From positions 16,784,523-16,848,522 of the forward strand of contig NC_069006.1 in assembly GCF_001194135.2 (NCBI RefSeq): a stretch of 64,000 bases of DNA, in the 5' to 3' direction. A model generated the notes under the pieces. That model was not told where the DNA came from and ran no database searches. It saw nothing but the letters and a program-made list of their open reading frames with translations. Position numbers and translations under genes: made by a program. The stretch is from Octopus bimaculoides. Lineage: Eukaryota. How positions within the stretch are numbered: the stretch's first letter is position 1; each line of letters begins with the position of its first letter. Shown here in pieces: positions 1-64,000 of this stretch.

Positions 1-545
1 AGAGAGAGAAAGATAGATAGAGAGATACGTAGAAAGACAGATAGAGAGAGAAAGATAGATAGATAGAGAAAGATAGATAGAGAGATACGTAGAAAGACAG
101 ATAGAGAGAGAAAGATAGATAGAGAGATACGTAGAAAGACAGATAAAGAGAGAAAGATAGAGAGATACATAGAAAAATAGATAGAGAGAGAAAGATAGAG
201 AGATACGTAGAAAGATAGATAGAGAGAGAAAGATAGATAGAGAGAGAAAGATAGATAGAGAGAGAAAGATAGATAGAGAGAGAAAGATAGATAGAGAGAT
301 ACGTAGAAAGACAGATAGAGAGAGAAAGATAGATAGATAGAGAAAGATAGATAGAGAGATACGTAGAAAGACAGATAGAGAGAGAAAGATAGATAGAGAG
401 ATACGTAGAAAGACAGATAAAGAGAGAAAGATAGAGAGATACATAGAAAAATAGATAGAGAGAGAAAGATAGAGAGATACGTAGAAAGATAGATAGAGAG
501 ATGCGTAGAAAGATAGATAGAGAGAGAAAGATAGATAGAGAGAGA
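1..545. repeat. Compound (AG)n/(AGAT)n satellite with higher-order units
   Basis: Repeated AGAGAGAAAGATAGATAGAGAGATACGTAGAAAGACAGAT, with a block duplicated at an offset of about 274 bp. Confidence 0.9.
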
Positions 546-784
546 CAATATAAACAAGGATATAAATAAAGAAAGAGAGATAACCAGAATTGTGTAGATA
601 TCATCATCATCTTCATCATCGTTTTAACCACTACTTTTCCATGTTAGCATGATTCAGATGAAATTCAGTGAGACAGAATTTCTGAGGCAGGATGCTATTC
701 CTGTTGCCAACCCTCACATGTTTCCGAAGTAGTAATACTTCACTAGTAAACTGTTGTATTATGCCAATTATCTTCTATCAGCAC

Positions 785-1079
785 TGTGGTGTTATGGGCT
801 GTGATGAGCTATGTGTTGTGGTGGAGAGGGGTGAGGCAAACAGAGGTGAAGCCAGACCGGAAGGGTCAGATCGGAAGTCGGCGACACGCGGTCGAAGGCT
901 AGCACGTGGGGCCAGTGAGAAAACAGCGACGTTACGAGAAAGACGTGTTCTGATTAAGAGCGATCGTGTACCCCGCTGCGGTCGTCAAGGTAAGGTCCAA
1001 CGCTTCATTCTGTCCTTTTGCTTCTTGTTGTCTTCTTCCTCCATCACACCACAAGCTCATCACAGCCCATAACACCACA
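785..1079. mobile_element. 295-bp non-autonomous element with 26-bp perfect TIRs, TG...CA ends and a 5-bp TSD
   Basis: TGTGGTGTTATGGGCTGTGATGAGCT (785-810) is the exact reverse complement of 1054-1079. AGCAC occurs at 780-784 and 1080-1084. Confidence 0.8.
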
Positions 1080-1790
1080 AGCACGAGGCCCAGTCAGGCG
1101 GTACTGGCAACGGCCATGCTCAAATGGTGTTTTTTACGTGCCACCAGCACAGGAGCCAGTCCAGCAACACTGCAATGACCTCGCTTAAATGTTTTTTTAA
1201 CACTTATTTGTACTGTGCAGGAACAAGCACTTAGGACGTATACTAAATGCAGAATTGACAATACAACGGAAAGTGATAAGTCCAAGTTGTGTGGTGATAA
1301 AGGTGAGATTGTAAGGTATATTGTGAACGAGTACACAAAGCTGGCCCAAAAAGGATACAAAAAGAAGACATGATAATGTTGCAAGAGTGATTCTTTGCGA
1401 GCTGTGTGGCAAGTATAGATTGAAAAAAGGCAAAGATGTGTTACAGGAAACTCTCAGGAGTAATTGAGAATGACAAGGGAAAGATACTGTAGGCTGTAAT
1501 GTCTAAAATGATCATGAAATTAAACATGCAAAGCTGGATATAGAGGTTGTGAATAAAGAGGGGAAAAAAAAAAGCTGCTTAAACATAAATATTGCATGCC
1601 CTGCTGATGCCAGTGAATTAGAAAAAGAAGGAAATCAGGTCAGACATGATGTGATAAGGGAAATATAAAGACTGTGGTCATTGAAAGTGAAAGTTATACT
1701 GTAAGTATCAAGATCGCAAATTTGCTTGAAAAGAGAAGGGTAAATGTGCAAGAATCCTCCACAGAGTTCTTGAAATCTGAATGAAGAGTG

Positions 1791-3892
1791 TTACCTAAGT
1801 CCACTGGGTATGGAAAGCTGACACTTTAGTATATTTTCCACTGAAGTTGCTATATTACACATTATGATGATTGATTTACAATAAAAGACTGAATCAATGA
1901 TTTGAATGCAAGTAAAATCTCTCTCACCTGTATAATGAGTTGTAAAATTCTCTATGGATGTTATGTCTCCTAAAAGGATCTGGTAGTCACTGTCAGGAGT
2001 GTAGTAAGAGCTGGGATCAGTGTAGTCTCTTAAATTTGCTCCTACTTTTTTTTCAGTTTCTTGAAATATTTCTGAAAGATATGTTTTTGACTTGATGTTA
2101 TTTAAATTTTAGTCTGGACAAACATTTATTTCTACCAAATATAGCTGGGACTGTTGACATCTCCCCCTTGTAAAGCCAACTTCACACAGGAATTTGAATT
2201 CAAAGCATAAAGTAGTGTAGCTAAATACCTTGGAACCTACCCTGAAATCCAATTCACTCATCTCCCTTTCTCTTGTACAGTCTATATGCCCTACCCTGGG
2301 GCCCACACTAATTATAATAGATATGTTATCATTTTAATCAAAGTCGTTGTCATGGTCATCACCGCCATCTGCCGCAGCAATGACACAATCATCAATGTTA
2401 CCATCACATCCTCATCATCAACATTTTATATTCATTTTTCCATACTGATATAGGCTGGATGGTGTCTTACAACATATTGTTACCCCACAATGGTCCTTTG
2501 TCTTCCATCCCACTATGGCAATTTATCTTGCAGTGTGTGAATACAAAGCAAACTGCCAGTGGCAACTTACCATATTCAAACTGATAAGAGGTATTGTATT
2601 GATCCACCAGCTTGAAATGTTCGAATATGGCTGGAGTATCTGAAATATCTGTAACAGAAAACAATAGCAAGATTATGTTTAAAGAATAATGATATAATCA
2701 CATCTGCAATGCAGAAGGGATCAAATAGATCATGGCAAATTAACTTGGAAGCACCTCCACATATCTTTGGCTAAACAGATTACTCGAAAAAAAAATGTAT
2801 TCCAGCTAGTTCAACTGATCAGTACAGCAGTCCATACAGAGTCAAAGAGTTGTTTACTGGTCTTGTCTTGGGCATCCTGTAAATCTTGTGTATGCAACAA
2901 AGGTATGTCATTTATCGAACAAAAACAAATGGATAATTCAAAACATCACTACACACATTTCAGTAGCATAGTATATTCACAAATATTAAGTCTGTTACAT
3001 AACTTAGATTACATTAAATAAATCCTAGTGTTATATAACCACTCAATTTCATCAGGTATTCTGTCAAATATTTTGGTGAAATACAACGAATCTATGAGGG
3101 GAGGAGATATTTCTAACCAACTAGAATGAAACAAGTATTTTCAATGTAGAGTGGAGATATTAAAATTGGCAATCAATTAAACAGCATACTTCCAAAGGTA
3201 ACTAAAGTAATGTATGCTCATCCTAGAGTAGAGTGGTCAAGCATATTCAGTTCATATGTTGGAATATATAGCTAAGTCATATTTTGATGGATAGTTAATG
3301 ACTAGTAGTAAACAATACAATTACCTCCAAAACAAGACAGCCAACCAATGCAAATTGACTGGGAAAGAAGCTCTTTGTATATATCAACCGATGCTGGTGT
3401 GTTTACATCCCCGTAACTTAGCAGTTTGGCAAAAGAGACCAACAGAATAAGTACTAGGCTTACAAAGAATAAGTTCTGGGGTCGATTTGTTCGACTAAAA
3501 GGCGGTGCTCCAGCATGGCCGCAGTCAATTGATTGAAAGAAGTAAAAGAATATATTAATGTTATGGTTTTGCAACCATAATATACTACCAAGTATCTTAA
3601 ACTTTTGAAAGTCGATAGTGTATCTTACTTTTTGTGTCAGCAGTGCAATGTTCTCATTTTTAACTTTGATCTTAATAGAATTTGTATAGAATTCAGAACC
3701 AGCTCTGCAAGTTATGACATTTCATATACGAATGCTATTATGACATTTCGTAAATGATACAATCAAGGATAGAAAATATAGGTAGGTATTTTCCTCTCTT
3801 CAATCACATTGTCTACTTAAAAGTATTCATATACAAAACATTGTAACTTGCAGTGTTGACTCTAAATTCTATAGAAGATCAATCGAGTTAAA

Positions 3893-3940
<48 letters not shown>

Positions 3941-6407
3941 ACAGGAAGAAATATAAATATATCTATAAAATTTATAAATGTTTCATATGCAAAAATCTGG
4001 CAGAATAATGAGACAAAAGATGTGAAAATAATGATGAAGATGATGATGAAGATTGTGGTGATGGTAGTGACTAGCAGGTAAGTAAGAATAATAAGAAGGT
4101 CTTTGCCTTACCATCTAAAGCACTGTATTTAGTAAGGTTGTTGTTATTGTTCAACAGTCCTGCAGGTATTTTTCTTTTACTTTTTGCTTTTGGCTGTGTA
4201 GTATCATGTTGGATTTTAACATTCCCAGATTTGTAGATTTCGTATGCAAGGAGATTCCTGATAATAGATGTGGTAAATGTACTGGTAATTATAGCTGACA
4301 TAACATTAGGGACAATGTCAGTAAGATAAAAATCCATGGAAAATGAAGATGACACATCTGTTCATCTCTCATGCTCCCACAAATTTACTTTTCCGCCCAC
4401 ACCAGTTCTCTTTATTCACCTTCCTAGAATTTATGATTATGCCCTGGCACATTGTCCTTCTCTTCCAACAGAGACAACTAGGTTTCCCCCACTACAGCAA
4501 AGCACTTATTGTTGTCCTCCAATCATACTTTAACATCTCATCACCTGGCATAAAGAAACCTCCCTCAATAGTTGGCATGGACTTGTCTCTCTAGGTTCTT
4601 GATGCTTAGTTTGAAGCCTGCTAACTTGTCTCAGTTGATGTGTCTTCCTAAATACCTATGTTACTTCTCTACTATGTAACTAGTGGAGGCGCAATGGCCC
4701 AGTGGTTAGGGCAGCGGACTCGCAGTCATAGGATCGCGGTTTCCGATTCCCGTTGTGAGTGTTTATTGAGCGAAAACACCTAAAGCTCCACGAGGCTCCG
4801 GCAGGGGATGGTGGCGAACCCTGCTGTACTCTTTCACCACAACTTTCTCTCACTCTTTCTTCCTGTTTCTGTTGTGCCTGTAATTCAAAGAGTCAGCCTT
4901 GTCACTGTGTCACGCTGAATATCCCCGAGAACTATGTTAAGGGTACACGTGTCTGTGGAGTGCTCAGCCACTTGCACGTTAATTTCACGAGCAGGCTGTG
5001 ACAGAGTACCAACAACAACAACTATGTAACTGATCACTTCAATCTTCAAAGTATCTAAGATCATAACAGGGATATTGTCCACTTATGCTTCAGACTGATC
5101 CAAATTGATCAGAGCTCCACCAAAGCCAGCTTTCATCCCTACCCTCTCTATGATGCATCACATAAGGTGGAGGTTGTCAAGGATAGATCTGTGTGAGATT
5201 GCACACATTTGTGCTTCCCCAACAGCAGTTTTCCATGATTTATACACAATTTCTTCACAAAAATAACAGACCTGATGTCAAGTGTGGCTTACCCAGCTGA
5301 CAGCCATAACAACAACAACAACAAAACGGACAGACAGAAATAATGGGGTACCTTTCATAATAGCTTCGGGCAACATGACCTTTGTATTTCTGTAATGTAT
5401 TTGTTACCTCACGGTATATAACAGCCCACTTCCTTTTATGTGTTACCTGTAATGGTAGATATTGGTAGAACAGTAGGTAAATGAAACATATATATACATA
5501 TACATATACATACATTTGTCTCTCTCACCAAGGTCAGCGGCTATCGGACGCCGACGAAGGGAAATAACCCTGAAATCCGGATCCGTTCGTGCTGCAGATG
5601 TTGGTGAGAGGGATAACTACCCTTGGCAAACAGGACACAGTCGTGTGTCGATAAGCCAGCTGGAGGAGATGTCCTCCTGGGGCTGAAAGCAACAGTAACA
5701 TCCACCCCTAGGGGTCAGCCACACTTAAGTGGCAATATACTACACTTTATCGTGCAGTTACTGTTAATACTTCATTTAGAGAATTAACATTGCTTGTTTT
5801 CACCTTTTCGATATCAGTGAAGAATTTCACTTGAAAAGAAGATATAAGATTGCCAGGTTTTTGTNNNNNNNNNNNNNNNNNNNNNNNNNNNNNNNNNNNN
5901 NNNNNNNNNNNNNNNNNNNNNNNNNNNNNNNNNNNNNNNNNNNNNNNNNNNNNNNNNNNNNNNNNNNNNNNNNNNNNNNNNNNNNNNNNNNNNNNNNNNN
6001 NNNNNNNNNNNNNNNNNNNNNNNNNNNNNNNNNNNNNNNNNNNNNNNNNNNNNNNNNNNNNNNNNNNNNNNNNNNNNNNNNNNNNNNNNNNNNNNNNNNN
6101 NNNNNNNNNNNNNNNNNNNNNNNNNNNNNNNNNNNNNNNNNNNNNNNNNNNNNNNNNNNNNNNNNNNNNNNNNNNNNNNNNNNNNNNNNNNNNNNNNNNN
6201 NNNNNNNNNNNNNNNNNNNNNNNNNNNNNNNNNNNNNNNNNNNNNNNNNNNNNNNNNNNNNNNNNNNNNNNNNNNNNNNNNNNNNNNNNNNNNNNNNNNN
6301 NNNNNNNNNNNNNNNNNNNNNNNNNNNNNNNNNNNNNNNNNNNNNNNNNNNNNNNNNNNNNNNNNNNNNNNNNNNNNNNNNNNNNNNNNNNNNNNNNNNN
6401 NNNNNNN

Positions 6408-6454
<47 letters not shown>

Positions 6455-9021
6455 CACACACACATACACACTCATATACATATATATACACTCACACACA
6501 AATACAAGTATATAGACACACCTACACACAAGACATGCATACACTGCATATGCACACTTACAATCATATGCATACATCCACACTATATTCATGTTCGCAT
6601 ACACAAAAACAGGTGCATATATACTCAACCCTTCATACATGCCCACCACAGTCATGATTTACATCTACTTACAGTGCTATAACCGCCTGCATCCAGTACC
6701 ACACAGTAGAACTGGTATGTATCAATAGTGATATTTTCCCACATTGCAACCTCAAGGTGCATGTTGTTGGAAGTCAGGAACTGTTTCAAATCCACTGTGA
6801 AATCTGCTTCATGTCTGTGGTAATTCTACAATGATAATAATAATTATTTCTATTACAGGAACAAGGCCAGGAACTTTCAGGGGAGGTGGTTTAACCCTTT
6901 TGATACCGTATTTATTTTGAAATGTTTTGTGTTTCTTTCAAGTATTTTAAATATAAAAAAGAATTTAGTAAAATAACTTAAGTTATCATTAAGCTGATGT
7001 TAGGAACATAAATTGTGACTAAGGTTTGGTGGAAGATTTTAATTCAAAACTTATGAAAACAAAAACATTTGTACTACAGAGCCAGGGGCGGTTTCAGCCA
7101 GGTTGGTAACGAAAGGGTTAATCGATTACAACAATCTCAGTACTTGCTTGGTACTTTATTTTATTGACCCCTGAAGGACAAAAGGCGAAGTTTATCTAAA
7201 TGAAATTCAAACTGAGAACATAATGATTCAGAAGAAATATTATTAGGAAATTTGTCCGATGCTCTGATTCTGTTGATTTCCTGCCTATACAGATAATAAT
7301 CACAATAATTTCGTTTTGGGATTTGGTTTGCAAGATTTTTTATGTGATTTCGTGCAACCTGTCTTAATGGACAGTCAAGACTATTGATAAGGTTGCAAGA
7401 CGCAACGAAAATTTTAGGAAAATAAAAAAATAAGTGGAAATTTTACCGGTGAGTGTGTAAAAATTTTAAGGCACAATAAGAAAATGACTCTCCCCAGACA
7501 CAACAGAATCACAATGATTGTTTGTAACATAAATATAAGAAATTTGAGAGGTGAGATTAATCAGTTAAATCAAGCTAGTATTTGACTGGTACTTTATTTT
7601 ATTGATGCAGTGGAATTCAAACTCAGAATGTGAAGTGCCAGGAAAACACCATACAGTATTTTGCCTGATATTCTGATGATTCTGCCAAATAAAAACAACA
7701 GTTTTCTTTTTCTCTTTAGTATTTTAATATAGGAACAAGTCCTAAGGTGGCAAACCATCAGAATCATGACCACACTGGGAAAAATGCTTAGTGGCATTTT
7801 GTCCATCCTTACATTCTGAGTTCAAATTCCACCGGGTTGACTTTGTCTTACATCCTTTTGGGGATTGATGAAATGAGTACTTTGTGCCTAGAGTAGAAAA
7901 GATTTATTTTGTAGCTTCAAGATTTTGATGATGTGATTGTTTATTTTTAGAATGACATGATAGGGTAGGTGTGAAAGGCCAGATCTGGGTGGCTTAAATA
8001 TAAAACAAGTAGAATGGTTGGGCCAGATATGACCAGTTTAAAAGCTAAAGGGTTAAACAATAACAAAACCAACATCAACAGCTGCACCAATAACAGCAAC
8101 AACAATAGCAATAACAACAACAAGAAAAACAGAGGGACAGCTGAATAGGAAAAAAGAGAGAAAATAGGTGGGGGGAGGGGAGAGAAGAGCGACCTTATCA
8201 CCTGATAACAGAAGTTACCTCTATATCTTGTGTAAGTTTTTCTTCCAAGCTCATGTTTAGTGTGGGGTTCCTTGCAAAGGGAGTCATTACTGTTGTACTA
8301 TTACTCTGATTCACCTTGATGTTCTGGTCATTACACGGGTCCTGTGGTGTCTTTGGGTAGACAGATGCATCATAGACCGTAGAACTGCCTACAGATAGAT
8401 TGATAGATAAGTAGGTACTTAGTTTGGTAGGTAGCTATACAGGTAGGCAACCAAGCAGACAGACACACACACACACATACATATATAATCATAATCATAT
8501 ATGTATATCATCGTCATTGTCCCCCTGCATGTACCTTGGACAAGTGTTTTCTACTATAGCCCTAGGACAACCACAGACTTGTGATTGAACTTGGTAGACG
8601 GAAACTGCAGAGTTGTTCATCAGAAAATGACTGTAAAACATGTTCATAAAGAAATCTTATTTGCATCATATTCCTCATGTGCCGATTCTGCCCATAAGAA
8701 AGGAACAAATAATACAATGTGGCTACAGGTCATAACACCCAGGCAACACCTAGGTGCATTGCTAGTGAATTCTTTTATAAGAATTTATCAAGTAGCTAGC
8801 GTGAAAAAAACCTCATAAGGGAAAAATCCATCATTTATTCCCCAAAATATATTTATTTATATAAGGGCATTACTATACATGAATGCCTCACGCTAAGAGG
8901 GACTCTAAGGTCAAACTACCATAATTTCCTTGCGTTCGGTAAAAATGTGTTTATTATGGTAGTTTGACCTTAGCGTCCCTCTTAGCGTGAGGCATTCATG
9001 TATAGTAATGCCCTTATATAA

Positions 9022-9062
<41 letters not shown>

Positions 9063-12000
9063 ATGGGCTTCTTTCAGTTTCTATCTACCAAATCTACTTG
9101 CAAGGATTTCATCAGCAAGGGAATAGTAAAAGACACTTAGTGCTGCACATTAAGACTGAACCCAAAGCCACACAGTCATGCCTATATATATATATATATA
9201 TATATATATGACAAACAGAGAGACTGATAGACAGAAACACACACACATGTATATATGTGTGTATGTACAGACATCACCAACTTCATCTACCAGGGCAGCG
9301 TTATTTCTACAGAGGGGAATACTAAAGTAGATGTCAACTCCAAAATCAGATGTGAAACAGCAGTGTCCCCACGAATGAATAAAACCAGGGTCAGTACTTC
9401 AATTAGCAGCCAAATGAAAATCTTGCTCTACCAGAGCACTGTCCTGCCAACAGCAGTCTACAGAAGAGAAACTTGGAAACAACTGCCAAGATCACTCAGA
9501 GGTGGAATGCATCCTCCAATGGTATCTAATCAGAATACTCAAGAACATCCATAGCATCCTGAGAAAAGCCAATATGAACAGCCGGCAGGAGACTGTGGCA
9601 GAAGGAAGAGTGAGACTTGCAGGTCATGTTTTCTGACTGCCAGAAGAAAGAATACCCAAGACATTATACAATGGGTACCACTAGAAAGACAAAGGAAGAG
9701 AGTGAGACCTAAGAAGACATAATCTACCATCTTCAAGGAAGATCTGAGGCAACTACCACCACACAACACACAACACAACTACACACAACACAGCTACACA
9801 CACCACCACAACACAATTACCACCAGTACCACACACCTTGTTCAACTCACCTGATCCAACAGAACTACTCTCTATATATTCAGAGACAATGTTTTCTTCA
9901 CTATCAAAGAAATGTTGCCTCTTATCAAGAGAGTGACTACAATGGGTATAGCCTTCTTGTACTCTTATGTCCTGAAGTTTTGCTGCCACTGTAACTGCAG
10001 CTGCTGTTGTTGATGTTGCTGTCACTTGTGTCAATCTGGAGAGTTTGGGGTTATCACAACTAAATTCCAATACAGGTTTATCAAAGAAACTATGTTCTCC
10101 TCTTCTGGCACTTGAAGTCATGACTCTATTGTTATTGATGTTATTCTTGCCTATTTTGGTACTGTGTTCTCTTCCAGTATGATTGAAGACACATCTTTTC
10201 AGTCTGACAGACTTGGACAACTTCTGAAAGATCTCTGCCTCTTTCAGGGCCCCTTCAATACTGTTTCCTCTGAATATGCTTTTACGACCCTTATTTTTAG
10301 GCATATACTTCTGTTTGACAATGTAATAAAATAAGTTATAAATACAAATATAATATAAATACAAATATAAGAAGAGAAATTACATATTGTTTGCTCATAT
10401 AGTCACAAGACGAGAAATTTAGATGCAGGATCATTTGTCTATTGAACTGACTTCAGTACTAGTGTTTCGTTTTGTAGAACATGGAAGACTGAAAGCACAG
10501 TGGACCTCAGTATGTGAAGAATTGGAGCAAATAAAGCAAGGCATTTTGGCAGACACTTTAGCAATTTAACCAATCCAATGCTTTTATAACAAGTCACAGG
10601 TATATATAAATATGATAAAATAAAATGACACAGTTCTATATTTAAGAGATGAGGAATTATGTAGCCTGACTGGCCTTCGTAGGGTTTTCGAGCGAGATCG
10701 TTGCCAGTGCCCCCTGGACTGGCTTTTGTGCGAGTGGCACATAAAAGACACCATTTCGAGCGTGGCCGTTGCCATAACCGCCTGACTGGCCTTCGTGCGG
10801 GTGACACGTAAAAGTACCCACTACACTCTGAGTGGTTGGCGTTAGGAAGGGCATCCAGCTGTAGAAACTCTGCCAAATTAGATTGGAGGCTGGTGTTGCC
10901 ATCCGGTTTCACCAGTCCTCAGTCAAATCGTCCAACCCATGCTAGCATGGAAAGCGGACGTTAAACGATGATGATGATGATGATGATTTACATTTGATGG
11001 ATATTTGTCCTCATCTTGGCGTAGTGATTAAGAGCGCGGGCTACTAAACCCAAGATTCTGAGTTCGGTTCCAGGCAGTGACCTGGGCGGTGGCAGCAGCG
11101 ACGATGACGACATCGAAAAATACCTTAGGAATGAGAACCCAGGTTCAAAATTTCCCCAAGATACCTGATGAAGGCTGAAGGGTATATCAGCCGAAATGTT
11201 GTGTTAGCAACAAACAAGATGAGGACAAATATCCGTCAAATGTAAATAATGTAAAATAAAATGATTTCTAAGAATGGCACACGGGGTACTTAGTCAATTC
11301 TATCAATCCTACAACTTTGTTGGTACTTCATTTTATCAACCTCAGAAGTTTTTATTCAATTTAAATATAACAAAATATAATATTATATAGAATATAACAA
11401 AACATGGTTGAGAAGCAAACATAACCATCCCTGAAACTATAACGTGTGTGTGTGTGTGTGTACACAAATAATAGGTCAGTGTAAGCATTAAAATATATAT
11501 TATAAAACCAATGAACAAAAAATTTCATCATCATCATCACCATTTAGCATCTATTGTCCATGTTGGCATAAGTTGGACAGTTTAACCAAGGCTGGTAGGC
11601 TGAGGGGCTGCATCAGACACTAGTCTTATTTGGTATGGCTTCTATGGCTGGATGCCCTTCCTAATGCCAACCACTCAGAGTGCAATGGATGTTTTTACGT
11701 GCTACTGGCATGGGTGTCAGTTTGCATGACACCAATATCTGCCATGCCTAAGATTTTACATGGCTTGATAGGTCTTCTTCTCATAGTATATTGCTAAATG
11801 TCTTGGTCTTTTGTCATTGCCTCCGTGAAGCCCAGCACTCAGGTGCTTTTTACATGCCACTGACCACAACTATGATTTCACTTAGGTTGATGGGTCTTCT
11901 CAAGCATGGCATATCGCCAGAGGTCTCGGTCACTAGTCATTGCCTCCGTGAGGCCCAACATTTCAAGATCATGCTTCACCACCTCATCTCATGTCTTCTT

Positions 12001-15000
12001 GGTCTCCCTCTTCCACAGCTTCCTTCCACTGGTAGAGATCAGCATCAGCACTTCTTCACACAACTGTCTACATCCATATGCATCACATGACCATACCAAC
12101 AGTTGTCTCTCTCTTGTACATTACATCTGATACCTTTTATGCCCAGCTTTTTCTCTAAAGACGCTTATACTGTCGAACATGCCCAATGACATTGCACATC
12201 CAGCGAAGCAAACTAGCTTCATTTCTTTCAAGCCTGTGCATGCCCTCAGTAGTCACAGCCTATGTTCCACTGCCATGTAACATGGCTGTTCTCACACAGG
12301 CATCATACAATCTGCCTTTCTCTCTGAGAGAAAGGCCCTTTGTTACCAACAGAAGTAGGAGCTCTCTGAACTTTGCCCAACCTATTCATATTCTAGCAGC
12401 TATGCTCTTTGAGCATCCACTTCTACTACTGACTTGGTGACCTAGATAATGGAAGCTATCAACTACTTCTAGCTTTCCCCCTTGGCATTTGATGAAGTCT
12501 ATTTTCTACCACACATAGAAACTATTTTCCCTGTTAACCTTCCTCTGGTATTGCTGCACCTCTCATGTATCCATTGCTTACAGCAGGTACATTTTATGGA
12601 ATTTCTACTTATGCCTTTCCTACAGATTGAGCAGGTCCATCTACCTGAAGGGGTTTGTGATTTGTTTGCCTTCCTACTTGCTAAGAATTTGGTTTTTGAT
12701 AGGTTAACTATAAGGCCCTTCAACTCTAGACCTTGGTTCCACACCTGAAACTTCTCTAGTTCTGGAAGTGATTCAACTATAAGAACAAGGTTGTCAGATA
12801 GAAGCTTCCAGGGACAACCTGTCTTGAAATCCTCTGTTATTGCCAGGAGGACTATGATGAACAAGAGGGGGCTGAAGATTAAACACCTACTTGTACTCTG
12901 AATTCTTCACTATACTCATTACCAACCCTCACTTTGCTGACAGCATCCCTGTACATGATTTGTACAGCTCTCACCAACCATTTGTCTATCCCTAGTTTCC
13001 ACACTGACCACCAGATTAGGGATCAGAGCTTTCTCCATGCCAACAAAAGCCAAGTACAGAAGTTTGTCTTTGGCTATGTATTTCTCCTGTAGCTGCCTTA
13101 CCAGAAATATAGCATTAATGGTACTTTCTCCTTGGCACAAAAGCAAACTGCATCTCATTTAGACTAACTCTCTCTCTCTAATTAGTTCAGTTATGACCCT
13201 CTCCATGACTTTCATCATGTGATCCAACAATTTCAAATTTTGTGTCACCTTAACACTTAAATGGAGTCTTGACTTTTTAAATGCTAGTCCTTCATTGGAA
13301 GTTTATAGAAATAAAAGAGGAGACTGAAAGAGAAAGTGGCTGGAAAAAGATAAAAAGAACATCTTCCAACCTGAATCTTAACCCCCTCTCTTTTTCTACT
13401 GAAGAGAGAAGAAAGGCATATAAATATTATGGTAAGATAAGAAAAGTCTGATCTTTGTTTGCAAACAAAAATGAACAACTGCAGACATAGTCTACTCAAC
13501 TTTCATTGATCAGTTTAGCAAAGACTTTTACTTAGAGAAAACAAATGACAAATAATTTTGAGCCAATATAATTTGAATAAATAATAAAAAATTATGGGAG
13601 CTAAAGAAAATAACTCAAATGTCTTCCTTATTGTTGTATTGTTGTTACTGTTGTTTTTCTTACCTTTGAAACTAGTGATAGAGGGTTGCTATCTAACAAG
13701 TCAATACAGCTGCTTGAAATCCAAGCATGAGAGCGAGGTGTGCCCAAGAACTCCACATGGTAACTGTCTACAACAATCTCTTCCACTTCCTGGTGTTTTC
13801 TTTGCTCTTCTTCCTGGTACTCAACGTATCCGTTACAGAATGGATCAAAGCTTACAACAGCTGGCCACCTGAAATAATTATCCAGAATAAGAAAAGTTTT
13901 CATCCTTGCACTCCATCAACTAGCACAGCTATCACTTCACAAAAGTCTTTTCAATAAACTTCAGTCCCATTTTGATAAATTCAAGTTCCACTTCAATAAA
14001 TATGAGTCAGTTCAATAAACTAGTGTCTGTCATAATGGTGAACAGGAACACCACTTCAATAAAGAAAGCACCATTTCAATGAATGTGAGTGCCCCAATTT
14101 GATAAACTTGAGTGCCACTCCAAAAAACATAAATGTCAACTTCTGAGTATCAGTAAGTACTCCAGTTGTACAGACACATCCACACTCAAATGTACACAAA
14201 ATGTTGCAAATACAGATAGATAAACAGCAAACACAAAAATTGGATACACCTATAGAAACAGTAAACAAATGTAGAAAATGGATTATTTAGAAGCAAGAAC
14301 TATTAAGTAATTTGAAGTAGTGCTTTGTCCAGTATCTGCACTAAAGTAATAAGAAGCACATTGTTTACAAAGTACATTTTACAATTTTTACGATGTTTAT
14401 AGCCTTATTTTAAACTTTTTATTTTATTGTTAATATAATTCATTAAGAGAGTATTGTAGTTCGCTTGAAGCATTGTGTATTGTTTGTAAAGAATAAAAGT
14501 TTAGAATGGTACAACAATGCACTATAAAACAAGAAATGAACTATATACCTGTTGTAATTTGGTTATCTATAGTCCTATGATATTTCGGAATTACAATTCC
14601 TTCTTCAGAAGTTTATAGCAGAGACTCCAGCCAAGAAGATCTGAAGAAGGAATTGTAATTCCGAAATATCATCGGACTATAGATAACCAAATTACAACAG
14701 GTATATAGTCCATTTCTTATTTTATAGTGCATTATAGTGCATAATAATCTGGATCTCAGTTCATCCTTCATGTTGCAGCTAGATTTGTTAGCCTCTTGTT
14801 TCATCACAACCCCTACCACCCTCCAGCAGATAACAGGATTGTGAGACAAACGTCACACATGAAATATCATCATCATCATCTAACGTCCGTTTTCCATGCT
14901 GGCATGGGTTGGACGGTTTGACTGAGGTCTGGAGAGCCAGATGGCTGTACCAGGCTCCAATCTGATCTGGCAGAGTTTCTACAGCTGGATGCCCGTCCTA

Positions 15001-17159
15001 ACGCCAACCATGCCAAGAGTGTAGTGGGTGCTTTTTATGTGCCACCAGCACAGGAGCCAGTCTGGCAGGCCTGGCATTGATCACATTCAGAGAGTGCTTT
15101 TTACATGCCACCAGCACAAATGTGTATAAATGTGTATGTGTGTGTGTGTGTGTGTGCATGATATATAATACATTTTAAACCTTACCAACAGTAGCCTGCC
15201 ATGATGGCCATTACCAAATCTCCTGGGGTTAAATATGGATATACAAACACCACTCCCTTTTTCCACATAGTTTTCTCAATGGATTCAAAATTATCTTCTT
15301 CGATATTGCAGTTATTCTTTGCCTGATCTTTGTTGAATTGGCAAATCCACTTCTTGTCATCATCACACCATCCATGAACTTCCTGTTTGGTTACAGATCT
15401 CCATTTTAAGCAGCTATCACATTGGATCCAAGACATTCCTATCATCTGGGTTGGTAAATGACAAACAGAGATGACGGTTAATTAGTGACATAAATGATGG
15501 TGTTGGTGGAGGATGTGTTAGTGATAATGGGGATGGGAACAATGGTTGTATGTGAAGGTAGTAGTGCCGTTATAATTGTTGTTGTTAGTGGTGGTGGAAC
15601 AACATTAATACATATTTCATCAAACATACCCCTTTTTCTTCAGACCCTTTCAGGGATAATTGTCTTCTCAGTTTTAATTTAGAACCTTTATCATCCTTCC
15701 TTGACTTTTTGACAGTTGGAGCATCACTCCAAGCCACATTTTTCCTTGATTTTTCAGCAGCAGAACGCAAATTAAGAATCTGTTCCTGGAGCTCATTGTT
15801 GAGGTTTTCAAATAAATATGGACTATTCAAGACTTGTTTCATGAAAGAAGAAAAAAAGAGATAATAAAAATGATTAGTCCAAGGGTAGTACAAGGGAGGG
15901 GTGTTTAGTCATTTTATATTAAACACCACCTCAGTATCTGACTGGTGTTTATTGTATTGACCATAGGATCCCCAAAAAAGGGTGAAGGATAAAAAGGTGA
16001 TGTTGATTTGAACTTAAAACATGACAGAAAGAATGTAACTAAATGCTGTAATGTCTTCTTCTTTCTTCTTTTGACCTTTCAAAGCCTAGCCAGGCTCATG
16101 GGCCCGGTTTCCCGGTTTCTATGGCGTATGTGTTCCCCCCAGCTGGACGGGACGCCAGTCCATCGCAGCGTTACTCAAGAAAGAGGAAGAAAGAGAGAAA
16201 GTTGGGGCGAAAGAGTACAACAAGGGTCGCCACCCCCGTCCCCTGCCGGAGCCTCGTGGAGTTTAGGTGTTTTCGCTCAATAAACACTCACAACGCCCTG
16301 TCTGGGAATCGAAACCGCAATCCTCCGACCGCGAGTCTGCTGCCCTAACCACTGGGCCATTGCGCCTCCACTCAAATGCTGTAATGTATTTAGTGCAATT
16401 CTTTACTGTTTATATTAGTACTCAGCCCCCCTCTCTCTCTCCCTCTACCTACACCTCCTTCTTTCTCTACTCTTGCTCTCCCTCCTCCTTTCTCTACTCT
16501 TGCTCTCTCTTTCCCTTTCTCTATGTTTCTAAATTTTCTCTCTTCCACTACTTTTCCTCAGATGATCAACTTTCATTCTATAAATAATTTGTCTGTTAAT
16601 TCACTCATCTCTTGCTCTGGCTATCCATGCCTCTGTTTAGAATCAACTGTTTCTATAATCTCTCGTTTCATTTATTAGGAAGCTGAAAACATTTACTCCT
16701 TAAAATATTGCATCTAGAGAAACTTCTAAAATATTGTATCTAGAGGAAGTGAAAGGGTCTCTTTCTTTTTTAACATAGAACATTGATTTATTAGATCTAT
16801 TTTTCAATACTGAATGTTATTGTTGACTAATTAAAGTTAGATTAGGAAAACAAAGAATATTTTCATGCAACATCAGACGCTCACTGTGATGAAATAAACC
16901 TTCAGGCTGTAGTTTGTGATATAAAAGTGTTTTTATTTTTTCTTTAAACACTTAAGTATTAATATTAATTAACATAAATCTGGAACTAGGCGTAGGAGTG
17001 GCTGTGTGGTAAGTAGCTTGCTTACCAACCACATGGTTCCGGGTTCAGTCCCACTGCGTGGCATCTTAGGCAAGTGTCTTCTACTATAGCCTCGGGCCGA
17101 CCAAAGCCTTGTGAGTGGATTTGGTAGACGGAAACTGAAAGAAGCCCGTCGTATATATG

Positions 17160-17192
<33 letters not shown>

Positions 17193-17488
17193 TTGTCCCC
17201 CCCCCCAACATCACTTGACAACCGATGGTGTGTTTACGTCCCTGTATCTTAGCGGTTCAGCAAAAGAGACTGATAGAATAAGTACCAGGCTTACAAAGAA
17301 TAAGTCCTGGGGGTCTCGACTAAAGGCGGTGCTCCAGCATGGCCACAGTCAAATGACTGAAACAAGTAAAAGAGTAAAAGAGTAACTAACTTAATTTTTC
17401 TTTTTGTTTAATGCCTAGTCAAGGGAGGAAGTATTACAGACTTACCTGTTTTCTTCCAAGATCGAGTGACAATTTTCTTAAGGTCCAT
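1791..17488 (-). CDS. Zinc finger CW-type PWWP domain protein (ZCWPW1/ZCWPW2-like) with an additional ARID domain. Exons 5'->3': 17488-17446, 15832-15630, 15445-15186, 13868-13664, 10310-9851, 8388-8219, 6825-6673, 5446-5352, 4257-4112, 2648-2571, 2071-1928, tentative last exon 1840-1791 (about 668 aa)
   Basis: All listed junctions are GT-AG and phase-compatible, giving one open frame. CW finger WIQCDSCLKWR...WICQFNKD...NNCNIEED. PWWP GYCW|WPAVV...YHVEFLGTPRSHAWI resembles ZCWPW2 YHIEFLGDPHSRSWI from memory. The start codon and last exon are less certain, and ZCWPW1 versus ZCWPW2 orthology cannot be decided here. Confidence 0.88.
4112..6825 (-). CDS. Three exons (6825-6673, 5446-5352, 4257-4112) encoding an ARID/BRIGHT domain
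   Basis: Spliced peptide HEADFTVDLKQFLTSNNMHLEVAMWENITIDTYQFYCVVLDAGGYST|VTHKRKWAVIYREVTNTLQKYKGHVARSYYER|NLLAYEIYK follows the ARID pattern (F..DL..F; D.Y..Y..V...GG...V....KW..I; YY...LL.YE). Phases 0/0/2/1 are consistent. Confidence 0.8.
4682..5020 (+). mobile_element. tRNA-headed SINE family C
   Basis: Head GGCGCAATGGCCCAGTGGTTAGGGCAGCGGACTCGC, (CAA)n tail and 11-bp TSD ACTATGTAACT. Confidence 0.88.
5865..6407. other. Assembly gap; others at 20942-21615, 22330-22339, 49739-50507 and 61737-62339
   Basis: Runs of N. Confidence 1.
6895..7117. mobile_element. TTAA-flanked MITE (piggyBac-type ends) inserted into a SINE
   Basis: TTAA|CCCTTT...AAAGGG|TTAA. The flanks rejoin into the SINE family seen at 33715-33930. 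Confidence 0.75.
8848..9030. repeat. Near-perfect foldback palindrome (78-bp arms, 27-bp spacer)
   Basis: 8848-8925 versus the reverse complement of 8953-9030, one mismatch. Confidence 0.9.
9290..9750 (+). mobile_element. RTE-clade LINE C-terminal fragment
   Basis: DVNSKIR...SISSQMKILLYQSTVLPTAVYRRETWK resembles the RTE post-RT motif K..LY...VLP.LLYGCETW. Confidence 0.7.
10670..10985 (+). mobile_element. 3' end of the RTE LINE (or a SINE sharing its tail). Related copies at about 14868-15115(-), 28180-28410, 34470-34650, 35920-36210, 48415-48485, 49690-49738, 52340-52645, 53790-53975 and 61110-61280(-)
   Basis: Recurrent ...GGTTGGCGTTAGGAAGGGCATCCAGCTGTAGAAAC...AACCCATGCTAGCATGGAAAGCGGACGTTAAACGATGATGATG, homologous to the tail of the LINE at 11520. 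Confidence 0.85.
11158..11205 (+). ncRNA. Minimal type-I hammerhead ribozyme-like motif (probably CpG-decayed)
   Basis: gatac CTGATGA a GGCTG-loop-CAGCC GAAA TG TT gtgtt: core, 5-bp stem II, and 5-bp stem I with two G-U pairs. Confidence 0.6.
11520..13170 (-). mobile_element. 5'-truncated, degenerate RTE-like LINE (RT remnant plus 3' UTR and (GAT)n tail)
   Basis: Peptides QGESTINAIFLVRQLQEKYIAKDKLLYLAFVGMEKA and TGCPWKLLSDNLVLIVESL...GLIVNLSKTK are RT motifs with frameshifts. The tail (CAT)n on the plus strand is at about 11525. Confidence 0.85.
13664..13868 (-). CDS. Exon encoding the PWWP domain core
   Basis: WPAVVSFDPFCNGYVEY...VDSYHVEFLGTPRSHAWISSSCIDLL. The phase-2 acceptor completes the W-W-P motif, and the donor is AAG|GTAAGA. 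Confidence 0.93.
14516..14732. repeat. Foldback palindrome (arms of about 93 bp, 30-bp spacer)
   Basis: 14516-14609 versus the reverse complement of 14640-14732, with a few mismatches and one indel. Confidence 0.9.
14638..14673 (+). ncRNA. Minimal type-I hammerhead ribozyme-like motif inside a palindrome
   Basis: gat CTGAAGA a GGAAT-tgta-ATTCC GAAA TA TC atc: palindromic ATAT stem III, a UC cleavage-site dinucleotide and a 3-bp stem I. Confidence 0.55.
15186..15445 (-). CDS. Exon encoding the zf-CW domain and the start of the PWWP domain
   Basis: MIGMSWIQCDSCLKWRSVTKQEVHGWCDDDKKWICQFNKDQAKNNCNIEEDNF...LTPGDLVMAIMAGYCW. It has four CW cysteines, acceptor ccaacccag and donor GTAAG. Confidence 0.93.
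16084..16372 (-). mobile_element. SINE sharing the family C tRNA head but with a different 3' body; the same 3' end recurs at about 22530-22590(+)
   Basis: The head is near-identical to family C. The body contains CTGCGATGGACTGGCGTCCCGTCCAG and ends GAAACCGGGCCCATGAGCCTGGCTAGGCTTT. Confidence 0.8.
16988..17383 (+). mobile_element. tRNA-headed SINE family A (about 400 bp, internal (TA)n/(TG)n). Other near-full copies at 25200-25602(-), 34995-35395, 39721-40125(-), 42455-42854 and 57487-57898(-), plus many fragments
   Basis: A-box/B-box-like head GGCTGTGTGGTAAG...GGTTCAGTCCC, shared body CCTTGGGCAAGTGTCTTCTACTATAGCC...GGAAACTGAAAGAAGCCC, and tail GAAACAAGTAAAAGAG. Confidence 0.9.
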
Positions 17489-19066
17489 ATGGTCACAGCT
17501 CACTGTACTATAATATCCTGACTGATCTCTGCACAGAAATTGAGTGAAATATTAAGATATCATCATTGTCATTATCGTCACTGACATCAGATTCACCACC
17601 ATCATCACTACTATCATCACCATCCTCCAGTTTAACACTACCACCTGGATGCCTTTAATAGAGCACACTACAGTATTAGAGATAATTTGTGATGCTGTCA
17701 GTTCCTGCACCAGCACAGGCGGGTAGCCGCTAGAGCAGCAAAAACAACAGCCAAACGAAAGTTCCGTCAGCTTTATGGTGTATCCTCAGATTTGTTTCCG
17801 ACATATATGATTTCATGTGGCAGAAGAGGTACCACAATATTGAAAACATTTGAAAATTTACTCGTTCACATAGCTGAGCAATATAAATTTCAAATTCATA
17901 ACAAACATTTATGCAGTGACACTTTGTTTTACATCTATTACACTAATTTTTTTTCGTTTTTGAGCTCAGGGTCAAACGCTTTACTTTGACCAGAAATAGT
18001 AGGGATCACACGGTTATAATTCCTAAGGCTTATAGGGTATCAAAAGCAGCCATCCCAACCAATTCATCTCTGATTTTTTTCAGATTATGCTAATAATGGT
18101 ACATTTTACCTGTTTCTGTCACTGAACTGTGGCCATGCGGAGGCACCAACTTTTAGTCGAAAATAAACCTAAGGGTTTATTTTTTTTAAAGACCGGCACT
18201 TCAGGTCAGGAGGAATAACTTCCAGAAATAGTTAAGTTCTCCAACAAAGAACAGATGCAACCAGTGAAAATTTTAAAAATAGTTCAAGGATTCTCCATTT
18301 GAGTATCCCGAGTGAGCATATGCACACAACCACATATACATATGGAATATATGTACGTACACTCATATAAAAAAATAGTAATGCAACATTGTTCTCTCAT
18401 GACATGCACACCTAGGACTACAATGTATCAATCAATTCAGATAAGAACAAACACTAAGAGCTGTTTTCATTTAAACAAAACAGTCTTGCAACTTTGTTAG
18501 TGACTGACTTCAATATTGCAAAAGGGAAAACTTGAAATAAATTCAAAAGAAACATATTATATGCGCAGGAGTGGCTGTGTGGTAAGAAGCATGGTTCCGC
18601 GTTCAGTCCCACTGCGTGGCACCTTAGGCAAGTGTCTTCTTCTACTATATAGCCTTGGGCCAACCAAAGTCTTGTGAGTGGATTTGGTAAACGGAAACTG
18701 AAAGAAGTCCATCATATATGTATATATATATATACTCTTTTCCTCTTTTACTTGTTTCAGTCATTTGACTGTGGCCATGCTGGAGCACCGCCTTTTAGTC
18801 GAGCAAATCGACCCCAGGACTTATTCTTTGTAAGCCTAGTACTTATTCTATCAGTCTTTTTTGCCGAACCGCTAAGTTACGGGGACGCAAACACACCAGC
18901 ATCGGTTGTCAAGCGATGTTTGGTGGGGGGGTGACAAACACAGACACACAAACATATACACACACATACATATATATATATACATATATACGACGGGCTT
19001 CTTTCAGTTTCCGTCTACCAAATCCACTCACAAGGCTTTGGTTGGCCCTAGGCTACATATATATAC

Positions 19067-19142
<76 letters not shown>

Positions 19143-19452
19143 GTATATTTTATCGAGTAGCCAGCGTGTAAACCAATTAAGGAAAAAATTAATACAAAGT
19201 ATCTAATTTTTTCCTGCATATATGAAATACCTTATAATATCTAGGGCTATTACTATTCATTGAAATATTTTGACTTTAGAATCCCATTAAAGTGTGTAGC
19301 TTTTACACACAGTAACAGGCCTAGATATCATAATATATATACACACATACATAGAAGAATAGGAATTAAAATTAACTCTTATTCACGTGGCTTTTCCAAA
19401 GATACATTTATTAAAACATAAGTAAATATTTATATAAATACTACGAACTTAC

Positions 19453-19885
19453 AGTGGTCGTCTGCAAATTTCCTCGCCATTTGCCTTCGATTGCCCACAC
19501 ACTCCCTCTCTTTCTCTCTCTATTACACTGTCTTCCTCTCTTCTCTTACCCACCTAAATTCACTCTCATTTTGCTTTACTCTCTTTCTATTTTCAATACA
19601 CGACATTTACCTCCCCCTCTCTCTATCTCTCTTCATCTCACTCTCGCACGCACGCGCGCATACACCTTCTCTCTACTTTCCTTTCTCATTGCCTGTTTCA
19701 CTCTCTTCTCACTCTCCATTTTACTCTCACCAACTCCTCTTTCTCGTTTTCTCTTTTCCTTTTCTTTCGACTTCCATCACCGACACTTCCCCTCCCGCTC
19801 TCTTCTTATCTCTTTCTTCCTCTGCCTGTAACTCACTCAGAATCGTTAGTATGCTCGAAAAAATGCTTCGTCGTATTTTGCCTGG
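19453..19885. promoter_or_regulatory. Probable bidirectional promoter region between the ZCWPW-like gene (-) and the C16orf89-like gene (+)
   Basis: Minus-strand donor CACT|GTAAGT at 19452 with no upstream acceptor. Plus-strand candidate donor CTGG|GTAAAT at 19886. Between them is a CT/GA-rich, CpG-containing stretch. Confidence 0.45.
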
Positions 19886-22288
19886 GTAAATTTTGATCCC
19901 TTTTTACCCGCAAGATTTTTACCAAGAAAAAAAAAAAACGCGGATTTTTTTTGCGTGGAATCAAGTACCCTGACCTCCTAATATACTGCAAACCCCTTAT
20001 TTTTGTTCGGAAAAAAAGGAAGGGGTGGGGGTAAAAACCGCCCCCTCCTCATCCCGGAATCATTGGAAATTCTTTTCTTTTCTTTTTTTTTTTGTTGAAT
20101 GAATTCCGGTGACCTAATATGTCACAAAACCCTTTTTGGGGGTCCGGAAAACGAGGTGTGATGGAATGGAACCCTCGGAAATTTTACCCACTCCCAACAT
20201 TTTACAGACGTGCATTTTCCAGAGTGTTAATTAAAGTCGTAGTGTGTGTGTATGTATATGATAGCGTGTATGTATATGTAGACAGGTAAAATTCACCGAC
20301 AATGTACTACTTACCTCTTTGCTGTCAAATAAATGGATTAATTCTCGACTAAATATTTTCAGCTTTATACCAGCATTTTAGGGGGAAAAGACCCAAAAAT
20401 CATTCACGCCCAAACTAATTTCTGAGTGAATGGGGGAAGAGAGACAGAGAATAATAATTGCATATTTACGGCTGAACTTTTTCAAAATTAAAATTTTGTT
20501 TTTCAGTGTACGTGGAAAAATACGGATATTGAGAATATGGGAAAATTCTTTTCTAATTTCTCAAATTTTCTATGAAAAACTCCAAACTAACTGAAACAGT
20601 AAACGTCGATATGCTAAAAACAATAGCCAAATGCCTGGAGAATTTTTGTGTTTGTGTGTGCGCGTGCAACAATTTCAATGACTTTTTTCTAATAAGCAGA
20701 GAAAGTAGAGAAATATGTTCTACATACCTGTCATGTACGTCGGTTTTCGTGTCCTTGAAATTTTTGAGGATGATGGAAAAGCCGATGCACCCACTAAAAT
20801 CACGAGATTTTTGGGGATGAGGCTAATGCAGATTCGCACTTCCCCTACAAAAATGCAGTTCTCTGAAAAAGTTTATTCCGACATGTAAAACCTGGGAATC
20901 CAAATAAACTTTTTCAGAAAAAAGCATTTTTCTAGGGGAGANNNNNNNNNNNNNNNNNNNNNNNNNNNNNNNNNNNNNNNNNNNNNNNNNNNNNNNNNNN
21001 NNNNNNNNNNNNNNNNNNNNNNNNNNNNNNNNNNNNNNNNNNNNNNNNNNNNNNNNNNNNNNNNNNNNNNNNNNNNNNNNNNNNNNNNNNNNNNNNNNNN
21101 NNNNNNNNNNNNNNNNNNNNNNNNNNNNNNNNNNNNNNNNNNNNNNNNNNNNNNNNNNNNNNNNNNNNNNNNNNNNNNNNNNNNNNNNNNNNNNNNNNNN
21201 NNNNNNNNNNNNNNNNNNNNNNNNNNNNNNNNNNNNNNNNNNNNNNNNNNNNNNNNNNNNNNNNNNNNNNNNNNNNNNNNNNNNNNNNNNNNNNNNNNNN
21301 NNNNNNNNNNNNNNNNNNNNNNNNNNNNNNNNNNNNNNNNNNNNNNNNNNNNNNNNNNNNNNNNNNNNNNNNNNNNNNNNNNNNNNNNNNNNNNNNNNNN
21401 NNNNNNNNNNNNNNNNNNNNNNNNNNNNNNNNNNNNNNNNNNNNNNNNNNNNNNNNNNNNNNNNNNNNNNNNNNNNNNNNNNNNNNNNNNNNNNNNNNNN
21501 NNNNNNNNNNNNNNNNNNNNNNNNNNNNNNNNNNNNNNNNNNNNNNNNNNNNNNNNNNNNNNNNNNNNNNNNNNNNNNNNNNNNNNNNNNNNNNNNNNNN
21601 NNNNNNNNNNNNNNNTTAATTCTCAACAAAATATACTTCTTTTCTCCACTAATTAATCGATGTTCTCGGTAAGTATGGGGGCTAGGAAAAAATAAAAGAG
21701 GCATTAAGAAGTTGACGTTAAGAATTGCTTTAACAGAAAATGAAGCTGTAAGAATTAACGGGGAAATTGTGTGTAAGAATTAATAGCAGACGTATCCAAT
21801 TTAAGAAAAGTGAAGATAAAAGCTAAGTGAAGGAGTATGGAATAAGTAATTGTTATACGCTTATAGAAAATCAATTTATATTATAGAATAGATACATACC
21901 TGTTGAAGACGAAAATGTATGTGAGAGCTATTGTGTATAATCATAGAGAAACTGAAAGACATGAAATGGACGTGTGTGTATGTGTGTGTGTTTTTTGCGG
22001 CTAATTTGGCGGGAGTTTTGCAGTCAGCAGGAGGTGATTTGTGTTTTATCTCTCGATCAATGGCCGGACAAGTGAAAATATTTTTTTAATATGTGTTTTG
22101 GGGAAAGGGGATCTTTTGAAGTGTGCGTCAAATGAAAAGAGACATGGACAGTTTTATGACTGAACTTCTATTGAAGTTGGCGTGAGATGGAAGAATTGAT
22201 GTGCGTGCGTATGTCTGCGTGTGTGTGTGTGTGTGTATGTTTGATGGGGTGTGCGAGACAGAGAGAGTAATGTTGATGGTGTGTGTGT

Positions 22289-22329
<41 letters not shown>

Positions 22330-22886
22330 NNNNNNNNNNAGAAAGAAAGAGAGAGAGAGAGAGAGAAAGAAAGAAAGAGAGAGAGAAAGAAAGAAAGAGA
22401 GAGAGAGAGAAAGAAAGAGAGAGAGAGAGAAAGAAAGAGAGAGAGAGAGAGAAATAACTGAAATTTTTTATTTAATTTTTGTAGTGAGTGAATGTGTGAG
22501 TGATTGACAGAGAAAAACCAAGAGAGAGAGAGAGAGAGAAACCAGGAAACCGGGCCCATATGCCTGGCTAGGCTTTAAAAGGGCGAAAAGAAAGATGTAT
22601 GCATAAACATAAACACCCATTATAAATTTTGATTTGTCCCTGTAATTATCAGTAGAACCCCTACCTATATTTAGTCAAGGCTTCCTCCTTTGCCTCACAC
22701 TGCTTTATCAATCATTATTCAAACCGGATACAGACATCACCACCATCGCCCCAGCTAATCTGTGGGATTGCATGAGACAGACCATCTGCTGTTTCACCAT
22801 TCTCTGTATACAGTCAATAAGTGAGGACATATTTTTACCATGTGAGTTGTTATAAGTATTTGCTCTTGCTTTATGTACATATATGA

Positions 22887-22931
<45 letters not shown>

Positions 22932-23428
22932 CAGGTATGATGGTGATTCTGGAATGTGGCCTTTAGATATGTTCGGGTATTTTGATGTATAATTACATGT
23001 TTAAGTAAAAGAAATGGTGTGTGTGTATCATATATGTAAATGTAGTCTATAAACTTTTTTAACATAAAATTCATATATACCTGCACAAATATATCCTTCA
23101 TCTTTGTGTTATATCATTATTGTATTAATCTTATGCATAGAAGAGTTCCCCATGTGTATCCTGCCTTTGAGTATATTCTGTATGTCAAATGCACATTGCA
23201 AGTTTTTTTGCCAAATTATACTAAATATTATATATACACACACACATATATATATACACCAGTAAAGTTAATTTAACCACATCAAAGTGGCTGTTCCATG
23301 TTACTACTAGTTTAACCCCAGGCAGATCTTCAGCCAGCTGGTTGTTCAAGTAAAAATATGGTGAAATTTTTGAGACTTCTTGGTTTTTTTCAACACTTGA
23401 AGAGAAATGTATATCTTAGTTTTTAACG

Positions 23429-23620
23429 ATATGGCATCAACAAGTAGTGATTCCAGCTTTGAAGGTTTTACTCTTGATGATGTACAAAATATAAATGAAA
23501 ACAACAGTGATTTGTCTTCGGACGAATTATATTGACATTTATGAATCTTCGTCAGACAAAGATTTTGATAATGAAAATGATGAAAATGATATTGAAAATA
23601 TTACTCCCTGCAAAAGAAAC
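23429..23620 (+). mobile_element. Possible piggyBac-like transposase N-terminal remnant
   Basis: MASTSSDSSFEGFTLDDV...(frameshift) IDIYESSSDKDFDNENDEND..KRNW, an acidic N-terminus with an SxFEGF motif. No catalytic core was seen. Confidence 0.35.
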
Positions 23621-24183
23621 TGGCCTCTGCTCATGTTTCAGGAGTGTTCACTTATGTTTTTTTTTTAATGTTGGGCATGTAAGTAAAGGAAACCTGTGTG
23701 TCTGCCTGAAGTGCTTGTCTACTATCCTAAGAAATATCCTTCCCACACAAGTTTTAACGTTGAGGGAGAAGGGTGGGGCAAACGAAATGACCTTCCAGTG
23801 GCACTTCTTTTGTAAGTGCTAGGGCCTGGTATATAGGAGATGCGGCCCTTAAACCCACTGGATGCCAGGGCCTTGTTATATTAGGGAGTCATGATATCGA
23901 AAATTTCTTGATTTGAAGACAGGTTGGAGATCCACTTGTTAACATTCTTCTCTAGGTTCCTGAACAAGATCAGTGGGTAGCAGAAGGCTGTGTTGATGTA
24001 GGGTAGCCTTTCATTTGGTTTGCGATAGGGCCAGTATGGACTGGAGCCCAAGTCTACCATGATGTTACCACTAATTTGCTACCACTACCATCACCACCAT
24101 CATATCCCTACCCACCATTCTTGCCTGTTTTCTGTATTCTTGCCTGTTTTCTTTTTTGCTTCTCTCTCACACAGTCACAGATT

Positions 24184-27100
24184 ATGACAGTTCTATCTGT
24201 CATCTGCAGTCTTCCATTTGGTTGGCAGAGGTCATCTTTCATGCTCCCACCAGCTCCACCATCACCACCGCAACCATTCCAGTTGGCACTTACAGTATTG
24301 CTGCTGCTGTTGCTGTGTATGTCTGGGTGCCAAACAAAAACAGCAGAAGATCACTTAATTTCTGAACTGGTACATTCTATAGAGAAAGCATCAGTTTTCT
24401 TTGACAACTACCAAAACAATATCAACATAGATGGTTTATTTGGAATTCAAGTAGGACAAGGTGAGTGTAAACTATTTTAGTTGCTCAGTAATCATGCTGA
24501 ATATATTCATAGTTAAAAACATCCTTGACCTTCAGTACAAAACAATGACCATATAACATAGTAAACAAACTTTCACATAAGCACAGGCATAGCTATGTAG
24601 TTAAGAAGCTTGCTTTGCAGCCATAAGGGTTTGGGTTTAGTCACACTGCACAGCATTTTTGGTAAGTGTCTTCTGATATTGTCCTGTGATGTCTGGCTTG
24701 AGAGTGAATTTGATAGACAGAAAATGTATGGAAGTCCACTATATATATTATTATTTAAGGTTTATATATTAAAATGAAGTTCAGATATATAAAAAAAATA
24801 AGCTTAAAAAGAATTTATTAAGTAAAAAAATGAAATATAGATGTTTGAATAAAGAAATATAAAATAAACTTATTGCCTTTTAGAACTTTCCAAATGTATT
24901 ATATCTTGCATCATTGCTGTCAGTAAATAATTTAGTAACTTCTTCACAACTAGTCTTTTCCAAAACATCTCTATGAACGTGGCATATTAGAATATGATTC
25001 AACCTTTGCTAAATTGTGGATGAATGCAGCCAAGTTTTGAGTCACCACAGAGTGCTAAAAGATCTTTCAGCTTCACAAGAACTGGTTGGAAACACTAAAA
25101 GTAGCCTGAGCAATCACTCAACATTTGGAAACATGCAATGGACTTCTGGTTGCCTTTCACTGAATATTTTATGATGATTCTCGAGAGATGATCCTCTATA
25201 CTCTTTTACTCTTTTACTTGTTTCAGTCATTTGACTGTGGCCATGCTGGAGCACCGCCTTTAGTCAAGCAAATCGACTTATTCTTTGGATGCTTAGTACT
25301 TATTCTATCGGTCTCTTTTGCCGAACTGCTAAGTTACGGGGACGTAAACACACCACCATCGGTTGTCAAGCGATGTTGGGGAGACAAACACAGACACACA
25401 AACATATACACACACATACATAATATATATATATACATATATACAACGGGCTTCTTTCAGTTTCCGTCTACCAAATCCACTCACAAGGCTTTGGTTGGCC
25501 CAAGGCTTTAGTAGAAGACACTTGCTCAAGATGCCATACTGTGGGACTGAACCCAGAACCATGTGGTTGGGGAGCAAATTTCTTAACACTCAGCTACACC
25601 TTCATATTTATTTTCATTTATAATTTGTTATTTATCTATTTATTTATTCATTGTGCAGGTCAATTGCTCAGTATCGATAAATTATTATCCGAGATTCATG
25701 CAGATGAGAAACTGAAAGAGAAGATCCAACAGGTCATATCAAGGATGGAAGTGGTTATCAAGTTGATTAACAACAAAAACCAGAAGAACAGGACATTCTA
25801 CAGCCAACGTTTCAGGCAGCTGGTCACAGAACCAATGAAAGTACCCTGGGTACCACGTTGGCTGGTTGACAACCACAAACCAATAGTTTTTGAAAAGCTG
25901 CACGATTACAATGAAGAATTTGGTGATACTTGTTTGGCCCGTGTTTTAGGTAGCTACGTACAGGAAGATAAGTGAGTTTTGTATATTGGGTTTTTTATTA
26001 TCATCACTGACAAAACCACATTTATTTACTATTCTCATCATCTTCGCCATCATCATCATTACCATCTTCATCCTTTTTTCTCCTCCTCTTCCCCCTCATC
26101 ATCATCATGCCTATCATCACCACCATTACCACTGTTGTCATTGTCATTGAGCTGCCACTGTCATCATCATCTTGTCCCCTTCATTTGTCCTCCTTACCCA
26201 CCACCACCTCCATTGTCATCATCATCATCATCATCATCATTCCTATCATCGTTACCATCACCATTGTCATTGAGCTGCCAGTCATCATCATCGTCTGCAT
26301 CATAATAATCATCATCATTTACATTATCATTGATATTATTGTTGGTGTTATTAATGTCAGTGCGTTCACAATGTTCACAACACCCTTTGATTCCAACCAT
26401 TCCACAATGGCATTCTATTGTCCATTCCAGGGACCAACTACCAAAGTGCAATGTCACAAAAGAATGTCTGGACTTTATGACCAAACCAAACACCACCGGA
26501 TATTACCTTTCACACCAACTCCTATATTTCATATGTATTCAAATGGTACATTGTCTTTTCTATTTCTTACTGTTTTTTTCTCATTTAGGTAAAATAACCA
26601 GCAGTTTCTGAGGGAAGGGGATCAGTTATTTCACTGTTTTTATTGGCAAGCTGCCAGAGTTGTCAGCATGCTGCACAAAATGCTTTGTAGCATTTTGTCT
26701 TTATGTTCTGAGTTCAAATTCCACTGAGGTCAATTTTGCCTTTCATCCTTTCAGGGTCGATGAAATAAGTATCACTTGAGCACTGGGGTCGATGAAATCG
26801 ACTTACCCCATTCCCCCAAACTGCTGGCTTTGTGCCAAAATTTAAAGCCATTATTATTATTATTGAGTGAGAGAGCAGCGCATGCCATCAAAGTGACACT
26901 GGAGTAAAATATACAAAGCCCAGTATACCCATCTTGACTACCCGTCTGATAAGGCTACACCAGGCACATGCATCACAACCATACGTGTGTGACATGGTGA
27001 TCTCATATCAAGATAAACAGCACATGACCTTGCAGGTGGGGCCCAGTTAGAATTTTCTTCAGATTGAGTAACCCATCCCACTCAAAAGGTCCCTGAAAAA

Positions 27101-27543
27101 GGGTTAAGGGTGTTGAATGAAACACCCATGTTTCCAAAGGTGAATTATCCAAACCCCAAAGAATTCCTCTTGACACATGGCTATGATGATCCCCCACTAC
27201 TTCTGCTCATGATCAGAGATGCACATATCGTCAGCCACCAAGGGACATGCTCGACTGGTTAAGGTCAAGCAACTGACAAGCAAATCTGTGGTACTGAGCA
27301 GAATATTTTCTGTAGCCCATCTTTTATAACAAGACAAAACAATGTACATGATAACACTTCCAATCAACTAAAGATTCTTCAAGGCTGTGCCCCAGTATGA
27401 CCACAGTCTGATGACTGAAACAAGTAAGGAATAAAAGATAAAATATGTGTGTATGCATGTGTATTTATGCATGTGCATGTTTGAGATAGCATTGTCCTGT
27501 TGGTACTATCAGCACCATCAACTAGAGTCAGACAGAAGGAGGA

Positions 27544-27586
<43 letters not shown>

Positions 27587-30500
27587 GGAAGGCAGAGACA
27601 GGAAGATTCATTATTGTTGTTTGTTGTGTTTCAGAATGACTGTGCTGGCAGAGCAGGCTTTGAAGAATTCCAAGAGCGACCAACTGTAGTGGACATCCAG
27701 AGACAACTATGTGGCAAGATGTACAACGAAGCAAAACAACTAGCCATACATGGCTACGTGGACCTCTCCTTTCAGGACCTCTTTGCTGAACACAGTGAGA
27801 TCACTTCATATTGTTGTTATTGTTGTTTTGTTCCAAGTCAGTCATTCCATTCACAAGAATACTGTCTTTGCTTTAGGAATATTCTTTTACTTGTTTCAGT
27901 CTTTGGACTGTCACCATGGTAGGGCACCACCTTGAGGGGTTTACTAGAAGAAATTGACCCCAGTTTAGTACTTTATTTGATTGTTCTTTTTTTGCCAAAC
28001 CACTAAGTTGCCGGTACATAAACAGATGTGATGCTGATTGTCAATCAGTGTGGAGACGTGCAAAGATACATATCGGAATTGAACCAAATTCGACGACTCC
28101 CATGTCAACCTTTCCTTCATTGGACACTAAACTCTGTTTGCGAAGACCTGTTGGGGCAAGTGAAATTGAAATCGTAATTGAACCAAATTCAATGACTGGC
28201 ACCATGCCAGTAGAGCACTAACAGCACCATCCGAGCGTGATCATTGGTGGAGCAGCTGTCTGGCTTCCGTGCCAGTGGCATGTAAATAGCACCATTTGAG
28301 TGTGATCGTTACCAGCGTCTCCTTACTGGCACTTGTGCTGGTGGCATATAAAAGAAAACATTCGAGTGAGGTCGTTGCCAGTGCCACTGGACTGGCTCCT
28401 GTGCAAAACTTTTATAGTAAAAAAAGTAATTTTTTATGTAAAATATAGGGGCCACAATTTCACAGGAGTAAAAATTTCATGCAACATGGCATACTCTGAA
28501 AACCACACTTACTGATATATTTCTAAAGACCAACCACCTGTTGTCCATAATGAAATTGACCAAAGTCCAGCCGTCCTTATAATTGGTCAGTTAAATTTAA
28601 AACCAAGGACAGGCTTAGACCATTATAGGGGTAGATATGAATAAAGAAATAAATAAAAGTGTGGGGAAGTGGTTGCTTGTGTCATTATAAACCATTATAA
28701 CATGAAAACAAGCACTGTACAACAGTAAATAACAGTTAAGGGGAGACTACCGTTATGGTATGTAGTTGCTAGGGCATTTATCTACAAATTATAATACTAG
28801 GTCTCCTTAATTAGCCACCTCAGTCCCAAGTGGTGGTTGTATTAGACAAACTAATTGTCTAAACCCTCCTGAGTACATTCTACTTAGTAGACTGGTTGGA
28901 AAAAGGTAGTTTGACAGGAGGGCTAGGAAGAAGGGGAAATGATAAAGTACTGGTGATTCCAAAACGAAGGTGCATTTTCTTTCAACTCAAACTTTACTTT
29001 GATTTTTTTTACACGTTCCGAGTTCCTTCGAGAACACATCAGGGTAGATCTTCTTTAATTCTAATTTCAATTTTTCTGATACATTATCTGATACGGACTG
29101 TGACACATTCACCTTTTTATATAATGTATTCAATGGTAGATCCCACAGTAGAATTCTTCCATTAAATCTGTACCAAACAGATTCATTGTATTTTTAGACA
29201 CCATTATTTTACTTTACCATGTCATTTCTTTGAGTTTTATTTCTGGCAGAATTTTGCCCAAGAATTGAACTCATTCCCCAGACACACTGTGAGCTATCTT
29301 AGTAGTTTTTTTGTATACCGGCTTTTCTATCTTAATTCATGTTGTCGTATTAATTATTGATATGTCTGAACTGGTATCTAATTGCATTTTTGTCTGAAAA
29401 CCATTTATTTTTACCACCACAAATTTCGGGTTTTTTTATGGTATAATTTATTTTTGTTGAGTAGGCTTTCTTCCATTTCTCATTTTTTACATTTTTCTTC
29501 AACCAGCATTTTGACTGTCTATGCCCAATTTTACCACACTTAAAACATTTTCTATCTTTAAAGGGGTAATCTTTCTTATAATGCAGGTCTCTGCAACCAT
29601 AGCACGGTTATATCAGAGACCTCTTGGAAAAGATACGAAAGATATGCGGTCTATATAACACAAACTACTAACAAATGGGGACATAAACATGTCAATACTT
29701 GTTGTCAAGTGATGAAGGGGAGAAACACAGACACAATGACACACACACATACTCACGTGCACATATACACATATATTGCAGGCTTTTACACAATTTTCCT
29801 GAACCAAATGTATTCACATGTCATTTTCTGGCTTCAGGCTGCAGTAGAAGTCTTTTACCCAAGGGTGCCATGTAGTGGAATTGAACCTGAAACTACATGT
29901 TTGTAAAGTGTGTTTCTTGACCACACCTAAATTATTGACATTTAGGTTTATCTTTTTCAGTGAAGGCTTAACAAATAGTCATTCAATATTGTTTTCTTAA
30001 AAACATTTATTTAGGAAATATTTTATTTGAAATTCTGCAAAGTCAGTATAAGCACAAGCATAACTGTGTGGTAAGAAGCTTACTTCGCAACCACGTGATT
30101 CCGGTTCACTTGAGCAAATGTATTCTACTATAGCCTCAGGCTTGGGTAAGTATATTCTGCTATAGCCTTGTGAGTGGATTTGGTAGACAGAAACTGAAAG
30201 AAGCCTGTTATATATATGTGTGTGTGTGTCTGTATTTGTCCTCCACCTCCACTTGACAACTGTTGGTTTGTTTACATCCTTGTAACTTGGCAGTTTGATA
30301 AAACGAGACTGATAGAGTAAGTTTCAAGCTTAAAAAAAAACAACTGGGGTTGAATCATTCGAGTAAAAATTCTTCAAGGTGGTGACTGTTGTCTAATGAC
30401 TGAAACAAGTAAAAGAGAAAAGGAAAGATGAAAGATGTACAAAGTTCAGATTTTGTCTTTATGATGTGTCTTTCTAGCTGATTACACGGAAACTTAGCTA

Positions 30501-33490
30501 CTATCTCTAGCAGGTTGTGTAACCACATAAAAGCTCTCATACTTGTGAATATGTATGTTTGTATTATATGTGTATTATTACTGTTTGTAGTAGGCAATGA
30601 TTGTCAAAATGAATTTCATATGTTTCAATAATGATTTTGTCCACAATATTAATATTATAATTCAGTGATATATCTTGGCCCAAATTTCCTCATATCCAAA
30701 GTGGTAAATGACAAATTTAAGTGAATTATCTTTTATTCATGATGAGAAACATTTGTCAATATATGACTGTCAAATAAAAACAAATGAAAGCATTAAAGTG
30801 AAAAATAATGTTTACTTCACGAACAGCAGCATAGACTGTTTTACCAATATCTGCTATCTGTGTATATAAATATATATAAAATATCTCTTTTCATAGACTT
30901 TCTCTGTGCTCCACTTGGCTTCCAGAACTTTCTCCATGCTGATTGGATAAAAATGGTTATTACATGGCAGAGTCCCATTGGTTGCTTTGCTGAGACAATG
31001 GTTGATAATACTCTTTACAACACACGGTATAGATTTTTGTTACTGATTCTAGTCTCCACTTGTTCTTCGATCACACACACACACACACACACACACATGA
31101 ATATCTTCCCTCAATTAAAGAAATTCTGCTGTGTTTCCTGTAATGATCTCTATCATTACTGTTCACTGTAATAAATTAAACTAGTGGTTCTTTCATTCCT
31201 ATTTTACTCTGATGAACCTACCCACCCAGCCATTCAGTGTTTAGAAACTAGTTTTATTGATTCTTATCCTTCCCACTGGAAACACAAGGCCTCAGATTTT
31301 GGAGGAAGGGATTAAGTCTATTACATTGACTTCAGTACATAACTGGTACTAATTTTATTGACCTCAAAAGGATGACAGGCAGAGTCGACCTCGGTGGAAT
31401 TCGAGCTCAAAACCTAATGGCAGAGAAAATACCACTAAGCATTTCACCTAGCATGCTAATGATTCTGCCAGCTCGCCGCCTTAATGATATAATAAATGTG
31501 AATGTCAATGTGTCACGCTTTTTCAACTTTACTCCTAGAGGCCGTAACCCAACATATCATATTATTTTGGAATCAGGCTGACTCCGCAAGTAAATTAAAA
31601 ACATTCTGGGCTGAATCCAGACTCACAATCTTGAAATTCTGGATTCCCAAGTTTTCATTACTGTGATTGTTTTTGGCGATATTTTTATGACAAATTTTTT
31701 TGTATGATAACAATTTTTATAATCTAAAGGCTAACTCCGTGAAAATGTGTGACACACTGACATTCACATTTATTATATTAGATATATATATTAATGGTAT
31801 TTTTATATAAGCTTAAAGCTTATGGTGATCACCGTGCAATGACTAAGGAAAGTAGTCTAATAAAGGGGCATATAAGCCCTTGACAGAAAAAGAAGGCTTT
31901 CCTATCCCACGTGGATATAAGCTTTAAGCTTATATAAAAATACCATTATTATTATTTACAGGACTGTAAACTCGGCACTGTATAAACCATTCGCACCAAA
32001 AAAAATATATATATATATATATATATATACATACACATACATATATGTATACACATACACACATATATATATATATATATACACTTACAATATCTATTTT
32101 CAGTTCATTGCCCACAATGCGGAAGTTAATGCGGGAGGAGTTGATGCCAAGTAAGTGGTCTTCCTTTCTCTTGAAATATATAAGCCAAGCATAAATGCAT
32201 CCACACACATATACACATGTATACACAAATATATGTACACATGCACATTACTGTGCCAGCTTCAGTATTTGATCCTCAGAGAAGTTGGTAAAAAAAAGTC
32301 AAACTTGTTATCTTCAAATCAAATTTTGTGCTTATCCTCATTCATGGTCAAGAATGTTAGATAATAACCATAAAAGCATGATTGCTTACACAAGCAGCTA
32401 AAAAGAGGTTTCTCCAAAAGATCTCTGGAGTAACATTACTCTGTGGGATGCATAGCTCAGAGTTCAAGAAATCTCTCTGGGTTGAACTGCTACTTCTCTG
32501 CATTCAGAAGTCCCCACTCTGTTTATATGCTTTGCGTGTGTGTGTTTTTGTTTGCTTGTTTGTTTGTTTATATATGATTAGAATGTTGCAGAAAAGAATC
32601 ACAGGATAGATTATTCAAGTTGGTAGGAAGACAAAGAATGCGATCTTTGGAAATATCCATAGTCTCAATTTGGTTAGACTTGGGAATCCAGCTGGAAGGT
32701 GTGGTTGCTTCAGATAGGATCTTATGGAAGAGATGACTGAGGACTCTGTTCCCATGATCCTTTCTGAAGCAATAGGTGAAGATGGATGGATGAATGGAGT
32801 TAGTGCCAATGACACATTACAGAGCCTCTAAGACTGGTAAAAAAGTGGGAGAAACATATGGTATCCTCAAATCAAAGAGCTGGCCTGAACGTTTGCAACA
32901 GATGCTGGGTGGTGGTGTTAAACTTGGCAATGGATTAGGTTCACCACCAAAATAGGCTATGGCTGGATTTGAATTTAGGACACTAAGAGCCAGAATAATT
33001 ACAGCAAGGCACTCTCTGACATACTTACTATTCTACCATTTGACCACCATAGATTGCAACTTTGTTATTCATTCCAAATGGAAGAAAGACAATGACCACT
33101 GTAGAATTTGAACTCAGTATGTGGAAAATTAGAACAGACATTAAACATTAGTCTTGCTGCTCAAATTTCTTCAAGTAAGAACTCTCACAGAAGTAGTCGA
33201 CAAAATCAAAAAACAAACAATGCACATGCGTGAAATTATAAATATAAAATGACACCAATTTGCCCATTACTCTCTGTATATGTGTGTGTGTGTGTATGAA
33301 TTTATATATGTGTCCAATCTATGCCAGTATGGAAAATAGACTTTAAATGACAATGATAATGATATCATCATCTTTAATTAGATATTAATTTATTTCAGAT
33401 GGCTGTCTCTCCCACAAGTCTGGTCTCTGTTATGGAGTACTAACCACTTATTTAAATGGAATTTTGCGAAGGCAACTTAACCACAGCTAA
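24184..33490 (+). CDS. C16orf89: UPF0764 / C16orf89-like secreted protein, 377 aa. Exons 24184-24460, 25659-25971, 26431-26545, 27635-27794, 30897-31026, 32104-32150, 33399-33490
   Basis: Hydrophobic leader LALTVLLLLLLCMSGC, then SIEKASVFF...INIDGLFG, CLDFMTKPNTTGYYLSHQLLYF, LCGKMYNEA...QDLFAEH, LCAPLGF..F...DWIKMVITWQSPIGCF, RKLMREE and GCLSHKSG. These match human C16orf89 motifs as recalled (GYCLSHQLLFF, ILSWQKQQEGCF, GCSSHNT). The exons total 1134 nt with compatible phases. A downstream ATG at 24241 is an alternative start. Confidence 0.9.
28950..29600 (-). mobile_element. Gypsy-type LTR retrotransposon gag-pol remnant
   Basis: Zinc knuckle CFKCGKIGHRQSKC, protease KINGFQTKMQLDTSSDISIIN, then LKKIYPDVFSKELGTCK..KVKFELKENA. 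Stops and frameshifts are present. Confidence 0.8.
31793..31947. repeat. 155-bp element with perfect 31-bp inverted ends
   Basis: AATGGTATTTTTATATAAGCTTAAAGCTTAT at 31793-31823, reverse complement at 31917-31947. Confidence 0.8.
32375..32930 (+). mobile_element. RTE-clade LINE C-terminal fragments
   Basis: RFLQKISGVTLLCGMHSSEFKKSLWVELLLLCIQKS resembles MRFLRRI.GVTL.DR.RSS.IR..L.VEPL. It is followed by a degenerate 3' part with stop codons. Confidence 0.6.
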
Positions 33491-33691
33491 GAGTTCCTGC
33501 CAGTGACCCATCGGTGTTGATGCCATTCTAGAGTATTGACCATTTATTCATAAATGGACTTCTGCAGAGAAGCAAGTGTTCCACAGTTTACTGAATTCCT
33601 AACTGTGGCATGCAAGCCTGGACACTGTTTCACACTCCAGTATTGGGATTAACACCAACTGAAATACCATATCTTTCTGTTGTCAATATGA

Positions 33692-33697
33692 AATAAA
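33692..33697 (+). other. Candidate polyadenylation signal of the C16orf89-like gene
   Basis: AATAAA about 200 nt after the TAA stop, just before a SINE. Confidence 0.4.
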
Positions 33698-35415
33698 CAA
33701 ACAAATAATAATAATAATAATCCTTTCTTCTATAGGCACAAGGCCTGAAATTTGGGGGAAGGGATAGTCAATTACATCGACCCCAGGATACAACTGGTAT
33801 TTATTTTATCGACCCTGAAAGGTAAAGTCGACCTCAATGGAATTTTAACTCGGGCTGTAAAGATGGATGAAATGCCGCTAAGTGTTTTATCTAGCATGCT
33901 AATAATTCTGCCAGTTCACCGCCTTAATAATAATAATAATAATAATTCTTTCCACTGAAAGCACAAGGCCTGAAATTTGGGGGAGGGGATAGTTGATTAC
34001 ATCAACCCCAGTATTTCACTAGTACTTAATTTATCAACCCAGAAAGGACAAAACGCAAAGTTGCGCTTGGCAGAATTTAAAGTCAGAATGTAGCAACAGA
34101 CGAAATACCACTAAGCATTTCACCCGGCATGCTAATGATTCTGCCAGCTCCCCCACCTTAATAATAATATTGACATCAATGTGGTTGTTTGCTTTTCCAC
34201 TCCTTTCACTATTTTGTTTCCTAGCCCTTTTAATACTAACTTACCTGAGAGGTAATATTTGGATATTCTGTTAGAACAAAACTATACTATGAGAGAAACT
34301 CTTATTTTGGCTTTAGATGGAAAATGCAGTCTTATATATCAAGTTGGTGCAAAAATAATGTTCGATTTAAAGATCTAAGGTAAAAATGAATAAGCTAATT
34401 ATTTGGGAGATGGAAACTGAAAGAAATCCATCGTGTGTGTGTGTGTGTCCTCTTGTCTTGTCATCATGTAATGGCTGTAATTGAGAATCACCATCATACA
34501 GGCATTGCTGCGCATTACTAGTCTTTCATGAAAACATGTCTAGCCAAAAGGGATTCCAGCTGTAGAAAATTCACCTCAAGGATTTCCACTGGACCCATGC
34601 AAGCATGGGAAAAGTGAATGATGAAACAATGATAATGATGATGATGGTTGTAAGGCATTCTTTTTTATTATTTTTATTATCAAATTATTATCTTCAGAAC
34701 TGTACATCATTTACCATTTCATTCACCTCTTACAGTTTTTGTCCGAAATTTTATTAAAAAATAAAAAATAAATTTTCTATAGCCAGTCCTTCACAAAGAA
34801 TGCCAAATGCTCACACAGTTTCACCTCTTTTTCATCTTTTTGAAAGTCATACTTTATAACAAAAATGGTTTCTTTTTTGGTTGTTGGGGTGCTGGTACAT
34901 TCTGAAACAACAAAAGAAACTCTTTTATGTAAAATCAAGAAATCATTTTAAAATATCAATTTTAAAACTTTAAAATATTAATTTTCATTTTATAGGCACA
35001 GGAGTGGCTGTGTGGTAAGAAGTTTACTTCCCAATCATATGGTTCTGGGATCATTCCCACTATGTGGCAGCTTGAGCAGGTGTCTTGTACTATAGCCTCA
35101 GGCCAACCAAAGCTTTGTGAGTGGATTTGGGAGAAGGAAACTGAAAGAAGCCTGACATATATATAAATATGCTTGTGTGTATGTGTTTGTGTCTGTATTC
35201 GTCCCCACTCCGTTTGACAACCGATATTAGTGTGCTTACATCCCTATAACTTAGCGATTCAGCAAAAGAGTCCGATAGAATAAGTACCAGGCTTTAAAAA
35301 ATAAATAAAAGTACTGGGATTGATTCATTCAACTAAAATTCTTCAAAGCAGTGCCCCAGCATCGCTGCAGTCTAATGACTGAAACAAGTAAAAGAAGAAT
35401 AAATCTTAGCCTTAA

Positions 35416-35636
35416 CCCTTTAGCATTTAAACTGGCCATATCCAGCCAAAAGTATTCTGCCTATTCTATGTTCAAACTGACCAGATCTAGTCTTTCACAC
35501 CAACCCTACAATAACATTTTAAAAATTAACAGCTACCTCATCAAAATCTCATAGCTACAAGATAATGCATGATTAGTTCAAAACAATGTGGATAAAAAAG
35601 CATTAATTATGGCAGAATAATCTGAACACTAAAGGG
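35416..35636. mobile_element. TTAA-flanked MITE of about 220 bp, with related copies at about 38120-38334, 38335-38540 and 7945-8056
   Basis: TTAA|CCCTTTAGCATT...CACTAAAGGG|TTAA with shared internal sequence between copies. Confidence 0.75.
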
Positions 35637-36482
35637 TTAATATTGTGTTTTGAAGTAGGCACAAAACCCTTTTGGAAGGAGAGGATAATTTCACAAGCAA
35701 GCAATAACTACAGACATACTTAGCTCCACAGTTGTTACTTGTCTGCAAACAAAGAACTTTCTTTATCTTTAAACATATAAATTGATTTTTAGAAATAAGA
35801 AAGGGTCTTCACACATTGGGACTAATAGAGGAAATGACAGAGGACTGAGACTCCTGGTGGTTTGCTGTGCTTGAAAAGACACATCAAGCTCAGTAAAAGC
35901 TGTTCTTACATACCGACTTATCCCCTGCATCCCGCTCCAGCTGAACATTCTTAATCTTGCAGGTTCATGGGTGCTGATGCTTACATGAAAAGCACATGTA
36001 CTAGTGTTATGTAAACGCACCCATGGCAGTGCTGTGTAAAAGCACCCAGTACACTCTGTAAAGTGGTTGGCATTAGGAAGGGTATCCAGCCATAGAAACC
36101 ATGCCAAAACAGACATGGAGCCCAGGCAGTTCTTCAGCTGGTCTGCTCCCGTCAAACTGTCCAACCCATGCCAGCATAGAAAAAAGATGTTAGATGATGA
36201 TGATGATGAATGTGATAATGATAAATTCTTTATCTAACTATATTAATGATAGTGATGATGATACCTCAATATTTGTTGTTCTATTGCAGTACATTCGTGA
36301 ATGTATAGTCTGAGACAAAATATAACGGATGAATGAACAAGCAGATTACTTTATAGATGGAATTGGATGGTAACATTGGAATCCATGAAAGCAGTACACA
36401 AAAAAAAAAGAGCTCATAATTCAGTAGGATGTAAGAAATCTGAGAGATGAGAAGGGTGAAAGGTCAATGTATTTAATATAAA

Positions 36483-39132
36483 TCAAATAATAACCTTTTT
36501 AGTGGGGAATGGTGATGCCTTTCCCTTCCTAGTTGCCTTCAGCACTTGATTCAGGTCAAACCAGCAGTTATCCTGCTTATTATTATTATTAAAACAAGCT
36601 GGTTTAGATTTGCTGACAGCCGTTGGTGGAGGAAGGACATTGCGATAAATCCTTTCTGTTTTACTGGAATTGTTGTGGTGAAAGTCCTGACCATTAATCC
36701 ACCAAGACAGGCCCCCATTTCTTTGGATGTTTTTATTATAATTCAGATCTTGTTTGTCAGTCTGGGTGGTCCTGCCACATGGAGGTTTTGTTGATGCTAA
36801 TGACTTCTCTGTATTCCTGTTTGTGTTCTTATTTTGTCTGATTCCATTTGTAGAACATTCCCCTGAAAATAAAATGAAAGGTTCAGATTAAATTTCAGTC
36901 ATTTTGATAGGGTCAAACCCTTTGGATGGTTATATCTTAGCAGGTTAAGACACTCACTTTGCAACCATGTAGTTAGGGGTGCAACACCTTGGACAAGAGT
37001 CTTCTACTATAGCCCAAGGCTGAAGAGTGAATTTAGTAGATGGAAACTGTGTGGAAGCCTGTCATATATGTGTATATATGTGTGTTTCTTTGTGCTTGTG
37101 GTTGTCTGCTCCATCACATGACAACCAGTGCTGGTTTGTTAAAACCCCAGTAACATAGCAGTTCAGCAAAAGAGACTGATAGAATAAGTGCTAGACTTAA
37201 AAAGTAAGTCCTGGGGTTGATCCTAGGGATCAGGCCTAAGGCAAGTACCTTCTACTACAGCCTCAGGCCAACCAAAAGCTTTGTGAGTGGATTTAATAGG
37301 CAGGAAACTGTAAGAAGCCCATCATATATGTGTTTGCAGGGCTGGCACTAGGAAGTGTAGGACCCAATTAGGGAATTGTTGATGGCTTGAGTCTCCACCT
37401 TTAGCCACAATAATATACTAGAAATTCATCACAGTTCCTCCACTCAAGCATGTGAATGAGACCCTCTCTTGGCGTGGAGCCCAATTTGAATAAATCTGTT
37501 TAATTGGCTTAAAACTGACCTTGTGTGTGTGTGTGTGCATGCACACGCATATGTGTGTATGAGTTGGTGAGTTCTTGTATCTCTATGTCTGGGCATCATT
37601 TGATAGTTACAAACAAGCATACCCTGTCATATAAGAAGATCAATATCTATGGTTCCAAAACAAGGCAGCATCATAATTTCTGAGTGAGTGTAACTGTGTT
37701 CTTTACCTTTGTTTAATACTGGAACAACATCTGATGATAAGTAGCAGTAGAGCACAGGAGGCCCAGGGTCAGAGCTAGCATCAGAGGAAGCAGCTGCATT
37801 GCTTTTGTATGTAGTTTGCTTAGAGTTCATTACTTCACATGCTGATACCTGTTGCAATAATTCACGGACAAGACAGCCTATTTTCTTTCCTTCATTGGCT
37901 TTCACAGGGACTCCTAACTATAGAAAGTATTCATTTTTAAGGTTCATGTTGGAAATGTACAACAAAAACCATGTGGTCTCAATTAGACAAAATTTACATT
38001 CATTACTACAAAAGAACAGAAACATTCTTAAAAAAATCCTGTTAGCAAATATTCGCCATGGATTTAATCAATCCATTTGATATCAGCTTGACTGTGAACA
38101 CCACTGGTTCTATTATTCCTAACTCTTTAACATTTAAACCAGTCATACTCAGTCAAAATATTCAACCTGTTTTATATTCAAACCAGTCAGATCCAGACTC
38201 TCACACCTATCTTACAATGTCATCCGAGAAACAAGCAATCACATCACTGAAATCTTGAAGTTACGAAATAATGCATGATTAATTCAAAACAATGTGTTAG
38301 ATTCGATAGAGCAATCCGAATGCTAAAGGGTTAAACCAACCATATCCAGCTCAAATATTCTACATTTCATGTTCACACCAGCCAGATCTGGCATCTCTCA
38401 CCTAACCAACAATGTCATTCCAATGATATACAATTACATCATCAAAACTTCAAAGCTATGAGATAATGCATAATTAATTCAAAACAATGTAAAAAAAGCA
38501 TTAAGTTTGACAGAGTAATCCAAATGCTAGAAATAAAGCAATCTAAATCACCCAGTAAATTTTCATGTTAATTCCAGACACATAATAGACACATACATTG
38601 TTACATATGCATGCTGAAATCCACACACATTCATACACTGACCCTTATATTAACACAGCAATATACACTCCGCCGCTTACAACGTTGAGGGTTCCAGTTG
38701 ATCCGATCAACGGAACAACCTACTCGTGAAATTAACGTGCAAGTGGCTGAGCACTCCACAGACACGTGTGCCCTTAACGTAGTTCTCGGGGATATTCAGT
38801 GTGACACAGTGTGACAAGGCTGACCCTTTGAATTACAGGCACAACAGAAACAGGAAGTAAGAGTGAGAGTACAGCAGGGTTCGCCACCATCCCCTGCCGG
38901 AGCCTCGTGGAGCTTTAGGTATTTTCGCTCAATAAACACTCACAGCGCCCGTTCTGGGAATTGAAACCCTGATCCTATGACCGCAAGTCCGCTGCCCTAA
39001 CCACTGGGCCATTGCGCCTCCACTACAGCAATATACACACGCATGCTAATACTCACACAGTGATACGCACTCGCATTGAGCCACTGGCACCTGCAAAGCA
39101 AAGACCTCTCAGCTGAGAGTTAGAGAGAGAGA

Positions 39133-39165
<33 letters not shown>

Positions 39166-42100
39166 CAGAAGCATGGCCACAAAAGACATGACTGTATGTA
39201 TGGATGACCTCAGTGAGGCCCAGTGTCAAAAGATCCTTTCTCACCACTTCATCCTACATCTACCTGGGTCTACTCTTTCCACAGGTTCCCTTCACAATTA
39301 GAGATTGGCACTTCTTTATGCAGCTGTCCACATCCATATGGGGGTATGGAGTGGAAAAATGTCTATTGGGTAGGTATCCACCAAGTTGCGGGATTTTTGG
39401 CCAAATGAGTTGACCAAGGTACTTATTCTTGTTTTTAAACCTGGTGGTTATTCTATCAGATCTCTTTTGCCAAACAGCTAAGTTATGGAGATATAAACAC
39501 ACCAACACCAAGTCTTAAGCAGTGGTAAGGGAATACACAAAGACACACACACACATAATATTATATATATATATCTATGACAGGCTTCTTTCAGTTTCCA
39601 TCTACCAAATCCAATCACAAGGCTTCTGTCAACCTGAGGCTTTAGTAGAAGACTCTTGCATTAGGACTGAACCCAGAACCATGCAAGCTTCTTACCACAC
39701 AGCCACACCTGTGCCTATGTACTCTTTTACTTGTTTCAGTCATTTGATTGCGGCCATGCTGGAGCACCGCCTTTAGTCGAGCAAATCAACCCTAGGACTT
39801 ATTCTTTGTAAGCCTAGTACTTATTCTATCGGTCACTTTTGCCGAACCGCTACGTTACGGGTACGTAAACACACCACCATCGGTTGTCAAGCGATGTTGG
39901 TGGGACAAACACAGACACACAAAACATATACACACACATACATACATAGATAGATATACATATATACGACGGGCTTCTGTCAGTTTCCGTCTACCAAATC
40001 CACTCACAAGGCTTTGGTCGGCCCGAGGCTATAGTGGAAGACACTTGCCCAAGGTGCCACGCGGTGGGACTGAACCCAGAACCATGTGGTTGGTAAGCAA
40101 GCTACTTACCACACAGCCACTCCTATTCTCATCATTTTAAGTTTGTTTGGTCTTTTTTATCACACACACAGCCATTTGTGTGCAAGTGTATCTTTTATCT
40201 TTTACTTGTTTCGGTCATTAAGACTATGGCCATGCTGGGGCACTGTCTTGAAGAATTTTAGTCAAACTTACCAAACTCAGTACTTATTTTTTGTAAAGCC
40301 TAGTACTTATTCTGTTAGTCTCACTTGCTGAACTGCTAAGTTATGGGGGCATAAACACACCAACACGGGGTGTCAAATGGTGGTGCAGACAAACACATAC
40401 ACAAAGACACACACACGCACACACATATATAATATAGAAGACGAGTAGCAATAGTAGTAGTGTTTACCTTCTCTTGACTGGGGAATTCATCATAATGTAG
40501 ATCAGAATTCTGGAAACCACTGATGTAGATGGTTTCTGTAAGAATAACATAAATTAGAAATAGTTTTTTGAGATGCAAAATATGTTGAGACAAGGTCAGA
40601 TGAATGTGCTTGAATATCACACCTGGGTATCCATCACATACACTTGTGTTGTATTACACTACACACCCACAGACACTGCTATTTCTATAATGGATTCAGC
40701 CCCCAATCAACCAAAAAGAGGATTTGATAGAGAGAAACTAAAAGAAGCCCACTGTATATATATATATATTTATTAATATTTTGCAGAAGCAACAGAGTAA
40801 CTCAAAGGCCAAGAGTTTCATGCATTGGCACATGTGTTGGCACTTATCAGATTATTTAATAAATGCTAATGTGGTCTTGGTCCTTGAGTCACTCTGTTAC
40901 TTCTGCTAAATATTAATGGGAATCTAAAGTGGGACAGCACTGGACAGATGTAGAGTTTTTACAACTTTTTACCATAAGAGAGAATTTTTTCTCCATGGTA
41001 ACTGCAGTGAATTTGCCTTTACAAGTTGAAATATGTCACAAACATATTTTAACTAACCTAAAGTTTGCGCGTGTGTCTGTGTGTATGCGCGTGCGTGTGT
41101 GTGTTAGTCTCTCCTTGCCTTGACATCACGATAGTTGCAAACAAGTGCAACCATCATGCATACAGTCTTCTTTGTTTCCAATCTTCCATGAAAACGTCTG
41201 GCCTTGGGGAAAGTATTACTTTGCTTGAAACCAGGTAAGGAGTGACAAGAGGAAGGACATCTGGCTTTGGGGAATCTGGGTTCAAAAGTGATGAAGATAA
41301 AGATGATGGTGGTGGCAGTGGTGATGGTGATAATGGTCACGATGGTTATGGTGGTGGCGATATTGATGACGGTGGTGGTGGGGGTTATGATGTTGGTGAT
41401 GATGATGATATACACTCATTGAACCACTTCTCACCTCTAAGGAATACTATTTGTCCTGCCAGACACAGAAAATATTTTCCAGTCTTTTACCTTTGTTGTT
41501 CACTGCATTCTTGTTCGAATCTTTGACAGGCATTGACATCACACAACAGACCATCTTTAATGTAGGTGAATTATTACTAATATCCTTCTTTGCCTGACAA
41601 GAACGAAAGAAACATTTTAAAGTTAGACAAGGTAAACTTTATGAAGTGTTGATGGTGATATAGAAGGTAGTGGTAACCGAGTGAGGCTATAATCAAAGAT
41701 GTCCTAGCGACAACCATCCCGAATTTCAGTTGTGGTATATCTAATTTACTTTATCTTTTATCTCTTACTTAGTCAATAGACTACAGCCAAGCTGGGGCAC
41801 TGCCTTGAGGAATTTCAATCAAATAAATTGAACCCAGTACTTAATTTTTGTTAAATCTGGTACTTATTCTATCAACACACACATATATACATATACATTT
41901 GTATATGCACTATTATATAGGCCAACATATGTACTGAGACCCATACACATATATATGCACATACACACACCCAAAGACATATGCAAACACACATACACAT
42001 GTGTACATATACACACATACATACACATACACACATCCACATACGTATATATGTATATATCCACACACATGCACGCATACATGTCCATATATGTATTATT

Positions 42101-45100
42101 AAACAATTAAAAAATAAGATTGAAGAGTTAAAAATTTTAAAACCGAGACATTGGAAATGTGGAGACGTAGATTCCATGTGCTGTTCATTCAAAGGGGTTT
42201 TGTGGTGTGAATGAAATTTTGAGAATGTAGTGGTAGTATTAAGTAGCTTGACAACTGGAGTTGGTGTGTTTGCATCCCCATAACTTAGTTGTTCAGCAAA
42301 AGAGACTGATAGAATAAGTACCAGGCTTAAAAAATAAGTCATGGTGCTGATTCATTTGACTAAAAATCCTTCAAGGCAGTGCCCCAGCATGGCCTTAGTC
42401 TAATGACTAAAACAAGTAAAAGATTAAAGATTTTATATACATATATATATATATGCACAGGAGTGGCTGTGTGGTAAGTAGCTTGCTTACCAGCCGCATG
42501 GTTCTGGGTTCAGTCCCACTGTGTGGCACCTTGGGCAAGTGTCTTCTACTATAGCCTCGGGCCGACCAAAGCCTTATGAGTGGATTTGGTAGATGGAAAC
42601 TGAAAGAAGCCCGTCGTATATATGTATATATATATGTGTGTGTGTTTGTGTGTCTGTGTTTGTCCCCCTAGCATTGCTTGACAACCGATGCTGGTGTGTT
42701 TATGTCCCCGTCACTTAGCGGTTCGGCAAAAGAGACCGATAGAATAAGTACTAGGCTTACAAAGAATAAGTCCCGGGGTCGATTTGCTCAACTAAAGGCG
42801 GTGCTCCAGCATGGCCGCAGTCAAATGACTGAAACAAATAAAAGAGTAAAAGAGACATATTTCATATATCAAAAGAAATATAACACCTACCTCTGATATA
42901 TTCTTTACATTGGTGTAAGGTGGAAGAGTTTTGTTGGTACAACCTAAGACAAAAGACATATCAAGAATTCTCTAAAAAAAACCCTGGAGAGTTTTTAAAC
43001 ACATTACTATAGTTACTTATAATATAAAGAGATGCAACTAAATACCATTTGGTATTTTGTTTGGAACCATATTGATCCTCTCATCTATTGTTCTAAAGAT
43101 TCCTTTATAAATAGTGATCAACTACAGTCCTAATAAACAGATATAATTACATACAGTCCTGTAGCAAATATTGGTTTCACATTTTGGCACAAGGCAAATA
43201 ATTTTGAGGGAGGGACTAAGTCAATTAAATCAACTCCGGTGCTCAACTGGTACTTATTTTATCAACCTTGAAAGGATGAAAGGCAAAGTCAATCTCAGTG
43301 GAATTTGAACTTAGAATATAAAGACAGATGAAATGCTGCTATGCATTTTGCCTGGCATGCTAACAATTCTGCTAGCTTGCTACAGCAGCAGCAGCAGTAG
43401 CAGTAGTAGTAGTAGTAGTGGCAGTAGTAGTAGCAGTAGCAGCAGCAACAGTAATAGTAATAATAATAATAATAATAATCATTTCTACTATATGTACAAA
43501 CCCTGAAATTTTGTGGGGAGGGATTGATTACACTGGCCCCAGTACTCAACTGGTACATATTTTATCAACCTGAAAGGTTGAAAAGCTAAGTTGACCTCAG
43601 TGGAATTTCAACTCAGAACAGAAGGACGGACGAATTGCTACTAAACATTTTGCCTGGCATGCTAATGATTCTGCCAGCTCACTGCTTTAGATAGAACCAA
43701 GTATTGCAAGCAATTTCTCCAACACGAATATTTCAGTTAATTAACCATCTTCAAAAATTTTAAAGCCAAAAAAGAGAGACAGACAGACAGACAGAGAAAA
43801 TATTTACCTAACATTTTTGGAGTGTCTGATAGATATCCACTGTCTGGAGAATAACCTGATTGTAAGATAAGCCCTGTCTCTGATGTCTTCTTTGACAAAG
43901 AGGGAGAAGATCTGTCAACAACTTTACTGCCTGAATTTGAACTTTCAGCACCTTTCTGGGGCGTTTTCTTTAAAATGGGATTGCCAACCTTCTTTGAGGC
44001 ATGTGCATTTTGAGACTGTCTTGCTTTCAACACTGGTGTCGTATTTAAGGAGACAAAACTCCAGTGCTTCGCCGGTTGCTACAACAAACAAAAAGATATA
44101 AATCTGCTATATGCAATTGAGTTGGTACTTAATTAAAACAGCCATCTATGTACCATATTTAATGTATATGAGGGGATGCTAAAAAGTTTCTGGCGTTGGG
44201 TAAAAGAAAATACAGGAGGATCAGTACAATGAAATTTTTTATGGGCATATATAGGTTAACTGAATACTTGATGTGGCTAAATAGTTTTAGGGAACTGTTT
44301 TTTAACTTTACAAAAATTGTTTATAGTCATGTCATTTTTTATAGATTTAGTATTTTAACTCTGTCAGTAAGGCGCTTACCAGTTTTAAGATTTACCACAT
44401 AGTTTTGAAATATTTCGATTTTGAAATTGTTTTCAGACAATGAAACATCTATAATCATATACAAATGCAGGGTTAGGGTTAGGGACAAAGAAATGTGATG
44501 TACTTTAACTATATATCAAACTGTGAAGTTTTCATTGGTAGCACAAACCTAAAATATGGCCTAGTATTACATTACAACTTCCCAAGATCTGCAAGCTATA
44601 GGCTTCACCTTGCCCCTACTTATTACACAAGGTATACAGCATATGATGGAAAGTAAAACTACTTACTGGTGGTCTTCTAATCCAGGGTGAGTAATCTATA
44701 AAGAAAAAGAAAATATTTGTTATAGAACTTGGTAGAACAAGTTGTTTAATGGTTCAATATTGGTTCTGATTGGGTCAGTGTTGGTTACGACTGGACAGTG
44801 GCTGGATTACAGTTTGGTCATAAGTGGATTGTGGTAAAATTACTATTGTAATTGCGATTGTGATTGTGTTAGAACAGCATTGCAATTGGATTAATGTTAG
44901 TTATACAAAGACTATAATTGTGGTAGTATTAACTGATCTGTGATTGGATTATAGTTGGCTATAATTGAATTGTGATTGGATATCTATTGGTTACAAGTAA
45001 AGTTACTGGGTTAGTGTTAGTTATAAACTGGACTATGATATAGTTCCTCTTAATCCTAAAAGAATTTCAACCACTGAGTTAAAACTGGTCTGTAGTTGTT

Positions 45101-45904
45101 ATACTGTTGGTTACAACGGATATGTGACTTAGTTACAGCTATTATTGGGTTACTGTTGGTTACAACTGAACTGTGATTGGGTTATTGTGGATTAAAACCA
45201 GACAGTGACTGAGTTACAGTAAGTAAATCTGGAAAGTGATTGGGTTAATGTTCATTATAACTAGAGTGTGACTAATTTAGTCTTGCTTATAACTGGAATT
45301 TTACTAGTATTCTATTAGTTATTACTATCATTGGGTCACTACTGTGAGTTGCCTTTTAGTCAGGTGAGACAGACTCTTTACAAAACCTCTGAGACAGGTG
45401 GGACAGAGGAAGGAGGACAGTATCCTCAAACCAGAGACTTTTCTTGAATACTTGTAACAAAATGGACTTCTTTCTACTACAAGTACAAGAATTTTCACTC
45501 TAACAAATTGACCTCAGTACTTTTTTTTTTAAAGCCTGGTAATTATTCTATTGGTCTCTTTTGCCATGTTGCTGTTACAGGAGTAAGCAACCCAGCACTG
45601 GTTGTCAAGCGATGGGAGTGGGGGACAAATACTAACACACACACACACATCTATATCTAACTGGACACTCCATCAGTTACAACAGTTGATCCAACTAATG
45701 GAACAACCCGCTCATGAAAATAACGTACAAGTGGCTGAGCACTCCACAGACACATGTACCCATAATGTAGTTCTCAAGGAGATTCGGCATAACACAACTC
45801 ATTTTTGGCAGCTGAGTGGACTGGAGCAACGTGAAATAAAGTGTCTTTTTTCAAGGACACAACATGGTACTAAGTGCCCTAACCATTAAGCCACGCGCCC
45901 TCTA

Positions 45905-45941
<37 letters not shown>

Positions 45942-45950
45942 GTCTATCTA

Positions 45951-45982
<32 letters not shown>

Positions 45983-46555
45983 TCTATCTAACACAAAACA
46001 CAATCCTATTGTAATCAACAGTAATTTAATTACAGTCCAGTTATAGCCATGGCTGTGGACGCGCAATGGCCCAGTGGTTAGGGCAGCGGACTCGTGGTTT
46101 CGATTCTCAGACCAGGCGTTGTGAGTGTTTATTGAGCGAAAACACTTAAAGCTCCACGAGGCTCCGGCAGGGGATGGTGGCGAACCCTGCTGTACTCTTT
46201 CACCACAACTTTCTCTCACTCTTACTTCCTGTTTCTGTTGTGCCTGTAATTCAAAGGGTCAGCCTTGTCACACTGTGTCACGCTGAATATCCACGAGAAC
46301 TACGTTAAGGGTACACGTGTCTGTGGAGTGCTCAGCCACTTGCACGTTAATTCCACGAGCAGGCTGTTCCGTTGATCGGATCAACTGGAACCCTCGATGT
46401 CGTAAGTGACGGAGTGCCAACAACAACAACAACAATATAACCATGGCTACAACTTTGGTGTAGGTATACTAGAACACTTGATGGTCATCAACAGAATGCT
46501 TTGGATGATCATGACTAATCTGAACATTAAAGATGAGCAACAACAACAACACTCT

Positions 46556-46608
<53 letters not shown>

Positions 46609-49600
46609 TGCCATTCAACTGCAGCAATAGGTAATCAAAGGAGTCTATAGAAGAAAGGTGACAAGGGGAAAAGATAAAAGTTCCATGCCATACCATAATG
46701 AGGTTCTGCAGCTTCATAGTTATCCGCATAAAAGTGTTGAGGGTTGTTATAGAAACCTTTTGAACACGATCGAATGTGAGAAGGATTAATGTAAGAGCTG
46801 GAGTAAACAGATTCATAGGGATCAGCATGTCTGTGGTCATTGTGGTGGCAGTGGTGGCGGTCCTGTTGGATGAAAGAGACGGAAGTGTGGGGTCTGGCAA
46901 GCATAGTTACACACACATGTATATACATATGTATATACATGTGTGTGTAGATAGATAGGTAGACAGATAGATAGATAGTCAGATAGACTGTGAGAGACAA
47001 CCATTATATATGTGTATGTATTCTTTTATTGTTTTATTTGATTTAGTTATTAAACTACGACCATGCTGATGCACCACCTCGAACAATTTTTAGCCGAATG
47101 AATTGACACCAGTACTCATATTTTTTTTTAAGCCTGGTACTTATTCAATCATTCTCTTTTGCCATACTGCTATGTCACAGGAATATAAACAATCCACCAC
47201 TGGTTGTCAAAGTGGTGGTGGTGGTGGTGGGGGGGGACTAATACAAGCACAAAGACACACACACACACATTAACTATTTATATCTATCTATCTATCTGTG
47301 TATATAAATATTGTTCAAATTTACAGAAAACAAGACGAAGACAGGTGTACAAACAACAAGCAGGTGTATTAGTGTAGTGCTCAGGAAGAACGGAAAGTCT
47401 TTTACACTTCAAGATTAGGCTCTTCGACAGAAAGAACTAAGAGGGGAAAAAAACGAGAGAAAATGAAAAAAAAAAAAAAAGAGAAAAAAATTTTCTGTAG
47501 GGATTCAAGATGACAGAATATATATATATATATTTTCTTTCTTTTTATTCTTTTACTTGTTTCAGTCATTTGACTGCGGCCATGCTGGAGCACCACTTTT
47601 AATCAAACAAATTGACCCCAGGACTTTGCCAAACCGGTTGTCAAGTGATGGTGGGGGGGACAAATACAGACACAAATAACAAACACACACACACACACAC
47701 ACATATATATACACAATGGGCTTCTTTCAGTTTCCGTCTGCCAAATCCACTCACACGGCTTTGGTCGACCCGAGGGTATAGTAGAAGACACTAGCCCAAG
47801 GTGCCACGCAGTAGGACTGAACTCAGAACCATGTGGTTTTCGGGCGTTACTAATAGTTTCATGTGTTTGAAAATCCAAACGTGTTCTTCAGGCACAGACT
47901 TCACTTCATGCTGAACTCAGAACTTTAGATATGGCATAGAGTGTGAGAATACGCGAAAAAACACGAAAAAATGGGAGCATATAGAAAATCCTAACTTCTA
48001 ATCAGAAAATGAAATCAGGAGACCTGATGTAAATGTAAATAATGTATGAAATTAAATGTAAATTGTGTAAGGAGAGTAAAAATGTCTATGAAAATTAAAT
48101 GTATAAAATATAATGTAAAAATATAAAGGTATAAATATAGGAAATATCGGGAATGTAAAACTTTATAAAGGATAAAAAATAAATGTAAAGAAATAATAAA
48201 ATAAAGGGGGTAAAAACTATTATGATAAGCAATCTAACTTCCTTAGTCTTTAAATGATAAGGTCGGGGGATGTCAAATCAATCTGGGATGGGTGGGATTG
48301 TCCAGTTCTTCAAAATATATATTTTGCATATGTCTGCAACCACTGAAAATTTCAGACCTTGAGTTCAATACTAAGTTGGGGATTTTTGATCTGAACAGTA
48401 TTTGTGCTCTTTCAAATCGTCCAACCCATGCTAGCATGCAAAGCGGACGTTAAACAACGATGATGATGATGATGATGATGATGATGTGTGTGTGTTCGTG
48501 TCTATGTTTGTCTTCCTATCACCGCTTGATAACTGGTGCTGGTGTGTTTATGTCCCCTTAACTTAGTGGTTCAATAAAAGAGACCAATAGAATATGTACC
48601 AGGCTTTAAAAAAAAATAAGTATTGGGGTTGATACATTCAACTAAAAATACTTCAAGGTAGTGCTCCAGAATAGCTATAGTCTAATGATTGAAACAAGTA
48701 AAAGATAAAAGATGTACACACACACACACACACACACACAGGTATATATATTGGGTTATCCCATAAATAATGCGTTTTTTTTATACTTCTTTTACTTTTC
48801 AATATTAAGATAAACAAAGTGTTTTTTTAAAATCTAAAATATACTCTCCCTCATTTTCTACAATACTCTTTCATCTATCTCGTAGACTTGCAAGGTCCCT
48901 CTTCCAAAATTCACTTGTCCATAACAGAAAATACTCCTCCAGTACTGTTCTCATCTTGCCTACAGAATTCATATTTTTTTCCATCCAAATGATTTTGAAG
49001 ACTGAGAAATATATGATAATCAGATGGGGCGATGTCCGGCAAATATGGTGGTGGGGCATCATTTCCCATTCAAACTACTCCAACCTTTGGAATGTCACCC
49101 TTGCTGTATGTGGCGAAGCATTATTCTGATTGAAGAACACCTTTCGTCTTGAAACCAAAGATGGTTGTTTTTCTTCTAGCACTGACTTGAATGACTGGTT
49201 GAATGACCAAATCCAAGCTTCTCTGCTAGTTCCTCGATGGTTACAATGGGATCTTGTTCCACCAGGGTGTGTTGGACTTCCTCATTGAGCTCTACAGGTC
49301 TTCCAGGATGAGGCTTGTCTTCTAGGCTCTAGTTTCAGGCTCGAAATTTCTAGAACTACCGTTGACACTAGCTTATGCTTGCTGTCTGATCCCCATATAC
49401 TGCATTAATATTCCTCACATTTTCCGTTGCGTTGTTGCCTTTATTGAACTAATAAAGTAAAATATGCCAAATATGCTCCTTTGTCACTTCCATTATAGCT
49501 TTGAAAAAATAACTGTTAAAATCGAACTGCACTCTTCAAGATTTGCACTAAGAATAAGTACAAGGTAAAATTACTACCTGCTTTTATAGCAAATTGATGC

Positions 49601-52600
49601 AGGTAGTTTATCCCATGCCCCTCTGACTTTTAGTTCGTGCAATTGAAAAAAACCCACATTATTTATGGGATGACCCAATATATAAATATTCGTCCAACCC
49701 ATGCTAGCATGGAAAGCGGACGTTAAACGATGATGATGNNNNNNNNNNNNNNNNNNNNNNNNNNNNNNNNNNNNNNNNNNNNNNNNNNNNNNNNNNNNNN
49801 NNNNNNNNNNNNNNNNNNNNNNNNNNNNNNNNNNNNNNNNNNNNNNNNNNNNNNNNNNNNNNNNNNNNNNNNNNNNNNNNNNNNNNNNNNNNNNNNNNNN
49901 NNNNNNNNNNNNNNNNNNNNNNNNNNNNNNNNNNNNNNNNNNNNNNNNNNNNNNNNNNNNNNNNNNNNNNNNNNNNNNNNNNNNNNNNNNNNNNNNNNNN
50001 NNNNNNNNNNNNNNNNNNNNNNNNNNNNNNNNNNNNNNNNNNNNNNNNNNNNNNNNNNNNNNNNNNNNNNNNNNNNNNNNNNNNNNNNNNNNNNNNNNNN
50101 NNNNNNNNNNNNNNNNNNNNNNNNNNNNNNNNNNNNNNNNNNNNNNNNNNNNNNNNNNNNNNNNNNNNNNNNNNNNNNNNNNNNNNNNNNNNNNNNNNNN
50201 NNNNNNNNNNNNNNNNNNNNNNNNNNNNNNNNNNNNNNNNNNNNNNNNNNNNNNNNNNNNNNNNNNNNNNNNNNNNNNNNNNNNNNNNNNNNNNNNNNNN
50301 NNNNNNNNNNNNNNNNNNNNNNNNNNNNNNNNNNNNNNNNNNNNNNNNNNNNNNNNNNNNNNNNNNNNNNNNNNNNNNNNNNNNNNNNNNNNNNNNNNNN
50401 NNNNNNNNNNNNNNNNNNNNNNNNNNNNNNNNNNNNNNNNNNNNNNNNNNNNNNNNNNNNNNNNNNNNNNNNNNNNNNNNNNNNNNNNNNNNNNNNNNNN
50501 NNNNNATATATGACAGGCTTCTTTCAGTTTCCACCTACCAAATTCATTCACAAGGACTTGGTCAATCAAAGCTATAGAAGACACTTACCCAAGGTGCCAT
50601 GCAGTGGGATTGAACCTGGAACCATATGGTTCGGAAGCAAGCTTCTTACCACACAACCACAACTGTGCCTAGTCATTGGCTCTCCCAACACAAACTTTTA
50701 TCCCACAAACTGCAATCTGATTAAGTGTTAGCCCATAAATTATTACTGAGTAAACTGCTATCAATATAACTGTTAATCCATAATTTGCTATTGTCCATAA
50801 CTGCAATCCTATAAACTGCTAGCCTACAAATTATGCACAAACTGCTCACACAGATTGTTATCCCCCTAATTACTATTCAAAATACTAGCTCATAAACTGT
50901 TATCCCACAAACTTGTTATTGCACAAACCACCATCAGATAAGTGATTAGCCCAAAAATTGTTGTTACCCAATAGTTTATAAATTTTAGTATAAATGGGCA
51001 AAGAATTCATACACTTACCTTCTGATGCCTCAATGGAATTTTATCATACATGTCATCAATCATATAAACTGTAACAACAGAGAAACAGTCAGTTATATTA
51101 ATTAGTGTGACTAATTAGTAATTAGAGAACTCTCTTATCTATATAGGGAAGATAAAGTAGCTAGGTATATAGAGTGTATGAGGTTACATGCTAACAGTTA
51201 GCTAATGATCTTTAAATGTAAAGTATAGCTGTCTAGATGTAAGATTTTCTGTTTTACCATCTATATCTAGAGCTGAAATAATTTTCTGGCCTTGAATACT
51301 GATTTCAGTTCAGGTCTTGAGATTTGATTCCATATTTAGTATTTATACTTATTGGTAATGAAGGCCAATACAAATCAGAGGCAGTTTTGTGGTCTGTTCC
51401 AAGAAGTCCTTTGCTTTTTTGAGACTAAATGTATAGTGGGACTGAACACCATCTTTGTCTCCTTTCCAGCGGCTATCACCCACCATCATATAATGTGGGG
51501 TAGTCATGAATCTCCTCTACATCAAGACACCAGTGTTTGTCTCTTTTCATACTTTAGCCTCCAGCACCTAAGATAAAGCTCCTCCCTTTCTGTCAAATAC
51601 ATTCCCTCTTTACTTTGATGAGTGCATGTGTGTACAAGTCATTTCATATTTTCCCTCAGTTAAGTTAGATACTCATTCTCCAGGAGACACCAGCACAACT
51701 TATCTCATTCACCAGTTATCTCTATTGTCCTATACACTATACTCTCCACTCTGTGATAGCTTTTAACTGTTATCGTTCACACAGAGTATTACCATAATCA
51801 CATCCAAGCCCTTGGTGTCATGTCCTATGGGGTATAACAGTATCAGAGTGTAGATCACAACTAAGCTGACACAGACACACATCTCTTCTATGGCGGCGAG
51901 CTGGCAGAACCGTTAGCACACCGGGCGAAATGCTTAGCGGTATTTCGTCTGCCCGCTACGTTCTGAGTTCAAATTCCGCCGAGGTCGACTTTGCCTTTCA
52001 TCCTTTCGGGCTCGATTAAATAAGTACCAGTTACGCACTGGGGTCGATATAATCGATTTAATCCGTTTGTCTGTCCTTGTTTGTCCCCTCTGTGTGTAGC
52101 CCCTTGTGGGTAGTAAAGAAATAACACACATCTCTTCTATGCTTTTACTTCTTTCAGAAATTGCACTGAGTTGTAATTAAAACCTGAAGGCTTTTTAGTC
52201 AATCGAATTAACCTGAGTATTTAGGGGTTTTTTTTTTTAAATAAGTAAAGTCTTGTACTTATTCTATTAGTCTCCTATTGCTAAACTGCTAAGTTATAGA
52301 CACAAATGGAAGACCCTTCATCAAATGTTTTATCATCACCACTGACTGGCCTTGTAGGGTTTTCGAGCGAGATCGTTGCCAGTGCCCCTGGACTGGCTCT
52401 TGTGCGGGTGGCACATAAAAGACACCATTTCGAGAGTGGCCGTTTTCGTGCGGGTGACACGTAAAAGCACCCACTACACTCTCTGAGTGGTTGGCTTTAG
52501 GAAGGGCATCCAGCTGTAGAAACTCTGCCAAATTAGACTGGAGCCTGGTGTTGCCATCCGGTTTCACCAGTCCTCAGTCAAATCGTCCAACCCATGCTAG

Positions 52601-53545
52601 CATGGAAGGCGGACGTTAAACGACGATGATGATGATGATGATGACCACCATGACTATAATCATCAGCACCACCACCATCACCATTATTTATGTGTTGTTG
52701 TAGCTAAAGGTAAGTTAATTAAATCAGATTTACCTGTATCATTGAAATGAACTCCTCGTGATTTGTTCTTCGGCGTATGTCTTGTCAGTGACAAAGTTCT
52801 TCGCCTGTCTTTCTCACCTAACCAGTCAGTCTCTTGGTATTCATCAGAGTCTGAAAACACCTGAAAAATGACAGGGGAGTGCAGAATCACATTTCTGATT
52901 TATACAGATCAATTTTTACATACATACATACATAAATAAATACATACTGTTGTAGGGAATTAGTAATAATGGTACAACCCTCCAACATGACGAGTGGAAT
53001 GAACCAGTCACTATAAGTAAGGTGTCGTCAGCCAGTATTGAGAGAGTATGTGTAGACTGTATTGATAGTCATGTCTGTGCTGATATAGTTATTATACCGT
53101 GATACTGAGGGGATGTTATAACGATCCAACCTTTTGAGGATAATAACACTGTATAATTTGGGGTCATACAGTGCCAGATAGAAACATCCTATTGACGATT
53201 TCAGGACAATATCTGTCATACCAACAACCATCACACAAAAACAGATACAACAGTGGCAAAAGACCACTTTATAATAGGGGCGATGAGGATAAACTAATTC
53301 ACATGGAGTTAATAAACTCACAAAGTTGGTGTACGAATTTTAGGAAAAACGTAAAAGTATGGAAAATTTGTTGGCTGGTTTGCTTGAGTTGCAAAAACAG
53401 TAAGAACAACAGCTGAAGGAACAACAACAACAAATTCAACTGCAAGAACAGTGCATCTTTGTCCTGACATACGGACTTTTGATGACTTTTTGTTCTACTT
53501 ATTTTACTTGTTTCAGTGTTTAACAATTCTACCAACTTGCCGATT

Positions 53546-53587
<42 letters not shown>

Positions 53588-56500
53588 GTGATACCTGACT
53601 GTTCAAAGTATGACCACCTTTCATCGACATCCCTGGAAATTGACCTAAAAGTAGAATATAAAGCATGCACAGTTGATGGAAAACAACTACAGTAACAACA
53701 GCAACAACAATAAAAATCCTTTCTATTAAAGGCACAAAGCCTGAAATTTGCAGGGAGGGGATTAGTCAATTGCCACATAAAAAGTACTGGTGATGGTTCC
53801 ACATAAACAGCACCCAGTACATTCTGTAAAGTGGTTGGCATTAGAATGGGCATCTCGCCATAAAAACCAAGCCAAGACAGACTATGGAACCTGGTGCAGC
53901 ACCTTGACCATACCAGTTCCTGTCAAGCTGTCCAACTTTTAATGTCCAAGAAAATGGACATTAAATGTTGATGAAGGAAGGCCATATTAGGTAATGTGGT
54001 CCCAGAGACACTAAGTCTGAATAAAAGGACTGACATGGGTCTAAATAACAAGTTTTCGGACTATAACAGGTAATGGTATAAAATACACTTACAATTGTTG
54101 CTGCCGTCATATATTTTAGAGATGTCATTAGTGCTACGGCTCTTTATGTGTCGTCTCAGACTCATCTCACTGTTCTGTTTGTGTACTTCATTGCAGCCAC
54201 CTCTTACGAAAGTCTTCTCATTGTGTCTTTCCTTACCATACGAGATACGTTTGTTGGCAAAAGAGTTTGGAGAGTAAACATTGTTATACAATTGGTCTCT
54301 TTTCCTAAACAGAATCTCTTCATCAGGATCGTCTGAATATCCCCAATCTACAGGCAAAGTGTCGTCATGGCTCGGGAAACTGAAGGTATTAAATATTTGA
54401 TCGGTTGCGTCCATGTCCGAATTGTTATGCTGCCATACTATATTAGGGTACTTGTCATTCGGCTGGTTTTTCTTTCTGACATCACCTTGCTGCTTCCCAC
54501 CTCCCAAAATACTATATTGCTCTCTTTTGATGGCTCTCCGCTGCTGCCTGCTGCTCCTAAACACATCCTGTTCATTGCCATTCTCCGATACATCTTTTTT
54601 CCGCTTCTTCTTATCATACACATCATATGGTTTCTCACTTGGCCACAACAACCCCTGCTGCCTTTGGACACTCCAACCATGTGGTTTCGTTACACATTCC
54701 TTTCTGTCCCGTTTAGACATATACCAAGATACATGCTGGCCTCTTCTCACTCTAGCAGTACCCTGGTCTCCATATTGTTCCTCTACCTCTTCCTCATCTT
54801 CCACCTCCTCCTCCTCCTCCTCTTCCTCATCATCATCATCATCCTCTTCTTCCTTGTTTCCACTCACAAATAAGCCACTCTTCTTTCTGCTAGCATTCTG
54901 TTGTCTCTTTGTTCCATCAATATTCATTTTTGCTGTATTTTGTCCAGCATCCTGTTGTCTGGCATTTACACCTGTTACACTTTCTTTTACATTCTCATCA
55001 GTTTCCTACAAGTATGTTAATAGAATATTAGATTAAGAGAATACTATGTTAATAGAATACTAAAATCATGGCAATCTATAAACAAAGCAACAAACTGTCA
55101 AATCAACCACACATGATGTTTACACTTAATAGTTACACAGATATTAATGACAAGATATGTTTGCACTGAATGACTACACACATTGTTAACATTGAGTGGC
55201 TACAACACAACGTATTTACACTTGATAACTTCACACTGTGCACACATTGCATACTGTGTGTGTTGATGAGAGTTGGCAACAGGAAGGGCATCCAGCCATA
55301 GAAAATCCTACTTCAACGTATTCCATCTGACCCTTGCAAGCATGATAAAAGGGAAACTAAATGAGATGATAATGGTAGTATTTGCACTACTAACTACACA
55401 CTGTTTTCATATTTAATAAATACACACTAATATCTATACATCATGTTCACACATAAATACCAAACTATGTGTTCACAATTAATAACTACAGATTCCATCT
55501 ATTCATCCTTTTGTGATTGTATAATTAAAATCTATGCACCATGTCTATCAATCCAGGCAACATCTACGCGTGTTTTGTCTATCTATCCAGTCAACATCTA
55601 CACACTGTCTGTTTGTCTATCTACCTAGTCAACATCTGTATACTGTGTCTATCTATCCAGTCAGCATCTACACACAACATTTATCTATATATGTATCAAG
55701 TCAGCATCTATAAATTGTATCTATCTAATAAAAACCTACAAAGTATGTCTATCAATTTCTGTATACACTCATCATCTACACTATTGTGTTTATCTACATA
55801 ATAAGTCAACATCTACACATTGTCTTTCTGTCCATTTGTCCAGTCAACATTTACACACTGTCTGTCTAGTTAAAAGCACATTAGACACTGTCTGTCTAGT
55901 TAACCAATGTAGAGAGCAGATTTAATCAGTATGCAGATATTTTGAAAATATCTCACAGAGTGACGACTGTGCCCTGCATAGTTACAGGCTGCCTTTTGCC
56001 AAGGGATAGCACCAATTCAGCTACCTTGCCAGGGATGCAGCAAAATCATGGGACTGCAGCATGGCGGATTGTGAAGGGGTAGCGAAAGAGCTCAACTGAG
56101 CCAACGGTATTTCATACATTGATGCCGAGCAAAGGAACCCTAGAAGATCAATAGTCAGGATCCCTAAGCTCTATCAAGAGAGTAATTGCAACGCATCCAT
56201 AGGGATGCCGTCTATGGTTGTGTAATCAGCTAATGAAAGATTCCACTATGACTCAAACTCCCAATTCAAATTCATAATAATGGAATTAGATGGCAACAGA
56301 GAGTCATGGGAATCTGCAAAAGCAGTGTGACCAAAGAAGAAGTCTAATTAAAAGCACATTAGTGAAATGTTTCTGAAAATCTCTAACATACCCAGGGAGA
56401 AGATTCCTCACATTAAGTTGTTACCTGTCTGTTTTCATCTGTTGTTTCATGGACACCGATTCCATCAACAGTCTTCTCCTTGTTCTCATTGAAAGAATGC

Positions 56501-57437
56501 TTTATTTCTGACATTATAGAATCAACCTACAACATGTAAACCAACAGGGAGTTGTCTAAGTCGACAACGCTTCACCACAATAACACAGAAATAATCTCCT
56601 CCTCCTCCCTGATCCACCCCTATTTCCTTACTTCTCCCTCAAACTGATAATCACTGCCTCCACCTCAATCCCCATCTCTAATCATCTGTTACACACTTAC
56701 CATGCTCTAGCACACCTACCTACTCACTCAGCCTTTCTTTTCCTCTATCCCTATTCTCTCTCTCACAGACTGCTGCTTGAAGCTGTCATTTGACTTGGTT
56801 TCTATGACTGGATGCCTTTTCCATCATCAGCCACTTTCCAGAGTTTACTGGTGAGATTTCCTAGTGGCACCATCACTAGGGATGTTGATACAGTGTCTGT
56901 TGTTTGTGTTACATCCTCAGCGAGACAAGAATAAAGGGGGAATCTCTAATCCCTACTTTGCCTCTACTTTCACATCAATGTGTGGTGGGATGGAGTGAGG
57001 GCTCCCCGCCATGGTACCAGGAGACGGCCTGTATACTGTAGGGGTCAAGAGTAGACTGTAACTTGAGATTTGTAGTTTCACTCAGGTGACCAAGGAAAGA
57101 AATAGGAGAAAGAGAGAGATTGCTGAAAGCAGAATGGCTTCAAGCCAATGTCTGAAACATAAGGTTATACCTGTACTAATTCTTGGAAAGTGGGAGATTG
57201 GCAGAGGGTACAGGAAATAAGGTGAAAGTGTCAGCTATTAACAATATCATCAGGGTTATGGAAGGACATGGTAATTTTGGAGGTTAGAAATATTCATGAC
57301 TTTGGATTATGACATCTTACCAATGCATCAGTGTCAATGTTGGGTTTTGTGGCACCATCTTCCAGTAATTTGGCAGCTTGGCTGACGAGATCTGAATACA
57401 GAATATAGGAGATATTTAAAATTAATTATGGTTGCAT

Positions 57438-57485
<48 letters not shown>

Positions 57486-60286
57486 TCTCTTTTACATTTT
57501 TACTTGTTTCAGCCATTTGACTGTGGCCATGCTGGAGCACCGCCTTTTAGTCGAGCAAATCGACCCCAGGACTTATTCTTTGTAAGCCTAGTACTTATTC
57601 TATCGGTCTCTTTTGCCGAACCGCTAAGTTACGGGGACGTAAACACACCAGCATCGGTTGTCAAGCGATGTTGGGGGGACCAAACACAGACACACAAACA
57701 TACACACATACATATATATATATATATACATATATACGACGGGCTTCTTTCAGTTTCCGTCTACCAAATCCACTCACAAGGCTTTGGTCAGCCCGAGGCT
57801 ATAGTAGAAGACACTTGCCCAAGGTGCCACGCAGTGGGACTGAACCCAGAACCATGTGGTTGGTAAGCAAGCTACTTACCACACAGCCACTCCTACGCAT
57901 CATTCTATGTATTATTTTTATAGCCTCAACCCATTAACTGAAACCAATATAAAACATTACAATGAAAGAATATATTAATAGCAGACCTTCCAGTTTGATA
58001 GTTTGTTGGTGTAATACTGGTGAAGGTAGATTATTATTTGTGCTGTGAATGGCCATTTCTTCTTGATGGTGGGTCTGTTGGAGACCATCATCTGATGCAG
58101 GAAGCTGAGACAGAAAAATATGAAAAATATTTAGCGGACGATTGGTATTTAGTATTAAATAGTGATGGTGATAATGATAATGATGGTGGTGGTGGTGGTG
58201 GTTGCAATGATGATGGCAACTACAATGACCACAATGATGGCGGTGGAAGTGATGATGATGGTGGTAGTGATGATGATGATTATGATAATGATGGTGGTGG
58301 TAGTGATTATGATGATGATGATGATGGTGGTGGTGGTAGTGCTGCTGATGATGATGATGGTGGTGGTGGTGGTGGTTGATGGTGGCATTAATGCTGATGA
58401 TGATAATTGTAATGATGGTGGTTGTGGTGATGATGATGAATCTGTCAGTCATTAAAACAAAAGAATGGAAGCTGACAATTACTTACCAATGTAGTGTCTG
58501 TAGTAGGCTCCTCTTGGTAAGTTTCAACTTGACTTTTAAATAGGACAGGGGTCTGGTAAGATTCTGTTGTAGAGAAGTCAAAAGCTGAGTATGGCATCAT
58601 ATTATATCTAGGAAATGGACGTACATCAACTGATGTACTATATCTCTAACAGTGAAAAACATCAAAGGAGTGTATGTTACTCAATGCAGAACAAATATCA
58701 CATGGAACCCTTCCAGTTATGGTGTCTAGGTGATGAGATGTTGAATGTACAGCGGTTCGGCAAAAGTGACCGATAGAATAAGTACTAGGCTTACAAAGAA
58801 TAAGTCCTGGGGTCGATTTGCTCGACTAAAGGCGGTGCTCCAGCATGGCCGCAGTCAAATGGCTGAAACAAGTAAAAGAGTAAAAAGTAATACTTGATGC
58901 AAAACTAAGCTTTGAACTCATGAATTGACATTTCCTATATTTTGTTACTATTTTGAATAAGGTCAGACTTTCATTTTAATTTGGTGATTATGACCATGAT
59001 ATGACTTTATTAGTATTCCGTAATAATTGTGTAACTAAACCCAGTTGCTACGTTCCATGAAGGAAGGAAGGTTTTGGGTAAAATGTTTGCTAAGAGTGGG
59101 TGTATGAATGGAAGGTATGTCAGTTCCTGTGTGTGTGTTCAAATGTATATCTTTTACTGGAAGGCTTGAGAGTTCACTCCAATACTTTTTTCACCATTTG
59201 TTACATTTCTTATTACAAATCTGTTATATATATATATCCTAAATGGATCACCTAAATATACCTATATGTTCAGACAACTGAAGAGGCCTTAATGATTATC
59301 CAAAAAGAAAGGATGCTTTTCATTTTTTGAGAGCCCAAAGTGCCATGCATTGACACTGGAACCATGTGGTTGGGGAAGCAGACTTCTCACCCATACATCC
59401 ACACTTGTGCCTATATTATACCAGCCAATTAAATTTATGGGTGTTTGACTGACCTTTATCTGGATCTGGCTGAATTGTTAACTGAACACGTGGTGGGGGA
59501 AGTGGTCGACGTTTTACTTCTTTCCAGGGTTCCGTTTGCAGCACTTTGTAATCCTGTTAAAAAACCAGCAGACCAGAATTCTTATATTGGTGGTGAGAAT
59601 GACAAAGATGATAATGATGACGATTGAGGAGGGGTGTCGAAGAAAAATGGAGAGAAAGAGGAGGGTAGGAGGTAGAGCAATTGTAAGGGGAAGAGTGAAG
59701 AGAGAGGCAAACTGTGGTTGATGCTTAATTAAAGAAATGCTACATACATTATAGTTAGCATCTTCGGAGGAACTCATGCAGGAAACTGTGAAAGGAAGAA
59801 AACAGTTAAGGTATCAAGAGTTAAACACAAACAAGAGTTGTTATTGTTATTGTTCAGGTCATTGCTTGGAATCGAACCACTATGCCATATGCCCGTGGGC
59901 ATATGGCATAGTGGTTAAGAGCGCAGGCTACTAACCCCAAGATTCCAAGTTTAATTCCAAGCAGTGATCTGAACAATTAACAATTATAATAATAACATCG
60001 AAAAAAGAAGAGTTATTGTAGTCTGTAATAATACTTTATATATATATATATATAAAATTATTTAAAATTATAATATAGGGTATCTAAGAGATACCACCAC
60101 GCTGAAAATAACAGTCAAATCTTGACTCTAAACCACAATAAATGTTCATATAGCACAAAGAGCGAAGACGAAGATAAAATAAACTAGATACCCTATATTA
60201 TAATTTTAAATAATTGTTACCTTTGATGGTTTTTATTCCCATGCTGGCCACTTGATAAGATCAATATTTTTAAATATCGATCTTAT

Positions 60287-60325
<39 letters not shown>

Positions 60326-61460
60326 TTTATGTATATATTAATATTATCTCAGTTTTAAAAAAAACCTTTGACAATGTAAATATGCTAATAGTTACCATAG
60401 GTAGCAAAAATTACACAAAAAAACCCAGGATATCACACCCGTTTTATAGGTAGAGATACCAAGTTGAAGTGATGCATTTTGAGAAGCTATGAATAATAAC
60501 AATAAATGGAGCAAAACGCATGTGTGTGTGTGTGTGTGTGTATGTGTGTACATGGGTATTGGTCTGTGTGAAGCTAAGTGAATAAATGTAAGGAATGTGT
60601 TACTTAGAGGCTTTTCTGTTGATGACTGCTCCCACCCATTAAGAATAAAAATCAAGTTAAAATATATAAAATAAGGTTAAAATATATAAATATATTTGCC
60701 TTTGATGTTAATAAATAATCAAAACACCAGCACCTGTTCTGGCAATGTTTCTCTATATATATCACTGGCAGGGAGATGAGTCTCTGCTATCTCTAGTGGT
60801 CAAGCAGCCCATCATTGATGAGACCAGGGAAGGCCGAAATCGTGTGATCTGGTGATCTCAACACTGGAGATGGCAGGGATTTAACAAGAGTGCATTTTGC
60901 ACTGAAAGACAATAGGATAGTTTCTCTCATGGTAACTACCACAGTACAGTTTGTTCTAACAGAACATCCATGTTTAAGCAGGGATAAATACTTAAATGTT
61001 ATATATATTCAGTTCTTTATTTATACTAGTCATATCTAACTTTATGATACATACCAATACACACACACACAAGCACATGCACACAAACACACCATCCTCA
61101 TAATCATATAATGTCCATCTTTCATACTGGTATGGGTTGGATGGTTTGATAGGATCCAGTGAGCCAGAGGACTGTGCTAAGCCCCAGTGTCTGCTTTGGC
61201 ATAGTTTCCTGATTCTGCTCTCCTAATGCCAAATATCTAACAGAGTGCACTGGGTGCCTTTTTATGACACTGGCACTAAAGAAGAAGCCTCTTCAACTGG
61301 CTGATGGTTAAAAATGGTGGCAGAAGTGAATGTTGAGATTGATAAGCAAGGGTGGAGATGTAGCTGACGATAAATATCAGTATGTGGAGGTGATGGAGGT
61401 GAAAACATAGGAGTCATTCAAGAAGGAAGAGGTGGTAAGTGGCAGGAATATATCTATGTA

Positions 61461-61516
<56 letters not shown>

Positions 61517-63240
61517 TAAAGGGTAAAGAACCCCCTTGGTCATGAATGACCATGGGATTACAACAAGAAAGTTACCCCCTGAAGCACAAGTCTGGGCAAA
61601 GTTGTTTATGGAAGACCAGCAGTCTCTCCTCTCCATGCCACCGATGTTATCCAAGGGAAAGGTAAACAATGATACAGCTTGGCACAAGTGATGTCGCAAC
61701 TCATTTCTATAGCTGAGTCAATTGGAGCAACATGAANNNNNNNNNNNNNNNNNNNNNNNNNNNNNNNNNNNNNNNNNNNNNNNNNNNNNNNNNNNNNNNN
61801 NNNNNNNNNNNNNNNNNNNNNNNNNNNNNNNNNNNNNNNNNNNNNNNNNNNNNNNNNNNNNNNNNNNNNNNNNNNNNNNNNNNNNNNNNNNNNNNNNNNN
61901 NNNNNNNNNNNNNNNNNNNNNNNNNNNNNNNNNNNNNNNNNNNNNNNNNNNNNNNNNNNNNNNNNNNNNNNNNNNNNNNNNNNNNNNNNNNNNNNNNNNN
62001 NNNNNNNNNNNNNNNNNNNNNNNNNNNNNNNNNNNNNNNNNNNNNNNNNNNNNNNNNNNNNNNNNNNNNNNNNNNNNNNNNNNNNNNNNNNNNNNNNNNN
62101 NNNNNNNNNNNNNNNNNNNNNNNNNNNNNNNNNNNNNNNNNNNNNNNNNNNNNNNNNNNNNNNNNNNNNNNNNNNNNNNNNNNNNNNNNNNNNNNNNNNN
62201 NNNNNNNNNNNNNNNNNNNNNNNNNNNNNNNNNNNNNNNNNNNNNNNNNNNNNNNNNNNNNNNNNNNNNNNNNNNNNNNNNNNNNNNNNNNNNNNNNNNN
62301 NNNNNNNNNNNNNNNNNNNNNNNNNNNNNNNNNNNNNNNTATAAACATACATACACACACGCATATAATAAGTATATACATTGAGTATCTGTGATTGATA
62401 CATTTTTATGATACTGGGAAGTCATATTTATCCGTACTTAAACATGGATATTCTGTTAGAACACACTATACTGCGATAGTTACCATAAGAGAAAGTCTGA
62501 TATTGGCTTTTGGTGCAAAATGCACTCTTGTTTATATAGCTAGCGGGGAGAAAAAACCCCACCATTTAAAGTGCCGAGACCACCAGATCATGTGATTTCT
62601 ACCACCCTTGGTTTTTCAGTGATAGATGCTCAAATGCTAGAAATAGCAGCAATTCATCTCCCTGCCAGTGATATATAGGAAAACAGTGCCAGAACAGGTG
62701 CTGTTGTTGTGATTAGCCACTGAGCTTGTTAAAAAATATATATCAGCAACACAGGTCTTGTCAATGGCAGATGCTCGACCACTAGAGATAACAGTGGTTC
62801 ATCTCCCAGCTGATGATATATAGAACTAACAGAACAGGCGCTGGTATTGTGATTAGCCAGTGAGCTTGTTAAAAAAATATTTACATGGTTGAACATGTCT
62901 GTTAGTGGGATATATTGGTGGTGGTGGTGGTGGTGAGTGTGATGGTGGAGATGTGGTGTTGGTATTTTGCAGAGCAGGGATGTGTGGATGCTTATGATAC
63001 CAGAGAGAACGCTTCATGGTGGTTACCTTCTGAGTAAGTGTTGTCGGCATCATTGAAGTCCGGTGAGGTCACACTTGAGGGATGAGAACCTGGTCCGTCA
63101 TACGGTTTCAGTCTTGTAGTAAGGCCCTCACCAGTTGCTGGCTGCATCTCAAACAAGTGTGCTCGTATATTCTTAGACATGGCTTCCATTGATGATATCA
63201 TGCTCTCCATTTGGTTGATATCCTTCTCAAAACTCTGAAT
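36483..63240 (-). CDS. Unidentified multi-exon gene, 5' end outside the window, roughly 1000 codons visible. Exons 5'->3': 63240-63027, (60486-60460 optional), 59785-59748, 59553-59454, 58607/58645-58487, 56526-56425, 55005-54093, 53644-53595, 52860-52734, 51068-51019, 46862-46694, 44695-44667, 44078-43808, 42943-42891, 41593-41491, 40535-40468, 37917-37707, 36862-36483 (stop)
   Basis: Open, GT-AG flanked exons with matching phases at every junction except 59454 to 58607/58645. The first visible exon looks coiled-coil-like (IQSFEKDINQMESMISSMEAMSKNIRAHL). Other features are RRPLPPP, a poly-E/D tract in the 913-nt exon, and a terminal exon ending PFPTKKVII*. No family was recognised. Confidence 0.75.
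38669..39024 (-). mobile_element. SINE family C
   Basis: Reverse complement of the 4682 and 46055 copies, with 14-bp TSD ACAGCAATATACAC. Confidence 0.9.
44720..45350. repeat. Degenerate minisatellite with units of about 30 bp
   Basis: Recurrent TTGGTTACAACTGAACTGTGATTGGGTTA-like units. Confidence 0.65.
46055..46434 (+). mobile_element. SINE family C, full length
   Basis: 13-bp TSD TATA(G/A)CCATGGCT and (CAA)n tail. Confidence 0.9.
47850..48415 (-). mobile_element. Penelope-like element 3' remnant
   Basis: LVLNSRSEIFSGCRH resembles the C-terminal LN.RSE..SKCRH motif of Penelope GIY-YIG ORFs. It is followed by an AT-rich UTR and a hammerhead-like core at 47891-47851. Confidence 0.65.
48751..49678 (-). 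mobile_element. Internally deleted mariner (Tc1/mariner) DNA transposon
   Basis: TIRs TTGGGTTATCCCATAAATAATG / CATTATTTATGGGATGACCCAA with TA on both sides. Transposase remnants NQNNASPHTAR and PYLPDIAPSDYHIFLSLQNHLDGK correspond to HDNARPH and YSPDLAPSDY. Confidence 0.9.
51892..52123 (+). mobile_element. tRNA-headed SINE family B, young copy. Older copies at about 7120-7270, 7720-7880, 26640-26850, 31270-31485, 33715-33930, 33945-34160, 43160-43385, 43480-43690 and 63490-63710
   Basis: 17-bp TSD ACACACATCTCTTCTAT (51875-51891 / 52124-52140). The body GAGTTCAAATTCCGCCGAGGTCGACTTTGCCTTTCATCCTTTCGGG resembles Nin/Deu-type SINE cores. Confidence 0.88.
52948..53455 (+). mobile_element. Possible LTR, PBS and gag start of a Gypsy-like element
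   Basis: TGTTG start, a GGCGATGAGGAT segment at about 53279 resembling TGGCGACGAG-type primer-binding sites, then MENLLAGLLELQKQ*EQQLKEQQQQ. Confidence 0.35.
55420..55900. repeat. Degenerate minisatellite with units of about 34 bp
   Basis: Recurrent CTATCTATCCAGTCAACATCTACACACTGTCTGT-like units. Confidence 0.7.
57487..57898 (-). mobile_element. SINE family A, young full-length copy
   Basis: Near-identical reverse complement of 16988-17383 and 42455-42854. Confidence 0.9.
58160..58440. repeat. (GAT/GGT)n trinucleotide microsatellite; a similar (CAT)n tract lies at 26040-26340
   Basis: Direct inspection; this repeat produces the spurious poly-H/D/M ORFs. Confidence 0.9.
60056..60215. repeat. 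160-bp element with perfect 31-bp inverted ends
   Basis: AATTATTTAAAATTATAATATAGGGTATCTA at 60056-60086, reverse complement at 60185-60215. Confidence 0.8.
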
Positions 63241-63416
63241 CTATTTATTTCATAGTTTTTTGTTTTTTTTTAATATTTTGTTGTTGTTATTTCAATGTCA
63301 CCATGACAATCAGGCCAGCATGAAACAAACAAAGAAAAAAAAAACCAGTAAGATATAACATCAATAACAAGAACAAGAACATTATGAATTATCAGTTACA
63401 AGGTTTATGTTAATGA

Positions 63417-63449
<33 letters not shown>

Positions 63450-64000
63450 GACAACAACAATGATGAGACACTATTACAATTAATATTTCTACTAATATTG
63501 GTTTCAAATTTTAGCACAAGACCAGCAGGGTTGGGGGAGGGACTTAGTTGATTACAGCAACCCCAGTATTCAACTGGTACTTATTTTATTGATCCAGAAA
63601 GGATGAAAGACAAAGTCGACCTTGGAGGAGTTTGAACTCAGAACATAGATCAAACGCCACTAAGCATTTTGTGTTCCATGCTAATGATTCTGCTTGCTTA
63701 CGACCTTAATAACAAAAACAACAACCCCAATCGAAAGATTACTCTCACCCCTATCACCCACGTAGGAAAATACAGTTTATAAATCAGGGATATTTTTTTA
63801 AACTTTTAATTTTTCTTTAAGAAACACTCAATACCCCCTCCACTTTCAAAAAACTAAAACCTCAAACTGTTTCACTTTCAACTGATGCTTCATGCATGCG
63901 TAGAATTCTACAGAAGTAGCAGATGTCAAAAATAATCTGACCATCACCAGAAATCTCGACATGCTAGAAACAACAGTTAAACGACATTATTTCTGGAAAA

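Follow-up and report, generated by a model that had tools for sequence, protein, structure and literature searches.

A predicted ZCWPW2 ortholog in Octopus bimaculoides joins CW and PWWP domains to an ARID

Mouse and human ZCWPW2 are dual readers of H3K4me3 and H3K36me3 that act downstream of PRDM9, and the mouse protein, whose partners are HORMAD1, IHO1, MEI4 and REC114, is required for double-strand breaks at PRDM9 hotspots. To our knowledge, all functional studies have been conducted on mammalian proteins without a DNA-binding domain. The cages of mouse ZCWPW2 comprise W15, E61 and F63 in the CW finger and W94, W97 and F126 within the PWWP (bioRxiv 10.64898/2026.05.22.727067). ZCWPW2 is stated to be without DNA-binding ability, and the mouse protein also binds promoters and affects transcription (PMC12828234, 2026). 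Here we analyzed a 64,000-nucleotide stretch of the Octopus bimaculoides genome (contig NC_069006.1; hereafter the window) in which an earlier note, made from the letters alone, had proposed a ZCWPW-like reader carrying an ARID DNA-binding domain. We consider it likely that this locus is a single gene orthologous to ZCWPW2, with an ancestral CW-PWWP-ARID layout and a mechanism in which the ARID would contact DNA.

Judged from its open frame and splice borders, the locus is one minus-strand protein-coding gene of at least 12 coding exons, with 11 inside the window and the last just outside it. From 17488 to 1928, 11 exons with canonical AG/GT borders, derived by hand and all phase-compatible, give a 652-codon open frame. 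Coding exon 1 (17446-17488) opens with an ATG at 17488, reads MDLKKIVTRSWKKT and ends at a GTAAGT donor in phase 1; it agrees with the N terminus of Octopus sinensis XP_036369697 and has its Octopus vulgaris counterpart at L002 20028-20070. Exon 2 (15630-15832) encodes part of the N terminus, including a predicted helix and a run of basic residues, its AG/GT borders being kept in O. vulgaris, and exon 3 (15186-15445) comprises the entire zf-CW finger and the first part of the PWWP domain (GDLVMAIMAGYCW), its donor interrupting the Trp codon of the CWWP motif. The PWWP core (WPAVVSFDP...YHVEFLGTPRSHAW), matched by Pfam and modeled at a pLDDT of 80-92, lies in exon 4 (13664-13868), and exon 5 (9851-10310) supplies the C-terminal PWWP helices and then disordered linker, up to a GTGAGT donor in phase 1. 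Exon 6 (8219-8388) passes from linker into a helix that leads to the ARID (SLEEKLTQDIE), with a SKEEKF..D motif kept throughout the family, and opens a 564-base block that runs to exon 9.

The ARID is spread over three exons, as the earlier note had proposed. Exon 7 (ARID exon a, 6673-6825; NYHRHEADF...LDAGGYST) has a GTAAGT donor in phase 0 and an O. sinensis match; exon 8 (ARID exon b, 5352-5446; VTHKRKWAVIYREVTNTLQKYKGHVARSYYE-) has a CAG acceptor in phase 0 and contains Arg525; and exon 9 (ARID exon c, 4112-4257; -RNLLAYEIYKSG) ends in the basic tail KAKSKRK. The 78-base exon 9b (2571-2648; DISDTPAIFEHFKLVDQYNTSYQFEY), found by tblastn with the O. sinensis protein and also present in O. 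vulgaris, had been overlooked; it is in phase 1 at both ends, and its skipping preserves the frame, so the previous exon set still seemed phase-consistent. Exon 10 (1928-2071; EIFQETEKK...ENFTTHYT) ends in phase 1 at a GTGAGA donor at 1927. The stop at 1791-1793, previously taken as the end of the gene, lies in read-through beyond this donor: positions 1927-1791 are noncoding intron, and the gene runs on past the window. Orthologs have a further terminal exon (NLNVPDIG...QIEDLDFMICL), which we sought in window positions 1-1928 and did not find. It should lie just left of coordinate 1, past a tandem repeat at 1-545 (no strand assigned) within the last intron. This repeat, with a unit of 38-42 bases, is an expanded form of a short CT-rich tract found in O. 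vulgaris ahead of the terminal exon, which in that species lies 2.3 kb downstream of exon 10.

The CW, PWWP and ARID exons lie on the minus strand where they had been placed, with canonical borders, and Pfam confirms each of them. Single-exon frames already scored above the Pfam gathering score for zf-CW (15185-15481, 40.3 bits), for PWWP (13631-13915, 27.6 bits) and for the N-terminal half of the ARID (6655-6825, 28.4 bits, profile positions 2-51). Profile searches of the spliced protein, which the note had suggested, put all three domains above cut-off: zf-CW PF07496 at residues 88-133 (36.8 bits, cut-off 27.5, 4e-9), PWWP PF00855 at residues 157-263 (45.9 bits, 8e-12) and ARID PF01388 at residues 453-536 (50.1 bits, cut-off 24.1, 3.6e-13). 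The ARID match is full length (profile positions 2-89 of 89), and a 50-bit score is reached in no way other than by joining the three ARID exons as proposed. Pfam found nothing else in the spliced protein at E values up to 1. The resulting layout is an N-terminal zf-CW finger with the PWWP domain directly after it, a disordered linker of ~170 residues, a conserved helix and a complete ARID; orthologs go on to an acidic tail with a short conserved helix (consensus EMQALQ..ID.L) at its end. The AlphaFold model has a pLDDT of 74-92 for CW and PWWP and of 85-95 for residues 435-540, with six helices over residues 438-539, the ARID region, at a pLDDT of 85-95. Foldseek with this model matched PWWP1 of NSD2 and NSD3 (target TM-score 0.7-0.8), and its best 50 matches were all PWWP domains, with no ARID among them.

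An assembly gap (N, 5865-6407, no strand assigned) falls in the intron that separates ARID exon a from ARID exon b. The splice join over it is in frame (phase 0/0) and reads GGYST|VTHKRKW, which aligns without gaps to the ARID consensus and to O. sinensis GGYNN|VTEKMKW; the ARID profile and the O. sinensis and O. vulgaris orthologs all cross this junction with zero residues missing. In the gapless O. vulgaris genome the two exons are ~2.9 kb apart, and we found no coding sequence of this gene in the intron between them. Given this intron and the ungapped junction, we conclude that the gap conceals no exon of the octopus gene, and its real length probably lies closer to 2 kb than to 543 bases.

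Could the window instead contain two adjacent genes that have been wrongly joined, a short CW-PWWP gene that stops after exon 5 or exon 6 and an independent one for the ARID? Reading through the exon 6 donor does reach a stop nine codons on (after DIEVTSVIR), and the O. vulgaris annotation CAI9741206 is without an ARID. However, that ARID-less model includes exons 9b and 10, which lie downstream of the ARID, and it therefore implies no earlier gene end. No start codon is present in ARID exon a, which directly follows an in-frame TAG that forms part of its acceptor, such that the exon must be internal and needs a phase-0 exon upstream. All four RefSeq isoforms of O. sinensis LOC118768051 connect CW and PWWP to the ARID, with exon breaks that coincide with the window borders, and O. 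vulgaris, whose genome is gapless, preserves each exon intact and shares its AG/GT borders. In the coral Montipora, a 2.2-kb Logan contig contains an uninterrupted, intron-free CW-PWWP-ARID frame of 564 residues, and across four superphyla at least 16 species have single proteins with the same domain order. We therefore regard two genes as extremely improbable, and the earlier proposal of one ZCWPW-like gene with an ARID is borne out by the Pfam domains, the O. sinensis isoforms and the O. vulgaris exons. Compatible with a single gene, as a refinement of it, is a reading in which exons 6 to 9, whose 564 bases are a multiple of 3, act as an alternatively spliced ARID cassette and the gene also makes a short isoform, similar to jawed-vertebrate ZCWPW2, that may dominate. 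Exon 5 ends and exon 9b starts in phase 1, and precisely the ARID block is deleted in frame in three independent annotations: the O. vulgaris model, which joins exon 5 to exon 9b, Lottia XP_009047408 relative to its close relative P0021, and the Myxine "ZCWPW2 homolog isoform X2" relative to Eptatretus A0A8C4RD50. Yet the ARID is retained in all four O. sinensis RefSeq isoforms, the O. vulgaris model is of poor quality in other respects, with a duplicated CW exon included, and exon dropping is frequent in older ab initio models. While we consider a cassette unlikely on balance, these three models mean that the ARID form may not be the sole or main isoform.

The single gene has many relatives. 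At least 16 species have CW-PWWP-ARID proteins (including corals, Nematostella, molluscs, an annelid, a nemertean, echinoderms, hemichordates and amphioxus), and after clustering at 50% identity, ~30 of the 150 top representatives have an ARID in addition to CW and PWWP. All 20 members of the family alignment have a Pfam ARID match, compared with 19 for PWWP and 17 for zf-CW. In a neighbor-joining tree of 127 CW-PWWP regions, taken from the best 150 matches to the octopus protein and thus a biased sample, the ARID-bearing proteins and vertebrate ZCWPW2 split together from ZCWPW1 (92/100 bootstrap), answering the note's suggestion of a phylogeny against ZCWPW1/2. The ZCWPW2 group is poorly resolved internally (vertebrate monophyly, 10/100), and none of the 72 sequences in the ZCWPW1 clade has an ARID. 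By its place in this tree, the octopus gene is an ortholog of ZCWPW2 and not a member of the ZCWPW1 branch.

The note had left open whether the architecture is ancestral or a lineage-specific fusion. The same order is seen in Cnidaria, Lophotrochozoa, Ambulacraria, amphioxus and hagfish ZCWPW2 (UniProt A0A8C4RC31, with all three domains), which favors the former over the latter. Pfam searches of lamprey, stingray and koala ZCWPW2 found no ARID. These sequence comparisons support CW-PWWP-ARID as the ancestral form of the ZCWPW2 lineage, kept from cnidarians to hagfish and missing in lamprey and jawed vertebrates. The description of vertebrate ZCWPW1/2 as lacking an ARID applies to the lamprey and jawed-vertebrate proteins tested and in the literature searched, although not for hagfish. 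As for whether the architecture might prove common and already described, it is common, and both RefSeq and UniProt contain it with matches to Pfam, but we found no paper describing it: none in the literature searched mentions an ARID in ZCWPW2-type proteins, and databases name the CW-PWWP-ARID proteins "uncharacterized," "ZCWPW2" or "ARID4B-like." The architecture is already contained implicitly in RefSeq, UniProt and Pfam records.

The zf-CW finger of the octopus protein has its four zinc-binding cysteines (Cys 91, 94, 117 and 128) and the conserved tryptophans (Trp 88, 97 and 115), and the nearest solved CW structure is that of human ZCWPW2 (4o62, E = 4.7e-7), compared with E = 0.61 for human ZCWPW1. 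The PWWP aromatic cage is intact, with Y167, W170 and F209 aligning to mouse ZCWPW2 W94, W97 and F126. In the CW finger, W88 corresponds to mouse W15, and the C-terminal wall reads EEDNF. An ungapped alignment to the human ZCWPW2 CW pairs F135 with F63 and D133 with E61, whereas the family alignment, with the EED motif lined up, puts Asn134 at the third cage position and Phe135 one residue further on. If Asn134 occupies this position, the H3K4me3 specificity of the octopus CW could differ.

We infer that Arg525 corresponds to Lys152 of KDM5A, a DNA-contact residue of that ARID (PMC10578193), and 19 of 20 family members have K or R at this position. The net charge of the ARID is +4 to +10 in most of the family but 0 to +2 in the cephalopods Octopus and Argonauta (~+1 in the octopus protein itself), and dN/dS between the window and O. 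vulgaris is 0.22 for CW, 0.30 for PWWP, 0.47 for the ARID and ~0.7 for the linkers. This near-neutral charge and faster evolution make strong DNA binding in octopus uncertain, and both would fit a cephalopod ARID that no longer binds DNA and is kept as a structural or protein-interaction module, leaving a plain dual-mark reader like mammalian ZCWPW2. We think this somewhat unlikely, as the fold-defining residues and Arg525 are retained, the basic tail KAKSKRK comes after the ARID, and the ARID evolves under a lower dN/dS than the linkers. It is also conceivable, although quite improbable in our assessment, that the protein acts like ARID4 or KDM5, as a general cofactor of chromatin or transcription unrelated to meiosis. 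Lid and KDM5 are the best matches of the octopus ARID in a single-sequence PDB search (E = 5e-8 to 1e-6), NCBI names the Physella ortholog "ARID4B-like," and the solved ARID4A chains 6l87 and 7v8n pair an ARID with N-terminal sequence that we take to be PWWP or PWWP-like. The promoter binding and transcriptional effect of mouse ZCWPW2 (PMC12828234) would also suit such a cofactor. However, Pfam detects no Tudor/RBB1NT, chromo-barrel, JmjN, JmjC or PHD domain in the spliced protein, and the CW-PWWP part clusters with ZCWPW2. The KDM5 preference, moreover, vanishes with the family ARID profile, which matches every solved ARID subfamily about equally (9e-19 to 1e-13, ARID5B best).

Under our preferred reading of a DNA-contacting ZCWPW2 ortholog, the CW finger would bind H3K4me3 and the PWWP domain H3K36me3 on one nucleosome, by analogy with mouse ZCWPW2. 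The ARID would contribute contact with DNA, probably linker or nucleosomal DNA and with low sequence specificity, which could raise affinity for, or dwell time on, doubly marked chromatin, and the C-terminal motif might recruit partners, as the interactions of mouse ZCWPW2 suggest. It is in this sense that we infer histone reading, DNA binding and a meiotic role for the octopus protein; literature searches for octopus or cephalopod PRDM9 found nothing. A bolder proposal, which we offer tentatively and consider doubtful, is that ancestral eumetazoan ZCWPW2 was an adaptor of CW to H3K4me3, PWWP to H3K36me3 and ARID to DNA, that its ARID cassette was alternatively spliced, and that the short, non-DNA-binding form of jawed vertebrates is the ARID-less isoform fixed by exon loss. 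If such a three-part adaptor existed, hotspot reading would be tied to direct DNA contact in most animals, in a way invisible in mouse and human models. The scope of our finding is domain architecture. If the widespread ancestral form does carry an ARID, surveys for CW and PWWP alone overlook a conserved third module, and the disappearance of the ARID from lamprey and jawed-vertebrate proteins, with its retention in hagfish, would be a dated event to set against changes in PRDM9 and its partners. Invertebrates and hagfish would then allow a direct test of the share of DNA contact in hotspot reading.

Set beside known systems, the octopus protein shares an ARID with ARID4A/ARID4B (RBBP1 family), which have Tudor and chromo-barrel domains and no CW, and with KDM5/Lid, the best single-sequence PDB match, where the basic residue putatively matching K152 is kept in octopus. 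We rejected membership in ARID4A/B, on the missing Tudor/RBB1NT and chromo-barrel and an ARID4 similarity not above that of other subfamilies, and in KDM5/JARID1, on the missing JmjN, JmjC and PHD. ZCWPW1 has the same CW-PWWP pair and reads the same two histone marks as ZCWPW2, but it forms a separate clade, with a mid-protein CW and 500-1300 residues. O. sinensis LOC118768051 (XP_036369696 to XP_036369699, "uncharacterized protein") is 84% identical, has all three domains, breaks in tblastn at the window exon borders and, unlike the window, includes the terminal exon. The hagfish Eptatretus burgeri proteins A0A8C4RC31 and A0A8C4RD50, named ZCWPW2 by their source, have the three Pfam domains in the octopus order, although they are shorter (348 and 427 residues), with a far shorter PWWP-ARID linker. 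The C-terminal helix motif looks alike by eye in mammals (KEIDALMSEF), Myxine (HEMDAFIDENQF) and invertebrates (HEMQALQ..ID.L), with a nonsignificant profile match. Like the octopus protein, vertebrate ZCWPW2 has an N-terminal zf-CW directly before the PWWP, keeps the PWWP cage residues and falls on the same branch of the tree (92/100); in lamprey and jawed vertebrates, however, it comprises ~250-390 residues without an ARID, whereas the octopus protein has ~700 residues and a full ARID.

We determined exon borders individually on the DNA and obtained 11 minus-strand exons of the gene within the window: exon 1 (17488-17446), exon 2 (15832-15630), exon 3 (the CW exon, 15445-15186), exon 4 (13868-13664), exon 5 (10310-9851), exon 6 (8388-8219), exons 7 to 9 (ARID exons a, b and c, at 6825-6673, 5446-5352 and 4257-4112, respectively), exon 9b (2648-2571) and exon 10 (2071-1928). 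All of them have a GT donor, all but the first have an AG acceptor, and the phases are all compatible, giving a spliced product of 652 stop-free codons. The window as a whole is eukaryotic, with many microsatellites and SINE-like repeats. Between-stops frames exceeded the curated Pfam cut-offs for zf-CW (40.3 bits, 15185-15481), for PWWP (27.6 bits, 13631-13915) and for the N-terminal half of an ARID (28.4 bits, 6655-6825). In the spliced product, Pfam assigned residues 88-133 to zf-CW, 157-263 to PWWP and 453-536 to ARID, whose score of 50.1 bits spans positions 2-89 of the 89-position profile. Since this full coverage and near-doubled score arise only when all three ARID exons are joined, the junctions between those exons are directly supported.

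These matches bear out the three domains that an earlier note had read from the sequence alone, while the 3' part of its gene model had to be revised. The note's exon set lacked the 78-base exon 9b, which was exposed by tblastn with the Octopus sinensis protein and bordered on the DNA; because this exon is in phase 1 at both ends and 78 bases long, the earlier model had kept its frame without it. The note's stop at 1791 proved to be a read-through of a GTGAGA donor at 1927, from which orthologues splice onward from exon 10 to a terminal exon whose product reads NLNVPDIG...LQNQIEDLDFMICL. Neither a three-frame reading of 1-1930 nor tblastn found this terminal exon inside the window. The O. vulgaris gene has it 2.3 kb downstream of exon 10, right after a short CT-rich tract, and in the window the corresponding tract has expanded to a tandem repeat (1-545; purine-rich on the plus strand, with a 38-42 base unit and a 274-base higher-order unit) that displaces the terminal exon. 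Given that this exon lies outside the window and the repeat reaches the edge, the gene runs off the window's left end.

The CW, PWWP and ARID parts could belong to one gene or to two, and five observations point to one. ARID exon a has no start codon and is directly preceded by an in-frame TAG that provides its AG acceptor; it must therefore be internal and need a phase-0 donor, such as the one that exon 6 offers 1.4 kb upstream. The closest database protein, the O. sinensis "uncharacterized protein" LOC118768051 (84% identity), has four RefSeq isoforms that differ only at the last junction, and all four contain CW, PWWP and ARID. In the O. vulgaris genome, all exons are intact and have borders identical to those of the window; the model deposited there ("finger CW-type PWWP domain 2") leaves out exons 6-9 and takes in a duplicated CW exon. 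A 2.2-kb Logan contig from the coral Montipora holds an uninterrupted 564-codon frame with all three domains. Lastly, both in the window and in O. vulgaris, our gene has an opposite-strand DUF4735 gene as its head-to-head neighbour, which places the gene's 5' end near 17.5 kb.

An assembly gap, an N run at 5865-6407, sits between ARID exons a and b, and could have concealed a further exon. However, this was ruled out by frame, profile continuity and two orthologues. Exon a ends in ...GGYST at a phase-0 donor of consensus type (GTAAGT), and exon b begins with VTHKRKW... after CAG, also in phase 0. When joined, the two follow the ARID consensus with zero profile positions missing and align without gaps to the O. 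sinensis protein. In the N-free O. vulgaris locus, where exons a and b are ~2.9 kb apart, the stretch between them matches nothing of the protein, so the gap hides intron only; its true length is probably closer to 2 kb than to the 543 bases nominally assigned. Four more gaps (20942-21615, 22330-22339, 49739-50505 and 61737-62339) all lie outside the gene, two of them in the intergenic stretch between it and the DUF4735 gene.

Exons 6-9 together comprise 564 bases, a multiple of three, and hence could be skipped in frame. The ARID block is exactly absent from three independent annotations, namely O. vulgaris, Lottia (compared with its close relative P0021) and Myxine "isoform X2" (compared with Eptatretus). 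Such ARID-less models could reflect mistakes in annotation or, alternatively, genuine isoforms resembling jawed-vertebrate ZCWPW2.

The orthologous loci also differ in several local features. The window has a single CW exon copy (15186-15445), compared with two tandem copies in O. vulgaris (21363-21611 and 22364-22627 of the comparison locus, L002), 94% identical to the protein; the extra copy gives the deposited model two CW fingers, and either a genuine duplication or an artefact of assembly could explain it. O. vulgaris also carries an inverted, 19-codon partial copy of ARID exon b (VTNTLQKNRGRVARSYYER; L002 37474-37530, minus strand) ~2.6 kb downstream of the real exon, and tblastn with the O. 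sinensis protein found no second copy in the window. The RefSeq gene range of LOC118768051 is ~100 kb, overlapping an STN1-like gene and the start of a myosin-XVIIIa gene, compared with coding exons that span only ~23.5 kb in O. vulgaris; a remote untranslated exon, or a join made in annotation, may account for the larger range.

Elsewhere in the window, exons of the DUF4735-family gene occupy ~24000-27920 on the plus strand, one of which matched Pfam at 26.6 bits, below the cut-off of 31.2. The intron between exons 4 and 5 holds broken minus-strand frames followed by a Cys-rich tail (~11760-13160) that on visual inspection look like the reverse transcriptase of a non-LTR retrotransposon; Pfam gave no reverse-transcriptase match at E < 0.01 and only weak C1/PHD-like matches. 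A SINE-like repeat with the translated motif FDCGHAGAPPF... / PTKALVGPRL... recurs in many copies on both strands (3305-3721, 16990-17400, 18560-19055, 25164-25620, 39519-40137 and 57426-57934, among others) and is also dispersed in the O. vulgaris locus. A very acidic 314-codon open frame with Glu/Asp runs (54064-55005, minus strand) had zero Pfam matches and may be an exon of another gene, and a short minus-strand frame at 29353-29607, with a zf-CCHC zinc knuckle at 20.7 bits against a cut-off of 20.8, is probably a retroelement gag remnant.

We assessed how widespread the architecture is by protein database searches. A word-indexed search with the CW-PWWP peptide gave no matches, and one with the family alignment retrieved only the two octopus proteins plus an ARID2-like one. 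Searching 1.84 billion representative proteins with full HMMER yielded 294 matches, and among the best 150, examined with family-alignment profiles, ~30 combined CW-PWWP with the family ARID, usually with a conserved C-terminal motif. ARID-bearing members came from a nemertean (Tubulanus), an annelid (Owenia), a bivalve and gastropods (Mizuhopecten, Haliotis, Physella, Elysia), hemichordates (Saccoglossus, Ptychodera), echinoderms (Acanthaster, Amphiura, Apostichopus), a cephalochordate (Branchiostoma), cnidarians (Montipora, Nematostella) and a hagfish (Eptatretus); a partial Argonauta protein has the ARID and lacks CW and PWWP. In the family alignment, Pfam detected ARID in 20/20 members, PWWP in 19/20 and zf-CW in 17/20, with the missing domains belonging to N-terminally truncated or partial models. 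Source names vary, from "Zinc finger CW-type PWWP domain protein 2" (Mizuhopecten, hagfish) to "ARID4B-like" (Physella) and "uncharacterized". Pfam found all three domains in the hagfish, Nematostella, Montipora and Branchiostoma proteins, and CW and PWWP only in lamprey, stingray and koala ZCWPW2. The note's statement that vertebrate ZCWPW1/2 are described without an ARID holds for the lamprey and jawed-vertebrate proteins tested and for the papers searched, but not for hagfish.

In a neighbour-joining tree of 127 CW-PWWP regions, sampled from the octopus protein's own hit list, vertebrate ZCWPW2 grouped with all ARID-bearing proteins, the window's included, apart from ZCWPW1-like proteins such as koala ZCWPW1 and Styela "ZCWPW1-like" (bootstrap 92/100). 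This was the phylogeny against ZCWPW1/2 that the note had proposed; no sequence in its ZCWPW1 group has an ARID. Comparing the octopus CW with human CW structures gave 4.7e-7 for ZCWPW2 versus 0.61 for ZCWPW1. We conclude that the octopus gene is quite probably a ZCWPW2 orthologue, a confidence we temper because resolution inside the ZCWPW2 group is poor and the sample is the protein's own hit list. In the simplest history, the eumetazoan ancestor of the ZCWPW2 lineage would already have had the ARID; most invertebrates, amphioxus and hagfish would have retained it, and the tested lamprey and jawed-vertebrate proteins lack it.

The PWWP retains its cage residues (Y167, W170, F209) and the CW retains most of its residues (W88, W97 and four Cys), with an ambiguous alignment at the last cage wall (EEDNF). 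The ARID is complete and its predicted helical model is confident; Foldseek with the whole model returned only PWWP structures in its top 50, with no ARID structural match among them. The best single-sequence matches, Lid and KDM5, suggested a KDM5-derived ARID, but the family profile matched ARID5B, ARID3, KDM5 and ARID4 about equally, as it did all solved ARID subfamilies, with ARID5B best. In 19/20 family members, K or R occupies the position that appears equivalent to the DNA-contact Lys152 of KDM5A. The likely best reading is a three-point chromatin adaptor, which would engage two histone marks and DNA and carry a C-terminal partner-binding helix. As cautions for octopus, its ARID is nearly neutral compared with +4 to +10 in most relatives, and dN/dS between the window and O. 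vulgaris is 0.47 for ARID, compared with 0.22 for CW and 0.30 for PWWP. The family C-terminal motif profile matched vertebrate ZCWPW2 below significance, the likeness being by eye only.

The note had left open whether the architecture was catalogued. It is on record in RefSeq and UniProt with precomputed Pfam matches, but none of the literature searched linked an ARID to ZCWPW proteins, including a vertebrate co-evolution study (PMC8892340), a PWWP architecture survey (PMC3457860), a 2026 cnidarian survey that used CW and PWWP profiles only, and the two 2026 papers on ZCWPW2 function. For PRDM9 in octopus or molluscs, searching the literature returned nothing relevant. In mouse, ZCWPW2 reads PRDM9's H3K4me3 and H3K36me3, is required for hotspot breaks and partners with HORMAD1, IHO1, MEI4 and REC114 (bioRxiv 10.64898/2026.05.22.727067), and ZCWPW2 is said to have no DNA-binding ability (PMC12828234). 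From its sequence, the octopus protein is classed as ZCWPW2 in an ancestral, ARID-bearing form, which should be of moderate interest to the recombination-targeting field.
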